The position numbers were made by a program, and so were the translations under genes. A DNA stretch of 64,000 nucleotides, from assembly GCA_031402225.1 (NCBI GenBank), contig JANNSD010000050.1, positions 8,405 through 72,404 of the forward strand, given 5' to 3'. The notes beneath the pieces were generated by a model that made no database searches, had not been told where the DNA came from, and was given only the letters and a program-made list of their open reading frames with translations. The stretch comes from Gemmatimonadota bacterium (GTDB taxonomy: Bacteria > Gemmatimonadota > Gemmatimonadetes > Gemmatimonadales > GWC2-71-9). Each line of letters starts with the position of its first letter. Position 1 is the stretch's first letter. Below, piece after piece: positions 1 through 64,000 of this stretch.

Positions 1-143
1 ATGTCGGTGGCTGGGCGGCGATTGTCGCCGTCAGCCTGGTCGTCGTGGCCGCCCTGATCGAGTGGCGCGCCAGCCGTGCCGCGTCCCGCTCCCTGCCGGC
101 GGTGGCGGCCACGAACGGGCTTGTCGGGGGCATCCGGGCGTGA
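1..143 (+). CDS. 3' end of an upstream membrane-protein gene (partial; 5' end lies outside the window)
   Basis: Frame 3 is open from the window edge and reads ...GGWAAIVAVSLVVVAALIEWRASRAASRSLPAVAATNGLVGGIRA, ending at TGA 141-143. It contains one clear hydrophobic helix. The stop overlaps the GTG at 140 of the next gene (GTGA). It is absent from the ORF track because it has no start in the window. Confidence 0.4.
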   Translation, partial: VGGWAAIVAVSLVVVAALIEWRASRAASRSLPAVAATNGLVGGIRA

Positions 144-583
144 CGCTTCGTGTCGTTGCCGCCGCGGGAGTTGCGGTGCTGCTGGCATGTGCCGCGCCGG
201 CGCCGCGGCCGATCGTGTACGGCAGCGACCAGTGCGCGCACTGTCACATGACCATTGCGGATCCGCGCTTCGCCGCGGAGCTGGTGACAACGACCGGCAA
301 GGTGCTCGTGTTCGACGACATCGGTTGCCTCGCGAATTACCTCGCTACCGGCACCGTCGCCCCGGATAAGATCCACTCGACCTGGGTGCACAACTACCTC
401 GCCCCCGATGGTTTCGTCCGTACCGGCGAGGTGCATTTCGTACGGAGCACCGTATTCCACACGCCGATGAGCAGCGGGATCGTGGCGGTCGCGCCCACAT
501 CCAGCGCCGACAGTCTCGGCATGGCGGTTGGTGGTGAGCGACTCGACTGGGCGCAGGTGCTGGCGCTCGCGCCGACGCACTGA
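140..583 (+). CDS. nosL: NosL-family copper-chaperone lipoprotein
   Basis: Carries the NosL-type motif CAHCHMTIADPRFAAELV...LVFDDIGCL. From GTG 140 the N-terminus VTLRVVAAAGVAVLLAC is a lipoprotein signal with a lipobox. The track start at 62 would overlap the upstream gene, so the start is uncertain. It lies directly upstream of nosD. Confidence 0.8.
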   Translation: MTLRVVAAAGVAVLLACAAPAPRPIVYGSDQCAHCHMTIADPRFAAELVTTTGKVLVFDDIGCLANYLATGTVAPDKIHSTWVHNYLAPDGFVRTGEVHFVRSTVFHTPMSSGIVAVAPTSSADSLGMAVGGERLDWAQVLALAPTH

Positions 584-589
584 GGCCTC

Positions 590-1837
590 ATGCCCGCGCT
601 CCGCTCGTTCGTCGTTGCCGCCGCGTGGACACTCGCCGCCGCACCGCTCGCCGCACAGCAGACCATCACCGTCCGGGCGGGCAGCCCAGTCGCGACCATC
701 GCTGACGCGCTCCGCCTGGCGACCGATGGTGACCGGATCGTCATCACCGCCGGCACCTACCCGCAGGACGCTCCCCTCGTGGTTGCGCACCGCGTCGACA
801 TCGCGGGCGAGGGCATGCCAGTCCTCCAGGGCGCGGGGGGGCACGAGCTGTTGCGGGTGACGGCAGACAGTGTGCGGATTCGCGGCCTGGTCTTCCAGAA
901 CGTGCGCACCAGCTACATCGACGACCTGGCCGCGGTACGGTTCATGGAGGTTGAGGGCTGCACCGTCGAGGACAGCCGCTTCGAGGGCACCTTCTTCGGG
1001 GTCTACCTGCAGAAGGCGGCCGGCTGCCGGATCGCCCGGAACCGCTTTGTCGGCGCCGGGAAGGGCGAAACTGCCTCGGGCAACGCGATCCACCTGTGGA
1101 ACTCGACGCGCACCACGATCGCGGATAACGCGATCACACAGCACCGGGACGGTATCTACCTCGAGTTTGCGCGCCACGTGGACGTCGTCAACAACGTGAG
1201 CGAGGCGAATTTCCGCTATGGCCTCCATTTCATGTTTTCCGACAGCTGCAACTACCGCGGCAACCGCTTCAGTCGCAACGGTGCCGGTATCGCCGTGATG
1301 TACTCGAAACAGATCGACATGACCGGCAACCGGTTTGAGGACAACTGGGGCGCGGGAGCCTACGGGTTGCTCCTCAAGGACATCACCGACGGCCGGCTCG
1401 AGGACAACCATTTCGCGCAGAACTCCACCGCGCTGTTCCTCGAGGGCTCGAGCCGCCTCCTGATCCGCGGCAATGTCTTCTACCGGAATGGCTGGGCGAT
1501 CAGGCTGATGGCGAATACGGAAGGCAACCGGTTCGCGGACAACACGTTTGCCGGCAACACGTTCGACGTGGCCACGAACAGCCAGTCGAATGCAAGCGTC
1601 TTCGACGGGAACTACTGGGATCACTACCAGGGCTACGACCTCGACCGCGATGGTTTCGGCGACGTACCCTATAGCCCGGTCCGCCTCTTTTCCCTGATCG
1701 TGCAGCAGGACGAGCCGGCACTCATCCTCCTTCGGAGTTTCCTGGTCGACCTGCTCGAGGTTGCGGAACGGGTGCTGCCGGTGCTGACGCCCGCCGCCCT
1801 CGCCGATCACCACCCGCGTCTCACCGTGGCGCCATGA
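590..1837 (+). CDS. nosD: NosD periplasmic parallel beta-helix protein (nitrous oxide reductase maturation)
   Basis: 415 aa with a signal peptide (...AAAPLAAQQ). It has repeated beta-helix turns (GIYLEFARHVDVVNN, NGAGIAVMYS, GWAIRLMAN) and a C-terminal DLDRDGFGDVPY segment. The stop overlaps the nosF start as ATGA, in a nosL/F/Y context. Confidence 0.9.
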   Translation: MPALRSFVVAAAWTLAAAPLAAQQTITVRAGSPVATIADALRLATDGDRIVITAGTYPQDAPLVVAHRVDIAGEGMPVLQGAGGHELLRVTADSVRIRGLVFQNVRTSYIDDLAAVRFMEVEGCTVEDSRFEGTFFGVYLQKAAGCRIARNRFVGAGKGETASGNAIHLWNSTRTTIADNAITQHRDGIYLEFARHVDVVNNVSEANFRYGLHFMFSDSCNYRGNRFSRNGAGIAVMYSKQIDMTGNRFEDNWGAGAYGLLLKDITDGRLEDNHFAQNSTALFLEGSSRLLIRGNVFYRNGWAIRLMANTEGNRFADNTFAGNTFDVATNSQSNASVFDGNYWDHYQGYDLDRDGFGDVPYSPVRLFSLIVQQDEPALILLRSFLVDLLEVAERVLPVLTPAALADHHPRLTVAP

Positions 1838-2553
1838 GCGCGCCGCTTGTCGTGTCCGGCCTCCGGAAGCAGTTCGGAAAGCTGCGTGTGCTGGAGGGCG
1901 TCGACATGACCCTCGATGCCGGGCAGGTGACCGCCGTGGTGGGACCCAATGCCGCGGGGAAGTCGACGCTCATCAAGTGCGTGCTGGGGCTGGTGCGTGC
2001 CGACGCGGGCAGCATCGCGGTCCTTGGCGAAACGATCGGCGCCGATCCGCACTACCGGCGTTTCATCGGCTACATGCCGCAGGCGGCCCGCTTTCCGGAC
2101 AACCTGACGGGCGATGAAGTGCTGGCCCTGCTGGCCGACCTGCGCGGCGGTGCGACCCCACGCGACGACGGGTTGCGCGCGTCACTCGGGCTCACGGCGG
2201 AAACGCTGGCGCGCCCGGTGCGGACGCTGTCGGGTGGCACGCGCCAGAAACTCAGCGCCATCGTGGCCCTCCGGCATGAGGCGCCCATCCTGGTCCTGGA
2301 TGAACCGACGGCCGGACTGGACCCGCTCACGAGTAGCCATCTCAAGGAACTGGTGCGGCACAGGGCGGCAACCGGTGCGGCAGTCCTGTTGACATCGCAT
2401 GTCATGGCGGAGGTCGAGGAGCTGGCTGACGTGCTCATCTACCTGGTCGATGGCCGCGTCCGGTTCCGGGGATCGCTGGATGAGCTGCGGCTCAAGACCG
2501 GGCAGCGCAGAGTCGAGCATGCCATTGCGCACCTGATGCGGGAGGTCGCGTGA
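1834..2553 (+). CDS. nosF: NosF ABC transporter ATP-binding protein
   Basis: Walker A GPNAAGKST, ABC signature LSGGTRQKL, Walker B ILVLDEPTAGLD. ATGA overlap with nosD and GTGA overlap with nosY. Confidence 0.9.
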   Translation: MSAPLVVSGLRKQFGKLRVLEGVDMTLDAGQVTAVVGPNAAGKSTLIKCVLGLVRADAGSIAVLGETIGADPHYRRFIGYMPQAARFPDNLTGDEVLALLADLRGGATPRDDGLRASLGLTAETLARPVRTLSGGTRQKLSAIVALRHEAPILVLDEPTAGLDPLTSSHLKELVRHRAATGAAVLLTSHVMAEVEELADVLIYLVDGRVRFRGSLDELRLKTGQRRVEHAIAHLMREVA

Positions 2554-3335
2554 CGGTCGCGAGAAAGGTGCTGGGCTACGGACTGAGCAACCTGCTGCGG
2601 AACTGGTGGGTGATCGGCTACGGACTGCTCTTTTTCCTGCTGACGGACGTCCTGTTCCGCTTCGGCGGCGGTGGCCCCCGGGTCGTGGCAAGCCTCATGA
2701 ACGTGGTCCTCATCGTCATCCCGCTGGTGAGCGTGGTGTTCGGGACGCTGTACTTCTCCAACTCGCGGGAGTTTATCGAGTTGTTGCTTGCCCAGCCGGT
2801 CGGCCGCCCCGCACTCTTTACGGGGCTCTACTTCGGGCTGGCCCTCCCGCTTGCGGCGGCGTTCGGCCTCGGTGTTGCCATCCCTGCCATCGGGCATGGC
2901 GGTACCGACCTTGTCCGCCCGGTGGCGACGCTGATCATGGCCGGTGTGCTCCTGACGCTGGTGTTCACGTCAGTGGCATTCCTGGCGGGCGTTCACTTCG
3001 AGGACCGGGCGAAGGGGCTTGGCTTTGCGCTGCTGGTCTGGTTCTGCAGTGCGGTGCTGTATGACGGACTCATCCTCTTCGTCGCGATGGTGTTCCGGGA
3101 CTATCCGCTCGAGCCGGCCCTGCTGGGACTCACGGTCCTCAATCCCGTGGACCTCGCCCGCGTCCTGCTGCTGCTGACCCTCGATGCGGCGGCGCTCATG
3201 GGCTACACCGGGGCGGTGTTCCAGCGGTTCTTCGGGACCGCGCTCGGCGTCGGGGTCGCCTGCGGCGCGCTCCTGCTCTGGACCGCGGTACCGTTCCTTC
3301 TCGGACTCCGCGGCTTCACCCGCAAGGACTTCTAG
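2550..3335 (+). CDS. nosY: NosY ABC-2 type permease
   Basis: 261 aa and strongly hydrophobic, with about 6 TM helices. Sits in the position expected for the permease after nosF, with a GTG start overlapping the nosF stop. Confidence 0.85.
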   Translation: MTVARKVLGYGLSNLLRNWWVIGYGLLFFLLTDVLFRFGGGGPRVVASLMNVVLIVIPLVSVVFGTLYFSNSREFIELLLAQPVGRPALFTGLYFGLALPLAAAFGLGVAIPAIGHGGTDLVRPVATLIMAGVLLTLVFTSVAFLAGVHFEDRAKGLGFALLVWFCSAVLYDGLILFVAMVFRDYPLEPALLGLTVLNPVDLARVLLLLTLDAAALMGYTGAVFQRFFGTALGVGVACGALLLWTAVPFLLGLRGFTRKDF

Positions 3336-3336
3336 C

Positions 3337-4647
3337 ATGGTCGCCATCGCCGCACGACCACTGCCCCTCGCCCCGCCCCTGACCGGTGCCGCGGTGTCCG
3401 AGGACCTCCCGCCGTTCCTGGTGCCGGCATCACACTTTCTGGTGGCGCTCGGGTGGCTCGTGGCCGGCAGCATCGGGCTGGTGCTGGTGTCACCGTCGCT
3501 GGCGCGCGGTGCCTGGCTGTCGCCCGGCATCGCGGCGACGGTGCACATGTTCACGCTCGGGTGGCTCGTCACGTCGGCCTACGGTGCCCTCTACCAGCTT
3601 GCGCCGGTGGTACTCGGGGTGCAGCCCAGGAGCCTGCGACTGGCGCCGGTGGTGCTGCTCCTGCACACGTCCGGGACTGCGCTGCTGGTGATCGGTCTCG
3701 GCCTCTGGACACCATTCTGTATCGCGGTCGGGTGGATTTCCGTCGCGGCGGCGCTGGCACTCTGGAGCTGGAATCTTGGCGGGGTCTTTCGTCGCTCGCT
3801 TCGCTCCCCGGTCATCGGCGCTCATGTCATGGCCGCGTACGCGGCCCTCTGGCTCACGCTGGGCCTGGCGGGGGTGCGCATCGGCAATGCCCTCGGGTGG
3901 TGGATGGTGGCGCGTGAGCCGCTCGTCGCGGCACATGTGCAGCTCGCGGCGGTGGGCTTCGGCGTGCTGCTGGTCATGGGACTGGGGAGCAGGCTCTTCC
4001 CGATGTTCCTGATGAACCGGAGCGCTACGACATGGCCTTCACGGTGGTGCGGCCCGCTCACCGCCGCCGGCGTGACGGCCCAGGTCGCTGGCTGGCTTGG
4101 CGCGCTCGACGCGCTGGTGACGGCCGGTGGACTGCTGGTGGCGGTGGGCGTCGCCCTGTTTCTTCTCCAGGCGCTGGTCTGGGTGCGCGCGCGCGCTCGC
4201 CGCGCGCTCGACTACCCGCTGCAGCAGCTGGTCGCGGCCTTCGTGCTGCTGGGTGCGGCACTGGTGACGGGGCTGGCGGCGCTCCGGTGGCCGGTCCCGC
4301 GGCTCGTCGGGGCGTACGGCGTGCTGCTGATCGTGGGGTGGATCACGCTCGTGATCGGTGCGGTGTATGGGCGCGTGCTGCCCTTCCTCACTTGGCTGGA
4401 GCGCTACAGCCCCCGAGCGGGGGTCCGGGCGGCGGGTCCCAGGGCGACCGACCTGCTGCCGCGATGGAGCACGCAGCTCTCCACGTCAGCCTGGACGATC
4501 GGCGTCGTCTTGCTTGCCGGGGCCGTCGCAGCCGGGCTGCCTCGCCTCGCGGCAGCAGGAGCATCGCTCTTTGCCCTGGGAAGCCTGATCGCCGCGCAGC
4601 AGTACCTCCGCCTGGTCCTGCCTGCACTCGGGAGCCATCCGGCATGA
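3337..4647 (+). CDS. Polytopic integral membrane protein, function unknown (possibly NnrS-like or heme-copper-type)
   Basis: ATG at 3337, one nt after the nosY stop. The track ORF start at 3184 would lie inside nosY. About 436 aa with 10-12 hydrophobic helices and conserved-looking His residues (VHMFTLGWLV, AAHVQLAAVG). The functional label rests only on inference from the neighbouring DUF2249 and nos genes. Confidence 0.75.
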   Translation: MVAIAARPLPLAPPLTGAAVSEDLPPFLVPASHFLVALGWLVAGSIGLVLVSPSLARGAWLSPGIAATVHMFTLGWLVTSAYGALYQLAPVVLGVQPRSLRLAPVVLLLHTSGTALLVIGLGLWTPFCIAVGWISVAAALALWSWNLGGVFRRSLRSPVIGAHVMAAYAALWLTLGLAGVRIGNALGWWMVAREPLVAAHVQLAAVGFGVLLVMGLGSRLFPMFLMNRSATTWPSRWCGPLTAAGVTAQVAGWLGALDALVTAGGLLVAVGVALFLLQALVWVRARARRALDYPLQQLVAAFVLLGAALVTGLAALRWPVPRLVGAYGVLLIVGWITLVIGAVYGRVLPFLTWLERYSPRAGVRAAGPRATDLLPRWSTQLSTSAWTIGVVLLAGAVAAGLPRLAAAGASLFALGSLIAAQQYLRLVLPALGSHPA

Positions 4648-4907
4648 CCCACGCGTTCGAAACACCGGTCACGTCACTCGATGTCAGGCCACTGCTGGCG
4701 GAGGGGACTGAGCCGTTCGAGGTGATCATGGCGGCGGTGGAATCACTGCCGCCGGGCGGCGTGCTCGAGCTCACGGCTCCGTTCGAGCCGGTACCCCTGT
4801 ACGCGGTACTGCGAGCCCGTGGCTTCGAGCACGTCGTGGTGCAGTCATCGGGGTCAATGCATGTCGTCCGCTTCTTTCGCCCGGGCCTCGACGGGCCTCC
4901 CGCCTGA
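4644..4907 (+). CDS. DUF2249-family small protein
   Basis: 87 aa from ATG 4644 (ATGA overlap with the previous stop). LDVRPLLAEGTEPFEVIMAAVESLPPGGVLELTAPFEPVPLYAVLRARGFEH matches my recollection of the DUF2249 pattern. The track shows this reading frame as a longer 291-aa ORF with a non-protein-like N-terminus. Confidence 0.7.
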   Translation: MTHAFETPVTSLDVRPLLAEGTEPFEVIMAAVESLPPGGVLELTAPFEPVPLYAVLRARGFEHVVVQSSGSMHVVRFFRPGLDGPPA

Positions 4908-5378
4908 TCCGCCTTGCCGATCATCCGAGGGTTGCTCCGGGACTGGCGGTGCGGCCTCCCGGCCGGAAGGTGGTGGACCATCCACCAACGGCACGAGGGA
5001 GAACTGGGCGCGGCCCCATGCGGCGGCATAGATGAGGGTCACGCTCCAGAGCCCGGGCACTCCTGCGAAGCTGTACGTCTCCAGCTGATACTCGAGCAAG
5101 GTCGAGTCAACCACGGAGCCCACCGCATCGCGGACCACGAGCAGGCCATACCCATGGGGAAGGAACGACTGGTGAATGGTCGTGAGGCGCTCCGCCGGGT
5201 TGTTCCAGGTAAACGTGACACGGTCGCTCACGTTCCTGAGGTCGGTGGCGATATAGGCGAGCGAGTCGCCGACCACCGTGACGCTCTCCTCGTTGCCGGG
5301 CTGGATCTCGTTGATGACCGAATCGACACAGCCGGTCGTACCGGCCGCGATCAGGAGCAGCAGGGTGAGATGGCGCAT
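4854..5378 (-). CDS. Lipoprotein, unknown function
   Basis: Internal start MRHLTLLLLIAAGTTGC (lipobox) at 5378 within the 431-aa track ORF. It starts 2 nt after the stop of the upstream minus-strand gene. The region upstream of this Met is Arg/Pro-rich junk antisense to that gene. Confidence 0.6.
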   Translation of the reverse strand: MRHLTLLLLIAAGTTGCVDSVINEIQPGNEESVTVVGDSLAYIATDLRNVSDRVTFTWNNPAERLTTIHQSFLPHGYGLLVVRDAVGSVVDSTLLEYQLETYSFAGVPGLWSVTLIYAAAWGRAQFSLVPLVDGPPPSGREAAPPVPEQPSDDRQGGSGGRPVEARAKEADDMH

Positions 5379-5380
5379 GA

Positions 5381-6877
5381 TCAGTCCCTCCACTGCGGGA
5401 TGGCGGTCGTCAGGTAGATGCGCAACGCGGTATTCTCGCGGCTCACGTTTGACCGCCCGTAGTAGTTGCTCCAGCGCCACAGCCAGTAGTAGTCCGCGCC
5501 CAGGCCCAGGCGTCCCCGCCAGTAGATCTTGCCCGTGAGTCCGGTGAAGAGCAGCTGATGATCGCCGGGGAAGCCGCTGATGATGGGCAGGAACACGTAA
5601 CGCGAATAGGCGCTGATCTGCGCCAATCCCGGCCAGATGATGGCGCCGTTCACCGTGCCGCCGAGCCCGATGCCGTAGTCGTAGTCCCGCCCTTCCTGCG
5701 TGAGGTAGAAGTCGGACTGGATCGCCGCCACCGGCATGAACTGGCCCAGCAGTTCGGCGCGCATCCGCGGCCCCTTCGCCGGACGGCGGCCGAGCACCGC
5801 GCCACCGTAGAACCCCTGGCCGCCGAACTCGATGATCGGGTTGGCGAGGTAGTCGTAGGTCATCATCACGGCGAGGTGGTTCAGCCCTCCGCTGCCAAGC
5901 TTCTTCGCACCCAGGCTGCCCCGAACCGTCAGTTCGGTGAGCGCGCCGGCGCTCCCGTTGTTCGTGGCCAGCGCCATCCGGACGCCGAAGGTGGAGAATG
6001 GCTTCTTCGCCAGGTCGAGAACGGGATCGCCGTAGGCAAGCTCGGCGATCACAACGGCGCCGTTCAGGACCTCGTTCTGGTTCTCGCCCGGCACGACGAG
6101 CCGGCGGTATCCGACATCGATGGCGGCGAAAACGGTCGATGGCCGCCACTCGGGCGGTGTTCGCGAGTGCTGCCAGGCCTCGCCCCGTACCACGCGATTG
6201 AACCCGCGCACCGGGTTGAGGATGCCCGCCGTCACCTCGCGCACCACCCGCTCGAACCCGTGGCTCTCATTCTTGAGCGTGAGGGAGGACACCCGGAAGA
6301 GCATTTCTCCGAGCGCGATGCCGCCAAGCGTCGTGTTGAGCAGGTCGTTGGGCGCTGGTGCCCACACCTCGCCGAACAGCTCCCAGGTGAGGCTGCCGGC
6401 GAACGCCCAGGGTGCCGACTGCCAGAAGTTGTACCCATTCGTGCGCCCGGCGTTGAAATACAGCGCGCCGTGGTAGGGATGGGCAAACTGGTTGTTCTTG
6501 AAGGCGTTGTTGTCCCACTGCCAAGGCAGCGTGAGGTTGTTGCCCCAGCTATTGAGGGACACCTTGGCCCACTCTGCATCGCTCGTGATGCGGCTGAACG
6601 CGTTCGGGATCACCTGCAGGGCCACGAGGTAGGCGGCGGCGACCCAGAAGTGCTTCTTCGGGTCGCACTGCGGACATGGGAGCGAATCCGGCTCAGCCAA
6701 GTGCGGCAAGGCCGCAGTCACGGCGCCTGGGGCCGAGAACCGCAGGTGCGGCGCCTCGACCTGCAGCCCGATGGTAACCGGGCTGTAGGGCGGTTGCTGG
6801 ACCTGCGCGGCCAGCGGGAACGCAAGCATGGTCGTCGCGGCGGCGACAATGATGCGCGTACGGCGATTGGGTGACAT
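5381..6877 (-). CDS. DUF3943-like secreted or outer-membrane protein
   Basis: 498 aa with a signal peptide (AAATTMLAFPLAAQ). The segment WDNNAFKNNQFAHPYHGALYFNAGRTNGYNFWQSAPWAFAGSLTWELFGE...PNDLLNTTLGGIALGEMLFRVS resembles the DUF3943 core as I remember it. The C-terminal half is rich in beta-strand-like G/Y segments. Confidence 0.7.
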   Translation of the reverse strand: MSPNRRTRIIVAAATTMLAFPLAAQVQQPPYSPVTIGLQVEAPHLRFSAPGAVTAALPHLAEPDSLPCPQCDPKKHFWVAAAYLVALQVIPNAFSRITSDAEWAKVSLNSWGNNLTLPWQWDNNAFKNNQFAHPYHGALYFNAGRTNGYNFWQSAPWAFAGSLTWELFGEVWAPAPNDLLNTTLGGIALGEMLFRVSSLTLKNESHGFERVVREVTAGILNPVRGFNRVVRGEAWQHSRTPPEWRPSTVFAAIDVGYRRLVVPGENQNEVLNGAVVIAELAYGDPVLDLAKKPFSTFGVRMALATNNGSAGALTELTVRGSLGAKKLGSGGLNHLAVMMTYDYLANPIIEFGGQGFYGGAVLGRRPAKGPRMRAELLGQFMPVAAIQSDFYLTQEGRDYDYGIGLGGTVNGAIIWPGLAQISAYSRYVFLPIISGFPGDHQLLFTGLTGKIYWRGRLGLGADYYWLWRWSNYYGRSNVSRENTALRIYLTTAIPQWRD

Positions 6878-6944
6878 GAGGTCCAGATGAGGGAGCGACG
6901 GCGCCCGATGAAAGTATGGCGCCTGTCCCCGGAGCCGTCCAGCC

Positions 6945-7808
6945 CTACGGAACAGGCCGTCGCGGTGCTCCCTTCACCGGCAGCAGGGCCGGGGGCTCGT
7001 CGCCGAGCCAGTTGATCTCCAGCCGGCCGGCGCGCTCGAACTCCACCGTGCCGTCACCCTGCACCACGCCCGACGGATTGACCTGCAGCAGCTCGTCGAG
7101 GCTGTACAGCTCGACGGTCAGCTCGTAGCGATGCGGGCCCTGCCGCAGTCGCTTGACGATGACCGGAGTGGTGGGGCCGAGCGTCGAGATCGTTCCCACC
7201 AGCCGGCCGTCGATCCTGATCCGCACGAGACCCCGGAGGCGCGCGGCGGCATCGGGCCCGAGTTCGATCGTCGTCGCGTCCGGCTCGTTGACGCCACGGG
7301 CCGGCGCCGAGGCTTCGTGCTTCGGGTCGACGTGCACCGGGGGAAGACAGGCGAGCAGGTTCGCGGCCCGGCGCGATCCGGACGGGTGGAAGTGATCATG
7401 ACTGAACAGGCCCATCCGGGTGAAGAACTGCACGGCGCCCTCGACCGACGCGCGGTTGGCGCGCGCGAGCCGGACCGCGGCATAGCAGTCGGCCTCGAGT
7501 TCCTGGCGCTGGCGAACCTGGTCCACGCTCGAGTCCCGGCTCGCGAGGGCGCCGCCCACATGATGGTGGAACACATGACCGTACTCATGCGCGATGAAGA
7601 AGTCGCGGAGCAATGGACCGACGCGCTCGATGAGGGCGGGATTGTAGTAGATGACGGGGCGGCCGTTCTCACGCCGTGTCACGGCCACATCGTGCAGCGT
7701 ATCGGTGGCGACCAGCCTCACATCGGTGAGCGGCTCCTGTGCGCGCAGCATCCCCGTCACGCTCCCGAGCGCCAGGATGAGCATCGCCATTCCGCTCCGC
7801 ACCCACAT
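6945..7808 (-). CDS. Secreted putative zinc metallopeptidase (HExxH)
   Basis: Start taken at MWVRSGMAMLILALGSVTGMLRAQ (signal peptide) rather than at track position 7964. HEYGHVFHHH supplies an HExxH motif, followed by ELEADCYA. The C-terminal ~100 aa form a separate beta-rich domain. Confidence 0.7.
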   Translation of the reverse strand: MWVRSGMAMLILALGSVTGMLRAQEPLTDVRLVATDTLHDVAVTRRENGRPVIYYNPALIERVGPLLRDFFIAHEYGHVFHHHVGGALASRDSSVDQVRQRQELEADCYAAVRLARANRASVEGAVQFFTRMGLFSHDHFHPSGSRRAANLLACLPPVHVDPKHEASAPARGVNEPDATTIELGPDAAARLRGLVRIRIDGRLVGTISTLGPTTPVIVKRLRQGPHRYELTVELYSLDELLQVNPSGVVQGDGTVEFERAGRLEINWLGDEPPALLPVKGAPRRPVP

Positions 7809-8259
7809 GCCGTCCGTCCTTCCGTTGGCCGGCGACCCCTGTCGCTGGTGCTTCGATCCGTGAACTACATCAAACCCGGCGTCCCCGGTTCCGGTTCCGG
7901 CCGGTGCCGGTGTGCACCGGCACCGGCGCGGTGCTGCGGCGCCCACGCGCGGCGAGTACCACAATGAGGGTCCCGAGGATCAGTATCAGTGCAGCCGACA
8001 TCGGTTCGTCCTGGTGTTGGTCTGCCCATCCGGTACGCATCACCCGAGCCAGAAGGTCCGCCGGCGCTGTCATGGGGCAGTCAAGGACTTGACCGCTCCA
8101 GGCCCAAGTGGCTCCCGGACAAGCACTAACGCGGCTCCTCAGGCGAGTGGCGTTCGCGCCTGGCTCGGCTGGGATCGGCGCACTGGGCGCCTCCAGCGCT
8201 GGTGCGCCGTTGCAGCGCGCGCCGTGGCGACCCATCTTCCACTCGACCGCCAGGGGTAC

Positions 8260-11187
<2,928 letters not shown>

Positions 11188-11188
<1 letters not shown>

Positions 11189-11844
11189 CAGCCTTCGACC
11201 AGCTTGGTCTCCAGCGCGAACTTGGTCAACCCTGCCACCGTGCGGATCCCGAGCTTCTTCATCAGGCTCTCCCGGTGGGTCTCGACGGTGCGATGGGAGA
11301 TGCCGAGCTCGCTGGCGATCTCCTTGTTGGTGAGGCCGCGCGCAATACCGGCGAGGACCTCGCATTCCCGGCCGGTCAGCAGGTCGAGGCTGGTCTTGCG
11401 CTGCTCACGGGCAATGTCCCCGCGCACCGCCTCGGACAGGCGGGCGGCGACCGCCGGGCTGAAATAGGCCTCGCCGGCCAGGACGGTGCGGATCGCGCGG
11501 GCCAGCTCCTGTGCCGCACCGTCCTTCAGCAGGTAGCCGTGCGCGCCGGCGCGCACGCTCTCGATCACGTACTCCGTGTTGTCGTACATGCTGAGAATGA
11601 GCACGCGAATGTGCGGCAGTGCGTGCCGCAGGCGTGCGGCGGCCTGCAGCCCGGTCTCTCCCGGCATGGAGATGTCGAGCACCGCCACGTCGGGCTGCTG
11701 CGCCTCGGCGAGCGGCAGGACCTCGGTGCCGTTCGTCGCCTCGCCCACCACCTGGAAGCCCTCGCGCTCGAGCACGCTCCGGATGCCTTCGCGTACCATC
11801 GCGTGGTCGTCGGCGACGAGCACGCGGATCGGGGGCTCGCTCAC
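11188..11844 (-). CDS. NarL/FixJ-family response regulator (REC + LuxR HTH)
   Basis: REC domain (VLVADDHAMVREG, DVAVLDISMPGETG) plus a LuxR-type HTH (LTGRECEVLAGIARGLTNKEIASELGISHRTVETHRESLMKKLG). 4-nt overlap with the kinase gene. Confidence 0.9.
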
Positions 11845-13646
11845 GCCGCCTCCCCGGTGGTGATCGGCACCTGCACCTCGACCCGCGCCCCGGCGCCGGG
11901 GCGTCCGTCGAAGCGGACACTGCCGCCAAGTGCCGCGATGCGTTCACGCATGCCGGTCAATCCCATGTGTCCCTCACGTTCGAGCAGCGCCGTATCGGTA
12001 GTATGCGGCCCGACACCATCATCGGCGACGACGAGCACCAGCGCGTGTTCCCGCACCGCAATCTGCACCGCTACCGCCCCGGCGTTGGCGTGGCGCACGA
12101 CGTTGGAGAGCGCCTCCTGCAGGGCACGGAAGAGCGCGAGCTCTGCGTCCTTCGAGAGGGCTGGCAGTCCCCGGGGCGCATCCAGCGTGATGTGAATGGC
12201 GCTCCGTTCGCTGAAGTCGGCCACGAGCGAACGCAGCGCCGGCAGCAGGCCCAGGTCGTCCAGCAACGAGGGACGCAGGTCGTTCACCACGCTGCGGATG
12301 CCGCGGATGCCCTTGTCGACCAGGCCGAGCAGGCGCTCCAATCGGGGCGCCGCGATATCCGGCACCTGACCCCGCAGGAGCTCGAGCTCCATCTTGACCG
12401 CGGAGAATACCTGCGCCGTCTCGTCGTGCAGCTCGCGGGACAGCCGGCGGCGCTCCTCTTCGTGCTGCTCCAGCATGCGGGCCGAGAGGCGGGCCAGTTC
12501 CACGGTGCGGGCCTGGAGCCGCTCGTGCAGGTCGGCGTTGGCGAGGGCCGCGCCGACCTGCCGCCCCAGCGCCTGCAGGAAATCATCGTCGAGCGCGGTG
12601 AAGGGATCGCGTGCGTCGCCCGTGAGGACGAGGGCACCGGACGGCTCGGTGCCGGTGAACACCGGTAGCACCGCCATGTAGGCGATCGCATCGCGCCCGC
12701 GCCCTCCCGGGATCAGCTGGCCGTCATCGGTCACCTGGGGCCGGCCGGTGCTCATCGCCGCCTGCAGCGCCGGGGCGGTGCCTGCCTCGGGTGGACGCCC
12801 CGTCCAGTCCGCGATCTGCCCGGCACCACGCTCGAAGCGGCCGGTCTCCCGCAGGTACAGCGCACTGCCGCGCACCGCCGGCAGGGTCAGCGGACGTGCC
12901 AGCAGGGCGGTGAGCACATCACTACGTCCACGTCGCTGCAGGTCACCAGAGAGATCGGTGAGGGCGCGAAGGCCGCGCCCGAGGTCGTCAAGCACGAGGA
13001 TCATGATGCCGGTGCCGACGGCCAGTGCGAAGGCGATGTCGAGGTAATACCCCCACGGCGCCCACGCGCCCCGCGCGCGGAGGAATGGATAGTCGAGATG
13101 GTGCAGGCTCCACAGGAGGAAGGCGCAGGCGAGGATGCCGGCGCCAGTGGAGCCGACCAGCTTCCAATAGCGGAAGAACACCCAGCCGGTCCAGAGCGTG
13201 GCGAGGCTCAGGAACAACACCGCCGGTCCCGCCGCGAGGAAAAAGTTGTCCATCTGGTAGATAGCGATGTATGCCCACAGAAGCGGGAAGAGCGCCGCCA
13301 GCAGGTAGGCGGGCCGCCAACGAACCTGGCGGGAAAAGACGAGTGCCGCCCACAGCAGCGAGAGCGCCGTCCAGCCGGTGATCACCTGGTGCCAGTAGAG
13401 CCAGGTCCAGTTGCGGGTGAGGAGGAATCCCATGATCGCGCCGAGGCGCAGCACGTACAGGCCCCACGCGGTCGCATACCAGGCGAAGTAGATCTTGCCG
13501 TAGCGCTGGTAGAGGAACGCACAGAGGAGGGCCAGGCAGCCGGTGATGGCGGCTTGGAGGATCGCCGCGTCGAGCTCGAGTGCGGTGGCCAGCGCGATGG
13601 GGGTTTGCACTGCCCAAATCAAGCGGCGCCATGCCGTTAGTTTCAA
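11841..13646 (-). CDS. Membrane sensor histidine kinase (multi-TM sensor, GAF-like, HisKA_3, HATPase_c)
   Basis: About 6-7 N-terminal TM helices. HisKA_3 H-box LSRELHDETAQVF and ATPase motifs (NVVRHANA, DDGVG, GLTGMRERIAALGG). The start codon at 13646 is TTG. Confidence 0.9.
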   Translation of the reverse strand: MKLTAWRRLIWAVQTPIALATALELDAAILQAAITGCLALLCAFLYQRYGKIYFAWYATAWGLYVLRLGAIMGFLLTRNWTWLYWHQVITGWTALSLLWAALVFSRQVRWRPAYLLAALFPLLWAYIAIYQMDNFFLAAGPAVLFLSLATLWTGWVFFRYWKLVGSTGAGILACAFLLWSLHHLDYPFLRARGAWAPWGYYLDIAFALAVGTGIMILVLDDLGRGLRALTDLSGDLQRRGRSDVLTALLARPLTLPAVRGSALYLRETGRFERGAGQIADWTGRPPEAGTAPALQAAMSTGRPQVTDDGQLIPGGRGRDAIAYMAVLPVFTGTEPSGALVLTGDARDPFTALDDDFLQALGRQVGAALANADLHERLQARTVELARLSARMLEQHEEERRRLSRELHDETAQVFSAVKMELELLRGQVPDIAAPRLERLLGLVDKGIRGIRSVVNDLRPSLLDDLGLLPALRSLVADFSERSAIHITLDAPRGLPALSKDAELALFRALQEALSNVVRHANAGAVAVQIAVREHALVLVVADDGVGPHTTDTALLEREGHMGLTGMRERIAALGGSVRFDGRPGAGARVEVQVPITTGEAA

Positions 13647-13680
13647 CTGGGTAGTTCACCGGATGCTCGAAGGGTCCTCG

Positions 13681-14811
13681 ATGCCAGTCAGTGTTCCCGA
13701 CCTGCCAGCAGTTGAGTTTCGCGGCGTCACCAAGCGCTATGGCTCGACGTCGGCGGTACGCGACCTGTCGTTTGCCGTCGCCCGGGGAGAGTTCTTTTCC
13801 CTCCTCGGTCCGTCGGGCTGCGGCAAGACGACGACGCTGCGCCTGCTGGCCGGGTTCGAGGCGGCAGACGAGGGGGAGATCCGCCTTTTTGGTGAGGTGG
13901 TGAACCATCGCCGGCCCTATGAACGCGATCTGGCCATGGTGTTCCAGAGCTACGCGCTCTTCCCCCATCTCTCCGTGGAGCGCAATGTGGCGTTCGGCCT
14001 GGAGCAGCGAAAGCGGCCGGCACGCGAAATTCGCGACCGGGTGCGCGCCGCGCTCGATCTGGTGCGGCTCGACCCCGACGTGTACGCGTCACGCCAGCCG
14101 TCCGAGCTGTCGGGTGGCCAGCGGCAGCGGGTGGCCCTCGCCCGGGCCCTGGTGCTCGAGCCCCGGGTCCTGCTGCTCGATGAACCGCTGGGTGCACTCG
14201 ACCTCAAGCTCCGGAAGGAAATGCAGGTCGAGTTGAAGGCGCTCAACCAGCAGCTCGGCGTGACGTTCATCCATGTTACGCACGACCAGGAAGAGGCGCT
14301 GGCCATGAGCGACCGGATTGCGGTCATGGACCAGTCCCAGCTCGCCCAGCTCGGCACCCCGGCCGAGATTTACGAGAATCCGCGCACGGCGTTTGTCGCC
14401 GACTTCATTGGGGAAGCGAATTTCCTGGAGGGAACAACGGCGGGGCGGCAGGCCGGCACGGCGGCAGGTGCATCCGGGTGGCTGATCGCTGGCGACGCGG
14501 GCGGCTTTCTCGTTCCGGAGCATCCGGCCATCGTCGAAGGCGGCCGTGTCCGCATTGCCGTCCGCCCCGAGTGGCTGGATCTGTGGCGACCGGACTCCCT
14601 GCCGGTCGGCGAGAACGGCCTGTCCGCGACCGTGCAGGACCTCCTCTACCTGGGCGAGACCATCCACGTGCGGGTGCTGCTCGCCGACGGGCGGGCCATG
14701 CTCATCGCGCTCCGCAACGAGGGCCAGCTGCTGAATCCGCTGCCGTGGAGCCGGGGTGATGCCTGCGTGGTGGGCTGGCGACCGGAAGACTGCCAGGTGC
14801 TGGAAGGGTGA
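13681..14811 (+). CDS. potA: Spermidine/putrescine ABC transporter ATP-binding protein
   Basis: GPSGCGKTT, LSGGQRQRVALARAL, LLLDEPLGALD and a C-terminal TOBE-like domain. ATG 13663 is an alternative start. The track start 13543 lies inside the divergent kinase gene. Confidence 0.9.
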   Translation: MPVSVPDLPAVEFRGVTKRYGSTSAVRDLSFAVARGEFFSLLGPSGCGKTTTLRLLAGFEAADEGEIRLFGEVVNHRRPYERDLAMVFQSYALFPHLSVERNVAFGLEQRKRPAREIRDRVRAALDLVRLDPDVYASRQPSELSGGQRQRVALARALVLEPRVLLLDEPLGALDLKLRKEMQVELKALNQQLGVTFIHVTHDQEEALAMSDRIAVMDQSQLAQLGTPAEIYENPRTAFVADFIGEANFLEGTTAGRQAGTAAGASGWLIAGDAGGFLVPEHPAIVEGGRVRIAVRPEWLDLWRPDSLPVGENGLSATVQDLLYLGETIHVRVLLADGRAMLIALRNEGQLLNPLPWSRGDACVVGWRPEDCQVLEG

Positions 14812-15695
14812 CGCTGCGGCGCCGGGTCCTGCGCGGGATCGCGCGTCGTCCGGGAGCACCGGGCGTGCTGCTGGCCGGGCCGGGCGCGCTCTGGCTGCTC
14901 GCGTTCTTCCTGGTACCGATCCTGATCCTGCTCGGGTACAGCTTCATGCCGCGCGGCACCTACGGCGGGGTGGAACCGGGCATCACGCTCGAGCACTACC
15001 GGCGGTTCCTCGACCCGCTGTACCTCGGGATCCTCCGGCGCACCGCCTGGCTGTCGCTGCTCTGCACGCTGGTGTGCCTGCTGCTGGCGTACCCCACCGC
15101 GTATGTCATCGCGCGGAGCGGACGGTGGCGAAACCTCCTGCTGTTCCTGGCGGTGCTGCCGTTCTGGACCAGCTCGCTGGTGCGCACCTATGCCATGATC
15201 TTCCTGCTGCGCGATAGCGGGCTCATCAATCGTATCCTGATGGATCTCGGGCTGATTGTCGCCCCGCTGCGGCTGCTGTATACCGAGGGGGCGGTGCTCG
15301 CGGGCCTGGTGTACGGGGCGCTGCCCTTCATGATCCTGCCGATCTACGCCTCGCTCGAGAAGCTCGACCCGGCCCTGCTCGAGGCCGCGGAAGTGCTCGG
15401 GGCGCGGCCCTGGACCCGATTTGTCCGCATCGTGTGGCCGCTCACGCTGCCCGGCGTGGCGGCGGGGTCGCTGCTCGTCTTCGTGCCGTCACTCGGATCG
15501 TTCGTGGTGCCCGACCTCCTGGGGGGTGCGCGCCAGATGATGATCGGCAACCTGATCCAGAACCAGTTCGGTCCCTCGCGCAACTGGCCCTTCGGGTCGG
15601 CGGTGGCCTTCGCGGTCATGGCGCTCGTCCTGATCGCCATGCTCGCGGTGCTCCGGGTGAACAGGCCGCCGGCCGGACAGGGTGGCGCGGCGTGA
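14808..15695 (+). CDS. potB: Polyamine ABC transporter permease
   Basis: 295 aa with 6 TM helices and a binding-protein-dependent transport inner-membrane signature. The start overlaps the potA stop. Confidence 0.9.
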   Translation: MTLRRRVLRGIARRPGAPGVLLAGPGALWLLAFFLVPILILLGYSFMPRGTYGGVEPGITLEHYRRFLDPLYLGILRRTAWLSLLCTLVCLLLAYPTAYVIARSGRWRNLLLFLAVLPFWTSSLVRTYAMIFLLRDSGLINRILMDLGLIVAPLRLLYTEGAVLAGLVYGALPFMILPIYASLEKLDPALLEAAEVLGARPWTRFVRIVWPLTLPGVAAGSLLVFVPSLGSFVVPDLLGGARQMMIGNLIQNQFGPSRNWPFGSAVAFAVMALVLIAMLAVLRVNRPPAGQGGAA

Positions 15696-16477
15696 CGGCG
15701 CGACGCGTTCCCTACGCCGTGACCGTGACCGCGGTGCTGACGTATGTCCTGCTGCACCTGCCGCTCCTGGTACTGATTGCCTTCTCGTTCAATCGCTCGC
15801 GCTTCGGCGTGCAGTGGGGTGGCTTCACCCTCGACTGGTATGCCCGGCTTGCCGCGCGCCCCGACATCCTGCGGGCGCTGCGGCTGAGCCTGGTGGCCGG
15901 CGTGGCCTCGGCCCTGCTCGCGACCACCATGGGCACGCTGGCGGCGCTGGCGCTCGCCCGGCACCTGCCGCGGGCGCGCCGCCGCGCCGAGGCGCTGCTC
16001 TACCTGCCCATCGTCACGCCCGAGATCGTGGCCGGCGTGTCGTTGCTGGTGCTCTTCTCCTGGCTCGGGATCGGGCTTGGCATGGCGACCATCGTCATGG
16101 CCCACACCGCGTTCAGCATCCCGTTCGTGACCGTGGTGGTGCTGGCGCGGCTGCAGGGCACCGACCGCGCGCTCGAAGAGGCCGCGATGAGCCTCGGCGC
16201 CGACGAGTTGTCCACCTTCCGGCGGGTGACGCTGCCGCTGCTGATGCCCGGTGTGCTCGCCGGTGCGCTGCTCGCGTTCACGCTGTCGTTCGACGACTTC
16301 GTCACCACCTTCTTCGTCGCCGGCGTGGGGTCGACCACGCTGCCGCTGGCGGTGTATTCCATGGTGCGCAAGAGCGTCGAGCCGACCATCAATGCGCTGT
16401 CGGCCCTGCTGGTGATCGTGACCACCGTCGCCGTGTACTTCGCCGACCGCCTTGCACGCGGCAGCACCCGGGCATGA
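15692..16477 (+). CDS. potC: Polyamine ABC transporter permease
   Basis: GTG 15692 overlaps the potB stop (GTGA). VTARRVPYAVTVTAVLTYVLLHLPLLVLIAFSFN is a typical PotC N-terminus. The track ORF starts earlier (15434), inside potB. Confidence 0.9.
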   Translation: MTARRVPYAVTVTAVLTYVLLHLPLLVLIAFSFNRSRFGVQWGGFTLDWYARLAARPDILRALRLSLVAGVASALLATTMGTLAALALARHLPRARRRAEALLYLPIVTPEIVAGVSLLVLFSWLGIGLGMATIVMAHTAFSIPFVTVVVLARLQGTDRALEEAAMSLGADELSTFRRVTLPLLMPGVLAGALLAFTLSFDDFVTTFFVAGVGSTTLPLAVYSMVRKSVEPTINALSALLVIVTTVAVYFADRLARGSTRA

Positions 16478-17553
16478 CACCGCACGCGCGCAGCCGTCGC
16501 GACTTCCTCGCCACGGCCGCGCGCGCGGCGCTCGCGGCCTCCGTGGCCGCACCGGTGCTCTCCGCCTGCGCCGGCGAGCGGCGCCCTCCCGCGCCGGGTC
16601 TGGAGCCGGAGCTCAACATCTACAACTGGTTCGACTACATCGGCCCGGAAACCATCGCCGGCTTCGAGCAGGAGTTCGGTGTCCGTGTCACCTATGACAC
16701 CTATGAGAGCAACGAGGAAATGCTGGGCAAGCTGATGGCTGGTGCCACGGGGTACGACCTGGTCGTCCCCACCGGCTACCAGTTGCCGCTGCTCCGTGAG
16801 CGCGCCCTCGTGCGGCGGCTGGACCGGTCGAAGCTGACCAACTGGGGCAACCTGATGCCGCTCTTCCAGGGCACACCCGCCGATCCCGGCGGTGAATACG
16901 GCGTGCCCTGGCAGTGGGGGATCACCGGCATTGCCTATCGCGCTGACCTGCTGCCGTCGGCCCCCGAGAGCTGGGCCGCCTTCCTTGACGGGTCGGCCAC
17001 CGGCAGGGCAACGATGCTGGACGACGGACGCGAGGTGCTGGGCGCGATGCTGCGCTATCGCGGGCATTCCCTCAACTCGACCGACCCCGCCGAACTGGCG
17101 GGGGCTCGGCAGGACGCCATCGCGGCCAAGGCGCACCTGCTCGCGTTCATGACGTCGGCGGTGAAGGGACAGCTGGTGGCGGGCGATGTCGCGATGGCGC
17201 AGTCCTGGAATGGCGACACGCATCAGGCGCAGCGCGAAAATCCCAACATCGCCTTTGTGCTGCCCAGGGAAGGCAGCCTGATCTTCAACGACTACATGGT
17301 GCTGCTGAGCGACGCGCCCCACCCCAACGCAGCGATCGCATTTCTCGACTACATCCTCCGCCCCGATATCGGTGCGGCGATCAGCGAAGAGACGGGGTAC
17401 GGAACCCCGAACCGGGCGGCGCATGAGCGCATGCGGGATCCCATTCCGTATCCGTCGCCGGAAGAGCTGGCCCGGCTCGAGTACCAGCTCGACCTGGGCG
17501 CGGCGACCGCGCTCTGGGACCGCACCTGGACCGAGGTGAAGGCGTCCGCCTGA
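16474..17553 (+). CDS. potD: Polyamine-binding periplasmic protein (PotD/PotF family) with Tat-type signal
   Basis: ATG 16474 overlaps the potC stop (ATGA). The Tat-like signal is SRRDFLATAARAALAASVAAPVLSAC. YNWFDYIGPETIAGFEQEFGVRVTYDTYESNEEM is typical of PotD/PotF. The 623-aa track ORF is an out-of-gene extension. Confidence 0.9.
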   Translation: MTPHARSRRDFLATAARAALAASVAAPVLSACAGERRPPAPGLEPELNIYNWFDYIGPETIAGFEQEFGVRVTYDTYESNEEMLGKLMAGATGYDLVVPTGYQLPLLRERALVRRLDRSKLTNWGNLMPLFQGTPADPGGEYGVPWQWGITGIAYRADLLPSAPESWAAFLDGSATGRATMLDDGREVLGAMLRYRGHSLNSTDPAELAGARQDAIAAKAHLLAFMTSAVKGQLVAGDVAMAQSWNGDTHQAQRENPNIAFVLPREGSLIFNDYMVLLSDAPHPNAAIAFLDYILRPDIGAAISEETGYGTPNRAAHERMRDPIPYPSPEELARLEYQLDLGAATALWDRTWTEVKASA

Positions 17554-17622
17554 CCCGGGGTGCGGTCCCCTGATTCGGGTTGCGGCGGCGCCCGTCCGGT
17601 GGCACCTTGGGCAAGCACATCT

Positions 17623-19110
17623 ATGCCCAATACCTGGCCGATTTCTCCTCTCGAGCAGTTCTCCCGGCGCTTCGGGGATCTGGTCGCGCTCCTCCGAGCG
17701 GACCCGTCCAACGACGCGGCCCAGGATCTCGCGCTGGAAACGTGTACCGCCATCGCGAACAGTCAGCCGATCCGGCTCGAGGCGGGCGTGGAACTCGTTG
17801 GTGAGGAACAACCTCTGAGCCTGAAGGGGCGCCTGCTGGCTCGACAGGTGGATGGGATCAGCATCAGCCCCGGCGTCGAGGAAGAAGAGCTGCTGCGGCT
17901 CGCGCGCGCGCTGGCCCACGACTCGGCGCCGGTCGTTTCCAGCCCCCATATCAACGCCCAATTGATCGAGGCAGTAGTTCCAAATTGGAACGGCCTGACC
18001 ATCATGGACGGCGGGTCGGAGATTTTCTCGCCTCCCCGCGACGGCGGTGACCGGCGTATCAGTGTTGACCGGCGCGACCTGCTGCGGGGTGTTCGCCACC
18101 GCGGTCAGGAGCGTCGGCGCACCGAGCGGCGCGTCACCGGCGAGCGCCGCCTGGTGCTGGTGAAGCATGTCGCGACCGACGTGCAGAAGGTGCACGAGCG
18201 CTTGGCGCGGGCGATCAAGGAAGCCGACTGGCGGTCGGCCCTGCATCTGGCCTCCGTGCAGCTGCGGACGCTGCCGGCGGTGCCTTACGAGGATCGCCGA
18301 CGTCAGTCGATCCTGCTCCGGCGCCAGTTGAGCCCGGCTGCGTTCGAGGGCATCGTGCGGCTGGCGCTGGCCGACCCGGTCGAGGCGGCTCGCGCGGCAG
18401 CGGTGCTGCGCTGGGGCGGGCTCGACGCCGCGGAGGTGATGCTCCGGGTGCTGATGGAAGCCGAGTCGGTGGGTCCGCGTCGCATGCTGTTCGAGGTGCT
18501 GGGCGGCATGCCCGAGATCTACCCGATGGTCCTGCCATACCTGTTGGGCGGGGCGCCGCATGAGGTGCGGCATGCCGCGGAACTCGCCGGCCGGCTGCGG
18601 AACCCGGCGGCGATCGACCCGCTCAAGCGACGGCTGGCCGACCACGATGAACGGGTCCGGGCCGCGGTCATTCAGGCGCTGGCCGAGTTTCCCCTGGGTG
18701 AGGTGGTGGAAAGCATGCGGATCGCCCTCGCCTCGCCTTCTCCCTCCACCCGATTCGCCGCGGTGGATGCCATCGGGCGTCGCCGGGCGCTCGGCTTTGC
18801 GATGCCGCTCCTCTCGCTGCTGGAGCAGGAGCGCGACCCGCAAGTCTGGAAGGCGGCGGTGCGGAGCCTGGCGCTGCTGGGCACGCCCGACGCCCTGACG
18901 GGGCTGGCGCGCGCGGCGCTGGTGAAGCGCTCGCTCATCACGGGGAAGGGCTGCTCGGTGGAGCAGCGCCTCGAGGTGGTGCGTGTCCTGGCCCAGCTCC
19001 GCAGCCAGGGTGTCCGCGCCACGCTCGAGCGCATCGCTCGCGAAACCGGCGAGCCGGTCCGGGGCGAGGCAGTGCGCGCGCTGCAGGAACCACTGTCGGC
19101 GGCGGGGTAG
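17623..19110 (+). CDS. HEAT-repeat protein
   Basis: The C-terminal half has repeated HEAT/PBS-lyase-like units (HEVRHAAELAGRLRNPAAIDPLKRRLADHDERVRAAVIQALAEF, STRFAAVDAIGRRRALGFAMPLL, PQVWKAAVRSLALLGTPDAL). The middle contains an Arg-rich DRR/ERR stretch. The start is uncertain (ATG 17623 versus track 17560). Confidence 0.7.
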   Translation: MPNTWPISPLEQFSRRFGDLVALLRADPSNDAAQDLALETCTAIANSQPIRLEAGVELVGEEQPLSLKGRLLARQVDGISISPGVEEEELLRLARALAHDSAPVVSSPHINAQLIEAVVPNWNGLTIMDGGSEIFSPPRDGGDRRISVDRRDLLRGVRHRGQERRRTERRVTGERRLVLVKHVATDVQKVHERLARAIKEADWRSALHLASVQLRTLPAVPYEDRRRQSILLRRQLSPAAFEGIVRLALADPVEAARAAAVLRWGGLDAAEVMLRVLMEAESVGPRRMLFEVLGGMPEIYPMVLPYLLGGAPHEVRHAAELAGRLRNPAAIDPLKRRLADHDERVRAAVIQALAEFPLGEVVESMRIALASPSPSTRFAAVDAIGRRRALGFAMPLLSLLEQERDPQVWKAAVRSLALLGTPDALTGLARAALVKRSLITGKGCSVEQRLEVVRVLAQLRSQGVRATLERIARETGEPVRGEAVRALQEPLSAAG

Positions 19111-19175
19111 CAGCCCTACCGTTTCCGCGCCGCTGCCCCTACCGTTACGGCCTACCGCATTCGGGGGATCGCCAG

Positions 19176-19334
19176 GTGAATACGTTCGGGATGATTTTCG
19201 CGGGTATTGGCGCGGGCGCGATCATCGGTGCGCTCGGGTTCGTGTCACTGGTCATCGGCGGGCTGGTGAACGCCATGATCCTGCTGATGGCTGGCCCGCT
19301 GGTAGACAAGATGCTGGGTAAGAAGGCGGCGTGA
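19176..19334 (+). CDS. Candidate 52-aa two-helix hydrophobic peptide (below the ORF-track size cutoff)
   Basis: GTG 19176 lies 6 nt after GGGGGA. It reads VNTFGMIFAGIGAGAIIGALGFVSLVIGGLVNAMILLMAGPLVDKMLGKKAA, with GC-rich third positions and a basic tail. There is no homology evidence. Confidence 0.35.
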   Translation: MNTFGMIFAGIGAGAIIGALGFVSLVIGGLVNAMILLMAGPLVDKMLGKKAA

Positions 19335-19344
19335 GGCGCCTGAG

Positions 19345-19704
19345 CTAGATCTCCTCGGCGGGCGCGTCCCGCTCCGGGGTTGTCGCCTTCTTGAGAGCAC
19401 CCTCGTAGTTGGCACGCAGCGTCCCCAGGAGTTCTCGCAGCCCCCGCACCTTCATCTGAACACCTCCGCCGCGTCGGGCCATCGTGCCCATGATTCCGGC
19501 GGCATCCGCCACCCCGGGCAGGCCCAGCGCCTGCGCGTTGGCCTTGACCTCATCGAGCATGCGGCAGAGACCGCGGATCGCGGTGTCGTCCGCTTTCGCC
19601 GACGACAGGAGTTCAATAACGCCGGTGGCGCGCTGGAACTTGGGCGGCAGCGTCTCGAGGTACGAGAGCTGTTGGTGCTGCTTCGAGGTCAGCTTGAGGG
19701 CCAC
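19345..19704 (-). CDS. Hypothetical helical protein (119 aa)
   Basis: Clean ORF with coding-like composition, convergent with the small ORF. I recognise no motif in it. Confidence 0.55.
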   Translation of the reverse strand: MALKLTSKQHQQLSYLETLPPKFQRATGVIELLSSAKADDTAIRGLCRMLDEVKANAQALGLPGVADAAGIMGTMARRGGGVQMKVRGLRELLGTLRANYEGALKKATTPERDAPAEEI

Positions 19705-19844
19705 GGGGTGAAGCTCCGACCGGCGGGAGGCGCGCAGGTAAGCGTCAATCTACTGGAATCGGTGAAACCGGCGGTCCCTGCCCTTCCGTATGGCGGTCGG
19801 CAGCCTGAGGCCACCGACTGTTCATCCTCCACGCCTGAGCTGCC

Positions 19845-22800
19845 ATGATCCTTTCGGACCTGTCCATCCGGCGCCCCGTCCTGGCCAGCATGCTGAGTGC
19901 GGCGCTGGTGCTGTTCGGCATCATCGGGTATCGGCAGCTGTCAGTGCGCGAGTACCCTGACGTCGATCCCCCGGTCATTTCGGTGCAGACCACGCTGGCG
20001 GGTGCCAACCCGCAGGTCATGGAATCGGCGGTCACCGACATTCTCGAGGAAGAGCTCAGCACCGTCCCCGGCCTGCGCACGCTCGTCAGCTCGAGCGCCG
20101 AGCAGTTCAGCAACATCACGCTGGAGTTCACGCTCGATCGAGACGTGGATGACGCGGCTCAGGATGTCCGCGACAAGGTGTCGCGCGTGCGCGGCCGGCT
20201 GCCGCTGGATATCAGGGAGCCGGTCATCGCCAAGCAGGAGGCGGATGCGTCGCCCTTCTTCTGGCTGGCCCTCAACGGCCAGAACTACTCCCTCCTGCAG
20301 CTGTCCGACCTCGCCGATCGCCTGGTCAAGAGCCAGCTGCAGAGCGTCCCCGGGGTTGGCAGCGTCTTCATTGCCGGTGAGCGCCGCTACTCGATGCGGG
20401 TCTGGCTCTCGACCGCGCAGCTGGCGGCTCGCGGGCTCACGGTGCAGGATGTCGAGCGGGCGATCCGGAGCCGTAATGTCGAGGTCCCCGCAGGCCGTAT
20501 CGAGTCGAATCGCCGGGAATTCACGGTCCGGTCGCAGGGTCAACTCAAGACACCGACGGAGTTCGGCGAACTCGTGGTCGCGAGCCAGGGCGGGCAGCTG
20601 GTCAAGCTCAAGGACCTGGGCCGCGTGGAGCTCGCGGCCGAGGATGAGCGCAGCGCACTCCGCTTCAAGGGAGCGCCGACGGTGGGCCTCGGCGTGGTGC
20701 GACAGTCGAAGGCCAACCTGATCACGGTGGCGGACGCGGTGCGGGAGGCCCTGCCCGGCATCGCCGCGTCGCTGCCGCCCGGGGTGCGAGTCGATGTCTC
20801 CTATGACGGCTCCACCTTCGTCAAGCGGTCGATCCTCGAGGCGCAGGAAACGCTGATCATCGCGGCCCTGCTCGTCGTGCTGATCATCTTTGTCTTCCTG
20901 CGTAATGTGCGCTCGACGATCATCCCCGGGCTCGCCATCCCGGTGTCGATCATCTCGACGTTCGCGGTGATGTACTTCCTCGGCTTCTCCATCAATAACC
21001 TGACGCTGCTCGCGCTGACGCTCGCCATTGGTATCGTGGTAGACGACGCGATCATCGTGCTGGAGAACGCCTACCGCCACCAGGAAGAACTGGGCGAGGA
21101 TCCCAACACCGCAGCGGTGAACGGCACCCGCGAGATTGCCTTCGCCGTCATTGCCACCACGATTGCGCTGGTGGCGGTGTTCACGCCGCTCGCGTTCCTC
21201 AAGGGCAACACCGGCCGCCTCTTCAACGAGTTCGGCATCGCAGTGGCCGGCTCGGTGGTCGTCTCGGGCTTCGTGGCGCTGACCCTGACGCCGATGCTCT
21301 GTGCCAAGATCCTCCGGATACCGAAGGAGCATGGTCCTCTGTTCCGACTGTTCGAGCGCGGCTTTAATAGCCTCGCTGATGGCTATGCTGCGTCCTTGCG
21401 CTGGGTCCTGTCGCACCGGCTGTTCATGCTCGTCGCCGCGGTGGGGTCCGTCCTGCTCGCGGTGGTCATTTTCAGGGACATGAAGCGCGAGTTCGTCCCG
21501 CCGGAGGATCGCGGTTTTTTCGTCACGGTGCTGATCGCGCCGGAAGGCTCGACGCTGGCCTTCACCGACCAGTACCAGAAGCAGGCCGAGGCGATCCTCG
21601 ACAAGACGAACGACGTGGATCGCTACTTCAGCATCGTAGGCGGATTCACCGGTTCGCCCAGCCGGGGGCTGATCTTCACGCGCCTGACCGACCAGGGGCC
21701 GCGGCGGAAAGTCCAGGACGTGATCGCCGAGGTGCAGGGGCAGTTCTTCGGCATCCCAGGGGTCATGATCTTCGCCAACAACCCTCCGGCCTTCGGGTTC
21801 GGCCAGCCGGTACAGTTCGTTGTCCGGCATCCGGACTTTGCGAAGCTCGCGCAGGTCATGGACACGCTGACCAAGCGCGCACGCCAGATCAAGGGACTGC
21901 AAAACGTCGACACTGATTTGCGAGTGAACAAGCCCGAGCTTGCCGTGAGCTTCGACCGCGACCGGGCCGAGGATCTGGGTGTGAGCGTGGGCGACGTGGC
22001 GGCGACCATGCAGACGCTGCTCGGCGGACGGCGGGTGAGCACGTTCACCCAGAACAACAAGCTCTACGATGTCATTGTCCAGCTGGACCCTTCCGAGCGC
22101 GCGACGCCCAACGACGTAGCCGGGCTTTACGTCACGGGCCGCAACGGGCAGCTGGTCCAGCTGAGTGCGATGACCAGCGTGAATGAGGGGGTGGGTGCGC
22201 AGCGCCTCAACCACTTCGACCGGGTGCGCTCCTTCACGCTCACCGCCGGCCTGGCCCAGGGATTTACGCTGGGCGAAGCGCTCGACTCGCTCAACCGGGT
22301 CGCGGCCGAGGTCCTGCCGCCGGTGGCGAGCACCCGGCTCGCCGGCGAATCACGCGAGCTGGCGGAGAGCGGTGCCGCGCTGTACTTCGCCTTCGGTCTG
22401 GCCCTCCTCGTGGTGTTCATGGTGCTGGCCTCGCAGTTCGAGTCGATGATCCACCCGCTCACCGTGCTCGTCGCCGTACCGCTGGCGATCACCGGGGCCC
22501 TGGTCACGCTGTATGTCACGAGATCGACCATCAACCTCTACAGCCAGATCGGCATGATCCTCCTGATCGGGCTGGTGACGAAGAACTCCATCCTGCTCGT
22601 GGAGTATGCCAACAACCTGGTGGAGCGGGGCTCCGACGCGCGCGACGCGATCCTCGAGGCCGGGCGCATCCGGCTCCGGCCGATCCTCATGACCTCGGTA
22701 TCCACCATCATGGGCGCCCTGCCCATCGCACTCGGCCTCGGTGCTGGCGCTACCAGCCGTCGCCCACTCGGCTATGCAATTGCCGGCGGGGTCTTCTTCT

Positions 22801-22925
22801 CCACGATCCTGACGCTCTATCTCGTACCAACCGTCTGGCTGTTCTTCGAGGGGCTCCGGAAGCCCAAGCCCCATCCCCAGTCCACCGTGGCGGCCGTTCC
22901 GGTGCTGGCTGGGGAAGCCGAGTGA
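19845..22925 (+). CDS. RND efflux transporter permease (AcrB/HAE1 family)
   Basis: 1026 aa with the typical N-terminus MILSDLSIRRPVLASMLSAALVLFGIIGY, 12 TM helices and two large periplasmic loops. Confidence 0.95.
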   Translation: MILSDLSIRRPVLASMLSAALVLFGIIGYRQLSVREYPDVDPPVISVQTTLAGANPQVMESAVTDILEEELSTVPGLRTLVSSSAEQFSNITLEFTLDRDVDDAAQDVRDKVSRVRGRLPLDIREPVIAKQEADASPFFWLALNGQNYSLLQLSDLADRLVKSQLQSVPGVGSVFIAGERRYSMRVWLSTAQLAARGLTVQDVERAIRSRNVEVPAGRIESNRREFTVRSQGQLKTPTEFGELVVASQGGQLVKLKDLGRVELAAEDERSALRFKGAPTVGLGVVRQSKANLITVADAVREALPGIAASLPPGVRVDVSYDGSTFVKRSILEAQETLIIAALLVVLIIFVFLRNVRSTIIPGLAIPVSIISTFAVMYFLGFSINNLTLLALTLAIGIVVDDAIIVLENAYRHQEELGEDPNTAAVNGTREIAFAVIATTIALVAVFTPLAFLKGNTGRLFNEFGIAVAGSVVVSGFVALTLTPMLCAKILRIPKEHGPLFRLFERGFNSLADGYAASLRWVLSHRLFMLVAAVGSVLLAVVIFRDMKREFVPPEDRGFFVTVLIAPEGSTLAFTDQYQKQAEAILDKTNDVDRYFSIVGGFTGSPSRGLIFTRLTDQGPRRKVQDVIAEVQGQFFGIPGVMIFANNPPAFGFGQPVQFVVRHPDFAKLAQVMDTLTKRARQIKGLQNVDTDLRVNKPELAVSFDRDRAEDLGVSVGDVAATMQTLLGGRRVSTFTQNNKLYDVIVQLDPSERATPNDVAGLYVTGRNGQLVQLSAMTSVNEGVGAQRLNHFDRVRSFTLTAGLAQGFTLGEALDSLNRVAAEVLPPVASTRLAGESRELAESGAALYFAFGLALLVVFMVLASQFESMIHPLTVLVAVPLAITGALVTLYVTRSTINLYSQIGMILLIGLVTKNSILLVEYANNLVERGSDARDAILEAGRIRLRPILMTSVSTIMGALPIALGLGAGATSRRPLGYAIAGGVFFSTILTLYLVPTVWLFFEGLRKPKPHPQSTVAAVPVLAGEAE

Positions 22926-24220
22926 TCGCCCTCGCCGCGGCACTGCTGCTGCAAGTGCCGATACCGGTTCGCATCGCCCCCCCGGATACCTCACTGCCGC
23001 ACGTGACGCTGGCCGAGGCGATTCGGCGCGCGACCGGCGTCGATCCCGCCTACGTGCGTGCCACCGGCGAGGTGGACAACGCCGAGTGGGGCCGTCGCGC
23101 GGCGGTGCTCGCGTTCATCATCCCGTCGCTGGCCGTAAGCCTCGACGCGACGAAGTTTTCGCAACCGTTCTTCAACATCGGCATTGGCGCGCCTACCAGC
23201 AGTGCGGTGAACTTCCGCGCCAATGCCGCGTACGAACTGCTGAGCGTGCGGAAGATCACCGATCTCGGCTTTACCAAGGCCGAGCTGGAGGCGAGCCAGG
23301 CCAACGCCGAGCTTCAGCGCTTCCAGCTGGCCTTCGACACCGAGAATGATTTCCTCAACGTCCTCATCAGCCGGGAACTCGCCCGGGTGGCACGGAGCCG
23401 GCTGGGTCGCGCGCAGGAGCAACTGACGGTGGCGCGCGCGCGCGTCCTTTCCGGTGCGGCAGTCCAGACCGACTCGCTGCAGCTCGTGTTCGAGGAGACC
23501 CAGGCACGTCTGGACGTGTTGCGCCAGGACCTGACGCTCAAGGTGGCGCGGCTGCAGCTGGGCCGCCGGATCGGGGACGATGGGCCGGTAGACGCGCAGG
23601 TCACCGACACATTGCTGCCGCCCGACCTCGGCTACACCGACCAGCAGCTCACCCAGCTGGCACTGCAGCAGGCACCGCAATACCGGCAGGCGCGTGCGCT
23701 GACCCGCTCGGCGGCGTATGCGCTCAAGGGCGAGAAGGGCGCGTACCTGCCGACGTTTGCCCTGACGGCAAGCTTCACCGAGTTTGACAGCAACTTTCCG
23801 CCAAGCGGGCAGGGGATCGGCGCAGTGTCACTGCTCGTGGCCCTCCCGATCTGGAATGGTGCCCGGCGCGAGATTGCGGTGCAGCAGGCAAAGGTCAACC
23901 TCGCAGTCGCGCGGGCGGTGAGCGCCGACCTCGAGCGTGCGGCGGCGCGGGACGTGACCCAGGCGGCCGAGGCCTACCGTATTTCGCGTGAGGCGGTGGA
24001 CCTGACGCAACTCCAGCTGGTGGCAGCCCAGGAGACCTACCGGGTGCAGGAGCTTCGATACAAGAGCGGAGCGAACACCATTCTCGACCTGCTGGAAGCA
24101 CAGTTTCAGTTGACACGCGCCGAGGCCGAGGCCGCGCAGTCGGTCTTCGCGCTGTACCTGTCGCTCGCGGGCCTCGAGGCGATCACGGGGCAGGAGTTTC
24201 TTGTGGGGAGGGACCAGTGA
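22922..24220 (+). CDS. TolC-like outer-membrane efflux protein
   Basis: 432 aa with two OEP-type repeats rich in coiled-coil segments (LELAQ.., LDLLEAQFQLTRAEAEAAQ). 4-nt overlap with the pump gene. Confidence 0.9.
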   Translation: MIALAAALLLQVPIPVRIAPPDTSLPHVTLAEAIRRATGVDPAYVRATGEVDNAEWGRRAAVLAFIIPSLAVSLDATKFSQPFFNIGIGAPTSSAVNFRANAAYELLSVRKITDLGFTKAELEASQANAELQRFQLAFDTENDFLNVLISRELARVARSRLGRAQEQLTVARARVLSGAAVQTDSLQLVFEETQARLDVLRQDLTLKVARLQLGRRIGDDGPVDAQVTDTLLPPDLGYTDQQLTQLALQQAPQYRQARALTRSAAYALKGEKGAYLPTFALTASFTEFDSNFPPSGQGIGAVSLLVALPIWNGARREIAVQQAKVNLAVARAVSADLERAAARDVTQAAEAYRISREAVDLTQLQLVAAQETYRVQELRYKSGANTILDLLEAQFQLTRAEAEAAQSVFALYLSLAGLEAITGQEFLVGRDQ

Positions 24221-25305
24221 TGAATTGGCGGGGAGTGCTACTGCCCCTGGCGGTGGTGGTGATGGGCGCGTCGTGCAAGAAGGCCGTTCCGAAGACCGCG
24301 GCCGCGACAGGCGCAGCCCCCGCGGCGGCCCCCGGCATTGCCGTCGAGGTCGCCGTGGCGAAGCGGGATACCGTCATCGATGCCATCGCGGCTACGGGAC
24401 AGATCGAGGCGGTGCAGGCCATCGAGTTGCGGCCCGACGTGGAGGGCCGGATCATCGAGATCCTCTTCCGCGAGGGCAGTGAGGTGGCGAAGGGCACGCC
24501 GCTGTTCCGCATCGACGACGCCGAGCTGCAGGCGCAGGTGGCCAGCGCGGCCGCGGATCGCGACCTGGCGGCGCAATCGCTGGCGCGCACGAGGGACCTG
24601 GTGCAGCAGCGCGCCTCATCGCAGGCCGATCTCGAGCGGGCAGAGGCCATGTCCCGCAGCGCGGATGCGTCGCTCGCCCTGCTGCAGGTGCGTCTCGACC
24701 GCACGGTGGTGCGGGCACCCTTCAGCGGCGTGGTGGGCCAGCGCTTCGTGAGCCTGGGCGACTACGTGACGTCGTCCACGCGGCTTGCGTCGCTCCAGAC
24801 GGTGAATCCGGAGCGGGTCAGCTTCCAGGTGCCGGAGCGGTATGCCGCACAACTGCGCCGCAACCAGACCATCGCGTTCCAGGTGGCCGCGATGCGCAAC
24901 AAGACGTTTACCGGTACCGTCGACTTCGTTGATCCCGTGGTGCAGCTGCCCGGGCGCACCATCACCGTGAAGGCGCTGGTGCCCAACCCGAAGCGGGAAT
25001 TGCAGGCGGGCATGTTCGTGGACGTGCGACTCGCCACCGCGCAGCGTCCCAATGCCGTGGTCGTGCCTGAGGACGCCGTACTGGCGCTGCAGGGAATCAC
25101 CGTGGTCTGGGTCATCAAGGACGGCAAGGCCACCCGGCGTCCCGTGACGCTCGGGGTAAGGTCACCCGGGTTCGTCGAGGTGCTCGATGGGGTGGAGGCT
25201 GGCGAGCAGGTCGTCGTGGGCGGCATCGAAAAAGTGTCCGAGGGCGCTGCAGTAACACCGCAGGTGGTGGAGCGGACCAAGCCGGTGGTGATGGAAGGGC
25301 GCTAG
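24217..25305 (+). CDS. RND efflux membrane fusion protein (HlyD/AcrA family)
   Basis: Lipoprotein-type signal (VVVMGASC), a lipoyl/hairpin region and VRAPFSGVVGQRFVSLGDYV. 4-nt overlap with the OMF gene. Confidence 0.9.
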   Translation: MMNWRGVLLPLAVVVMGASCKKAVPKTAAATGAAPAAAPGIAVEVAVAKRDTVIDAIAATGQIEAVQAIELRPDVEGRIIEILFREGSEVAKGTPLFRIDDAELQAQVASAAADRDLAAQSLARTRDLVQQRASSQADLERAEAMSRSADASLALLQVRLDRTVVRAPFSGVVGQRFVSLGDYVTSSTRLASLQTVNPERVSFQVPERYAAQLRRNQTIAFQVAAMRNKTFTGTVDFVDPVVQLPGRTITVKALVPNPKRELQAGMFVDVRLATAQRPNAVVVPEDAVLALQGITVVWVIKDGKATRRPVTLGVRSPGFVEVLDGVEAGEQVVVGGIEKVSEGAAVTPQVVERTKPVVMEGR

Positions 25306-27320
25306 TGTCCGACACGCGGTCTGGTTCCCTGGGCGCCAGGCGCCTTCGACCCTGGGTCATGGCCCTGGTGCTTGCGCTGGCTGCGTTCCGGTGCGCCGAC
25401 GCGGCAGCACAGCAGGGGATCGCGGGACGTTGGCGCATCGATGTCTACGATATCACGCCGACGCCGTGGTATGGCGAACTGATGTTCACCGATTCTGCCG
25501 GCGCGTGGCGGGGTCGCGCGGTGTTTTCCAACTGGACTGGTGCGCCCGTCGCGCTCACGCACCTCCTGGCGGACGACGCTGGCCGGGTGGAGTTCGTGGT
25601 GCCGGGTGAAGGGGGTGCCAGCTTTACCGGTGCCATGGCTGGCGGACCGCAGCAACTGCGCGGCGCCGTCACCGCCGACGGCGGACGCCGGGGACGGTGG
25701 GCCGCGGCGCGGCTTGATCCGGCCATCGAGTTCTACGCCGTCCTGCCGCGATTCCGGCTGAGGCAGCTGGTCGGTGGCGTGAGTGTGGAGCACCTCTTCC
25801 TGCCGGCGCCCCTCGTGGCCGCCGCCGCTCGCGAGGCATCGCTGGCTGACCTGGCGGGGACCTACGACCGCCTGGCGAGCGCCAGCGGCCTGGCACCACT
25901 TGCCGGGACCGCGCTGCAGCAGGACGGGCCGGATCGCATGCTCGGCTTCGTGCAGCGCCCGGCGGTGCTCGCCGCAGTGCAGCGCACGCTGGAACAGTTG
26001 CGCGCGGCCCTGCCGGCCGACACCACGCGCGGGCAATTCGACGCCCTCTTCCGACCCGATGGCCGATGGCGGCTCGATGTGCATGACGCCGCGCTCGACT
26101 TCGCACGGATGCGTCGCCGCGGGTTGCAGTGGAGCGACGTCATGCCGGCGCTGGTCGCCACCGGCTCGATCAGCGACTCCGGGCTCGGTGCCGGCGCGGT
26201 GCCGCTCGCCCTGGAGCGGCTGCGGATGCTCGGAGCCGCCGACTCCGCCGCGGTGAGCCATCTCCTCACCATGGCGCGGTCCACGACACCGGAGTCCGCC
26301 CGGTCGCTCGGCATCCTGCTCGCGGCCTATCCCGAGGCCGAGGACTGGCATCGGCAGGCGCTGGCCTTCCTCATCCGCGCACGCTGGATCGCCCAGGATG
26401 GCGCCTCCCGTTCCCCCGCCGAGGTCGTCCGCGATTCCTGGCTGGCGATCATGCCCGGCGATTCGGCGCGTGCCCGAGCGCGGCCGGCTTTCGCCTCACA
26501 GCTGTTCGGCCTGCCGCAGGCGGTGCCACGATACGGTGTGTCGACGGCCACGATGGCCCGCCTGGTGACCCCGCTCAACTGGACTGCGGGGCAATGGCTG
26601 GATCGGCATGGGGCCGCGGAGTTGACCACCGTGCTGCACCTCCTTGAATCCCCCGCACGAAGCGACCTGTTCGTGGCGCGGCATGACGAGCGGCTGCGCA
26701 TCGTGTCGGTGAAGCAGCGCTCGGAGGAGTCCACCAGCGGGTTCCTCGAGCGCCAGGAAGCTATCGCGGTCGAGCCCAGCTACATCCCGCTCCTGGCGCT
26801 GGGCGCGGTGCTGCATGAATGGGGACACCTGTTGGCGGAAGGATGGCGCTTCGACCAGGCGGTACTGGCCGCCCCCGACAGCGGCGAGGTCGTGTTGCCT
26901 GGGTTGAACCCCTGGCTCGTCGAGGGTATCGCCGAGGTGTGGACTGACCTGGTCCTTGGCCCCATCCTGTCCCGGTGGCCGCTGATCGGCTTCGCCGAGG
27001 CCGAAAAGCGAGTACGTCTGGCCGGCAGCGAACTGGATCCGCATGTCACGGGCTACCTGATGGCACGCGCGGTAATCCGCGCGGCCGTGGCGAAGGGCAC
27101 GTCCGCACCGGTCGCGATCCGGCATCTCATCGAGGCGGGCGGCCCTGCGGCCGTTGTAGCAGATCCCCTGTTCGCGTCCGGACTCCAGGATTCCGGGGAC
27201 ATCGTGCCGCTGATCGTCCACGCGCCAAGCCGGCGTTTCATGGTGCCCGAGACCACCTTCACCGTCGACACACGCGTTCCTGATCTGGTCAGCACCACCA
27301 TCAGGGCACCGGAGCGGTGA
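25305..27320 (+). CDS. Secreted protein with gluzincin-like HExxH...E motif (putative MA-clan metallopeptidase)
   Basis: 671 aa with a signal peptide (VMALVLALAAFRCADAAAQ). HEWGHLLAEG is followed 31 residues later by NPWLVEGIAEVW, which resembles the WLNEGFA third-ligand motif of M1-like peptidases. The GTG start overlaps the MFP stop by 1 nt. Confidence 0.7.
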   Translation: MSDTRSGSLGARRLRPWVMALVLALAAFRCADAAAQQGIAGRWRIDVYDITPTPWYGELMFTDSAGAWRGRAVFSNWTGAPVALTHLLADDAGRVEFVVPGEGGASFTGAMAGGPQQLRGAVTADGGRRGRWAAARLDPAIEFYAVLPRFRLRQLVGGVSVEHLFLPAPLVAAAAREASLADLAGTYDRLASASGLAPLAGTALQQDGPDRMLGFVQRPAVLAAVQRTLEQLRAALPADTTRGQFDALFRPDGRWRLDVHDAALDFARMRRRGLQWSDVMPALVATGSISDSGLGAGAVPLALERLRMLGAADSAAVSHLLTMARSTTPESARSLGILLAAYPEAEDWHRQALAFLIRARWIAQDGASRSPAEVVRDSWLAIMPGDSARARARPAFASQLFGLPQAVPRYGVSTATMARLVTPLNWTAGQWLDRHGAAELTTVLHLLESPARSDLFVARHDERLRIVSVKQRSEESTSGFLERQEAIAVEPSYIPLLALGAVLHEWGHLLAEGWRFDQAVLAAPDSGEVVLPGLNPWLVEGIAEVWTDLVLGPILSRWPLIGFAEAEKRVRLAGSELDPHVTGYLMARAVIRAAVAKGTSAPVAIRHLIEAGGPAAVVADPLFASGLQDSGDIVPLIVHAPSRRFMVPETTFTVDTRVPDLVSTTIRAPER

Positions 27321-28903
27321 TGAACTTGTCCCATGCGGTCGTACTCACGATGCTGCTTGCCACTCCGCTTGCTGCCCAGCAGACAACACCCGAGCGCACC
27401 GGTGGGAAGGAAACGTCGAGCTGGGCTGATGTGACGGCATTCCTGGATTCGCTCGAGCGCCGCGGTGGGCCCTTCCGGTTCGGTACGCTCGCCACCAGCA
27501 CCGAGGGACGACGTGTCCCGATCGTCGTTGTCGCGGCGCCGGGGGTGCAGGGCCCAGCCGACGCCCATGCGTCGCGTCGCGTCGTCGTCTGGCTTCAGGC
27601 CGATATCCACGGCGGCGAGGTCGAAGGGAAGGAAGTGGCGCAGATGATCCTGCGGGATCTCGGCTTCGGCCCGCTGCGGTCGCTGCTCGACAGTCTCGTG
27701 CTGCTGGTGGTGCCGATATACAACCCGGACGGCAACGATGCGTGGGCGGCTGACAGCGTGAACCGGCCGGGTCAGAACGGGCCGGCGATCGTTGGGCGGA
27801 ACACCACCGGTCTCGGCCTCAACCTGAACCGGGACTACGTGAAGATGGAGGCGCCGGAGACCCGGGGCGCGGCGGCGCTCATCGATGCCTGGCAGCCCGA
27901 CGTCTTCATCGACCTGCACACCACCAACGGCAGTTACCATGGGTACGCCCTGACCTACGCTCCCGGGCTCAATCCCAACGATACGCCGGCAAACGCGTAC
28001 GTCCGCGACACGTTCCTGCCGATCATCCGGCAGCGCATGAAGAAGCGGCACGGACTTGAGACTTTTCCATACGGCAACTTTCGCAGCCAGATGCCGGACT
28101 CGCTCATCCTCGGCTGGGAGACGTACGACGCCCGGCCACGATTCGGCACCAACTGGACCGGGCTGCGCGGGCGCATGGCGATCCTGAGCGAGGCGTACAG
28201 CAACGCCCCGTTTCCGGTGCGCATCGCATCGACGTATGCATTCGTGCAGGAGATCCTCGCGCTGGTGGCGGCCGAGCGCAGCGGTATCAAGCGACTGATC
28301 GCCGAATCCGCGAGCCAGCGCCCCGATTCGGTGGTCGTCCGCTCGGTCCTGGCGCCGCCCACCGAGCAGCCGGTGATCGCAGAGATCACGACGGCGGCCG
28401 GCGATGGCGACGGTCCCTTTGCGCAGCGCACGCGAACGGGGCAGTTCCGCACCGTGAGGATGCCGGTCTACGACCGCTTTACCGCGTCGCGACGCGAGGC
28501 GCGTCCGGTGGCGTACCTTGTGCCGGCTTCGCTGCCTGACGTTGCGGCACTTCTGGTTCGCCAGGGTATCCAGGTGGAGCGGCTTACCGCCCCGTGGCAG
28601 GGGTCGGCGGAGCGCTTCCGCGTGGACTCGATCGTGGCGCAGCCGTACGCCTTCGAGGGGCACCGCACGGTCAGGGTTGAGGGAGCGTGGCTCGACGCGA
28701 CGCCATATGAGGCGGCGGCCGGCAGCTACCTGGTGCGCACCGACCAGGCCCTGGGCATGCTGGCGAGCTACCTGCTCGAACCGGCCTCGGAAGATGGCGT
28801 CGATGTCTGGAACCTGGTGGACCGCCTGCTCACGCTGCGCGCGCCGCACCCGGTGGCACGCGTCCGGGTTCCGGTGCGCGCCACCACCATTGAACTGTAC
28901 TGA
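27317..28903 (+). CDS. M14-family zinc carboxypeptidase
   Basis: Signal peptide, then LQADIHGGEVEGKE (HxxE zinc site), YNPDGND, NLNRDY and DLHTTNG. The start overlaps the previous stop (GTGATG). Confidence 0.85.
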   Translation: MMNLSHAVVLTMLLATPLAAQQTTPERTGGKETSSWADVTAFLDSLERRGGPFRFGTLATSTEGRRVPIVVVAAPGVQGPADAHASRRVVVWLQADIHGGEVEGKEVAQMILRDLGFGPLRSLLDSLVLLVVPIYNPDGNDAWAADSVNRPGQNGPAIVGRNTTGLGLNLNRDYVKMEAPETRGAAALIDAWQPDVFIDLHTTNGSYHGYALTYAPGLNPNDTPANAYVRDTFLPIIRQRMKKRHGLETFPYGNFRSQMPDSLILGWETYDARPRFGTNWTGLRGRMAILSEAYSNAPFPVRIASTYAFVQEILALVAAERSGIKRLIAESASQRPDSVVVRSVLAPPTEQPVIAEITTAAGDGDGPFAQRTRTGQFRTVRMPVYDRFTASRREARPVAYLVPASLPDVAALLVRQGIQVERLTAPWQGSAERFRVDSIVAQPYAFEGHRTVRVEGAWLDATPYEAAAGSYLVRTDQALGMLASYLLEPASEDGVDVWNLVDRLLTLRAPHPVARVRVPVRATTIELY

Positions 28904-28918
28904 CCCGGAGAGGACCAC

Positions 28919-29377
28919 ATGCTCGAGGCGGGAGCGAAGGCACCCAGGTTCAAGTTGCCCTCGGATGAGGGCCGGACGGTCTCGCTGGACGACCTGAAGG
29001 GCAAGAAAATCGTGCTCTACTTCTACCCGAAGGACGACACGAGCGGGTGCACCGCCCAGGCGTGCGAATTCCGCGACAACTGGAAGTCCGTGCAGGCGGC
29101 CGGCGCGGTCGTCCTCGGCGTCTCGCCCGATGGCGTGACGTCGCATGGCAAGTTCAAGGCGAAGTACCAGCTCCCATTCCCGCTGCTGGCCGACGAGGAC
29201 CACGCGGTCGCGGAGGCGTACGGCGCCTGGGGCGAGAAATCGATGTATGGCCGGAAGTACCACGGCATCCTGCGGACCACGTTCGTTATTGGCGCGGACG
29301 GCCGCATCGAGAAGGTGTTCCAGAAGGTGAAGCCGAAGGGTCATGCCGCCGAGGTGCTGACGGCACTCCGGGCCTGA
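28919..29377 (+). CDS. bcp: Thioredoxin-dependent peroxiredoxin Bcp
   Basis: FYPKDDTSGCTAQACEFRD (peroxidatic and resolving Cys). 152 aa, with typical Bcp length and sequence. Confidence 0.9.
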   Translation: MLEAGAKAPRFKLPSDEGRTVSLDDLKGKKIVLYFYPKDDTSGCTAQACEFRDNWKSVQAAGAVVLGVSPDGVTSHGKFKAKYQLPFPLLADEDHAVAEAYGAWGEKSMYGRKYHGILRTTFVIGADGRIEKVFQKVKPKGHAAEVLTALRA

Positions 29378-29463
29378 GACGGACACAAGGGACGGGAACC
29401 GGCCGTAGTTACCTTTCGGGCGATGGCAGGTACGCACTTGGCACAGGAAGCGAGCACCAGACG

Positions 29464-30225
29464 ATGACTCAGCCAGCAGCAGTGAAGACTCCCGCAGGCA
29501 AGCTGCCCGCCCCGACCGCCGCCAAACCGCGCGGGGCGGGCACGTGGCTCTGGGAGTGGGCGAAGTCGATCGGTGTGGCCCTGGTGGTGTGGTTCTTCCT
29601 GCGCACCTTCCTGCTCGAGGCGTTCCGCATCCCCTCGGGCAGTATGGAGAACACGCTGCTGGTGGGTGACTTTCTCTTCGTCAACAAGCTGCTGTACGGG
29701 GCTGAGGTGCCGCTCGTCGGCAAGAAGCTTCCGGCGGTGCGCGAGCCCCGGCGCAACGAGATTCTGGTGTTCGATTCGGTGGAGGAGCCAGGCCTCAAGG
29801 TGGTGAAGCGGCTGATCGGCGTGCCGGGAGATACCCTGGCGATGGAGGGCGGCACGCTGATCCGCAATGGCCAGCGCATCGAGGAGCCCTACGCGGTGCA
29901 TGCCAATCCGTCGTTGCTGGCGGAGCCGGATCAACGCGAACACATGCGGGCGTGGCAGTCCACGCACCTCGCTGGCCGGTCACCGGAGGGCTATCAGCCG
30001 GACCTGCAGAATTGGGGACCGGTCGTGGTGCCCGCCGATTCATTCTTCATGATGGGCGACAACCGGGACAGTTCGTACGATGGTCGCTACTGGGGCTTCC
30101 TGCCGCGGGCCAACGTGCGGGGAACCCCAATGTTCATTTACTACAGCTTCAACGGCAACAGTTGGCGCCCCCTGCCGTTCTTCTCCGACATTCGCTGGGG
30201 AAGGTTCTTCACCGTCCCGAAGTAG
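29464..30225 (+). CDS. lepB: Signal peptidase I
   Basis: SGSMENTL (catalytic Ser), VKRLIGVPGD (catalytic Lys box) and GDNRDSSYDGRYWGF. ATG 29464 follows a plausible N-terminal TM segment. The track ORF start 29047 lies inside bcp. Confidence 0.9.
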   Translation: MTQPAAVKTPAGKLPAPTAAKPRGAGTWLWEWAKSIGVALVVWFFLRTFLLEAFRIPSGSMENTLLVGDFLFVNKLLYGAEVPLVGKKLPAVREPRRNEILVFDSVEEPGLKVVKRLIGVPGDTLAMEGGTLIRNGQRIEEPYAVHANPSLLAEPDQREHMRAWQSTHLAGRSPEGYQPDLQNWGPVVVPADSFFMMGDNRDSSYDGRYWGFLPRANVRGTPMFIYYSFNGNSWRPLPFFSDIRWGRFFTVPK

Positions 30226-30246
30226 CGGCTGCCGGCCAGCGCTGGC

Positions 30247-31425
30247 TCAAGTCCCGCGGCGCCTCCACCCGGCGGCAATGACCCCGGCCGCGGCACTCGC
30301 CAGAGCCGAGAGGCCGAATGCCGCCGCGAACCCACCCTTCTCCGCCAGGACCCCGAGCACGAGCGGTCCAGCGATACGCGCCCCCGATCCGATGCTCTGC
30401 AGCGTACCGAGCACCCGGCCCTGCTCATCGGGTGGCGTACTGCGAGAAACGAAACCTGCAACGCAGGGCCCGACCAGGCTGAAGCCGGCGCTCAGCAGTG
30501 CGACGGCCAGGCCAAGACCCGCGATCTGCGCCGCGCCGTGCGTCGGCAGGGTGGCGAGCAGCGGTAGCAGGGCCAGCCCGACCGTCATGATTCCGCCGCC
30601 CCACATCACGAGCCGCAATTCACCCAGCCTCGGCACCAGTCGCCGCACCAGTCGCCCCTGCACCAGCACGCTGACCAGGCCCACGAGCGTGAAGGCGTAG
30701 CTGATCCCGGCGCGTGTCAGGCCCAGCGCCTGGGTGGCGAACTGCTGGAACACGACGTACATCGCCGTGAACGCCAGGGTAGCAGTGAAGGTGACGAGCA
30801 GTGCGGCCCGCGGCACCCGCACCCCCGCGCCCCACTCCTGGGCGCGGCGTGTCCCGCTCTCGCGAAGGAACAGCGCTGCCATCAGGAAGTTCAGCAGGCA
30901 AATGCCCCCTGCCAGCAACCCAGGTGCGCCTTCGCCCTGCCGGCTGGCGATGCCGCCCAGCGCCGGGCCAATGGTGAATGCCAGCCCGAATGCGGCGCCT
31001 ATGAGGCCCATGGCCTTGGCGCGCTCCTCCGGCGTCGTCGTGTCGGCCAGGGCCGCCTGCGCCACGTTCACGGTCGCGCCCAGACTTCCGGAGAGGATCC
31101 GCGCGAGAAAGAGGACCGACAGGCTCGTAGCCAGGCCGAAAACGGTGTAGGCGATGGCGCTGCCCGCGAGCCCGAGCAGTATGACCGGGCGGCGGCCAAT
31201 GCGGTCGCTCAGGCGGCCCCACCGAGGCGCCAGCAGGAAGGAGAGCAGGGAGTCGGTCGCGACCAGGGCGCCGATGATCAGCCCGCTCGCCGTGAAGCGG
31301 GCGGCGGCCAGCGGCAACTGGGGCACCACGATCCCGAACCCGACGAGATCGAGGAAGACGGCGAGCACGACCGCCTTGTTCAGGGACGGGCGAGGCGCGT
31401 TCGGCAGGGCAGGAGTTTCGGACAC
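30247..31425 (-). CDS. MFS transporter
   Basis: 392 aa with 12 TM helices and MFS motif A, GRLSDRIGRRPV. Confidence 0.9.
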   Translation of the reverse strand: MSETPALPNAPRPSLNKAVVLAVFLDLVGFGIVVPQLPLAAARFTASGLIIGALVATDSLLSFLLAPRWGRLSDRIGRRPVILLGLAGSAIAYTVFGLATSLSVLFLARILSGSLGATVNVAQAALADTTTPEERAKAMGLIGAAFGLAFTIGPALGGIASRQGEGAPGLLAGGICLLNFLMAALFLRESGTRRAQEWGAGVRVPRAALLVTFTATLAFTAMYVVFQQFATQALGLTRAGISYAFTLVGLVSVLVQGRLVRRLVPRLGELRLVMWGGGIMTVGLALLPLLATLPTHGAAQIAGLGLAVALLSAGFSLVGPCVAGFVSRSTPPDEQGRVLGTLQSIGSGARIAGPLVLGVLAEKGGFAAAFGLSALASAAAGVIAAGWRRRGT

Positions 31426-31479
31426 ACGGCTTTCTACCCGGGAGGCAGTGCGGCCGCCCGGGCTGCTGCGATCAGAAGG

Positions 31480-31737
31480 TTACAGCACGGGGCGCGGCGC
31501 TTCGGGAAGCGAGTCCCGGCTGAGCACGCGATCGATGTAGACCGCGTGCCGACCGCACTCGCCGCACATCAGCGTAACCCGACCGGAGGGGATCGCGGGA
31601 TCCCCTGGTCGACGCGGCGTACGCTGGACGGATGTAGTCTGGCATGTCGGGCAGACAAGCGGCTGCAAATCGCGATCAGCTGAAATGAGCAGCAACGCTT
31701 CCGGTGCTCGGTATTCCTTGATTCCCCTGCGACCCAC
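31480..31737 (-). CDS. Small zinc-ribbon protein (85 aa)
   Basis: GTG 31737 is preceded by GGAGGA with a 6-nt spacer. It carries CPTC...CGEC (CxxC-x27-CxxC). The longer track ORF (to 31917) extends into the AT-rich promoter region. It lies 54 nt upstream of the MFS gene. Confidence 0.5.
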   Translation of the reverse strand: MGRRGIKEYRAPEALLLISADRDLQPLVCPTCQTTSVQRTPRRPGDPAIPSGRVTLMCGECGRHAVYIDRVLSRDSLPEAPRPVL

Positions 31738-32040
31738 AGACGATCCTCCGACAGCGTGGTGACAGTGTCTATCCCCCGTGCGGCGCGGCACAAATGTACC
31801 CGTTTGTTCACTGTTCGCTACCCGGCCAAACTGGTCGAAGTCGCGACAGTAAAGCGACAGTAACGCAACACAATCGTAGCACCGACTACTATTGGTAGTA
31901 GCACTTATTGCTATCATACATGCCGAAAAGGCAGGCAGTCAAATGCTTGACGCGGAATACGGCTCGTGATACGTTGCCGACCAACCGACACTGTCGTGTC
32001 GGCGTTTCTCTCCCAGCGCCTCCGCGGCGCGGAGGTGCAT

Positions 32041-32424
32041 GTGGCAACAGAGCTTGGCGGGTCGCAGATCACGACCTTGATGGAGACGCTCCCCGGTATC
32101 GCCAACGTGCTTCGAAGCCCGGTGGCGGACGCCATCATCAACATGATCCGGGCCGGCGTCCGGCTGCGCGAGTTCCAGTACAGCGACGCCGACGAGCTGG
32201 TGAAGTACGCCATCCGCCGGAACCTGCTGGGTAACGATGAAGGTGAGCGGGTGCTTGCGGAGGCCAAGGCAGCCGAGCAGAAGCGGATCGACAAGGCCGC
32301 GGAGCGGGCCCACCACAAGGCGCATCCGCCCGCCAAGAAGGTCGTCAAGACCAAGGCGAAGGCGAGCAAGAACGTGAAGGCAGTGAAGCCGGCCAGGAAG
32401 GCGAAGCCAGCCAGGAAGCGCTAG
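32041..32424 (+). CDS. Hypothetical protein with histone H1-like Lys/Ala/Pro-rich C-terminal tail
   Basis: GTG 32041 lies 5 nt after GGAGG (32031-32035). The tail reads PPAKKVVKTKAKASKNVKAVKPARKAKPARKR. The N-terminal 90 aa are helical and I do not recognise them. Confidence 0.65.
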   Translation: MATELGGSQITTLMETLPGIANVLRSPVADAIINMIRAGVRLREFQYSDADELVKYAIRRNLLGNDEGERVLAEAKAAEQKRIDKAAERAHHKAHPPAKKVVKTKAKASKNVKAVKPARKAKPARKR

Positions 32425-32442
32425 GCCAGTCTTTCCGCCGCC

Positions 32443-34134
32443 CTACACCCGGAATTCGGTGACGAGGGCGGCGAGTCGGTTCGACGCCTGCAGCAGTTCC
32501 GCCGCCGCGGCCGCCATCTCCTCAGTCGATGCGCTCTGCTCTTCCGCCGCCGCGGTGACTTCCTCGCTGGCGGAGGCGTTCTCGTTGGCCGCCGACCCGG
32601 CTTCCGCCGTTCGCTCCCCCAGTGCCGTCACCGTCTCCTCGTTCTTCGTCGCCTCGCGCGCCACATCTTCGGCCGCTGACCGGACGCCCTCCACTGCGGC
32701 CACGATCTCCTCCAGGGCATGAGCCGCCGCACCCGCCACCGACTCGACGCCGGACACCTTGGCCGACCCCGCATCCATGGTGGCGGCGACCTCCGCCATC
32801 TGCTTCTGGATCTGCGACACAGTGCGGGCCACTTCCTCCGCCGCCTGTGCGCTCGAGTCGGCGAGACGGCGCACCTCTTCGGCCACGACCGCGAATCCGC
32901 GCCCATGCTCCCCGGCGCGGGCCGCCTCGATCGCGGCATTGAGCGCGAGCAGGTTGGTCTGCGAGGAGATCTGCTTGATCAGCTCGATGAAGTCCGAGAT
33001 GGCGCGCGACGTACGGGCAAGGGCCTGCACCTGCCCGGTCGAGGTGCGCACCACCTCGCGCACATCAAGGAGTGCGCGGCCCGCGCTCGACACGTCGCCG
33101 CGGTGATACTCGGCGAGGCGACGGATCCTGTCACCCACATCCACCACGCGCCTGGCAGCGGCGGTGTTGCCCACGGCCGTCTCGCGCAGGGACACCAGCA
33201 GCAGGTCGGCGGCACGCATGCCGCTGGCCTGGCGCTCCGCGCTGTCGGCCACCCGCACCATCGCGGTTGAGATTTCGCCGCTCGTGGCGGCGAGTTCCTC
33301 GCTCATCGCCGAGAAATCGCTCGCGTTGGCACTGATGGACCGTGCCTCACCAATGACGGACTCGACCAGGCCGCGGAGGCGCGTACGCATCCGGTCGAGC
33401 GCCTGCGCCAGCCGTCCCAGTTCGGTCGGCATGTCGCCCAGGTCGAGGGGCCGAAGGTCGCCGGCACCGAACCGGTCGGCGGCGCCGACGAGCTTCTTGA
33501 GCGGCAGGTCGATGGCCCGCACCACGACGACCACCGTGCCGAGCCCGAACGCGAGTGCGCCGCTGAACAGCAGCCACAGGATGGTGCGCCGCTGCCGGGT
33601 TTCCCCCTGGAGCTCCCGCTGCCCGCGCAACGCGGTCTTCGACTGCGAATCGGACAGCCGCTGCACGTCCTCCGTAAGAGTCGTGGCCGGCGCGCGCGCC
33701 TGTTCCGCCGCCGCCCGTGCCTCGTCGGGCCGGCCCAGGTCGGCCAGTGCGAAGGCACGGCCGAAAGCAACTTCGATGCGGGCCTGGACGTCGGCGATGC
33801 GATTCAGCACGATGCGGTCGCTGTTGCCGAGTGATGTCAGCTGCTGGTAACGCCGCTGGTATCCATAGGCCGAGTCCCCATGCAGCAGGAACGCGGTCCG
33901 CAGCGAGTCAGACGGGCGGACGAGGTACTGTTCCGCCGCCCGGATCTGGCTGTTCGAGGTGGAGACGAGTCCGGCCCCGACCTGCGTGATCTCCAGCATG
34001 GAGGCGAGCTGGCCACTCACCAGTTTGTCCAGCGCGCTGATCGTGTTCACGGCCAGCAGGGCGAGGGCCAGGACCAGGACGAGGAGCAACCCCATGCCCG
34101 ACAGGACCCGGCTGCGCAGGCTGCCGAGCCTCAC
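32443..34134 (-). CDS. Methyl-accepting chemotaxis protein
   Basis: N-terminal TM helix, a periplasmic helical sensor, a second TM helix and HAMP. The conserved signalling hairpin is [40 protein letters not shown]. Confidence 0.9.
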
Positions 34135-35270
34135 AGCCCACCCGCCAGCAGGACCGCGCCATTGCGGACAACGGTGATGAAGACCTGCTTGTCGGGCACG
34201 TCGCCAAGGGAATCGAAAGCGATCTTGCCGGTCGCGCCTTCGAATGGCGCCGCGCCGCGGCCCACGCGGTCCATCGCGCGCCGCACCCCCTCCCGGCTGG
34301 CGCCACCTTCCGCGATGGCACGCGCGAGCAGGTGCACTGCATCGTACGTGGCGGCCGCAGGCTGGTTCGGCACCGGCGTATCGGGGTACTTCGCGGCATA
34401 GGCGGCGATGAACTTCCGGTTGGCCGTGGTGTTGAGGCTCGGGTGGTAGGCGGCGCTCACGTAGGTCCCCTCCGCGAGCGGGCCAGCTTCCTCAATGCCT
34501 TCGAGGCCGTCGCCCCCGAGCATCGGCACCTGCAGGTTGAGGGCCCTCGCGCCGCGCAGGATCGACTCGGCGTCGGGCCGGTTGCCGGCGACAAAGAGGA
34601 ACTGCGGGCGCTGCAGTTTGGCCAGCCGCTCCAGTTGCGGCCCGACGTCCGGCGACGTTCCAAGGTAGGGCTCGGTGCCGACCAATCGGCCGCCCCGCTC
34701 CTTCAAACTGTTGGAGAACGACTGCCGGATGCCGCGCCCATAGTCATCATCGAGGTAGAATACGGCGCCCTGCTTGAGCTGCAGCCGGTCCGTTACCCAG
34801 CGCGCCAGCGCGGCTCCGTGCGCCAGGTCGCTGGGACACATGCGGAACGTAAAGGGTCCTGCGTCGCTGACTTCAGGCGCGGACGAGGAGGGTGTCACCG
34901 CCACGAGTGGTCGGGAGCCGCCGTTGTAGATGGGCGCCGCGGCGAGCGTGGTGCCGGAAAAGAGGTGGCCGACAACGCCAAGGGCCTCGGACGCGTACAA
35001 TTCTTCGGCGACCCGGACCGCCGAGTCGGGATTGGCAAAGTCGTCGCGCTCGATGAGCACCAGCGGGCGTCCCCGCACGCCGCCGCGCGCGTTGACTTCT
35101 CCCACGGCGAGCTGTGCGGCGCGCCGCATCGGCTCGCCGATCGGATCCGAGAGGGCGCCGGCGACGCCGATGTAGATGGGGCGTTCAGTGCGGCTGCAGC
35201 CGGTGAGCCCGGCCAACAGCAGCGGGGCCAGGCCCAGCACCACGCGCTTGAGGTGCGGTAGAATCACCAT
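34131..35270 (-). CDS. Periplasmic solute-binding lipoprotein (LivK/Peripla_BP_6-like)
   Basis: Lipobox [50 protein letters not shown] is typical of type I branched-chain amino-acid-binding proteins. The stop overlaps the MCP start by 4 nt. Confidence 0.9.
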
Positions 35271-35301
35271 TAAGCGGGGAGGCTACTCCCCGATCCCCCG
35301 A

Positions 35302-35577
35302 ATGGCAATAGCCGCACCCGCCGCTGTCTTCGACCTGCACGGCCTGTCCGTGCTCGATGCTGTGACCAGCACCGAGCAGTTCCTGCGCGCCCAGCGGAGG
35401 GCACGCCCGGGAGCCACCGTCCGGGTCATTACCGGTCGCGGGCGTTCGGGAGGTGGCGCACCCGTGCGCACCAGGGTGCGCACACTGCTCCGTACGCTGG
35501 AGGCGCAGGCCAACGTGGTGCGAAACTTCGAGCTGGAGGCGAGCGAGGGAAGCTTCCTGGTGCGGCTCGCCGGCTAG
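35302..35577 (+). CDS. Smr-domain protein
   Basis: FDLHGLSVLDAVTSTEQFL...VRVITGRGRSGG matches the Smr (LDLHG/TGxG) pattern. ATG 35302 was chosen; the track start is 35176. Confidence 0.75.
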   Translation: MAIAAPAAVFDLHGLSVLDAVTSTEQFLRAQRRARPGATVRVITGRGRSGGGAPVRTRVRTLLRTLEAQANVVRNFELEASEGSFLVRLAG

Positions 35578-36290
35578 CGCGCCGGCGACGCCTCGATACC
35601 CTGGACTGCCGAGGTGTCGGCCGGCGGCATGGTGCTGGTGGCCTTCTTTGCGGGCGCCGGCTTCTTCGGGGCTGGTGCCGCGGCCTTCTGCGGCGTGCCG
35701 CGGCGCGCCGTCCAGCCATCGAGCACGTTGCCGTCGATCAGGGCGACCGAGGTGGCCTTGGCGCCCTGCTGCGCGCGCCAGGTCAGCCGGATCATCGTGC
35801 CCTGCCGAACCCACTGCATCATCCACTGGGAATTCTGCGCCTTGGCGTTGACGCGGCCGTAGCGTCGCTCGAGCGACGTGCGCAACTGGTCGAGTTCATC
35901 GGGTGCCAGGTTGCCAGCCACGGTGAGCACGCTGGTGACGCTGTCGACCGCGGACATCCAGAGCTCGAGCGGCTCCGCCGCCTCCGGCACGCTCACCGTG
36001 GCACGGCATTCCTCGACTCTCGAGTCGGCCTTGGAGCGGTCGCAGCGGAGATTGCCGCCGTTGCGATCAGCGATGGTCTCCGCGACCACCCGCACGGTGG
36101 AGCCAGCCTTGATCCCGAACACCGACAGGGGGTCAGAGGCTGGAGCCGCCTGCGCCATGAGGGGCACAGGCATGAGCCCAAGCAGCACGATCGTCAGCGC
36201 AGTACGGGTCACGCGATACCCCGGAAGACAGGATGCGACCACTGGCGTGCAAGGAATGCGCCCCGCCCCCGCGGATGCAATGCCCTGCAT
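35574..36290 (-). CDS. Secreted hypothetical protein with Ala/Pro/Lys-rich C-terminal tail
   Basis: ATG lies 4 nt after the stop of the aminotransferase gene. It has a hydrophobic signal-like segment (ALTIVLLGLMPVPLMAQAAP) and the tail KAAAPAPKKPAPAKKATS. Confidence 0.6.
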   Translation of the reverse strand: MQGIASAGAGRIPCTPVVASCLPGYRVTRTALTIVLLGLMPVPLMAQAAPASDPLSVFGIKAGSTVRVVAETIADRNGGNLRCDRSKADSRVEECRATVSVPEAAEPLELWMSAVDSVTSVLTVAGNLAPDELDQLRTSLERRYGRVNAKAQNSQWMMQWVRQGTMIRLTWRAQQGAKATSVALIDGNVLDGWTARRGTPQKAAAPAPKKPAPAKKATSTMPPADTSAVQGIEASPAR

Positions 36291-36294
36291 CAGG

Positions 36295-37572
36295 TCAGGT
36301 GAGCCCGCTCCGGATCGCGGCCGAAACCTGGGCGGTAAAGATGTCGATCTCGGCCGGCGTCGTGTACACGTTGGGCGTGATCCGGAGCCCGCTGAACTGG
36401 GGGTGCACGATCAGCGTCGTGACGATGCGGTGCTGGTTCAGCAGCCACTCCTGGAGGCGGGCGGGGTCGAGCCCTGCGATGGTGACGAACCCGATGGCCG
36501 CGCTGTCGGGCGAGTTGAGCGGCGTGAGGACCTTCACGCGGTCGCTCTCCGCCAGGAGCGGCACGGCCCAGCGATCGCGCAGGTAGCGCAGGCGCGCCAC
36601 CTTCCGGTCGGCACCGATCGCCTGGTGAAAGGTCAGCGCCACGCTGATCGCGTTGTGGTTGGCGGCGGGGTGGGTGCCGATCTCCTCGTACTTCCGGATG
36701 TTGGCGTCCATCGTCGCGGGTGCGGCCATCATCGGCCAGAGTCCGGGAATCCTGTCGCGCCGCACGTACAGGAAGCCGGTGCCGATCGGGGCCAGCAGCC
36801 ACTTGTGCAGGCTGGTGCCGTAGTAGTCGCAGTCGAGGGCGTCCCGGTCGAACGGGAAGTGCGCGAAGGCATGGGCACCGTCCACAAAGACCGCGATGCC
36901 CTTGGGGCGCGCCATGGCCACGATATCCCGCACCGGCATGATCTGCCCGGTGAGGTTGGTGATGTGGGTGACCTCGATGACGCGGGTGCGGGGCGTGATG
37001 GCCTCGGCAAAACGATCCACGAGGTACTGCTGGGACGGCGGTGGTACCTCGAACGTGATGGTCTTGATCACGATGCCATCGCGCCGCGCGCGCTGGTCCC
37101 ACGTGGTGAGCATGCGGCCATAGTTCTGGTCGGTTACGATGACCTCGTCGCCGCGGCGCAGGTCGAGACCGAGAATCATGGTCTCATTCGCCTCGGAGGC
37201 ATTCCGGGTGATTGCCAGCTCCTCGGCGTCGCAGCCGAACTCGGCCGCCAGGCTGGTTCGCACCGACTCCACCCTCGGTTCGAGCGTCCGCCACATGTGC
37301 TCCACCGGCAGCTCATTCGAGAAGCGCAGGTCGCGGATCATCTGCTCCAGTACCACGGTGGGTGACGGGCTCACGCCCCCGTTGTTGAGGTTGATCATCG
37401 TCGGGTCGCCGTCGAACGCGCGCTGGATCACCGCCCAGTATTCCTCGTCGTCCGGTGCCCCGGCGCGCGAGCCGGAGGCTTCCGCCTGCACCAGGTAGCG
37501 GATGGCCTTGGGTGAGAACATCGGTGCGGCAACAGCGAGCGAACGAACGAAGGTTCGGCGATCGACCATCAT
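36295..37572 (-). CDS. Class-V aminotransferase-fold PLP enzyme (isopenicillin-N epimerase / cysteine desulfurase-like) with Tat-type signal
   Basis: The N-terminus MMVDRRTFVRSLAVAAPMF looks like a twin-arginine signal. The PLP-lysine context is GTSLHKWLLAPIGTGFLYV. 425 aa. Confidence 0.9.
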   Translation of the reverse strand: MMVDRRTFVRSLAVAAPMFSPKAIRYLVQAEASGSRAGAPDDEEYWAVIQRAFDGDPTMINLNNGGVSPSPTVVLEQMIRDLRFSNELPVEHMWRTLEPRVESVRTSLAAEFGCDAEELAITRNASEANETMILGLDLRRGDEVIVTDQNYGRMLTTWDQRARRDGIVIKTITFEVPPPSQQYLVDRFAEAITPRTRVIEVTHITNLTGQIMPVRDIVAMARPKGIAVFVDGAHAFAHFPFDRDALDCDYYGTSLHKWLLAPIGTGFLYVRRDRIPGLWPMMAAPATMDANIRKYEEIGTHPAANHNAISVALTFHQAIGADRKVARLRYLRDRWAVPLLAESDRVKVLTPLNSPDSAAIGFVTIAGLDPARLQEWLLNQHRIVTTLIVHPQFSGLRITPNVYTTPAEIDIFTAQVSAAIRSGLT

Positions 37573-37681
37573 GGGCTCGGTGGCGGAGTAGATTGGATAA
37601 TGGGGGTCTGGCGCCCGAACGGCCAGCGCCAGACCCTGGACGCCGTGCCTCCGTGCCGATCAACCGGTCCCGATCAATCAC

Positions 37682-39694
37682 ATGCTCCTCATCCTGATCT
37701 TTGCGCTGCAGCAGCCGGCGCAGCAGCCCGTGGCGCCCCCGGTGGCGCCCCCGCCCCCCGCAGTCGTGAGGCCCGCCTCCCCCATTGCCCGGGTGCAGGT
37801 AGAGCCGGGCGACGTCGCCGTGCAGGCGGGCGACACGGTGCGCCTGCGGGCCGTGGCCTACGACTCGGCCGGCCGCGCGATCCCCAGCGCCACCACGAAG
37901 TGGTTCCAGGCCGGTCATGGCTTTGAGGGCCGCGTGAGTGACGACGGGCTGGTCACGGCGGGATCCACCGGGACCATGCGCATTGCGGCGGTCACCAGTG
38001 TCGCCGGCAGCAAGCCGACCACCACCTTCACCCGCATCACCATCCTGTCGCCGCCCGCGGCGCGCATCGCGGTTGAACCGGTCGTGAAGCGGCTGTACGC
38101 GGGGCAGGCGCTTTCGCTGAGCGCCGTGCCGTATGCCGCGAACAATGACCGGCGTTACGACCCGGTTTCCTGGGAGTCCGATGCGCCGGGCATCGTGTCG
38201 GTCACTCCCTCAGGGCGCATCACGGCGCTGCGCGCGGGCCGCGCCACCGTGACGGCGCGTGCGGGCCGCGCCAGCCAGGCGATGCCCCTCGTGGTCGAGG
38301 CCAGCCCGGCGGCGGCCCTCGTGCTGACGCCGGTGGACACGTCGGTGCGCACCGGTGACGTGGTGCGCCTGGGCTTCACGGCGCGCACCGCGGCGGGCAA
38401 GCGCCTGCCTGACGTGCTGCCGGAGTTCCTGGTGAGCCCCGGCGGCGGGGCGGTGGACCCGGACGGTGCCTTCGTGGCGAGTGAGCCCGGCACCTACCGT
38501 ATCGTGGCCTCCTTTGCCGGCCGCACCGCGGAGGCCACGGTAACGGCGCGCCCGCGCGACGCGGTCCGCCCCACCACCGTCGTGGGGCGGCTGCCGGTCG
38601 CGAGCTTCATCTCCACGGAGTTCTGGCTCCACCCGGATGGCCGCCACGGGTATCTCGCCACGCTGGGCGACCGGCTCTATGCCGTGGACCTCGGCGATCC
38701 CGCAAAGCCCGTCATCACCGACTCGGTCATGGTGGACGCGCGCGTGATCAACGACGTGATGAGCACGGAGGACGGCAAGTTCGGCGTGATGACGCGCGAG
38801 GGCGCGAGTTCCCGGAAGAATGGCATCGTCGTGCTGTCGTTCGAGGATCCCGCACACCCGGTCCAGGTGGCGGAGTTCACCGAGACCGTCAGCGGCGGCG
38901 TGCATAGCACGTTCATCTATCGGGGCTACGTCTACCTCACCGACGACGCCACCGGATCGATGCGGGTCATCGATATCCGCGACCCGTACCATCCATCGCA
39001 GGTGGCGCGCTGGGAGACGCCCCGCACCGAGGCGGGACGCATGCTGCACGACATCGACGTGCGGGACGGCCTGGCCTACCTCAGCTACTGGAACGACGGC
39101 CTGGTCATCCTCGACGTCGGGAACGGGATCAAGGGTGGCAGCCCCGAGAATCCGCAGCTGGTGTCGCAGCTCAAGTACGACCTCAATGTGCTGTATCGCG
39201 ATGTCGAGGCGGTGGGTGGGCCGGGCTTCATCCGCGGCACCCACACCGCATGGCGCAGCGGGCGCTACGTCTTCGTCGGCGACGAGGTCTTCTCCGCGAA
39301 GCCAGTGGGAACGCTCGGCCCCATCGGCCTCGGGCGGGCCTACGGACGACTGCACGTCGTGGACGTGTCGGACGTGCTGGCCCCGAGACTCGTGGCCTGG
39401 TACGAACCCAGAGACGGCGGCGCGCACAATGTCTGGGTCGCCGGGGATACGCTCTATCTCGGGGACTACCAGGGGGGCCTGCGGGTGGTGGACATCTCCG
39501 GCGAATTGCGCGGTGACCTGCAGCAGCAGGGGCGCGAGATCGCGCACGTTGCCACGGGGGACGCCCGGGGGCACGTGCCGAACGCGCCGCTTACGTGGGG
39601 CGCCATCTACCGAAACGGCAACATCTACGTTCCCGACATGAATTCGGGTCTCTGGGTGGTGAAGGTGGAGGGATCGGCCGTCGGGGTGCCATAG
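37682..39694 (+). CDS. Secreted protein with Ig-like (Big_2-type) domains and LVIVD-repeat beta-propeller
   Basis: The N-terminal third has three repeats of the form V.P....V.AG..V.L.A.A.D..G. The C-terminal part has LVIVD-type repeats (LYAVDLGDP, MRVIDIRDP, GLVILDVGN, LHVVDVSD, GLRVVDISG, GLWVVKVE). Confidence 0.85.
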   Translation: MLLILIFALQQPAQQPVAPPVAPPPPAVVRPASPIARVQVEPGDVAVQAGDTVRLRAVAYDSAGRAIPSATTKWFQAGHGFEGRVSDDGLVTAGSTGTMRIAAVTSVAGSKPTTTFTRITILSPPAARIAVEPVVKRLYAGQALSLSAVPYAANNDRRYDPVSWESDAPGIVSVTPSGRITALRAGRATVTARAGRASQAMPLVVEASPAAALVLTPVDTSVRTGDVVRLGFTARTAAGKRLPDVLPEFLVSPGGGAVDPDGAFVASEPGTYRIVASFAGRTAEATVTARPRDAVRPTTVVGRLPVASFISTEFWLHPDGRHGYLATLGDRLYAVDLGDPAKPVITDSVMVDARVINDVMSTEDGKFGVMTREGASSRKNGIVVLSFEDPAHPVQVAEFTETVSGGVHSTFIYRGYVYLTDDATGSMRVIDIRDPYHPSQVARWETPRTEAGRMLHDIDVRDGLAYLSYWNDGLVILDVGNGIKGGSPENPQLVSQLKYDLNVLYRDVEAVGGPGFIRGTHTAWRSGRYVFVGDEVFSAKPVGTLGPIGLGRAYGRLHVVDVSDVLAPRLVAWYEPRDGGAHNVWVAGDTLYLGDYQGGLRVVDISGELRGDLQQQGREIAHVATGDARGHVPNAPLTWGAIYRNGNIYVPDMNSGLWVVKVEGSAVGVP

Positions 39695-39783
39695 GGGCTG
39701 GGCGGCTATATTTGCCCCCCTCGATGGCAGCCCCCTCGCTGGGCGCCCCCTGGTCGGTTTCTCATCGGAGTCGGACTCAGATC

Positions 39784-40392
39784 ATGACGCGCGCATTGAT
39801 CGCTGCTGCTGTGCTGGCCATGCTCTGGACCCCGCGCCTGCACGCGCAGGCCCCAACCCAACCGCCAAAGAACTCGGGCGCAGGCCTGCCACAGGTCTAC
39901 AAGCCAGAGCAACTGAGTCCGGTGCAGAAGCAGGCCCGCGATGCGGTGTCGACGCTGCGCGATTCAGTGGCCGCGGCCGGCGGTGCCCTGTCCGGGCTCG
40001 GCGCGGACGCGCCGACAACGTCGCTCCGGGTGCTGGAGAGCAGGGCGGCAACCGTCGTCGATCGCTGCGCCGCCGCGGAGCGGCAACGCGCGCATTCCGT
40101 CACGCAACTCTCCACCGCAGCGCTCACCGAGCCGGGCGAGATCAAGGCGCAGAAGGACATGCTGAAGCAGATGAGCATGCTGACGAAGCCGCTGGACCAG
40201 TGCCGGTCCACCTTCCAGCCGATGGCGCAGCTGGGCAAGGGTCAGGAGGTGCGCGACTACGGCCCGTCGCGTGCCAAGCCGATCCTCGCCGCATTCCAGC
40301 ACTTCGACCAGTCGCTCAAGCCCTTCGCGACGGCGATGCAGATCCAGTTCCGGCCGATCATCAACAGTGCCGGAAAGGGTCCGCTCGACTGA
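39784..40392 (+). CDS. Secreted hypothetical protein (202 aa)
   Basis: ATG 39784 gives the signal peptide MTRALIAAAVLAMLWTPRLHAQA. The track ORF start 39595 overlaps the previous gene. No motif recognised. Confidence 0.6.
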   Translation: MTRALIAAAVLAMLWTPRLHAQAPTQPPKNSGAGLPQVYKPEQLSPVQKQARDAVSTLRDSVAAAGGALSGLGADAPTTSLRVLESRAATVVDRCAAAERQRAHSVTQLSTAALTEPGEIKAQKDMLKQMSMLTKPLDQCRSTFQPMAQLGKGQEVRDYGPSRAKPILAAFQHFDQSLKPFATAMQIQFRPIINSAGKGPLD

Positions 40393-40895
40393 GTGGACAA
40401 CGTGGAGACTCTTGGCAGGCGCGTGTAAACATCATCCACACGCTGTGGACGGACTGGACAGGTGGTTTGGTGGATGGGGGTTAGCTCTCCACAAAGTGCA
40501 CATGTTGACGTGGTGTAAGCCGAAGAAAATCAGGCACTTGCGGCGTTTCCGGCATCCCGTAGCTTAGGGTCACGCGCCAAGAGCTCGAGCACCGGAGCCT
40601 GTTTCCCGGCAGCAAGTTGTTGGTGGGTTCGAGCGGCCTCAGCCGGCTCGAACAGGTGGAGCCAGTCGCGCGCTCCATCCGCCCCGATGTGGCGCCTCGG
40701 GATGCAGTGCGAAGGGTTGGTCCGCGACCCGATCCGACTCGCAGCGCTTGTGTTGATGAACCAGGCAGGATGGCCATCCGGCCTGGGGATGGAAGCCGAA
40801 GCCCCGTGCGAGCCCTACGGTGACGTATCAGTCACCGATGGCCGACGGGAGAAGAACGGCGGCGGCAACGCTCCGACTTCGGGTAATCAGCATGG

Positions 40896-40940
40896 GGAAC
40901 GGCCGACAGGGCTCCGGGCTCTGCGGCCGTTTCCGTTTTC
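40896..40940 (+). terminator. Strong imperfect hairpin followed by GUUUUC (intrinsic-terminator-like)
   Basis: GGAACGGCCGACAGGGC / GCUCUGCGGCCGUUUCC pair over about 16 bp with two bulges, and are followed by GTTTTC. The element lies about 500 nt after the nearest upstream plus-strand stop and 75 nt before the next start. Confidence 0.45.
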
Positions 40941-41014
40941 GCTGGTCTGCCTCTGTGGGGTTGTGCCGGTGGACTGCATGGTTGCCGACAGCATGGTACG
41001 GTAGGTTCCATCGC

Positions 41015-41395
41015 ATGGCCCTTCACGTGCTCATCGTGTCACCGGACGAGACGCGCCGCAATGCGCTGACGGCAGCACTGCTGGCCGCGGGGCACCGGGC
41101 CGCTGGAATGGAGAGTGGCGCGGTGGGGGCGGCGGCGCTCACTGAGCCGGGCCTCGACGCGGTGGTGGTAGACCTGCACGCGCCGGAACTGGACGGCGCT
41201 GCATTGCGGGCGCTGCTCGATCCCGCGATACCGGCCGAACCGGTCTCTCTGGAAGACGCCGAGCGGCGCCACATCGCCCAGGCGCTGCACTACACCGGCG
41301 GCAACAAGCGCCGGGCGGCGCTCCTGCTCGGCATCTCCCGCTCGACGCTGCTGCACAAGGTGCGCAAGTACCGCATCATCACGCCGCGCTCCTGA
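41015..41395 (+). CDS. Short regulator: partial receiver-like N-terminus fused to a Fis-type HTH (no AAA+ domain)
   Basis: MALHVLIVSPDE...AVVVDLHAPELDG resembles REC beta1-beta3. The C-terminus ERRHIAQALHYTGGNKRRAALLLGISRSTLLHKVRKY is a classical HTH_8. Only 126 aa. Confidence 0.65.
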   Translation: MALHVLIVSPDETRRNALTAALLAAGHRAAGMESGAVGAAALTEPGLDAVVVDLHAPELDGAALRALLDPAIPAEPVSLEDAERRHIAQALHYTGGNKRRAALLLGISRSTLLHKVRKYRIITPRS

Positions 41396-41810
41396 CGATC
41401 CGCACCCGTCCGAGCCGCGATACGAAGACTTCGACCCGCGCCGCCCCCAGCGTGACGACATAGCGGGCATTCGCCGCCCCCATCGCCAGTCCGTTGGGCG
41501 CGTAGCTCGTTTCGGAGGGCGCGCTCATGAGTGTGGCGCCGTCCATCGCCGGCCCGGGGGCGCGCCAGCGGAGAGAGTCTCCCACCAGCACCACCAGCGA
41601 ATCGGCGGTCAGGAGCACGCGGGCGACGCGCTGCTCATTGAGCGCCACGGCGCGTGCCCGGCCATGCGCGAGTGCGATGCGCGCGGCGGCCTGGCCGGCG
41701 TGAATCCCGTCGAGCGCGCCGCTCATGCGCGGCAGCGCCAGCCCGAGCAGGATGCCCAGGAGCGCCAGCACGATGGCGAGTTCGATCAGTGTGTGTCCCG
41801 TTCGGCGCAT
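41379..41810 (-). CDS. Prepilin-type N-terminal cleavage/methylation domain protein (GspH/FimT-like pseudopilin)
   Basis: MRRTG|HTLIELAIVLALLGILLGLALP carries the class III signal with Glu at +5. 143 aa. The track ORF (286 aa) extends upstream into Arg-rich junk. Confidence 0.7.
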   Translation of the reverse strand: MRRTGHTLIELAIVLALLGILLGLALPRMSGALDGIHAGQAAARIALAHGRARAVALNEQRVARVLLTADSLVVLVGDSLRWRAPGPAMDGATLMSAPSETSYAPNGLAMGAANARYVVTLGAARVEVFVSRLGRVRIVRSAA

Positions 41811-41928
41811 GGTCCATAGTAGGGCGGACGCGTTTGCGCCACGGCACCCTCCGCACGCAATCCGGCGCATTCCGGCGCGGTGGTCTTGCCGCGCGCGGCG
41901 CGGGCGCGCATACTGTTTTTCGTCGTTC

Positions 41929-42702
41929 ATGTTGTCGCCCGTTCCCTGTGCACCTCCGGAGCCCTTCCCTGATCCATTCGCTGCCCGCACCGCGGTCGTG
42001 CCTCGCCTCAGCGCCCTACGGCCCGCGCTTCCCGACCGGGACGGTGGTCGCGTGACGGCGGGGTTGGCAACGCCTGCCGTGCCACAAGCCGCTGACCCGC
42101 TGGCCGTGTTGCGCGAGTACCGCACGCTCGCGCCATGGAGCCTGCGCGACCTGGCCGCGGTGGCCGCCGCCGTGCTCGAGGCGTCCGATGTCGTTCCGCT
42201 GAACGCGGCGGCACGTGCGCGCCCCACTGAGCGCACCATCCGGTTCTACGTTACGCGCGGCTTGGTCAGTGCTCCCGAGGGGCGTGGCACCGCCGCGGTC
42301 TATGGTTACCGACACCTGTTGCAGGTGCTGGCGATCAAGCTGCGACAGATGGAAGGCGCCACGCTGGACACGCTCTCGGCCGAGTTTGCCGGGATGACGG
42401 GTGATATCATCGAGCGTCGCGCGGCGGCGGCATTGGGCACGGCGCTCCCGTCGCCCGAGCGGCTTCCGCTGCTGCGCCCCGCCGGTCACGCGCGCGGCAA
42501 GGTGGGCCGGGCCATGCAGCAGTGGCTCTCGAGCTCGGTGCCGGGCCAGGACCGCGGCAGCAATTGCCGACGCGTGCCGCTGGCGCCCGGGCTGGAACTC
42601 ATGGTTGACGAGCACCATCCGGTGCTACGCGCTGCGGGCGGCGATGCCGCGATCGCCGAGGCGGTGCGCCAGGCGCTGTCTCGCCTGGTCACCGGCGAGT
42701 AG
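41929..42702 (+). CDS. MerR-like HTH protein
   Basis: WSLRDLAA...ERTIRFYVTRGLVSAPEGRG..AVYGYRHLLQVLAIKLRQMEG resembles a MerR-type HTH with an insertion. The start is uncertain: ATG 41929, or in-frame GTG 42106, since the first ~60 aa are Pro/Ala-rich. Confidence 0.55.
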   Translation: MLSPVPCAPPEPFPDPFAARTAVVPRLSALRPALPDRDGGRVTAGLATPAVPQAADPLAVLREYRTLAPWSLRDLAAVAAAVLEASDVVPLNAAARARPTERTIRFYVTRGLVSAPEGRGTAAVYGYRHLLQVLAIKLRQMEGATLDTLSAEFAGMTGDIIERRAAAALGTALPSPERLPLLRPAGHARGKVGRAMQQWLSSSVPGQDRGSNCRRVPLAPGLELMVDEHHPVLRAAGGDAAIAEAVRQALSRLVTGE

Positions 42703-42727
42703 TGCCCTCCCTACCGGCGAACCACAC

Positions 42728-43297
42728 ATGACTATCGCCTTCCTGGTCGTCCTGGCCGTCGTGGTGCTCTGGGTCATCAGCGCCTACAACGGCCTGATTG
42801 CGCTCAAGAACCAGGTGGCCAACGCCTGGAAGCAGATCGACGTCCAGCTCAAGCGGCGGCATGACCTGATCCCCAACCTGGTCAATGCCGTGAAGGGGCA
42901 GATGGACTTCGAGAAGTCCACGCTGGAGGCGGTCATCTCCGCGCGGGCGAAGGCGGTGGGCGCCGCCGGCGTGGCGGCAACGGCAAAGGCCGAGGGTGAG
43001 TTGTCGCAGGCGCTCGGGAAGCTGTTCGCGCTCGCCGAGAACTATCCCGACCTCAAGAGCTCGGCCAACGTGCTCCAGCTTCAGGAAGAGCTGAGCAGCA
43101 CCGAGAACAAGATCGGGTTCGCCCGGCAGCTCTACAACGACGTCGCCACGCAGTACAACACGCGGCAGGCCCAGTTTCCCACCAATCTCGTCGCCGGCCT
43201 GGCCAAGGCGGCGCCATCCGAGCTCTGGGAGATCACCGATGCCGGCGAGCGGCAGGTTCCCACCGTCGATCTGTCGCTGAACCGGCCGGCCAGCTGA
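42728..43297 (+). CDS. lemA: LemA family protein
   Basis: N-terminal TM helix, then YNGLIALKNQVANAWKQIDVQLKRRHDLIPNLV and ENYPDLKSSANVLQLQEEL, the canonical LemA sequence. Confidence 0.9.
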   Translation: MTIAFLVVLAVVVLWVISAYNGLIALKNQVANAWKQIDVQLKRRHDLIPNLVNAVKGQMDFEKSTLEAVISARAKAVGAAGVAATAKAEGELSQALGKLFALAENYPDLKSSANVLQLQEELSSTENKIGFARQLYNDVATQYNTRQAQFPTNLVAGLAKAAPSELWEITDAGERQVPTVDLSLNRPAS

Positions 43298-43301
43298 GGC
43301 A

Positions 43302-44321
43302 GTGACCGCGGGTCACGGCAACCTGTTCGAGGAGCAGGAGCGCAACCGGCGTCGCTCCTTCTGGCTCGTGACCATCTTCGTGCTGTTCTTCGGCTGGGTC
43401 GGCTTCGGCGGAGACCTGGCCCTCTGCATCCTCACGTTGACAGCCGAACCAGGCGCTTACCGGCATGTCGTCCCGTTCATCGGCGTGGTGGCGACGGTCG
43501 TTGCCGGGGGCATCGCCTGGTTCGCGTGGGAGAAGGGCGCCGACCGGGTGCTGTGGGCCACCGGCGCGTGGGAGGTCATCGAGCCGGCCACGCCGGAGCA
43601 GACGCAGTACGTCAACGTGGTGGAGGAGATGGCCATCGCCGCGGGCCAGCCGCGTCCCCGCATCTGGGTGGTGCCCGATCCCGATCCCAATGCGTTCGCG
43701 ACCGGCCGGGATCCGCAGCACGCGCACATCGCGGTGACGGAAGGCCTGCTCGCTCGGCTCAACCGGGAAGAACTGCAGGGTGTCGTGGCGCACGAGATGG
43801 CGCACATCGCCAACTGGGACACCCGCCTGATGACGCTGCTGGCCGCGATGCTGGGTGCGATCGCGCTGATGTCCGACGGGATGGGGCGGATGACGCGCGG
43901 TGGCGTCCGCGTCGGCGGGAGCGGCCTGCGCGGCGAGGGGAAGGGCAAGGGCAACCCGCTTGGGCTCGTGCTGTTGGTGCTCTGGGTCTTCTCCCTCCTC
44001 ATCGCTCCGGTGGTCTCGCGACTCCTCGCCATGGCGGTGAGCCGGAAGCGCGAGTTCCTGGCGGATGCCACGGGGTCGCAGTTCACCCGGAACCCGCTGG
44101 CCCTGGCATCGGCGCTGGAGAAGCTGGAGACGGAGCCCGCACCCACCCGGAGCATTACCCGGGGTGCGGCGCACCTCTGTATCGTGGATCCGGCGGAACG
44201 GAAGATGTCGGAACGGGGCGGTTTCGTGGGCGATGTCTTCGCCTCACATCCACCGATGCGGGAGCGGGTGGCGCGGCTGCGGGGCATGGGCTATCAGTCG
44301 TCGGTCGTCAGTCGTCAGTGA
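43302..44321 (+). CDS. M48-family (HtpX-like) zinc metalloprotease
   Basis: HEMAHIANWD (HExxH), a downstream EFLADATG, and 4 TM segments. It is paired with lemA, as is common. The last 8 codons (QSSVVSRQ) are encoded by the heptamer repeat array. Confidence 0.9.
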   Translation: MTAGHGNLFEEQERNRRRSFWLVTIFVLFFGWVGFGGDLALCILTLTAEPGAYRHVVPFIGVVATVVAGGIAWFAWEKGADRVLWATGAWEVIEPATPEQTQYVNVVEEMAIAAGQPRPRIWVVPDPDPNAFATGRDPQHAHIAVTEGLLARLNREELQGVVAHEMAHIANWDTRLMTLLAAMLGAIALMSDGMGRMTRGGVRVGGSGLRGEGKGKGNPLGLVLLVLWVFSLLIAPVVSRLLAMAVSRKREFLADATGSQFTRNPLALASALEKLETEPAPTRSITRGAAHLCIVDPAERKMSERGGFVGDVFASHPPMRERVARLRGMGYQSSVVSRQ

Positions 44322-44366
44322 GTCGGCGGTTCACTCATGACTCACGACTCGCGACTCACGACTCGC
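44295..44366. repeat. Inverted arrays of heptamer repeats (SAGTCGT x3-4 / GACTCRC x4) forming a hairpin between convergent genes
   Basis: The left arm is cagtcgt cggtcgt cagtcgt cagtgagtc, followed by a 14-nt spacer, and the right arm is gactcac gactcgc gactcac gactcgc. The arms are imperfect reverse complements. Both flanking genes end inside the arrays. Confidence 0.85.
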
Positions 44367-45435
44367 CGTCATCCGAATCATCAAGGAACGTCAGCGCCTG
44401 CCGCCGCTTCACCACCGCCTCGAGTGCGCCGTGTACCCGCTCGTCCACCACGGCATTGATCAGGTCACGCATCCGCTCCACGGCCATGTCGGGCGGCATT
44501 TTTTCCTGATACGGACGCGCCGTGGTCAGCGCATCGAAGATCTCCACCGCCCCCACGATGCGCGCGCCGAGCGGGATCGCCTCCGCCTTGAGCCTGTCGG
44601 GGTAGCCGAAGCCGTCCCAGCGCTCGTGGTGGTTCCGCACGAAGCTGATGATGTCCTTCAGGTGCACCAGCGGGGCCAGGATCTGGCTGCCCACCAGCAC
44701 GTGCTGCTTCACGTGGGCGTACTCGTCGTCGGTGAGCGGGCCCTGCTTGTTCAGCACTTCCTCGCGAATACCGATCTTCCCGATATCGTGCAGCCTGCCC
44801 GCCGTGCGAATCAACTCCACGTCTTCATCCGACAGGCCAAGCTCCGCCGCCACGCCCGCTGAGAGATCGGCCACCCGCGCCGAGTGACCGCGCAGGTAGG
44901 CATCCTTGGCCTCGAGGGCGTTGACCAGCGCCTCGAGCGTCGCGATGGACAGCCGCTCGAGCGTTTCCTGTTCCCGCCGCAGCTCCACCGACCGGAGGTG
45001 GACTTCGTCGCTCAGCCAGCGCGCAATGCGCGTGTCCTCCAGCGCCTTGTGCCGCCGCTGCAGGGCCCGGCTCACCGCGCGCGTGAGGTGATCGAGGTCG
45101 AGGGGCTCGGTGACGTAATCCATCGCCCCGCGCTGCACGCAGAGGGCGGCCGTGGTGGCGTCGTGTACTGCAGTGAGCATCAGGATGGCGAGGCTGGGCT
45201 CGAGCTCGAGCAGGGCAGGCACCAGCTCAATGGCGCTCGTGCCCGGCAGGTGCGTATCCAGGAGCATGGCCGCGACCTTTTCGCGGCGCACGATGTCGAG
45301 CGCCTCGGCGCCCGTGCTGGCGGTGAGAATGGAATGACCCTGGAGCCTGAGCTGGCGGGCAATCGCCGTGCGGACCGACTCCTCGTCATCGACGACGAGG
45401 ATACTTGACTGGCCGTCGCTGAGAGGCAGGGTCAC
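44356..45435 (-). CDS. Response regulator with HD-GYP phosphodiesterase domain (RpfG-like)
   Basis: REC domain (ILVVDDEESV, AMLLDTHLPG) plus HD-GYP motifs (HSARVADLS, RLHDIGKIGI, HHERWDGFGYPDRL). Confidence 0.9.
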   Translation of the reverse strand: MTLPLSDGQSSILVVDDEESVRTAIARQLRLQGHSILTASTGAEALDIVRREKVAAMLLDTHLPGTSAIELVPALLELEPSLAILMLTAVHDATTAALCVQRGAMDYVTEPLDLDHLTRAVSRALQRRHKALEDTRIARWLSDEVHLRSVELRREQETLERLSIATLEALVNALEAKDAYLRGHSARVADLSAGVAAELGLSDEDVELIRTAGRLHDIGKIGIREEVLNKQGPLTDDEYAHVKQHVLVGSQILAPLVHLKDIISFVRNHHERWDGFGYPDRLKAEAIPLGARIVGAVEIFDALTTARPYQEKMPPDMAVERMRDLINAVVDERVHGALEAVVKRRQALTFLDDSDDGES

Positions 45436-45476
45436 GTCGCGGGCTCCAGTGACGCAAGTGCTTGACGCAACGGAAG

Positions 45477-46328
45477 CTAAGTGTTCCCGTCCACGAACTC
45501 CACCTCCACCCGGTGCGGGATGATCCCCGCCGCCGCCGCCCGATCGAGCAGCAGTTGCACCGCAGCGCGTCCGCGCACGCCATAGTCCACCGTCCAGTCA
45601 TTCACGTACATCCCGACGAACGTGTCAGTGCGCTCGTCGCCGATGCCACGATTGAAGCGCTTGGCGTGCTCCAGGGCGGGGCGGCGATTCGCCAGCGCGT
45701 ACTCGATGCTCGCACGAAGGTCCCGCGCCACCTGGTTCATGGTGGCCGCGCCAAGGTCCCGGCGCACCACGTTGCCACCGAGCGGCAGCGGCAGGCCGGT
45801 GTCGCGCAACCACCAGGCGCCCATGTCCTCCCAGAGATGGAGCCCCTGGTCCTGGAAGGTGAGCTGGCCCTCGTGAATGAGCAGGCCCACGTCCACGTCG
45901 CCGCGCGCCACCGCGTCCTCGATGGTGTCGAACGGCATCACGACCTGTACCGTGTCGGGCTGGTAGAGGCGGAGCGCCAGGCAGGCGGTCGTGAGCGTGC
46001 CCGGAATGCCGACTCGCATGCCGCGCAGGGCGCCGCGCGGATCGCCCGGTGCCGGGACCTTCGCCACAAGGCGTGGACCGTAGCCGTCACCCATGGACGA
46101 GCCACTCGACAGCAGGGCGTACCTGTCAGCGAGGTACGCGTAGGCGTGGATCGATACCGCGGTCACCTCGAGCTCGGCGCTCAGCGCGCGCCGGTTGAGC
46201 GACTCGATATCCTGCAGTTCGTGCACGTACGTCAGGTCGCCGGTGTCGATCTTCCCCTCGGCGAGCGCATAGAACATGAACGCATCGTCGGAATCGGGGC
46301 TGTGGGCAACGCGAATGGTCGTGGTCAT
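45477..46328 (-). CDS. MqnA/MqnD-family (DUF191) menaquinone-via-futalosine biosynthesis protein
   Basis: IRVAHSPDSDDAFMFYALAEGKIDTG and an overall periplasmic-binding-like fold typical of COG2107/MqnD-like proteins. The exact member (MqnA versus MqnD) is not resolved. Confidence 0.75.
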   Translation of the reverse strand: MTTTIRVAHSPDSDDAFMFYALAEGKIDTGDLTYVHELQDIESLNRRALSAELEVTAVSIHAYAYLADRYALLSSGSSMGDGYGPRLVAKVPAPGDPRGALRGMRVGIPGTLTTACLALRLYQPDTVQVVMPFDTIEDAVARGDVDVGLLIHEGQLTFQDQGLHLWEDMGAWWLRDTGLPLPLGGNVVRRDLGAATMNQVARDLRASIEYALANRRPALEHAKRFNRGIGDERTDTFVGMYVNDWTVDYGVRGRAAVQLLLDRAAAAGIIPHRVEVEFVDGNT

Positions 46329-46363
46329 GCGTCCTCGAGGAGCGTTGTTTCTCCGTCTTCCGT

Positions 46364-47176
46364 CTAGCGTCTTCCGGTCAAGTACTCGTCGATGACAGGC
46401 TTGTGCTCGCTGTACTCGGGACGGTCGGCCCGGCCGATCTCCGCCTGGTAGTGGGCCATGAAATCCTTCCGGGCGGCTGCCGCGGTGGCAGCATCCCGTC
46501 GGCGATCGGCCACCTCGCCGCGGACGAGGTACCCGAACAGGTGATTCGAGTTCTGCGCCAGGATGGTGTCGGCGAGTGCCAGCGCCGCGGCATCCTGGCC
46601 TGACTCGGCGTAGAGCACGGCGGCATGGTAGCGAAGGTCGGCGGTCACCGAGTCCAGCATCCCGTACGCCAGGATGGCCATGGGCGTGAACTGCCGCGCC
46701 TGGGCGCTGTCTCCGGCGGCGGCGGCGCGCATCACGCGATCATAGAGCCGGTTGAACCGCTCCGCGGGCGACATGCTCGAGATGTCGGGCGGCGTGCCGG
46801 CCGGGCTCGTCGGCGCGTCACCGGCGTCTCCGCCCTGCGCTCCCGGCGCGGCATTGCCGACGTTCGGCATCCGGGCCACTTCCGGCGCGCTGTTGCGATT
46901 GATACCCAGGAACGCGATGTACGAGAGCCCGGCGATCACCAGGATGCCCGCGACGAGCCATGGCGTCCGGCTCTCGCGCGCCGGCGCTGGGGGACGGTCG
47001 GGGGCACCGCCGACCGCCACGCCACAGCGATGGCAGAATTTCGCAATGGGCGAGAGCCCGGCGCCGCACGCGGCACAGGTCCGCGGGCCGACAGCGGCTC
47101 CACAGCGATCACAGAATCGACCGGGAGCGTCGGTGCCGCAGACGGGGCAGGCGGGGACGGCTGGAGAGGCAGGCAC
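46364..47176 (-). CDS. Double zinc-ribbon, single-TM, TPR-like protein
   Basis: CPVCG..CDRCG and CAACG..CHRCG form a double zinc ribbon. One TM helix (PWLVAGILVIAGLSYIAFLGI) is followed by a helical repeat C-terminus. GTG 47176 is a guessed start, because the track N-terminus (to 47413) is not protein-like. Confidence 0.6.
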   Translation of the reverse strand: MPASPAVPACPVCGTDAPGRFCDRCGAAVGPRTCAACGAGLSPIAKFCHRCGVAVGGAPDRPPAPARESRTPWLVAGILVIAGLSYIAFLGINRNSAPEVARMPNVGNAAPGAQGGDAGDAPTSPAGTPPDISSMSPAERFNRLYDRVMRAAAAGDSAQARQFTPMAILAYGMLDSVTADLRYHAAVLYAESGQDAAALALADTILAQNSNHLFGYLVRGEVADRRRDAATAAAARKDFMAHYQAEIGRADRPEYSEHKPVIDEYLTGRR

Positions 47177-47587
47177 GGGCGCGCAATGTAACCGCTGGCG
47201 GCTCCAATGGCACCGTATTACCGTGCAGGGCGATCGCCATTCGCGACCGGGCACGACTGGAGGGATATTGCAGCCATCGCGGAACACGCCTGAGCCCCTT
47301 CCGGCCGATGACCCGCTGGGCCGCTCTCTCGGAGAGCTTGCGCGGGGAGAATCGCGCTGGACCGTTTTCCTGGAGACCCGCCCACACCCACGGGGCACCG
47401 GTCTTCGCCACAATACGCTTCAGGGCCGGCTCCACTTCGTGGACCAGGTTCAGGTCCAGCGGAGCACTGGGTGGATCTTCACCGAGTGGACCGACGCCGA
47501 TATCGTCAACCGATTCAACGAATTCAGCGCTGCGGAGCTTTGGCTGCTGCTCGACAGCCTGGCCTGACCCGCTGACAGCGAGGGGCC

Positions 47588-48979
47588 ATGGGACTGGGAC
47601 GCGCGCGCCGCAGTGACCGACCGAGCCTGGACGAGTTTCCGACTGACCTGACCGGGGCCCGCAAGGGTGACATCCGCGAGCTGGCCGAGCGGTTCGGTGT
47701 CGATTTCCTCCGGCTGCAGTTCACCGACATTCTCGGGGTCAACAAGAATGTCGAGGTTCCGCCCAGCCAGTTCGAGAAGGCGCTGGACGGCGAGATCATG
47801 TTCGACGGGTCCTCGATCGAGGGGTTTGTGCGGATCGAGGAATCGGACATGCTCCTCAAGCCCGATCCCACGACCTTCCGCATGCTGCCCTTCGACGAGG
47901 AGGGCGGGCGGGTTGCCCGGCTCATCTGCGACATCCACCGCCCTGACGGGGCGCCGTTCGACGGCTGTCCGCGGCACACGCTGAAGCGCCAGATCGCCCG
48001 CGCCCGGAAGCTCGGTTTCGAGATGATGGCGGGGTGCGAAGCCGAATTTTTCCTCTTCGAGAAGGCGCCCGACGGCGCGCCCACCACCAGCACCCACGAT
48101 CTCGCCGGGTACTTCGACCTGGGCCCGATGGACAAGGGCGAGGAGATCCGCCGTGTCATCGTGGATTGCCTCGAGCTCATGGGCTTCGAGGTGGAAGCGG
48201 CACATCACGAGGTGGCGCCGGGCCAGCACGAGATCGACTTCCGCTATGCCGGGGCGCTCGTTACCGCCGACAATCTCGCCACCTTCAAGCTGGTCGTGCG
48301 CCAGGTGGCCAACCGGTACGGGTACGTCGCCTCGTTCATGCCGAAGCCCATCGAGGGCGTGGCCGGTAGTGGCATGCACACCCACCAGTCACTGTTCCGT
48401 GGCAGCGAGAACGCCTTCTTCGACGCCGACGCCGAGAACCAGCTGTCGAAGGTGGCGCTGCAGTACATCGAGGGGATACTGCAGCACGCGCGCGGGTCGT
48501 GCGCCATCACCAACCCGCTCGTCAACAGCTACAAGCGCCTCGTGCCCGGGTTCGAGGCGCCGGTCAACGTGGCCTGGTCGATGCGCAACCGGTCACCCCT
48601 GGTGCGCATTCCCGACCGTCGGGGAATCGGTACCCGCTGCGAAAATCGCATGCCCGATCCGGCCGCGAACCCCTACCTGGCGCTCGCGGTGCAGCTGGCC
48701 TCGGGGCTCGACGGCCTCGAACAGGAAATGGCCTGCCGCGAGGCGGTGCACCGGAACATCTTCCGCATGACCTATCGCGACCGGCGCAAGTACCGCATCG
48801 ACGAGCTGCCCCGCGACCTGCACGAGGCACTTGAGTACCTCGAGAAGGACGACGTGGTCAAGGCGGCACTGGGCGAGCACATTACCGAGCGGTTCATCGA
48901 GGCGAAGGAGAAGGAGATCGAGTCCTTCAACGCCCATGTGAGCCGCTGGGAGATCGAGCGGTACCTCGGCCGGTACTGA
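47588..48979 (+). CDS. glnA: Glutamine synthetase type I
   Basis: LRLQFTDILGVNKNVEVP, FDGSSIEGF, GSGMHTHQSLF, NPYLALAV. GAGGGG lies upstream of ATG 47588. Confidence 0.95.
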   Translation: MGLGRARRSDRPSLDEFPTDLTGARKGDIRELAERFGVDFLRLQFTDILGVNKNVEVPPSQFEKALDGEIMFDGSSIEGFVRIEESDMLLKPDPTTFRMLPFDEEGGRVARLICDIHRPDGAPFDGCPRHTLKRQIARARKLGFEMMAGCEAEFFLFEKAPDGAPTTSTHDLAGYFDLGPMDKGEEIRRVIVDCLELMGFEVEAAHHEVAPGQHEIDFRYAGALVTADNLATFKLVVRQVANRYGYVASFMPKPIEGVAGSGMHTHQSLFRGSENAFFDADAENQLSKVALQYIEGILQHARGSCAITNPLVNSYKRLVPGFEAPVNVAWSMRNRSPLVRIPDRRGIGTRCENRMPDPAANPYLALAVQLASGLDGLEQEMACREAVHRNIFRMTYRDRRKYRIDELPRDLHEALEYLEKDDVVKAALGEHITERFIEAKEKEIESFNAHVSRWEIERYLGRY

Positions 48980-48988
48980 GCGCCCGCC

Positions 48989-49786
48989 GTGCGACCCGCC
49001 GGCATTCTCTGCGACCTCGAAGGCACCCTCTATTCGGGTGACACGCCACTCCCCGGGGCGACGCGGCTGGTTCCCGCGCTCCGCGCGCAGGGTATCCCCT
49101 TCCGATTCGTCACCAACACCACCAGCCGGTCGCGCCGGCTGCTCGTGGCGCGCCTGGCGGCGATGGGCATCGCGGTCTCGATGGACGAGATCGTGAGTGC
49201 GCCGATTGCCGGCGCCTCGCTGGCGCGCGAACACGGGCATCGGATCGTCGCCCCGTTCCTTGCGGAGGCGGTGCTGGAAGACCTCGAGGGACTCGAGCTG
49301 TGTGGAGGAACCGTCGCGCGGGCGGGAGGCCGCCCGACCGCCATCATCTTCGGCGACCTCGGCGAGCACTGGAGCTACGGCCTGTTGCAGCAAGCATACG
49401 AGCACCTGCGGGACGGCGCCGAGTTCATCGCCTGCTCGTGCGACCGGGTCTATCGCAAGGCCGACCGGCTCGTGCTCGACGCCGGGCCGTTCGTCGCGGC
49501 GCTCGAGTACGCCAGTGGCCGCACGGCACAACTCGCGGGAAAGCCGGGTCCGGTCATCTATGACACGGCGATCCGCCAGCTCCAGCTGCCCGATGCGGTG
49601 CGCGCGCAGGTGGTGATGATCGGTGACGATATGCATTCCGACATTGCCGGCGCGCAGCAGGCGGGACTCGTTGCGTGGGCCGTCGAGACAGGCAAGTTCT
49701 CCGCCGCCGCCGCCGTCCGTGCAGGGATCGCCCCCGACCGCATCATTCCCGGGCTCGAGACGCTGCTGGCGGAACTAGGCGCGTGA
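48989..49786 (+). CDS. HAD-superfamily IIA hydrolase (NagD-like)
   Basis: ILCDLEGTLY (DxxGT-type nucleophile motif variant), FVTNTTSRSR, GKPGP, MIGDDMHSDIAGA. Confidence 0.85.
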   Translation: MRPAGILCDLEGTLYSGDTPLPGATRLVPALRAQGIPFRFVTNTTSRSRRLLVARLAAMGIAVSMDEIVSAPIAGASLAREHGHRIVAPFLAEAVLEDLEGLELCGGTVARAGGRPTAIIFGDLGEHWSYGLLQQAYEHLRDGAEFIACSCDRVYRKADRLVLDAGPFVAALEYASGRTAQLAGKPGPVIYDTAIRQLQLPDAVRAQVVMIGDDMHSDIAGAQQAGLVAWAVETGKFSAAAAVRAGIAPDRIIPGLETLLAELGA

Positions 49787-51354
49787 TCGCCCGCCCGGCG
49801 GGGCTCGTCGCCGCATTCCTGCTGCTGGCCGTGCCTCTCGCCGCGCAGGACGCTGAGCCGCCTGCGGGTGTACCCGTCGTGCAGTACCTCGACATCGTCC
49901 GGGAGGATATCGCCGACAGCAACGAGACCGGCTTTGCCGCAAAGGCGGCGAACGCGCTGCATGTCCGCACGCGCCAGCGCGTGGTGGAGCGCGAGGTGCT
50001 GCTCAAGCCGGGCATGCCATACGATTCGATCCTCGCGGCTGAAACCGCGCGGAACCTCCGGGCCCTCGGCATCTTCCGGGACGTCCTGGTGGACACGGTA
50101 CGGAGCGACAGCGGGCTCACCCTTCGCGTGGTGACGAAGGACGGCTGGAGCACCTTTCCGATCTTCAACATTACGACCGCGGCGGGACAGTCCGCGTTCG
50201 CCCTCGGGGCCGCAGAGGGGAACCTCCTCGGCCTGGCGGCCCTCGGGCTGATCCGCTACAGCAGCAATCCCGACCGCACCGCGTGGCTGTTTGCGTTCCG
50301 GCAGCCCCGCCTCTTTGCGGGGCGCGTCAATCTTGGACTTTCCGTTGAGGAGCGCTCCGATGGCCGCGCCATCGCCGGCCAGCTCGGCATGCCGTTCTAC
50401 TCCATTGCCAGTCGCTGGGCCCTGGGCGGTGACGCAACCTACTTCGACGGGGATGTCCTCGTGTTCGCCGACGGCGTCCTCACGCCGGACCAGACGCTGT
50501 CGCGCCAGTACACCCTCGTGCGCGTGGACGGAGCGAAGGCGCTCAAGGCGTCGCCCAGGGGATACGTGCGGGCCGGTGTCACCGCCCAGCTGGAATCGAA
50601 TTCATTCCTCCCGAGCCCCGTCACCGTGCCACGCATCGATACGACGCAGGTTGCCGTCGGTGCCTATGTCAACGTCCTCCGCGCGCGCTTCGCCCTCGTG
50701 CGCAACGTGCGCAGTTTCGGGAGGGAGGAAGACTTCGCCATCGGCCAGAACGTTCGCGTTGGACTGCTCGCCGCCCCCTCGGCGTTCGGCTATGCGGTGA
50801 ACGGCGTCGGCCTGCAGCTTGCCGCCTCGACCGGATTCCGCTTTCCGGGCGGGCTCGCGCAGCTGAGTGCTACGGCCAATGGTCTTGTCACCGGTTCGGG
50901 TGTCGACTCCGGGTCGGTCGTGCTCAAGGGAAACCTCGTCGTCCAGCCAGATACGAAGAACGCGATCATCGTCGGCGGCTTCGTGGGCCGGCAGAAGAAT
51001 CCGGTGCCCGGACGCCAGTTCGACCTGGGCCTGGTGTATGGACTACGGGCCTATCCGCTGCATGCGTTTGTGGGCGACCGGGGGTTCCTGGTCGCCGCGG
51101 AGTATCGCTGGACCTTCACGGAGAATTTCGGCGGCCTGCTTGGCCTCGCCCTCGGCACATTCGTGGACTACGGTGGTGCATGGTATGCCGGGGAGTCACC
51201 GCGCACCGGCACGGACCTGGGTGCCGGGCTGCGCTTCGGTCCGAGTCGCTCGGCCAGTCCGGTCCTGTTCCGGCTCGACGTGGCCTATCGCTTCGAGGCG
51301 GCGCCGTTCACGGCCGGGTGGTCGATCGTCTTCGGCGAGGGATTCACGTTCTAG
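49783..51354 (+). CDS. BamA/D15-like outer-membrane protein (POTRA + surface-antigen barrel)
   Basis: GTG 49783 overlaps the HAD stop. Signal peptide AAFLLLAVPLAAQD, a POTRA-like segment (VLLKPGMPYDSILAAETARNLRALGIFRDVLVD) and a C-terminal beta-barrel ending in FGEGFTF. Confidence 0.85.
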   Translation: MIARPAGLVAAFLLLAVPLAAQDAEPPAGVPVVQYLDIVREDIADSNETGFAAKAANALHVRTRQRVVEREVLLKPGMPYDSILAAETARNLRALGIFRDVLVDTVRSDSGLTLRVVTKDGWSTFPIFNITTAAGQSAFALGAAEGNLLGLAALGLIRYSSNPDRTAWLFAFRQPRLFAGRVNLGLSVEERSDGRAIAGQLGMPFYSIASRWALGGDATYFDGDVLVFADGVLTPDQTLSRQYTLVRVDGAKALKASPRGYVRAGVTAQLESNSFLPSPVTVPRIDTTQVAVGAYVNVLRARFALVRNVRSFGREEDFAIGQNVRVGLLAAPSAFGYAVNGVGLQLAASTGFRFPGGLAQLSATANGLVTGSGVDSGSVVLKGNLVVQPDTKNAIIVGGFVGRQKNPVPGRQFDLGLVYGLRAYPLHAFVGDRGFLVAAEYRWTFTENFGGLLGLALGTFVDYGGAWYAGESPRTGTDLGAGLRFGPSRSASPVLFRLDVAYRFEAAPFTAGWSIVFGEGFTF

Positions 51355-51424
51355 GACGTGAGGACGTGAAGCGTTCACGAGCTCGCCATGACATTAGATT
51401 GTGGAACCCCTTAACCTCAGGCCT

Positions 51425-51838
51425 ATGACCACACCCGAAGCACAGGCGCCTGCGTCAGCACCCAAAGCCAAGCGACGCCGCTGGCCGGTTGTCATCGCCA
51501 CGTTCCTGATCGTTCCCCTGCTCCTGTCCGCGATCTACACCTTCTTCGTGGTGACCTGGAGCTACTCCGAGGGCGGGCGCGCCGGTACGCTGCAGAAGTT
51601 TTCGCGCAAGGGATGGATGTGCAAGACGTACGAGGGCGAACTGGCGATGTACGTGGTTGGCGGGGTCGCACCGCAGATCTGGTACTTCACCGTTCGCGAC
51701 GAGTCGATCGTCCGCCAGATGAGCGATGCGGTGGGCCAGAAGGTCCAGGTGCACTATTCCGAGCATCGCGGCGTGCCGACCGGCTGCTTCGGGGACACGC
51801 CCTACTGGGTCGACCAGGTCAAGGTTGTTACCGAGTAA
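51425..51838 (+). CDS. Small membrane-anchored protein, unknown function
   Basis: ATG 51425. It has a basic stretch, a TM helix (WPVVIATFLIVPLLLSAIYTFFVV) and a conserved-looking domain (GWMCKTYEGELAMY...VHYSEHRGVPTGCFGDTPYWV). Confidence 0.65.
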   Translation: MTTPEAQAPASAPKAKRRRWPVVIATFLIVPLLLSAIYTFFVVTWSYSEGGRAGTLQKFSRKGWMCKTYEGELAMYVVGGVAPQIWYFTVRDESIVRQMSDAVGQKVQVHYSEHRGVPTGCFGDTPYWVDQVKVVTE

Positions 51839-51844
51839 GACTCA

Positions 51845-52393
51845 TTGAGCATCCAGCCCGAAGACCTGGCCAAGCGGCTCCTGCGCTCCGAGTGGGAGCG
51901 CCTGTCCCATCACGAGCGCGCCGTCATCACCAAGGTGCTGGAGCGTATCCGTCCGCAGCGTGACATCCACGAGGAATATCAGGACCAGCGCACGTTCGGC
52001 GAGCGACTGGCAGATAAAGTTGCTGCGCTCGGCGGTTCGTGGGCGTTCATCTCGATCTTCTTCCTGTTCCTGATCGGCTGGACCATCCTCAATGTGGTGA
52101 TCCTGGGGCGCTGGGGCCGGGCGTTCGATCCCTATCCGTTCATCTTCCTCAACCTCATCCTCTCGATGGTGGCGGCCATTCAGGCCCCGATCATCATGAT
52201 GTCCCAGAACCGGCAGTCGGTGGTGGACCGCATGGCGGCAGCGAACGATTACGAAGTGAACCTGCGGGCCGAGCTGGGTGTGCGGGCGCTGATCGACCGG
52301 CTGGATGAATTGCAGCGGGCTCACCAGCAGCAACTCGAGTTGCTGGGCCGGATCGCCGTGAACACGGGAAGCGCACCTCCATCGCCGCCATGA
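51845..52393 (+). CDS. DUF1003-family membrane protein
   Basis: FGERLADKVAALGGSWAFISIFFLFLIGWTILN...DPYPFIFLNLILSMVAAIQAPIIMMSQNRQ matches the DUF1003 core. TTG start as in the track; uncertain. Confidence 0.8.
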   Translation: MSIQPEDLAKRLLRSEWERLSHHERAVITKVLERIRPQRDIHEEYQDQRTFGERLADKVAALGGSWAFISIFFLFLIGWTILNVVILGRWGRAFDPYPFIFLNLILSMVAAIQAPIIMMSQNRQSVVDRMAAANDYEVNLRAELGVRALIDRLDELQRAHQQQLELLGRIAVNTGSAPPSPP

Positions 52394-52427
52394 AACGGCT
52401 TCACGCCCCCCTCTAGCATCTCTCCCG

Positions 52428-52538
52428 GTTCGGCCGTATTGTATACTCAGTCTTCGGTTTTTGTTCGGTTTAATGCTGCCATCCGCGCACAGGCGGAATC
52501 CTTCGCTGTCTCCATAAGCCAATAAAAGACAATTACTT
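52428..52538 (+). promoter_or_regulatory. AT-rich promoter/operator region of the imuA-imuB-dnaE2 cassette
   Basis: GC content drops sharply here. TATACT (52442-52447) is -10-like. CTTC-N7-GTTC (52452-52466) and the duplicated TTCGGTTT are operator candidates. No experimental support. Confidence 0.3.
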
Positions 52539-53207
52539 ATGCAGATAGCTCAGCTTCGCTCCCGGCTCGAACAGGTTATCGCCCCGCCGCCGGTGGCGGC
52601 CGACGCCATCCCCACCGGATTCCAGGAACTCGATGAAGCGCTGGGCGGCGGAATTCCGCGCGGGCGGCTCACGGAGTTGATCGGCCCCCTCGGCGCGGGC
52701 ACGGCAACGCTGGTCCGCGGGCTGGTTGGCGCCGTGTTGACCCGGGGGCAGGGTGTCGCATGCATCGATGCCTCGCGCACCCTCGATCCGGCTGACTGGG
52801 CATTACTCGACTGTGCCTTCCTCCGTGTGGTGCGACCGCGCGATTCCGCGCGAGGGGCCTGGTGTGCCGATGTGCTGCTGCGCAGCGGGGCGTTCACGCT
52901 CGTGGTGCTCGACCATGCCCCGCCACTCACGCGGCAGGTGGCGCTTCGCCTTGTCGGTCTCGCGCGCGACCGGGACGCGGCGTTCGTCGTGGCAGGCGAG
53001 GGGTCGGTGTCACAGGTGGGCGGGGCGGTGCGGCTGGAGGTGAAACGCCGATGGGGTGGAGGCAGCCAGCGGCGGCTATCCGAGCTGACCGTTCTTCGCG
53101 GCGGGCTTCGTACCACCATTGAGGTTCCCAGTGTCATCCAGCATCCGCGTCGCCTGTGTGCGCATCCCGAAGTTCCCGATCGGCGCGGTGTGGCTGGAGG
53201 ACGGTAA
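52539..53207 (+). CDS. imuA: ImuA (SulA/RecA-like) component of the mutagenesis cassette
   Basis: GFQELDEALGGGIPRGRLTELIGPLGAGTATLV is typical of ImuA. Its position immediately upstream of imuB-dnaE2 supports the call. Confidence 0.8.
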   Translation: MQIAQLRSRLEQVIAPPPVAADAIPTGFQELDEALGGGIPRGRLTELIGPLGAGTATLVRGLVGAVLTRGQGVACIDASRTLDPADWALLDCAFLRVVRPRDSARGAWCADVLLRSGAFTLVVLDHAPPLTRQVALRLVGLARDRDAAFVVAGEGSVSQVGGAVRLEVKRRWGGGSQRRLSELTVLRGGLRTTIEVPSVIQHPRRLCAHPEVPDRRGVAGGR

Positions 53208-54618
53208 GGGGGTTCACTGGGACCAGCGCCCCCTGGCGCTCATCCGTGGCGATCGCGTGGCCCTCGCCACGACACAGGCCGCCTCACACGGCATCCGGCA
53301 CGGCATGTCCATCCCTGCGGCGCGAGCGATGTGCGCCGGGCTGGAGGTGCGGCCCTGGGACGACCGCGCGATCGGCCGGGCCATGCACCGGGTAACAGCC
53401 GCGTGCCTCGCCCTCAGCCCGCAGGTGACACCGGCGCGTCCAGGTTTCTGGTGGATCGGTGCGCATGGGCTCGAGGGTCATGGTGGCGAGGACAACCTCA
53501 TCCGATCGCTCCTCGCATGCGCCCGGCGCTGGCACCCTGGTGCCCGCGTGGCCGTGGCGTCGAGCTGCATCGCTGCCTCGGTGGCTACCTGGCTTCGCGG
53601 TACCGGCCGCCTCGTGCCGCGTGGCGAAGACCAGGCGCTGCTCGCCCAGGCGCCGCTCTCCCTCCTTCCCATGCACACCGAGTTGCGCGAAACCCTCGCG
53701 GCACTGGGCCTGGGGACGGCGGGGCAGCTCGCCGCCCTCGATCCCGGCGATGTCGAACAGCGCTTCGGTCCCGCCGGACTCGCGGCCTGGCGCCTGGCGC
53801 GGGGCGAGGACCAGCGGCGGCCCACCCTCACGCGTCCCGTGCCCGACGATACCGTCGCCATCGAGCTTCCAACGTCCGCCGAGACACGTGAGCCGGTGCT
53901 CTTCCTGGTGCGCGCGGCGCTGGGGCGGCTGATCACGCAGGTCGCGAGCGACGGGATGGCGGTGGCGGCGCTGGAAGTGGAACTGATGCTCGATGTGTCG
54001 CCGGCCCGGTCGGTAGCGCGACGCATGACCCTGGCATTCCCGCTCGCCCGCCTGGAACCGCTGTTCGAGCACTGCCGGGCGGTGCTCGAGGACTGGGCGC
54101 TCGAGGCGCCGGTGCTCGGCGTTGTCGTGCGCATCACCGAGCGCGCCAGGCCTGCCGCTGCGCAGGGCGACCTGCTGCGCACCGGCTGGCGTGATCCTGC
54201 CGCGGCGGAGGCGGCGTTCGCCCGCCTCCGCGCGGCGCTCGGTGCCGATGCCGTGGTGCGCCCTGCATCCCGCGATGGATTCGCACCTGAGCGACGTGGT
54301 GCCTGGGAGGAAGGGCGCGATCGGGAGGCGAAGTCACCTGCCGCCTTGCCGCCTTGTCATCCTGCCGCTCCTCATCCTGCCGCTCCTTTGCGCCTGCTCG
54401 AGCCACCGGAGCCGGTCGAGGTCGCGCCCGACACCAGCGCTTTCACCTGGCGCGGACGGCGCTGGCCCATCACCGAGCGGGGCAGCGTGGAGCGGCTCTC
54501 CGGCGACTGGTGGGCGTCCCCCTATGCCCGTGACTACTCCTCCTGGACCAGTGAGGGAACGGCGTTCGTGGTGTTCCTGAGCGGGGAGACGTGGAATGTC
54601 CACGGGTGGTATGACTGA
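53131..54618 (+). CDS. imuB: ImuB, Y-family DNA polymerase-like protein
   Basis: The N-terminus IRVACVRIPKFPIGAV and overall UmuC/DinB-like architecture, in the imuA/dnaE2 context. GTG 53131 (or TTG 53119) overlaps the imuA 3' end by about 77-89 nt. It contains one in-frame octamer module (AALPPCHPAAPHPAAP). Confidence 0.85.
   Translation: MSSSIRVACVRIPKFPIGAVWLEDGKGVHWDQRPLALIRGDRVALATTQAASHGIRHGMSIPAARAMCAGLEVRPWDDRAIGRAMHRVTAACLALSPQVTPARPGFWWIGAHGLEGHGGEDNLIRSLLACARRWHPGARVAVASSCIAASVATWLRGTGRLVPRGEDQALLAQAPLSLLPMHTELRETLAALGLGTAGQLAALDPGDVEQRFGPAGLAAWRLARGEDQRRPTLTRPVPDDTVAIELPTSAETREPVLFLVRAALGRLITQVASDGMAVAALEVELMLDVSPARSVARRMTLAFPLARLEPLFEHCRAVLEDWALEAPVLGVVVRITERARPAAAQGDLLRTGWRDPAAAEAAFARLRAALGADAVVRPASRDGFAPERRGAWEEGRDREAKSPAALPPCHPAAPHPAAPLRLLEPPEPVEVAPDTSAFTWRGRRWPITERGSVERLSGDWWASPYARDYSSWTSEGTAFVVFLSGETWNVHGWYD
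54338..54386 (+). repeat. Octamer-built repeat module, copy B1 (inside imuB)
   Basis: ctgccgcc ttgccgcc ttgtcatc ctgccgct, then cctcatc ctgccgct. Read in frame as PAALPPCHPAAPHPAAP. Confidence 0.9.
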
Positions 54619-57600
54619 CGCCGTCCAGCCATCCGATTACGTCGAGCTGCACTGCCACTCCTGCTTCTCGCTGCTCGACGGGGCGACCTCGCCCGAGGGG
54701 CTGGTCGATCGCGTCCACATGCTGGGCCAGCGCGCGCTGGCGCTCACCGACCATGCCGACCTGGGTGGTGCCGTACGGTTCTCCGAGGCAGGGCGCGCGC
54801 GGGGCGTGGAGACGATCGTCGGGGCCGAACTCGACATTTCCTTTCCTGCCGCCTTGCCGCCTTGTCATCCTACCGCCGTCGTCCTGCTCGCCGAGTCCAG
54901 CACCGGCTATGCGAACATTGCCACCCTTGTCACACGCGCGCGCATGGATTGCCCGCGGGGCGAGCCCGCCGTTCCGCTCGACCTGCTCGCGCGCCATGCC
55001 GATGGCGTCACCGCGCTCACTGGTGGCCCGCGAGGATGGCTGCCGTCACATCTCGCGGCCGGCAACGTGGAGGGTGCGCGCCATGCGGCGCGCGCGCTCC
55101 ACGATATCTACGGCGACCATCTCGTCATCGAGTGCTGGGATCACGGACTTCCCGAGGAAAAGGCCCTCGTTGCCCAGCTCATTCCGCTCGCCGCATGGCT
55201 CGGCGTGCCATGGGTCGTGGCGAATGACGTGCGCTACGCCCGCCCGCAGGATCGCCGGGTATACGACGTGCTCGCGGCGCTCAGGCACAAGAGGACCCTC
55301 GACCAGATGGGCACGCGCCTCCGTCCCAATGGCGAGTGGTACCTCAAGTCGGCAGCGCAGATGGCGCGCCGCTGGCGCCATGCCCCGGCAGGGGTGCGTG
55401 CCACCCGCGCCGTGGCAGAACGGTGTGCCTTCCGCCTCGAGCAGCTGCGCCCGACGCTGCCGGCGTTTGCCCTGCCGCCTGGTGTCGGGGAGGATGAGTA
55501 CCTGGAGCGGCTGGCCATGCAGGGCCTCGAGGAGCGCCTCTCTCACGACTCACGACCCACGACTCACGACTCGTCGGCCCATCGCACCCAGCTGGCCCAC
55601 GAGCTCACCATCATCGCGCGCCTGGGGCTCGCCGGCTTCTTCCTCATCGTCTGGGACATCGTGCGCTTCGCGCGGCGTAACGGCATCCTCTGCCAGGGGC
55701 GCGGCTCCGCCGCCAACTCCGTGGTCTGCTACTGCCTGGGCATTACTGCGGTCGACCCGGTGAGGATGAATCTTCTCTTCGAGCGGTTCCTGAGCGAGGA
55801 GCGCGCCGAGCCGCCCGATATCGACCTCGATATCGCGCATCGCGAACGGGAACGGGTGCTCCAGTACGTCTATGAGCGCTATGGGCGCGAGCATGCGGCG
55901 ATGGTGTGCGAGCAGATCAGCTGGCGGGGGCGCAGCGCCGTCCGCGACACGGCGCGCGTGCTCGGCTTCAGCGTGCAGCAGGCCGGGGCACTCGCGGCGT
56001 TCAGCGACCGGTTTTCCGCGAAGGCGACGGTCGACACATCCGTCTTCACCAAGGCCGGCCTCGACCCGGCCGACCCGCGTGTTGCCCTGCTCGCCGACCT
56101 GGTCGCGGGCCTGCACCAGTTGCCACGGCACCGCTCCATCCATGTCGGCGGCTTCGTCCTGACCCGTGAGCCGCTGTCGCGCATCGTGCCCATCGAGCCG
56201 GCGTCGATGCCGGGCCGCACGGTGATCCAGTGGGAAAAGGACGACCTCGGTCCCGTCGGCCTGGTGAAGATCGACCTGCTCGGGCTCGGCATGCTCACGC
56301 TGCTGCAGGATTGCCTGCTCTACATCAATCGCACGCGCGGGGTGTCGCTCGATCTCGGCACCATCCCGGTGGACGACCAGGCGGTGTACGACGACCTCTG
56401 CCGCGCCGATACCATCGGCCTCTTCCAGGTGGAGAGCCGCGCCCAGATGAACACCCTCCCGCGCCTCAAGCCGCGCGCGTTCTACGACCTCGTCGTCGAG
56501 GTGGCGCTCATCCGTCCCGGGCCCATCCAGGGAGACATGGTGCACCCGTTCCTCCGTCGCCGTGCGGGACTCGAGGAGGTCACCTATCCCCATCCCTCCC
56601 TCGAACCGGCCCTCAAGCGCACCCTTGGCATTCCGCTCTTCCAGGAGCAGGGTATGCAGGTCGCTATCGCAGCGGCAGGGTTCACGCCCGGTCAGGCCGA
56701 TGAGCTGCGCCGCGCCATGGGACACAAGCGTTCCCACGAGCGCATGGCCGGGATCGCCGACCAACTGGTGGAGGGGATGGCGAAGAACGGCATCGATGCC
56801 GACACGGCGCGACGGATCTACCAGCAGATCAGCGCCTTCGCCGACTACGGATTTCCCGAGAGCCACGCCGCGAGCTTCGCGCTGCTGGTGTATGCCTCGG
56901 CCTGGCTCCGGCACTACTACCAGCCCGAATACACGGCCGCGATCCTCAACGCGCAGCCGATGGGCTTCTATTCTCCCGGGACACTGGTGGAGGATGCCCG
57001 CCGTCACGGCGTAGAGGTGAGGCCGGTGGATGCGCTGCACAGCAGCTGGGACGCGAGCCTCGAGCGCCGTGACTCACGACTCACGACTCACGACTCTCCT
57101 GCCGTGCGACTCGGTTTCCGCTCCATCCGCGGACTCGGCTCTGCCGCACGCGAGAAGATCGAGCGCGCCCTCAATGAGCGGCCGTTCAGCACCGTAGCCG
57201 ATGTGGTGAGCCGCACTGGACTCGACCGCGGCGCGCTGCGCGCGCTCGCGGAAGCGGGAGCGCTCGACAGCCTGGTGCAGCATGAATCACCCGAGCGTCG
57301 CCGGCGCATGGCATTGTGGGAAGTGCTGCGCGCCGAGCGCGGGGTCGCTGGTCCTTTTGCCACCTTGCCGCCTTGCCGCCCTGCCGCCTTCCTGCCACCA
57401 ATGACGCCGTACGAACTGACCGAAGCGGATTATCGAATGACTGCCCTCTCACTCAATGGGCATCCGATGGCACATCTTCGGAAGGAAATGCGGCGCATCG
57501 GCGTTACGGCGGCGAATGACCTGCTTCCTCCTGCCGCCCTGCCGCCCTGTCATCCTGCCGCTCCCAGGGACGGAGCGACGGTTCTCGTCGCGGGGCTCGT

Positions 57601-57856
57601 CATCTGCCGCCAGCGCCCCGGTACCGCCAAGGGGTTTGTCTTCCTCACCCTCGAGGACGAAACCGGGCTGGTGAACGTCATCGTGACGCCAAAGCGCTTC
57701 GAGCAGCAGGCGCTGCTCATTGCGCGGAGCCCCTTGCTGCTGGTACGCGGGACCTTGCAGATCGAGGGGCGTGTGGTGAACGTGCGCGGGGAGGAGTTCC
57801 GCCTCCTCAACGCTCCCGTGGGCGCCGAGCATGCCCGCCGACACGATTTTCATTGA
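54596..57856 (+). CDS. dnaE2: Error-prone DNA polymerase III alpha subunit DnaE2 (ImuC)
   Basis: PHP domain YVELHCHSCFSLLDG, polymerase core (LVKIDLLGLGMLT, IALIRPGPIQGDMV, LFQEQ), an OB-fold C-terminus, and a position after imuB. It contains five in-frame short-repeat insertions. Confidence 0.95.
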   Translation: MSTGGMTDAVQPSDYVELHCHSCFSLLDGATSPEGLVDRVHMLGQRALALTDHADLGGAVRFSEAGRARGVETIVGAELDISFPAALPPCHPTAVVLLAESSTGYANIATLVTRARMDCPRGEPAVPLDLLARHADGVTALTGGPRGWLPSHLAAGNVEGARHAARALHDIYGDHLVIECWDHGLPEEKALVAQLIPLAAWLGVPWVVANDVRYARPQDRRVYDVLAALRHKRTLDQMGTRLRPNGEWYLKSAAQMARRWRHAPAGVRATRAVAERCAFRLEQLRPTLPAFALPPGVGEDEYLERLAMQGLEERLSHDSRPTTHDSSAHRTQLAHELTIIARLGLAGFFLIVWDIVRFARRNGILCQGRGSAANSVVCYCLGITAVDPVRMNLLFERFLSEERAEPPDIDLDIAHRERERVLQYVYERYGREHAAMVCEQISWRGRSAVRDTARVLGFSVQQAGALAAFSDRFSAKATVDTSVFTKAGLDPADPRVALLADLVAGLHQLPRHRSIHVGGFVLTREPLSRIVPIEPASMPGRTVIQWEKDDLGPVGLVKIDLLGLGMLTLLQDCLLYINRTRGVSLDLGTIPVDDQAVYDDLCRADTIGLFQVESRAQMNTLPRLKPRAFYDLVVEVALIRPGPIQGDMVHPFLRRRAGLEEVTYPHPSLEPALKRTLGIPLFQEQGMQVAIAAAGFTPGQADELRRAMGHKRSHERMAGIADQLVEGMAKNGIDADTARRIYQQISAFADYGFPESHAASFALLVYASAWLRHYYQPEYTAAILNAQPMGFYSPGTLVEDARRHGVEVRPVDALHSSWDASLERRDSRLTTHDSPAVRLGFRSIRGLGSAAREKIERALNERPFSTVADVVSRTGLDRGALRALAEAGALDSLVQHESPERRRRMALWEVLRAERGVAGPFATLPPCRPAAFLPPMTPYELTEADYRMTALSLNGHPMAHLRKEMRRIGVTAANDLLPPAALPPCHPAAPRDGATVLVAGLVICRQRPGTAKGFVFLTLEDETGLVNVIVTPKRFEQQALLIARSPLLLVRGTLQIEGRVVNVRGEEFRLLNAPVGAEHARRHDFH
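54846..54877 (+). repeat. Octamer-built repeat module, copy B2 (inside dnaE2)
   Basis: ctgccgcc ttgccgcc ttgtcatc ctaccgcc. It differs from B1 at 2 nt and is read as PAALPPCHPTA. Confidence 0.9.
55540..55574 (+). repeat. Heptamer array, copy A2 (inside dnaE2)
   Basis: ctctcac gactcac gacccac gactcac gactcgt, read in frame as SHDSRPTTHDSS. Confidence 0.9.
57071..57098 (+). repeat. Heptamer array, copy A3 (inside dnaE2)
   Basis: gactcac x3 then gactctc, read in frame as DSRLTTHDS. Confidence 0.9.
57357..57396 (+). repeat. Octamer array, copy B3 (inside dnaE2)
   Basis: ttgccacc ttgccgcc ttgccgcc ctgccgcc ttcctgcc, read as TLPPCRPAAFLP. Confidence 0.85.
57531..57562 (+). repeat. Octamer-built repeat module, copy B4 (inside dnaE2)
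   Basis: ctgccgcc ctgccgcc ctgtcatc ctgccgct. It differs from B1 at 2 nt and is read as AALPPCHPAAP. Confidence 0.9.
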
Positions 57857-58643
57857 GGAACTCTTCCTGCACCGACCCCCGGCACGACACTTGTCGTACC
57901 TGCTGCTCGCCCTCGCAGGCACGACCATGCCGGCGCTCGCCGCGGCCCAGGATTCCACCGAAACAACCGTCCCGCGTACGGTCGCCAAGCCCCATGCCAT
58001 CAAGTGGTGGGAAGTGGGCGCGGTCGTTGGCGCCGGCCTGCTCACCATGGCGGTGGTGGATGGTCCGGTCCAGGAATGGTCGTCCGATCCCACGCACGGC
58101 AGCCAGACCGCCGACGACTTCTCCACCGCGTTCAGGTATTTCGGTCAGTGGCAGGTCGTTGCGCCGGTCACCGGCGGGCTGATCATTGCGGGCCTGGCGG
58201 CGAAGAAGCCGGGGCTTGTTCACAGCGGCCTCCGGGTGGGTGCCTCGGTCCTCCTCGCCGGCACGCTGACGGGGGTGTTCAAGTATTCCCTTGGCCGTGT
58301 GCGGCCGTACGACACCAACGAGGTCTGGGACTACCAGCCGTTCAGCGGCAATACCTCGATGTGGTCAGGGCACACCGTGCTGGCGTTCTCCTTCGCCACG
58401 GCGCTCGCCCAGGAAATCCACCGCACCTGGGCTACCGTGGGTCTCTACACGCTCGCCACCGGCACCGCGTGGTCGCGCGTGTACGACAACCAGCATTGGG
58501 TGAGCGACGTGGTCATCGGGGCGGCGGTAGGCATCGCATCGGCCAAGCTTGCGACGGGGCGCTGGACCATCTTCGGGCTGCGGGCACCCGTGCCACTCGC
58601 GACGCCGGACGGACTCGGCCTGATGTGGCACGGGACATTCTGA
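57831..58643 (+). CDS. PAP2-family phosphatase (membrane/periplasmic)
   Basis: Acid-phosphatase motifs KYSLGRVRPY, SGHT and SRVYDNQHWVSDV. The start is uncertain: ATG 57831 overlaps the dnaE2 end, while TTG 57891 would give a cleaner signal peptide. Confidence 0.8.
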   Translation: MPADTIFIEELFLHRPPARHLSYLLLALAGTTMPALAAAQDSTETTVPRTVAKPHAIKWWEVGAVVGAGLLTMAVVDGPVQEWSSDPTHGSQTADDFSTAFRYFGQWQVVAPVTGGLIIAGLAAKKPGLVHSGLRVGASVLLAGTLTGVFKYSLGRVRPYDTNEVWDYQPFSGNTSMWSGHTVLAFSFATALAQEIHRTWATVGLYTLATGTAWSRVYDNQHWVSDVVIGAAVGIASAKLATGRWTIFGLRAPVPLATPDGLGLMWHGTF

Positions 58644-58654
58644 CCGGCTGAACG

Positions 58655-59506
58655 CTAGGCCTCCACCCGCCATGGGTGGGTGTACACCGTGTGCGATTCC
58701 TTCCGCGTAAATCCGCAGAGCGTCAGGTTGGCCTGATGCGCCATCCGAACGGCGAGTGCCGTTGCGCCGGACACCGTCACCAGCAGGCTCGCGCCCAGCA
58801 TTGCCGTCTTGTGCACCATCTCGAAGCTGGCACGGCTCGTCACCACCACGAATCCGGCTTGCGGATCGATGCCGCGCGTGAGCACGGCGCCGATGAGCTT
58901 GTCGAGCGCGTTGTGTCGGCCCACGTCCTCGCGCACCAGCGACACGTCGCCGTCGAAGCCGGCCCAGCCGGCGGCGTGCACCGCCCCCGCGGAGCGATTC
59001 AGCTCCTGCTGTGCCACCAGCCCGTCGAGTGCGCGGTGAATGATCGTGCCCGATACCGCCCTGCCTTCGGGCACTTCGGATACCGGGCGCAGTACCGCAT
59101 CCACGCTGTCGCTGCCACAGACACCGCAGCCGGTCCGGCCGGAGAGCCGGCGGGTGCGGCCGTTGATGACCTCCATGCACTCCGGCGCCACCGTGGCCTG
59201 CATCTCCATGCCCCGCTCGTGCGGCACGCACGCAATAGCCAGCATGTCGGCCGACGACCGGATGAGGCCCTCGGTGATGCTGAAGCCCAGGGTGAAGTCG
59301 ATGAGGTTGGTGGGCGTGGCCATCATGACGACATGCGGGATGTCGTTGTACACGATGGTGACCGGCGCTTCCTCGGCCACCAGGTCCTCGCGCTCGGTAC
59401 GGACGCCGCGATCCCAGCGAACCACATGATGCGGAATCAGCGGCTCGGCGGTGCCGAGCCGCAGCAGGGCATCGGGTTGGGTGAGCCAGTCGGTGTGGGC
59501 GTTCAT
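58655..59506 (-). CDS. fdhD: FdhD/NarQ-family sulfurtransferase (formate dehydrogenase accessory protein)
   Basis: 283 aa containing RLSGRTGCGVCGSDS, GAVHAAGW and VREDVGRHNALDKLIGA, the canonical FdhD sequence. Confidence 0.9.
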   Translation of the reverse strand: MNAHTDWLTQPDALLRLGTAEPLIPHHVVRWDRGVRTEREDLVAEEAPVTIVYNDIPHVVMMATPTNLIDFTLGFSITEGLIRSSADMLAIACVPHERGMEMQATVAPECMEVINGRTRRLSGRTGCGVCGSDSVDAVLRPVSEVPEGRAVSGTIIHRALDGLVAQQELNRSAGAVHAAGWAGFDGDVSLVREDVGRHNALDKLIGAVLTRGIDPQAGFVVVTSRASFEMVHKTAMLGASLLVTVSGATALAVRMAHQANLTLCGFTRKESHTVYTHPWRVEA

Positions 59507-59566
59507 GCTCTTCTCCTTCCCCTGAATCCTAACCGGGGTCGAGAAGGCGCCGAGTCCGGAACGAAC

Positions 59567-59592
59567 AACGCCCCTGCCGAAGCAGGGGCGTT
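59567..59592 (-). terminator. Perfect 11-bp hairpin (AACGCCCCTGC cgaa GCAGGGGCGTT) downstream of the lipoprotein gene
   Basis: Perfect GC-rich stem with a tetraloop, 32 nt after the stop at 59624. On the minus strand it is followed by GTTCGTTCC, a weak U-tract. Confidence 0.55.
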
Positions 59593-59623
59593 GGCTCTTG
59601 GCCTCTGGGTCAACGCGCTGTGT

Positions 59624-60106
59624 CTAGTCTTCTTCCGGGAACGTCGTGTCAACGTCGACGAAACCGATCACGCCAGATGTCGGCGTGGCGATCACGCGCT
59701 GGACGGCCCGGCAGGAGGTCTGCCCGCCGACCGGGGGGCACGGGTTGTCGACAATCCAGCGACCAGGGCTCACCACCCCGGTCCCGGGCACCGTGACCCT
59801 TGTGTTCTCGAGGGCGCCAGGAAGATTCAGGCTGAAAGAGACCTCCTGTCCAACAGCCGGCTCTCCATCCGGGAACTCGACAAAGAAGGCCGGATCCGGG
59901 GTTACCACGGCAACGACGAAGTCGGTGCCATCGATATTGACGACTCGCTGCTCAATGGTGTATTCGAGTTCCAACGCGGTCACGGTCACCGCGGTCGACG
60001 GCGGCGGCGGCGTCAGCGGCGTACCCGTCGTGTTGTCTTCGCAGGAGGCAAGAAGGCCCACGGCCGCGAATGCAACCAGAGATCGACTGACGATTCGATG
60101 AAGCAT
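59624..60106 (-). CDS. Lipoprotein, unknown function
   Basis: Internal start MLHRIVSRSLVAFAAVGLLASC (lipobox) at 60106. The longer track ORF (to 60412) is not protein-like upstream of it. Confidence 0.65.
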   Translation of the reverse strand: MLHRIVSRSLVAFAAVGLLASCEDNTTGTPLTPPPPSTAVTVTALELEYTIEQRVVNIDGTDFVVAVVTPDPAFFVEFPDGEPAVGQEVSFSLNLPGALENTRVTVPGTGVVSPGRWIVDNPCPPVGGQTSCRAVQRVIATPTSGVIGFVDVDTTFPEED

Positions 60107-60494
60107 GCTCGGTTCTCCCTCATTGGGTAAGACGATCCCGCGAGTCAGGCAGCCCGCCGATCCGTGGGTCGATTTGGAGGCCGGGCCGGGAACGCAGCGT
60201 GCGACAATCCCGTCGGCATCACGCGAAAGTTGTTCTGTGACGAACAGAAATCTGTTGTTGGACCGGGTTGGATACTGACAAGCTACCGCCCGGGTACAGG
60301 CACCGCAAGACGGGAGCATGGGAGCGAAAGCTTCAGTTCGCAACGGCTTGGCTCGGCAGGCCGCAGTCACATTCACCGCACGAGGCCCCTCGTGCGTTCC
60401 AACTAGCAACACTCAACATGAGGCGGCGATCGTTGCTGAGGCAGCGCAGGGTGAAGTACCTTTGCCGGCACTGCATCAGGGCCGGCAACACCCC

Positions 60495-60565
<71 letters not shown>

Positions 60566-60847
60566 CCCCAGAAGAAGATCCGTAACTCGCGACCCACGCG
60601 TCACTTACGTGAGCCGCTGCGCTCGCTCCGCGAGACGCATCGGCGACGTTATTCAGCCCGCCTGCTTCCCATTGCTTCCCATTGGTGGCACCGCCTCGAG
60701 GGTGCTTCCCGAGCCGCCCGGCCTGCAGCTACCATGGGCGATCCTGCCACCAACTCCGGCCGGCTCCAGCCCCCCCCCCGGCGTGGCCTCCTTCGCTCGG
60801 CGGACGCGGCCGGGTAGGGTGTCCCGACCCTCACCTCTGGATGCTGC

Positions 60848-61144
60848 ATGCCGAAGATTATTGACCCCGCCGTCCGCGCCGAGGCGCTGCGCCTCCGCCT
60901 TGAGGAGCGGCTGAGTTTGAAAGAGATTCAGGCGCGCCTCGCACAGCCTGTCGCCAAAGGCACCCTGTCGATCTGGCTCCGGGCGCACCCCCTGACGGAG
61001 CAGGAACGGCTGGTCCGGGCGCGGGCCGGTGTCGAACGGACACGGGCCTGGTTGGCGGAGGATCCGGCGAGGCGCCGAGCGATCTATGAGAAGCGCCGGG
61101 TCAACCGTTATTGGAGACTCGGACTTGGCCGGAGAAGTGAGTAG
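60848..61144 (+). CDS. Small HTH protein resembling an IS-transposase/recombinase N-terminal DNA-binding domain
   Basis: 98 aa. RAEALRLRLEERLSLKEIQARLAQPVAKGTLSIWLRAH looks like the HTH_23/28-type N-terminus of IS630/IS3-family transposases. No catalytic domain follows it. Confidence 0.5.
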   Translation: MPKIIDPAVRAEALRLRLEERLSLKEIQARLAQPVAKGTLSIWLRAHPLTEQERLVRARAGVERTRAWLAEDPARRRAIYEKRRVNRYWRLGLGRRSE

Positions 61145-61531
61145 CGGAGCGGGCATGCGTGGTGGAGCAATCGTGCGCGGAGCGGGCCACGGGGCGGCTC
61201 TCTTGCTGGCCACTGCAGGCGTTCATCGAATGCGAGTTCCACAAGTGAATGGCTGACCGCGCTCGAGAGTGACCTCAGAGCATCCACCAGTCGCTATTCT
61301 AGATCAATACTGCCTCGGGGGCGTCCCACAGGCGGGTTAATGAATTCATGGCTCGGCGCTCCGTACTTTGGGGCTTCTCGGCGTCTCGTCCGCTGATTGC
61401 GGGGACCCCGCCTGATTACGCGCTTGCCACCGCTTCCCGGCGTCCGCGTCAATTCGGATGTAAGCCTCTCTCGCCAATCAGCCTTCCCATTCTCGGTTGG
61501 CGGCCACGCGCTACAACAGCGCTACGGTGGT

Positions 61532-61549
61532 ATAGGTCGATCGACCTAT
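61532..61549. repeat. Perfect 18-nt palindrome ATAGGTCGATCGACCTAT
   Basis: Read directly from the sequence. It lies about 40 nt upstream of where similarity to sigma54 activators begins. Confidence 0.9.
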
Positions 61550-61587
61550 GCCAAGCGCCGTCCTCGTATGTCTTCTTGTGCCTGCTT

Positions 61588-62040
61588 GCGCGAAGGCCCC
61601 GCGAGAGGCTGTTGACGAATCACTATCTCGGCCTCCTGGGCCTGGGTCCGCTGGCTTCGGGGTGCGAGCGCATCCTGCTGTCCCATCGCTGGCCGGGGAA
61701 TGTTCGCGAACTCAAGCTCGCGGTAGCCCGTGCCGCCTTTCTCGCGGCGGGAGCCCAGCCGGATGCCGAGGCAATCGTGGAGGCCGCTCGCGTCCTGATT
61801 CCGCTGGGGGGGAGCACGAGGCCGCCGGTGATGCAGAGTCTCCAGGCGGCCACGCGGGACCATGTCCTGGCGGTGCTGGCGTCGTGCGGCGGGGATGCGC
61901 CGGCGGCGGCACGCATCCTGGGAGTGTCGAAGGCGACCGTCTACCGGCAAGTTCGCGAGGCGCGGGCGCTCATGCTGGCGCCGTCGCCAGTTTCACTGAT
62001 GCAACTCCAGTCTCACGGCGGTGAGACTGGGCGGGTGTGA
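61588..62040 (+). pseudogene. 3' fragment of a sigma54-dependent (NtrC/Fis-family) activator gene
   Basis: Only the end of the AAA+ module (LLSHRWPGNVRELKLAV) and the HTH_8 (GGDAPAAARILGVSKATVYRQVRE) are present. Walker A/B and GAFTGA are absent upstream, where the frame reads as non-homologous sequence. Confidence 0.6.
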
Positions 62041-62150
62041 TGGTCGCGCGATCGCGGCGTAACTCCAATGACAACTGCGGGTTGGTGTGACCGGGGTTCT
62101 TGGCATCGGCGGTGCCTTAGGGGGAAGCATCCCTCTTCGGAGTCGTGCGC

Positions 62151-64000
62151 ATGCATCGTCGCTGGTTTGCCTACGTGGGGCTGGTGTTCGGCTTTGTTCT
62201 CTCGGTGACTATGGGGCAGCGGCTGGAGGCGCAAACGATCACGCCGCTGTGCGTGAGTGGGTGCGTCACGGACTATCAAGTGACGGTAACGCCCGACGGC
62301 ACTAACGCAGGCAACAAGACGCTCAGTACGTCGGGCTACACAGCCGTGTTCACCGTGAAGAACACGGGTGCTTTGGCGGACACGTATAGCCTGAACTGCA
62401 TCAACCCGATTCTCACGATCTGCGGCGGGGTCAGTCCCAGCTCGGTCTCGCTGGCGAGTGGTGCCACCGCCAACGTGACGCTGACCTATAGTACCGGCGC
62501 CGTCCTCGGAGCGGGCCAGGTGAAGCTCAAGGCCACGAGCACTCTTAACGACAACTTCGACTCCGGCTACTACACGCTGACCGTCACGGGCACTTATCCG
62601 CAAGGTCCTCCGGGACTTGCAGCACTTCCGCGCAACCGGCCGGATCAACTGGAGCGGGGGCTTTGTCTGACGGCGGGAGCCGGCGAGGCGGCGTGGCAGT
62701 GTGGGGACCTGATCGTGGCGCACGCGATGCCGGCCTACCGGACCCTGGGTCGCGACCGGAGCCTGGCGCTGGTGTACAACAGCGCCACCGCGGCGCCCCG
62801 ACCCACTGTGGCAGTGACAGTGACGGCCCCGGCCGGAATCCTGACGCCGCCCAGCGTGGTGGCCGAGCTGTCCGTCGGACCCAGCGGCGGCAGCCAGACG
62901 CTCCGGGCGAGTGCCACATTCAACGCCTGGGGCACCGGCGCCAGCGCCGTGGCCCGGCAGATCGCGCTGAGCTACGACGCCTCGAATGCACTAGTCAATC
63001 CCACCGGGATCTATGACTACACCCTGGTCGTCAAAAACAACTACGCGACGGCCCAGTCGGCAACGATGACCGGAAAGCTGATCGTGGTGAATCGGTCGGG
63101 GTCGCGGTTCGGCCAGGGCTGGGCGTTGGCAGGCGTGGAGCGGATCTATCCCGCTGGGACTGGGCCGATTCTGTGGGTCGCGGGCGATGGCTCTGCCCGG
63201 ATCTACACGCCAGTCACGACGAACGTCTGGGTGGCCCCCGCGGCCGCCTACCGCGACACGCTCCGCTACTCGACGGGGACGACCCAGTACACCCGCACCC
63301 TCCGGCACGGCGTCACGGTCACGTATGACGCCACCGGCCGGCATATCACCACCACGAACCGCGTCACCCAGCCCACGACGTTCACCTGGGGCGGGACGGG
63401 CGACTCCCTCGTCAGCATCGCGGTGCCGCCGGTCGGCGTGGGCGGCAGCTATCAGATCGTCTATGACGGTACCACGTCGGGCAAGGTAGACAAGTTGCGC
63501 GATCCCGGCCCGAGCGGTGGCCGCGCCCTGGACCTCACGGTCAACACCACCACGGGGCAGTTGACCGGCATCCTGGACCCCGACAGCAGGAGCGTGGGCT
63601 TCGGCTATGACGCCACCACGAAGGCGATGACGAGCCGGACCAACCGGCAGAACTATGCAACGACGTTCTGGTACGGGCCCAGTCTCAAGGTGGACAGTGT
63701 GCGCGTGCCCTACGGCGCGAGCGGTGGGTCCATCGCCAGCACCGTCTTTCAGCCGTGGGACGAGAAGGGCCTCGCTGTCGGCACCGGGAACACCGGCAAG
63801 GTGGCCGTTGACACCGGCTCGGTGCTTACCACGATCTTCGGGCCTCGGGGTCCCAGCATCGCCGACGACGCCACAATCTCCGTTGACCGCTGGGGGGCGC
63901 CCACCAAAACAATCAATGCGTTGGGCACGGTGACGACTGTTGAGCGGGCCGATACGGCAAGACCAGCCCTGGTCACCAAGATGACCTATGCGACGGGGCG
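62151..64000 (+). CDS. Rhs/YD-repeat family protein, N-terminal 617 codons (continues beyond the window)
   Basis: I translated this frame by hand and found it open from ATG 62151 to the window end. Signal peptide MHRRWFAYVGLVFGFVLSVTMGQRLEAQ, an Ig-like N-domain, then YD-type repeats (VTVTYDATGRHITTTN, IVYDGTTSGKVDKLRDP, VGFGYDATTKAMTSRTN, ISVDRWGAPTKTINALG). It is missing from the ORF track because it has no stop in the window. Confidence 0.85.
   Translation, partial: MHRRWFAYVGLVFGFVLSVTMGQRLEAQTITPLCVSGCVTDYQVTVTPDGTNAGNKTLSTSGYTAVFTVKNTGALADTYSLNCINPILTICGGVSPSSVSLASGATANVTLTYSTGAVLGAGQVKLKATSTLNDNFDSGYYTLTVTGTYPQGPPGLAALPRNRPDQLERGLCLTAGAGEAAWQCGDLIVAHAMPAYRTLGRDRSLALVYNSATAAPRPTVAVTVTAPAGILTPPSVVAELSVGPSGGSQTLRASATFNAWGTGASAVARQIALSYDASNALVNPTGIYDYTLVVKNNYATAQSATMTGKLIVVNRSGSRFGQGWALAGVERIYPAGTGPILWVAGDGSARIYTPVTTNVWVAPAAAYRDTLRYSTGTTQYTRTLRHGVTVTYDATGRHITTTNRVTQPTTFTWGGTGDSLVSIAVPPVGVGGSYQIVYDGTTSGKVDKLRDPGPSGGRALDLTVNTTTGQLTGILDPDSRSVGFGYDATTKAMTSRTNRQNYATTFWYGPSLKVDSVRVPYGASGGSIASTVFQPWDEKGLAVGTGNTGKVAVDTGSVLTTIFGPRGPSIADDATISVDRWGAPTKTINALGTVTTVERADTARPALVTKMTYATG

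What the first reader, a model, noticed from the sequence alone, without database searches (positions are those of the whole stretch)
44295..44366. Heptanucleotide tandem repeats (GACTCAC family) form an inverted-array hairpin that also encodes the C-termini of two convergent genes
Left arm: cagtcgt cggtcgt cagtcgt cagtgagtc. Right arm: gactcac gactcgc gactcac gactcgc. The arms are imperfect reverse complements separated by 14 nt.

The htpX-like gene ends inside the left array, giving the tail QSSVVSRQ. The HD-GYP gene ends inside the right array.

The same heptamer array recurs, in direct orientation and in frame, at two sites inside dnaE2: 55540-55574 (SHDSRPTTHDSS) and 57071-57098 (DSRLTTHDS). 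Dispersed tandem heptamers recall cyanobacterial STRR sequences. I am not aware of an equivalent described for this kind of genome.
Basis: seen in the sequence. Interest (0 to 1): 0.6.

Follow-up and report, generated by a model that had tools for sequence, protein, structure and literature searches.

The report
Dispersed 7/8-base tandem repeats, Gemmatimonadales
The hairpin between two converging genes is one of about 275 short 7- or 8-base tandem-repeat arrays scattered through this soil Gemmatimonadales genome; the arrays change fast and write junk tails and loops into proteins, much like repeats already described in cyanobacteria and Xanthomonas.

Summary
At 44295-44366 a (CAGTCGT)3-CAGTGAGTC array faces a (GACTCAC/GACTCGC)4 array across 14 nt. 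The M48/HtpX-like gene ends in the left arm (tail SSVVSRQ*) and the RR-HD-GYP gene ends in the right arm (ES*). dnaE2 carries the same heptamer in frame at two sites.

It is not a local oddity. The genome holds 173 heptamer and 101 octamer arrays of at least 3 copies, against 16-26 for periods 5, 6 and 9. Nearly all are variants of one core, GAGNCGK. About 70% lie outside or only partly inside genes. All 36 inverted pairs have the GAGNCGK arm on the 5' side, and several wrap a canonical terminator.

Half of 80 other Gemmatimonadota dnaE2 loci carry their own 7/8-mer arrays. At this junction, close relatives have no array, an octamer array, a direct heptamer array (95% nt identity) or the same pair with a 14-nt difference. 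The repeat-encoded peptides are lineage-specific insertions.

No RAYT, reverse transcriptase or conserved flanks were found.

Best reading: slippage-driven, STRR/Xanthomonas-like repeats filtered by stop codons and reading frame. Any terminator role is unproven and is not conserved here. This is a new member of a known kind.

The parts
44295..44324 (+). Left arm: (CAGTCGT/CGGTCGT)x3 + CAGTGAGTC, in the GAGNCGK-like orientation. It encodes the HtpX-like tail (Q)SSVVSRQ and supplies its TGA (44319-21).
44325..44338 (.). 14-nt spacer or loop (ggcggttcactcat) between the arms.
44339..44366 (+). Right arm: (GACTCAC GACTCGC)x2, a perfect 14-nt double unit x2. On the minus strand it encodes E-S-stop of the HD-GYP gene (stop 44356-58). 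It is 14 nt longer than in relative L110.
43302..44321 (+). M48/HtpX-like metallopeptidase gene. The conserved C-terminus ends at ...RLRGM(A/G)YQ and the rest is repeat-derived.
44356..45435 (-). Response-regulator HD-GYP gene, convergent with the peptidase gene. The conserved end is ...TFLDD(S/D).
55542..55572 (+). In-frame (CTCACGA)x4.4 array in dnaE2 (SHDSRPTTHDSS). It lies in the variable PHP-palm linker and is absent in G006 and G001.
57071..57096 (+). In-frame (GACTCAC)x3.7 array in dnaE2 (DSRLTTHDS). It aligns to a gap in Taq Pol III alpha. The same site holds an octamer array in G001 and G010, and an inverted heptamer pair in G003.
54596..57856 (+). dnaE2, part of the imuA-imuB-dnaE2 cassette. 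It hosts the two heptamer arrays and four octamer-derived modules.
46352..46376 (-). A further family member: a (GGAAGAC/GGAGACG)-type heptamer array. It overlaps the stop (46364-66) of the minus-strand gene 46364-47413, in GAGNCGK orientation relative to that gene.
51353..51369 (+). A further family member: octamer GACGTGAG/GACGTGAA x2.1 directly after the TAG of gene 49675-51354. It is present in G010 and G006 and absent in G003 and G001.

Best explanation
The locus is one instance of a genome-wide superfamily of hepta- and octanucleotide simple-sequence repeats. The core is GAGNCGK, with complement MCGNCTC. The variants include GAGTCGT, GAGACGG, GAGGCGT, CAGTCGK and the octamer GAGGACGT. 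This kind of repeat is typical of this Gemmatimonadales lineage.

Two such arrays in opposite orientation have colonised the junction of two converging genes, which was probably ancestrally almost empty (1-15 nt in the two array-free relatives). They overwrote the last codons of both genes. Because the GTGAGTC orientation carries TGA, they also supply both stop codons.

Arrays grow and shrink by whole units through slipped-strand mispairing. They are replaced on a very short evolutionary time scale.

Selection acts only as a filter.

- Inside genes, only stop-free orientations survive, only with length changes that are multiples of 3 nt, and only in tolerant loops or tails. This is why the peptides read SSVVSRQ, DSRLTTH and so on.
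- At gene ends the stop-bearing orientation dominates.

The hairpin formed by the two arms is a by-product of this colonisation. It may add to transcription termination or 3'-end stability for both genes, but it is not a conserved or required element at this junction.

Shown: the anatomy, the genome-wide family, the context and orientation rules, the lineage specificity, the unit-number change and replacement between relatives, and the absence of transposase, RT or conserved flanks.

Inferred: slippage as the mechanism, how the same motif reaches new sites, and any effect on transcription.
For: - Period spectrum of arrays with at least 3 copies: p5 20, p6 26, p7 172, p8 101, p9 16, p10 and above about 0.
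- Family table, and hybrid arrays that show families converting into each other.
- Context: 81 of 274 arrays lie wholly in CDS although 87% of the genome is coding. 53 arrays overlap gene 3' ends only, 51 of them in the stop-bearing orientation.
- The 80 dnaE2 loci of other Gemmatimonadota hold 85 heptamer and 38 octamer arrays against 1 hexamer array. Motifs are lineage-specific.
- The same junction in the genus: G008 has a 1-nt spacer and no array, G001 has no array, G006 has an octamer array, G010 has a direct (AGACTCT)4 array, and G003 and G004 have diverged heptamers.
- L109, at 95% nt identity, has a quite different direct array. L110 has the same pair with the right arm two units (14 nt) shorter.
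- HtpX tails after the conserved MAYQ run from 0 to 13 aa among homologues of 79-96% identity.
- Three dnaE2 sites are occupied by different families in different species. All length differences are multiples of 3.
- Hairpin stability at the junction ranges from -36 to -2.6 kcal/mol across relatives.
- No Y1_Tnp/RAYT, no RVT_1, no conserved flanks, no Rfam family.
Against: - Slippage alone does not explain how the same 7-mer comes to sit at more than 60 separate loci, nor why orthologous sites are re-occupied by unrelated motifs.
- All 36 inverted pairs share one polarity (GAGNCGK arm 5'), and pairs avoid divergent intergenic regions (1 of 22). Both hint at a structured process or selection that a purely neutral model does not predict.
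- About 13% of the few canonical terminator hairpins are flanked by arrays, roughly 20-fold more than chance.
- No read-level data could be obtained to show ongoing slippage.
- Gene calls were made with a crude home-made caller.
Confidence: 0.75

Rival explanations
1. The inverted array pairs are selected, U-tract-independent bidirectional transcription terminators or mRNA 3'-end protectors. The fixed polarity (GAGNCGK arm first, pyrimidine-rich arm last on both strands) mimics the A-tract / stem / U-tract layout of bidirectional terminators. The hairpin at 44295-44366 then ends both convergent transcripts.
For: - 36 of 36 pairs share one polarity, as do about 80% of pairs in other Gemmatimonadota.
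- At least 7 pairs enclose a canonical GC hairpin + T-run.
- Pairs lie downstream of a gene end in 28 of 29 intergenic or gene-end-overlapping cases, and only 1 lies in a divergent region.
- The genome has only about 61 strict canonical terminators.
- Pair stabilities run from -37 to -106 kcal/mol.
Against: - There is no U-tract at this locus.
- The hairpin is not conserved at this junction. Relatives with 1-19 nt spacers or direct arrays manage without it.
- Most arrays are single, and single arrays show no orientation bias relative to transcription (24 vs 26).
- The G-U versus A-C mismatches in pairs do not track the transcribed strand (by eye).
- No RNA data were available.
Confidence: 0.2
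2. The arrays are, or are carried by, a non-autonomous mobile element that inserts as a unit. Candidates are a MITE, a REP/BIME mobilised by a RAYT, or a Rickettsia-palindromic-element-like insert.
For: - The elements are dispersed and have the same sequence at many loci.
- They form palindromic pairs.
- They insert in frame into protein loops, as RPEs do.
- Different families occupy the same sites, which could reflect insertion hotspots.
Against: - There is no conserved core or flank, and inner sequences differ between pairs.
- Copy number varies by whole units.
- No Y1 transposase and no reverse transcriptase is found in a 99.9%-complete genome.
- No target-site duplications were seen.
Confidence: 0.05
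3. The arrays are contingency loci. A change of plus or minus one unit (7 or 8 nt) switches genes such as dnaE2 and imuB on or off, or tunes promoters. That is phase variation.
For: The unit length is not a multiple of 3. Arrays sit inside the error-prone polymerase genes. SSR-based switching is well known in Haemophilus and Neisseria.
Against: - Arrays are short (3-5 units).
- Every interspecies length difference inside dnaE2 is a multiple of 3, and all orthologues are intact.
- At gene 3' ends the stop-bearing orientation stops all three frames, so slippage changes only the tail.
- The hosts are housekeeping genes.
- An earlier follow-up on the octamer modules reached the same conclusion.
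Confidence: 0.04
4. The arrays are binding sites for a sequence-specific protein or form non-B DNA (G-quadruplex) with a regulatory role, as proposed for GGGAATC repeats in Xanthomonas and TAACTGA repeats in Beggiatoaceae.
For: The (CGGGAGA)n family with at least 4 units fits a G3N4 quadruplex pattern. The motifs share the core GAGNCGK. Precedents are PMC4692102 and PMC4679880.
Against: - GACTCAC/GTGAGTC at this locus has no G-runs.
- Motifs differ from lineage to lineage, and even at the same site, which does not fit a conserved binding protein.
- There is no positional preference for promoters.
Confidence: 0.04

Closest known systems
GGGAATC heptamer SSRs of Xanthomonas (Rehm et al. [quoted passage not shown] 2007, as cited there)
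   Same: - Hundreds of dispersed, mostly intergenic heptamer arrays of about 4 units in a high-GC genome.
- 70-75 inverted pairs in 'convergent orientation' that can form stem-loops.
- A minority of arrays are intragenic.
- Length and sequence differ between closely related species while the site is often kept.
- No known mobilising enzyme.
- A slippage / polymerase-footprint hypothesis has been proposed.
   Different: - Different phylum and different motif.
- Here there are several inter-converting variants plus a derived octamer, not one motif.
- The variant at this locus cannot form G-quadruplexes.
- About 30% of arrays lie wholly inside genes and are translated.
- Orthologous sites are re-occupied by unrelated motifs.
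Cyanobacterial STRR sequences (short tandemly repeated repetitive heptamers of heterocystous cyanobacteria; from established knowledge, and PMC4692102 for Calothrix and Nostoc)
   Same: Tandem heptanucleotides, dispersed and lineage-specific, with unknown function.
   Different: The consensus sequences are unrelated. The cyanobacterial genomes are low-GC. Few inverted pairs are reported in Nostoc (PMC4692102).
TAACTGA direct repeats of marine Beggiatoaceae (PMC4679880)
   Same: About 170 sets of 2-6 tandem heptamers per genome, patchily distributed across phyla, with no evident transfer mechanism.
   Different: They sit just upstream of start codons and are almost never inverted. A single motif is shared between phyla. 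A role in translational regulation has been proposed.
Rickettsia palindromic elements, and tandem repeats of Borg elements (PMC9879509), as sources of in-frame protein insertions
   Same: Repeat DNA settles in frame in permissive, probably disordered protein segments and creates lineage-specific peptides.
   Different: RPEs are roughly 100-150-bp elements with a conserved sequence. Borg repeat units inside genes are multiples of 3. Here the unit is 7 or 8 nt, and the reading frame is kept only through multiples of three units or compensating length.
REP/BIME elements with RAYT transposases
   Same: Short, dispersed, hairpin-forming extragenic sequences, often found at gene ends.
   Different: There is no RAYT gene. 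There is no fixed palindromic core, and the arms are pure tandem repeats of variable copy number.

Membership tests
Dispersed heptameric SSRs (STRR-like / Xanthomonas-like long SSRs) | Head-to-tail repeats of a 7-nt unit, at least 3 copies | tested here: met
   TRF and own scan
Dispersed heptameric SSRs (STRR-like / Xanthomonas-like long SSRs) | The same unit at many unlinked loci, with period 7 far in excess of neighbouring periods | tested here: met
   172 arrays of period 7 (plus 101 of period 8) against 16-26 for periods 5, 6 and 9. 65 arrays belong to the CGACTCA family. 104 pattern hits against 0 for the control.
Dispersed heptameric SSRs (STRR-like / Xanthomonas-like long SSRs) | Enriched outside coding sequence | tested here: met
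   Only 81 of 274 arrays lie wholly in CDS, against 87% coding. The gene calls are crude.
Dispersed heptameric SSRs (STRR-like / Xanthomonas-like long SSRs) | Copy number and sequence vary between close relatives | tested here: met
   A 14-nt (2-unit) difference against L110, a different array at 95% nt identity (L109), and turnover across 5 congeners.
Cyanobacterial STRR1-3 proper | STRR consensus heptamers (CCCCAGT and the like; recalled, not in the tools) | tested here: not met
   The units here are GACTCAC, CGTCTCC, GCCTCAC and so on.
G-quadruplex-forming heptamer repeats (Xanthomonas/Nostoc type) | At least four G3 tracts per array | tested here: not met
   GTGAGTC/GACTCAC has no G-runs. 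Only the separate CGGGAGA family fits the pattern. Folding was not assayed.
REP/BIME-RAYT system | A RAYT (Y1 transposase) gene in the genome | tested here: not met
   PF01797: no hit in the 99.9%-complete genome, while the control genomes were positive.
MITE | Conserved termini or core, and target-site duplication | tested here: not met
   The flank consensus is empty for the three main families, and inner sequences of pairs are all different.
Intrinsic (Rho-independent) terminator | A GC-rich hairpin followed directly by a U-tract | tested here: not met
   The hairpin is present, but there is no T-run and the consensus scan finds none at 43800-44900. A U-tract-independent mode is not testable here.
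Phase-variable contingency locus | Out-of-frame and in-frame alleles coexist, or orthologues differ by a non-multiple of 3 | tested here: not met
   All interspecies differences in dnaE2 are multiples of 3 and the genes are intact. The population level was not testable.

The most novel reading that the evidence does not exclude
A dedicated process that has not been described would explain the pattern. It would need neither a transposase nor a reverse transcriptase. It would seed 7/8-nt arrays at hairpin flanks and gene ends with a fixed polarity. It would repeatedly overwrite old arrays with whichever motif is currently dominant in the genome. The result would be U-tract-independent bidirectional terminators throughout Gemmatimonadota.
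Probability: 0.12. Interest if true: 0.7.

Novelty: new member of a known kind. Interest (0 to 1): 0.4.

Why it matters
It extends the still-unexplained excess of heptameric tandem repeats, known from cyanobacteria, Xanthomonas and Beggiatoaceae, to a whole, poorly studied soil phylum. It also adds three clean rules that any mechanism must explain:

- one motif superfamily (GAGNCGK) that includes a derived octamer;
- a single polarity for all hairpin-forming pairs;
- re-use of the same sites by unrelated motifs, with turnover even at 95% DNA identity.

There are practical consequences.

- The arrays break short-read assemblies: 19 arrays lie at contig ends against about 6 expected.
- They create spurious-looking protein tails and inserts that annotators and aligners should discount.
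- They could serve as strain-level markers.

For the two genes at this locus the effect is probably small: a 7-residue tail on the peptidase and 2 residues on the HD-GYP protein.

Tried and rejected
- A metagenome scan with a conserved 23-mer from the HD-GYP gene gave one contig, identical at the junction to the G004 allele. This says that allele is stable between two assemblies, but nothing about the window's own strain.
- RAYT and reverse transcriptase were both absent.
- Conserved flanks or a MITE core: none.
- Rfam: only a sub-threshold chance hit.
- Canonical promoter or terminator at the locus: none.
- RNA-level compensation: G-U versus A-C mismatches in pairs did not follow the transcribed strand (inspected by eye). 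I do not claim selection on RNA.
- A restriction/methylation-site idea: GANTC lies in GACTC, CGTCTC is a type IIS-like site, and the Gemmatirosa methylome lists unrelated motifs. I had no way to test it and dropped it.
- A weaker RNA:DNA hybrid for the pyrimidine arm as the cause of the polarity: rough nearest-neighbour values recalled from memory favour it for the CGGGAGA and octamer families but not for GACTCAC. It was left as a speculation.
- The Mrazek 2007 paper is not held in the library. It is cited only through PMC4692102.

Full report
**What is there.** It has three CAGTCGT-type units plus CAGTGAGTC, then 14 nt, then GACTCAC GACTCGC GACTCAC GACTCGC. Tandem Repeats Finder reports both arrays, and reports the right arm as a perfect 14-nt double unit x2.

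The ORF 43302-44321(+) is an M48/HtpX-like peptidase. The ORF 44356-45435(-) is a receiver-HD-GYP protein. The peptidase reads through the left arm (QSSVVSRQ) and stops at the TGA of its last unit. The HD-GYP gene takes its last two codons and its stop from the right arm. The two stop codons are 34 nt apart.

The arms belong to two sub-variants (GACTGAC and GACTCAC). The hairpin therefore has one mismatch per unit. MFE is about -36 kcal/mol on either strand, z about -3.

dnaE2 (54596-57856, in an imuA-imuB-dnaE2 cassette) carries the same heptamer in frame at 55542-55572 and 57071-57096.

**Genome-wide picture.** The window is part of a 3.6-Mb, 67.6% GC, 201-contig genome. Counting arrays of at least 3 copies by period gives 20 (p5), 26 (p6), 172 (p7), 101 (p8), 16 (p9) and essentially none above.

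- The heptamers fall into CGACTCA (65), CGTCTCC (47, plus 8 CGTCTTC), CGCCTCA (15), CGACTGC (10) and minor variants.
- The octamers are mostly CACGTCCT (73) and CACGTCTT (16).
- Read on the other strand, these are GAGTCGT, GAGACGG, GAGGCGT, CAGTCGG and GAGGACGT. That is one core, GAGNCGK, with the octamer differing by one inserted base.
- Hybrid arrays in which one variant runs into another are common.
- (GACTCAC)3 with up to 1 mismatch occurs 104 times, against 0 for the reversed control.
- 19 arrays lie within 200 nt of contig ends, where about 6 are expected. Longer arrays have probably broken the assembly.

**Context rules.** I used a crude codon-bias gene caller (2895 genes, 87% coding).

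- 81 of 274 arrays lie wholly inside genes.
- 77 overlap a gene end: 53 a 3' end only, 12 a 5' end only, and 12 two gene ends at once.
- 106 are intergenic and 10 are at contig ends.
- Inside genes, the families whose GAGNCGK orientation contains TGA occur only in the opposite, stop-free orientation. The CGGGAGA family has no stop on either strand and occurs both ways. This is what a selection filter on randomly arising arrays predicts, because a 7- or 8-nt period visits all three frames.
- At gene 3' ends, 51 of 53 overlapping arrays are in the stop-bearing orientation. This includes all four cases in the window.
- Single intergenic arrays between co-directional genes show no orientation bias (24 vs 26).

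**Inverted pairs.** 36 loci, plus the one in the window (which fell below my 3-copy threshold), have two arrays of the same family in inverted orientation within 200 nt. MFE runs from -37 to -106 kcal/mol.

- In all 36, the 5' arm is in the GAGNCGK orientation. The opposite arrangement was never seen.
- At least seven pairs enclose a canonical GC hairpin followed by a T-run, and the inner sequences are all different.
- Pairs lie downstream of at least one gene in 28 of 29 intergenic or gene-end-overlapping cases, and only once between divergent genes.
- The genome has only 61 strict terminator-like hairpins. Eight of them have an array within 40 nt (0.6% expected), always GAGNCGK-type on the 5' side and the complement on the 3' side.
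- Other Gemmatimonadota show the same polarity in about 30 of 37 pairs. The exceptions lie mostly inside dnaE2.
- I cannot explain this polarity with confidence. Part of it may follow from the stop-codon filter at gene ends.

**Relatives.** DnaE2 homologues identify the organism as Gemmatimonadales/Gemmatimonadaceae. The best relatives are MAGs of 88-91% DnaE2 identity.

In 651 kb around dnaE2 from 80 Gemmatimonadota genomes there are 85 heptamer and 38 octamer arrays, but only 1 hexamer and 5 pentamer arrays. Each lineage has its own motifs. GACTCAC itself is patchy within the genus.

The junction between the peptidase and HD-GYP genes is syntenic in the genus. Its states are:

| Genome or contig | State of the junction |
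|---|---|
| G008 | Stops 1 nt apart, no array (the sequence tatcagTGAgTCAtga holds a single GTGAGTC) |
| G001 | 15-nt spacer, no array |
| G006 | Octamer array |
| G010 | Direct (AGACTCT)4 array |
| G003, G004 | Diverged heptamers |
| L109 (95% nt identity over 1.3 kb) | Direct array GGGTCTA GGGTCCA GAGTCCA GAGTCCA GACTCTA GACTCTA; the alignment to the window stops exactly where the array starts |
| L110 (85% nt identity) | The same inverted pair, with the right arm exactly 14 nt shorter |

Among homologues of 79-96% identity, the peptidase tail after the conserved ...RLRGMAYQ is 0-13 residues long with unrelated sequences. Hairpin stability at the junction ranges from -36 to -2.6 kcal/mol, so a hairpin is not a conserved requirement here.

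**dnaE2.** The repeat-encoded peptides lie in indel hotspots that are absent from distant orthologues. DSRLTTHDS aligns to a gap in Taq Pol III alpha.

At three sites, different congeners carry different motifs: CCGCTCA, ACCGTTC, GGGAACA, an inverted GAACGGT/CGTTCAC pair, and the octamer GGCAAGGC. The boundaries are the same in each species, and the length differences are always multiples of 3.

**Mechanism.**

- Shown: the arrays are pure tandem repeats without conserved flanks. No RAYT and no reverse transcriptase is encoded. Whole-unit changes and complete replacement occur between close lineages.
- Inferred: growth and shrinkage occur by slipped-strand mispairing. The published idea is that a 7-nt unit matches the polymerase's contact length (cited in PMC4692102).
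- Also inferred: the inverted partner may arise by template switching at hairpins.
- Unexplained: how one motif spreads to dozens of loci, and why sites are re-used.

**Comparison with what is known.** Heptameric SSR excess in bacteria, cyanobacterial STRRs, the Xanthomonas GGGAATC arrays with 70-75 inverted pairs in 'convergent orientation' and rapid interspecies change, and the Beggiatoaceae TAACTGA repeats are the same kind of thing.

I found no paper describing it in Gemmatimonadota. Earlier notes of this scan describe the same repeats elsewhere in this genome.

**Verdict.** This is a real feature and a new member of a known kind. It is of moderate interest, mainly for the polarity rule and the site re-use.

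**Limits.** No read or RNA data were available. The gene calls are home-made. The relatives' genomes were only sampled.

Noticed in passing
window 54339-54387, 54847-54864, 57357-57390, 57530-57561: Octamer-derived modules (TGCCGCCT / CCTGCCGC) lie in imuB and dnaE2 and give the peptide AALPPCHP twice in DnaE2. At the 54847 site, four congeners carry four different heptamer arrays instead. An earlier follow-up of this scan treated these modules.
   Followed up: partly
genome contigs outside the window, e.g. C34:63810, C39:5348/5386, C74:2634-2782 (five copies 37 nt apart); none in C50: A second dispersed element, CATCCTGAGCG(A/C)AGCGAAGGATC, has 59 copies at up to 4 mismatches. It often occurs in inverted pairs about 38 nt apart and is sometimes flanked by octamer arrays (for example inside a Ser/Thr kinase linker on C34).
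   Followed up: partly
whole genome: Only 61 hairpin + T4-run terminator-like sites were found with strict criteria in 3.6 Mb. The Shine-Dalgarno signal upstream of called starts is weak (G rises only to about 0.40 at -11 to -8).
   Followed up: no
genome contigs C29:3888-6392 and C34:61985-64540: Two paralogous Ser/Thr kinase-beta-propeller genes share an identical first ~140 nt that includes a GACTCAC array. Both sit at contig ends. The C34 copy has octamer arrays in the linker where the C29 copy has a CCCGCCCA-type stretch.
   Followed up: partly
relative L045 (DATMBT010000550.1), 943-6238: A composite unit, (CGAGTCA)4 followed by (CGATTCC)4-5, recurs at four or more places within 7 kb, including inside dnaE2. 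This is a higher-order repeat built from two heptamer families.
   Followed up: no
window 44316-44345 versus G008 locus L086: The array-free relative has tatcagTGAgTCAtga at the junction. The two opposed stop codons form one GTGAGTC / TGAGTCA unit, which is a possible proto-repeat seed for the arrays seen in other species.
   Followed up: no

What the first reader, a model, noticed from the sequence alone, without database searches (positions are those of the whole stretch)
54338..57562. Near-identical 32-nt octamer-built module inserted in the same reading frame at three sites in imuB and dnaE2, plus a related octamer array
**The copies.**
- B1, 54338-54369: ctgccgcc ttgccgcc ttgtcatc ctgccgct.
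- B2, 54846-54877: differs from B1 at 2 nt.
- B4, 57531-57562: differs from B1 at 2 nt.
- All three are in the same orientation and the same frame, giving AALPPCHP(A/T)A.
- A five-unit array at 57357-57396 gives TLPPCRPAAFLP.

**Why this points to recent spread.** The sites are non-homologous positions of two different genes. By my knowledge of DnaE2/ImuB conservation, they correspond to variable loops. Nucleotide-level identity therefore points to recent insertion or gene conversion, not shared ancestry.

**Possible consequence.** Together with the two heptamer arrays, dnaE2 carries five such insertions. Unit lengths of 8 and 7 nt are not multiples of 3, so gain or loss of a single unit by slipped-strand mispairing would frameshift the error-prone polymerase genes. 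That would be a possible contingency (phase-variable) switch on the mutasome. This is speculative.

**Precedent.** In-frame colonisation of ORFs by short repeats is known for Rickettsia palindromic elements. I do not know it for this module.
Basis: partly seen in the sequence, partly recalled or inferred. Interest (0 to 1): 0.7.

Follow-up and report, generated by a model that had tools for sequence, protein, structure and literature searches.

The report
Dispersed short repeats inside mutasome genes
Three near-identical 32-base stretches inside two DNA-damage polymerase genes of a soil Gemmatimonadales bacterium are copies of a lineage-wide family of tiny hairpin-forming repeats that have settled, in frame, in flexible protein loops; nothing suggests they act as an on/off switch.

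Summary
The 32-nt module occurs at 54338, 54846 and 57531 with 0, 2 and 2 mismatches (0 expected by chance). All three copies are in frame in imuB and dnaE2, next to one octamer array and two heptamer arrays.

The module is not specific to the mutasome. Its 21-nt core recurs in other Gemmatimonadales assemblies:
- at a gcvT 3' end and spacer;
- in a PotA-like ATPase and in a 519-aa protein, antisense and in frame;
- as one arm of strong intergenic hairpins.

Close relatives (82-91% identity) carry different repeat families, the opposite orientation, or full hairpins at the same ImuB and DnaE2 sites. One clean filled/empty pair shows an 81-nt hairpin inserted with no target duplication. All five DnaE2 sites are predicted coil loops. 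Only two reading frames are used. Arms inside ORFs have lost their TGA codons.

Best reading: a REPIN/RPE-like repeat family built from 7-8-nt tandem units, filtered by selection to tolerated in-frame loop positions.

The contingency-switch idea is not supported. Tracts are short and imperfect. Length differences between relatives are multiples of three. The only frameshifts found were homopolymer errors in a poor assembly.

Unexplained: these arrays are roughly ten-fold denser in imuA-imuB-dnaE2 than in flanking DNA, in the two lineages with long flanks.

The parts
52539..53207 (+). imuA-like (RecA-fold) gene, first gene of the cassette
   Evidence: Weak NCBIfam ImuA and RecA hits, 52-54 bits, below the curated cutoffs. 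88-92% identical orthologues sit at the same position in L004-L007, L025 and L026.
53119..54618 (+). imuB-like gene (Y-family polymerase-like), host of module copy 1
   Evidence: Weak Pol IV and REV1 similarity. Pfam IMS is recorded on orthologues. The gene overlaps dnaE2 by 23 nt.
54338..54369 (+). Module copy 1 (single arm of the octamer-type element), in frame in the ImuB linker
   Evidence: Orthologous copies are decaying in L005-L007 and reverse-complemented in L004. The copy has no fold of its own (z=+1.5).
54357..54387 (+). Perfect 15-nt in-frame tandem duplication (HPAAP x2) of the module's 3' end, absent from the aligned orthologues
   Evidence: Tandem Repeats Finder: period 15, 2.1 copies, 100% match. 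Absent from the four orthologous imuB loci aligned at nucleotide level.
54596..57856 (+). dnaE2 (error-prone DNA polymerase), host of five repeat-derived loop segments
   Evidence: NF004225, 1243 bits against a cutoff of 939. 7991 homologues found; the best matches carrying a source name are Gemmatimonadetes/Gemmatimonadaceae.
54846..54877 (+). Module copy 2, DnaE2 site S1 (aa 85-94), loop between two beta strands of the PHP domain
   Evidence: L004 has the orthologous copy. L005, L006, L026 and L030 have a full heptamer hairpin here, and L007 has only its right arm.
55542..55572 (+). Heptamer array (CTCACGA/GACTCAC, 4.4 units), DnaE2 site S2 (aa 317-327)
   Evidence: The site is empty in L004, L006 and L007. 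L026 has a GGGAAGA array there. L030 has an 81-nt hairpin there.
57071..57096 (+). Heptamer array (GACTCAC, 3.7 perfect units), DnaE2 site S3 (aa 824-835)
   Evidence: It is an insertion relative to Thermus Pol III alpha. pLDDT is below 50 at residues 827-831. L004 and L006 have reverse-complement octamers here.
57357..57396 (+). Octamer array (YTGCCGCC, about 4-5 units), DnaE2 site S4 (aa 923-935)
   Evidence: The same array is reverse-complemented in place in L030. pLDDT is below 50 at residues 918-929.
57531..57562 (+). Module copy 3, DnaE2 site S5 (aa 980-989); the family's 5' CTTCCTC extension starts near 57523
   Evidence: A near-identical orthologous copy is in L015, and decayed copies are in L005 and L006.
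14438..14468 (-). Decayed antisense octamer insert in a PotA-like ABC ATPase gene (13543-14811), read as GRQAGTAAG
   Evidence: Orthologues in L010, L014 and L020 carry the intact module antisense at this site (ERQDDKAAGRQE).
44294..44366 (.). Inverted pair of heptamer arrays between convergent htpX and response-regulator genes. The left arm supplies the last htpX codons and its TGA stop.
   Evidence: It folds weakly as DNA (z=-1.2), because the coding arm has TCA where the complement would have TGA.

Best explanation
**What it is.** The three 32-nt modules, the octamer array and the two heptamer arrays are copies of lineage-specific short interspersed repeats of Gemmatimonadales. In complete form these elements are 60-100-nt hairpins whose two arms are tandem arrays of 7- or 8-nt units.

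**Steps shown directly.**
- The elements occur between genes as strong stem-loops.
- They also enter coding sequence.
- They insert precisely, without a target-site duplication.
- One arm is often lost afterwards, leaving single-arm 'singlets' such as the window's copies.

**Steps inferred.**
- Selection removes copies that break a frame, introduce a stop or disturb a fold. What survives sits in flexible loops, in one of two tolerated frames, with lengths that are multiples of three and with TGA codons mutated away.
- In the proteins, the copies are passive Pro/Ala-rich or charged loop fillers.
- The spreading mechanism is a single-strand hairpin-based or template-switch/gene-conversion process, not a DDE transposase.
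For: **Dispersal.**
- The 21-22-nt core was found in 3 other Gemmatimonadales MAGs and 17 metagenome contigs. These fall into several other non-homologous contexts.
- Coding contexts: PotA-like ATPase, a 519-aa protein, the gcvT C-terminus, dnaE2 S5.
- Non-coding contexts: a hairpin next to a tRNA, and a site downstream of an ExbD-like gene.

**Hairpin form.** DNA folds give z=-7.35 for the L001 element, z=-7.38 for the L005 element in dnaE2 S1, and z=-5.06 for L003. The window copies give z>0 and have no partner arm within 300 nt.

**Insertion event.** L030 and L006 have identical flanks at S2 (aagcgt | ggcggtata). L030 has an 81-nt in-frame hairpin between them, with no duplication.

**Arm loss and inversion.**
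- At S1, L005 and L006 have a full hairpin and L007 has only the right arm.
- The imuB site is forward in the window and in L005-L007 but reverse-complement in L004.
- S4 is reverse-complement in L030.

**Selection filter.**
- Coding copies read only AALPPCHPAA or RQDDKAAGRQ.
- Arms inside ORFs are GTCAACG or GTCGTCA where the complement of the other arm would be GTGAACG or GTCGTGA, which contain TGA.
- Array-site length differences are multiples of three.

**Loops.** All five DnaE2 sites are coil between secondary-structure elements, with local pLDDT dips. They vary in length across 120 orthologues.

**Precedent.** Multicopy four-heptamer elements within and between genes in Geobacter metallireducens (PMC2700814). 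REPIN doublets and decaying singlets (PMC3116915). RPEs in coding regions (PMC1779305).
Against: - The source genome is not available to me. Copy number and the genic/intergenic ratio in this organism are therefore unknown.
- The collection scans required an exact 21-22-nt core, so they are biased towards well-conserved copies.
- Heptamer hairpins in one genome have different loops and different unit numbers (L030 S1 against S2). That is not what simple copy-paste of a master element predicts. It fits local array dynamics or fold-back synthesis better.
- At S1, S2 and S4 the loop is no longer than in distant relatives. The repeats replaced sequence there rather than simply adding to it.
- A passive-filler model does not by itself explain the roughly ten-fold enrichment in imuA-imuB-dnaE2, seen in two separate lineages with different unit families.
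- No transposase was identified.
Confidence: 0.7

Rival explanations
1. Contingency (phase-variable) switch. Slipped-strand gain or loss of a 7- or 8-nt unit frameshifts imuB or dnaE2, turning the mutasome on and off in a subpopulation.
For: - Unit lengths are not multiples of three, so a one-unit change would frameshift.
- Slippage-type events do occur: a perfect 15-nt duplication at 54357-54387, and 1-3 copies of a 30-nt supra-unit in L009 and L023.
- Unit numbers differ between relatives at the S6 site.
Against: - Tracts are short and imperfect: 2-4.4 units, and the module has only two identical adjacent units. They lie mid-gene and near the 3' end.
- Every array-site length difference between relatives preserves the frame.
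- All nine complete members listed for the P0003 cluster are 1146 aa.
- The frameshift near the S2 array in L025 is a 1-nt deletion in a G run, in a contig whose other genes are also split. The other truncated cluster members break away from any array.
- The same repeats sit in a PotA-like ATPase and at a gcvT end, where a switch makes little sense.
Confidence: 0.05
2. No mobile element. Arrays arise and turn over in place by slippage and intramolecular template switching at fragile hairpin sites. The shared 32-nt module spreads only by microhomology-seeded ectopic gene conversion between GC-rich Ala/Pro-coding stretches.
For: - The same site holds different unit families in close relatives, both in genes and between genes.
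- Hairpin loops and unit numbers are idiosyncratic.
- Arrays are reverse-complemented in place.
- At S1, S2 and S4 the repeats replaced sequence without net length gain. S4 overlaps a conserved AAxLPxM motif.
- There is no target-site duplication.
- Window copies are within 0-2 nt of copies in other assemblies, while orthologous copies in L005-L007 have decayed.
Against: - A complete 81-nt hairpin appears between identical flanks that show no prior similarity to it.
- The irregular unit TGTCATC is conserved across unrelated loci and assemblies. That needs copying of a defined sequence.
- This rival differs from the main explanation only in the spreading mechanism.
Confidence: 0.25
3. The inserts are selected, functional parts of the mutasome. 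They could act as protein linkers or interaction sites, or as RNA/DNA signals that tune expression of an SOS operon.
For: - 7-8-nt arrays are enriched in imuA-imuB-dnaE2 in the two lineages with long flanks, with different unit families (p=3e-4 for the window, 6e-3 for L028). L027, on a 9-kb contig, shows the same trend but is not significant (p=0.10).
- Among 13 syntenic genes, only ImuB, DnaE2 and the next gene show indels, at comparable substitution divergence.
- Window copies are close to the family consensus.
Against: - Content, orientation and even presence at each site vary among close relatives, so no specific sequence is conserved at a site.
- The window's DnaE2 lacks the whole 50-110-aa S6 insert that its relatives carry.
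- The same elements occur in unrelated genes and in spacers.
- There is no Rfam match.
Confidence: 0.1
4. Ancestral low-complexity linkers that look alike only because of GC-rich codon usage.
For: - CTGCCGCC-like octamers are common in this 68% G+C sequence: 7 forward and 9 reverse outside the operon.
- Part of S4 aligns with a conserved motif.
Against: - No shuffle reproduces the 32-mer.
- The irregular TGTCATC unit recurs at unrelated loci in both orientations.
- Distant orthologues have unrelated loop sequences.
Confidence: 0.02

Closest known systems
Rickettsia palindromic elements (RPEs)
   Same: Interspersed palindromic repeats found both between genes and in frame inside protein-coding genes. 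Families proliferate in particular lineages, and some inserts are shared by whole clades (PMC1779305).
   Different: RPEs are 100-150 bp and belong to an AT-rich alphaproteobacterial parasite. The elements here are 30-100 nt and GC-rich. Their arms are tandem 7-8-nt units, and they are often reduced to one arm. No sequence relationship is expected, and none was tested.
REP / REPIN elements with RAYT transposases
   Same: Short hairpin-forming doublets of inverted repeats. Single copies behave as decaying remnants. The lack of a target-site duplication is what single-strand Y1 transposition would give (that property of Y1 enzymes is from my own knowledge). Elements sit at gene ends like terminators (PMC3116915, PMC3337134).
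   Different: REPs are overwhelmingly extragenic: 14 of 1,067 16-mers overlap genes in Pseudomonas fluorescens SBW25 (PMC3116915). Here many copies are coding. Arms are tandem arrays, not a unique palindromic core. No GTAG or CGTC tag is evident. No RAYT gene could be looked for.
Multicopy tandem heptanucleotide/octanucleotide elements of Geobacter metallireducens
   Same: [quoted passage not shown]
   Different: Different phylum and different units. The Geobacter elements were read as regulatory RNAs or binding sites. No in-frame loop analysis and no bias towards particular genes was reported in the passages I read.
Heptameric simple-sequence repeats of Xanthomonas and Nostoc (GGGNATC; cyanobacterial STRR)
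   Same: Genome-wide arrays of 7-nt units with a preferred number of about four units, often near gene ends (PMC4692102).
   Different: [quoted passage not shown] Here arrays pair into hairpins and are frequent in particular genes.
Simple-sequence contingency loci (for example Haemophilus and Neisseria phase-variable genes)
   Same: The repeat unit is not a multiple of three and lies inside an ORF.
   Different: From my own knowledge, contingency loci have long homogeneous tracts, usually near the 5' end or in the promoter, with unit-number polymorphism among close isolates. None of this is seen here.

Membership tests
Interspersed palindromic repeats that invade ORFs (RPE-like kind) | Many copies at non-homologous loci | tested here: met
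   Three copies in the window. Several further contexts in 3 MAGs and 17 metagenome contigs.
Interspersed palindromic repeats that invade ORFs (RPE-like kind) | Copies inside coding sequence keep the reading frame open | tested here: met
   All coding copies are in frame, in one of two frames. The 81-nt insert in L030 is in frame.
Interspersed palindromic repeats that invade ORFs (RPE-like kind) | The element is palindromic and forms a hairpin | tested here: inconclusive
   Complete elements in relatives fold strongly (z=-5 to -7.4). The window's three copies are single arms with no fold and no partner arm.
Interspersed palindromic repeats that invade ORFs (RPE-like kind) | Inserts lie in loops that do not disturb the fold | tested here: met
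   In the AlphaFold2 model all five DnaE2 sites are coil with pLDDT dips. They are length-variable across 120 orthologues. This rests on a prediction, not a solved structure.
Rickettsia palindromic elements proper | Sequence homology to RPE families; 100-150 bp | not tested
   Different phylum, size and composition. I do not file the elements as RPEs.
REP/REPIN-RAYT system | Essentially extragenic placement | tested here: not met
   All three window copies and most of the contexts recovered are coding.
REP/REPIN-RAYT system | Inverted doublets forming hairpins, with singlets as remnants | tested here: met
   L001, L003, L005, L006 and L030 have hairpins. L007 and the window have single arms.
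REP/REPIN-RAYT system | A cognate RAYT (Y1 transposase) gene flanked by the repeats | not testable with these tools
   The source genome is not available. No PF01797 appears among the precomputed Pfam hits of the fetched loci.
REP/REPIN-RAYT system | Conserved GTAG or CGTC tag at one end | tested here: inconclusive
   Flanks of aligned copies show CTTCCTC or TCAC at the 5' side, with no consistent tetranucleotide tag.
DDE-type MITE | Target-site duplication flanking the insert | tested here: not met
   The L030/L006 filled/empty pair has identical flanks and no duplication of 2 nt or more.
Simple-sequence contingency locus | Long homogeneous repeat tract | tested here: not met
   2.2-4.4 units at 75-100% match.
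Simple-sequence contingency locus | Unit-number variants among close relatives that switch the frame | tested here: not met
   Array-site length differences preserve the frame. Cluster members have equal length. The L025 frameshift is a homopolymer error.
Multicopy tandem heptamer/octamer elements (Geobacter-type, STRR-type) | About four tandem units of 7-8 nt, dispersed within and between genes | tested here: met
   Compared with PMC2700814.
imuA-imuB-dnaE2 mutasome cassette (host genes) | DnaE2 passes the curated family threshold | tested here: met
   NF004225, 1243 bits against 939.
imuA-imuB-dnaE2 mutasome cassette (host genes) | ImuA and ImuB identity | tested here: inconclusive
   ImuA scores 51.9 bits against a cutoff of 150. 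ImuB has only weak Pol IV and REV1 similarity. The gene order, the overlaps and the conserved synteny fit the cassette.

The most novel reading that the evidence does not exclude
The SOS mutasome operon itself is a preferred sink or birthplace for these tandem-unit hairpin repeats across Gemmatimonadales. Different unit families pile up in imuA, imuB and dnaE2 in separate lineages. Equally divergent neighbouring genes have no indels.

This would point to a mechanistic link. For example, the repeats could be scars of slippage, fold-back or template-switch synthesis acting on the operon while it is strongly transcribed during DNA damage. Alternatively, there could be selection for rapid diversification of mutasome surface loops.
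Probability: 0.12. Interest if true: 0.75.

Novelty: new variant of a known kind. Interest (0 to 1): 0.45.

Why it matters
- It documents, in a little-studied soil phylum, a family of very small repeats that behave like REPINs or Rickettsia palindromic elements but are built from 7-8-nt tandem units.
- It shows step by step how such DNA becomes protein sequence: precise insertion, arm loss, purging of stop codons, and frame filtering.
- It warns annotators that odd Pro/Ala-rich or charged peptides in Gemmatimonadales proteins, and length variation of DnaE2 from 1071 to 1382 aa, are repeat-derived.
- The unexplained concentration in the error-prone polymerase operon is a concrete question that complete genomes could settle.

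Tried and rejected
- **Chi- or KOPS-like skewed octamer.** CTGCCGCC occurs 7 times forward and 9 times reverse outside the operon and is not over-represented. Rejected.
- **Known RNA family.** Rfam at gathering thresholds finds only a TPP riboswitch and a tRNA elsewhere in the window.
- **Hidden partner arms** that would make the window copies hairpins. None within 300 nt, and the copies do not fold.
- **Frameshifted dnaE2 alleles as evidence of phase variation.**
  - The L025 break is a G-homopolymer deletion in an error-rich long-read contig.
  - The truncated proteins P0140 and P0142 break at non-repeat positions.
- **A link to the GTCATCCTGAGCG-type repeat** that I recalled from other soil bacteria. 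No match in any fetched locus.
- **Further diverged module copies in the window.** An nhmmer profile found nothing significant beyond the known sites.
- **Literature on such repeats in Gemmatimonadota.** Two full-text searches found none.
- **Gene calls.** Genes in loci without precomputed calls come from my own GC3-based ORF filter. The 'edge' and 'intergenic' labels are therefore approximate.

Full report
**1. Observation**

The 32-nt module is at 54338-54369, 54846-54877 and 57531-57562 with 0, 2 and 2 mismatches. No match occurred in 100 dinucleotide-preserving shuffles.

- The first copy lies in ORF 53119-54618.
- The other two lie in ORF 54596-57856.
- All three read AALPPCHP(A/T)A.

Tandem Repeats Finder confirms three arrays:
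- an octamer array at 57357-57390;
- heptamer arrays at 55542-55572 and 57071-57096.

It also shows a perfect 15-nt in-frame duplication at 54357-54387.

The large ORF is DnaE2: NCBIfam NF004225, 1243 bits against a cutoff of 939. The two upstream ORFs are ImuB-like and ImuA-like by weak similarity, gene order and synteny.

The organism is a Gemmatimonadales bacterium.

**2. The copies are insertions in variable loops**

I aligned 120 DnaE2 orthologues.

- The five repeat-derived segments are S1 (aa 85-94), S2 (317-327), S3 (824-835), S4 (923-935) and S5 (980-989).
- All five fall in length-variable stretches.
- Relatives at <=77% identity have unrelated sequence at S1, S2, S3 and S5.
- At S4 only the C-terminal AAxLPxM is conserved.

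An AlphaFold2 model (64-sequence alignment, mean pLDDT 73) places all five sites in coil between secondary-structure elements, with local confidence dips. S3 is a gap relative to Thermus Pol III alpha.

The ImuB copy lies in a variable linker between PERRGxWE and LRLLxPPE.

**3. The module is a dispersed repeat, not a mutasome feature**

The exact core was found in three other Gemmatimonadales MAGs and in 17 metagenome contigs. These fall into the following contexts:

- **gcvT end and spacer.** The module covers the 3' end of gcvT and the spacer before a mogA-like gene. Read antisense, it supplies KKAAG and the TGA stop. A 30-nt supra-unit is present in one to three copies here.
- **A 519-aa protein.** Antisense, read as ERQDDKAAGRQE.
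- **A PotA-like ABC ATPase.** Same antisense frame.
- **Downstream of an ExbD-like gene.**
- **dnaE2 S5** in a 91%-identical relative, L015.
- **One arm of an imperfect palindrome next to a tRNA** in L001. RNA fold -84 kcal/mol; DNA fold z=-7.35.

The PotA-like gene is the orthologue of window gene 13543-14811. That gene carries a decayed antisense octamer insert at the same place, 14438-14468. The family therefore also touches a non-mutasome gene in this window.

Coding copies use only two frames: sense AALPPCHPAA and antisense RQDDKAAGRQ. One antisense frame contains TGA. The unused open frames would give hydrophobic or Cys/Arg-rich peptides.

**4. Dynamics at orthologous sites**

I made codon-level alignments of seven imuB-dnaE2 loci: the window, L004-L007, L026 and L030.

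- **S1.** The window and L004 have the octamer module. L005, L006, L026 and L030 have a full hairpin of GTCAACG/CGTTCAC heptamers (z=-7.38). L007 has only the right arm.
- **S2.** The window and L005 have GACTCAC heptamers. L026 has GGGAAGA heptamers. L004, L006 and L007 have nothing. L030 has an 81-nt hairpin.
- **S3.** The window and L005 have GACTCAC heptamers. L004 and L006 have reverse-complement octamers. L030 has a heptamer hairpin.
- **S4.** The octamer array is reverse-complemented in place in L030.
- **ImuB site.** The module is forward in the window and in L005-L007, where it is decaying. It is reverse-complement in L004.

L030 against L006 at S2 is a clean filled/empty pair. The flanks are identical (aagcgt | ggcggtata), there is no target-site duplication, and the insert is 27 codons.

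Arms that lie inside ORFs differ from the complement of their partner arm by one G-to-C change per unit, which removes TGA:
- GTCAACG instead of GTGAACG;
- GTCGTCA instead of GTCGTGA.

At 44294-44366 the last unit keeps TGA, and it serves as the htpX stop codon.

Because 7 and 8 are coprime with 3, three units pass through all three frames. Any stop in a unit must therefore be purged. This also explains why GACTCAC arrays appear only in the stop-free orientation in dnaE2.

**5. Age**

Orthologous copies in 82-91%-identical relatives show that the imuB, S1, S4 and S5 insertions are not very recent.

Turnover is nevertheless fast. Members of single 90% clusters differ wholly at S2 or S5: P0010 against P0153, and P0005 against P0137.

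The window copies are within 0-2 nt of copies at unrelated loci in other assemblies, while the orthologous copies in L005-L007 have decayed. This hints at homogenisation or re-insertion. The collection scans, however, were biased towards intact cores.

**6. The contingency-switch idea**

- Tracts are short and imperfect.
- Every array-site length difference between relatives keeps the frame.
- All nine complete members listed for the 17-member P0003 cluster are 1146 aa.
- The split dnaE2 in L025 is caused by a 1-nt deletion in a G run. Other single-base indels occur in the same gene, and neighbouring genes on the contig are also fragmented.
- Other truncated cluster members break away from any array.

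I find no support for a switch. Population sequencing would be needed to exclude rare variants.

**7. An unexplained enrichment**

| Locus | Period-7/8 arrays in imuA-imuB-dnaE2 | Arrays in the rest | Binomial p |
|---|---|---|---|
| Window | 6 in 5.3 kb | about 7 in 58.7 kb | 3e-4 |
| L028 (64% identical DnaE2, TGGGCAGA/GCCCAGCC units) | 5 in 6.1 kb | 1 in 17.4 kb | 6e-3 |
| L027 (9-kb contig) | 11 in 5.4 kb | 3 in 3.9 kb | 0.10 (not significant) |

In L027, dnaE2 and imuB carry yet other families, including GTGAAGG/CTTCACC and TCCAGGCG.

Thirteen genes are syntenic between the window and L005-L007. Of these, only ImuB, DnaE2 and the next gene (PAP2) show more than two gap positions, with PAP2 reaching 9 only against L005. 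Neighbours of equal or lower amino-acid identity show 0-2.

Tolerance of a rarely expressed, loop-rich, non-essential polymerase is the simplest reading. It is an inference, not a demonstration.

**8. Comparison with known systems**

- **Closest in behaviour.** REPINs, which are hairpin doublets with decaying singlets (PMC3116915), and Rickettsia palindromic elements, which occur in coding regions (PMC1779305).
- **Closest in build.** The multicopy four-heptamer and octamer elements of Geobacter metallireducens, reported within and between genes (PMC2700814), and the heptamer repeats of Xanthomonas and Nostoc (PMC4692102).
- **Differences.** The arms are tandem 7-8-nt arrays. Several unit families coexist and replace one another at the same sites. 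Many copies are coding. No transposase is known.

I found no paper describing such repeats in Gemmatimonadota. That is an absence within the searched library only.

**9. Verdict**

- right that these are spread repeat copies in loops;
- overstated on recency;
- unsupported on phase variation.

This is a new variant of a known kind of element. Interest is moderate, raised somewhat by the mutasome-specific enrichment.

Noticed in passing
window 52452-52469: CTTCGGTTTTTGTTCGGT lies about 70 nt upstream of imuA. It is a direct repeat resembling the GTTC-N7-GTTC LexA box of Alphaproteobacteria (resemblance recalled from my own knowledge). It is conserved in the four orthologous loci aligned, is unique in the window, and could be the SOS operator of the cassette.
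   Followed up: partly
window 44294-44366: An inverted pair of heptamer arrays lies between the convergent htpX and response-regulator genes. The left arm encodes the last htpX residues. Its final unit provides the TGA stop, and the earlier units have TCA instead.
   Followed up: partly
window 14438-14468: A PotA-like ABC ATPase (gene 13543-14811) carries a decayed antisense octamer insert (GRQAGTAAG). Orthologues in L010, L014 and L020 carry the intact module at the same place.
   Followed up: yes
window 46352-46376; L005 1647-1673; L006 1888-1945: The spacer upstream of the VitK2_biosynth (MqnA-like) gene holds a TCCGTCT array in the window, a GTTCACC array in L005 and a full GTGAACG hairpin in L006. 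The same intergenic site holds a different unit family in each.
   Followed up: partly
window about 56020-56030 (DnaE2 aa 479-480): The window's DnaE2 lacks the 50-110-aa insert (ALRGRAVADAYTQDNPECT...HAEQDHVERRNPVTSLLGSTEA) that all its close relatives carry. In L006 and L026 that insert itself contains antisense octamer arrays of varying length.
   Followed up: partly
window 51330-51410; L005 6640-6740: A conserved spacer element after gene 49675-51354 has AGGACGTG/GACGTGAA octamer units and a small hairpin. It is a further unit family of the same kind.
   Followed up: no
L016 8866-8886 (also L012, L018): The N-terminus of GcvT (MTHDPRPTQ) is encoded by three perfect GACCCAC heptamers (GTGGGTC on the locus + strand). 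The same gene's C-terminus and stop codon come from the octamer module.
   Followed up: partly
window 8242-8342 and 60495-60565: A TPP riboswitch (66.6 bits) lies upstream of gene 8292-10073. A tRNA gene was also found. Both are unrelated to the finding.
   Followed up: no
L015 against window 57440-57530: L015 is 91% identical to the window overall. It switches to an L005-like sequence for about 70 nt just upstream of the S5 module, while the S4 array and the S5 module themselves are nearly identical. This may be a recombination mosaic with breakpoints at the repeats.
   Followed up: no
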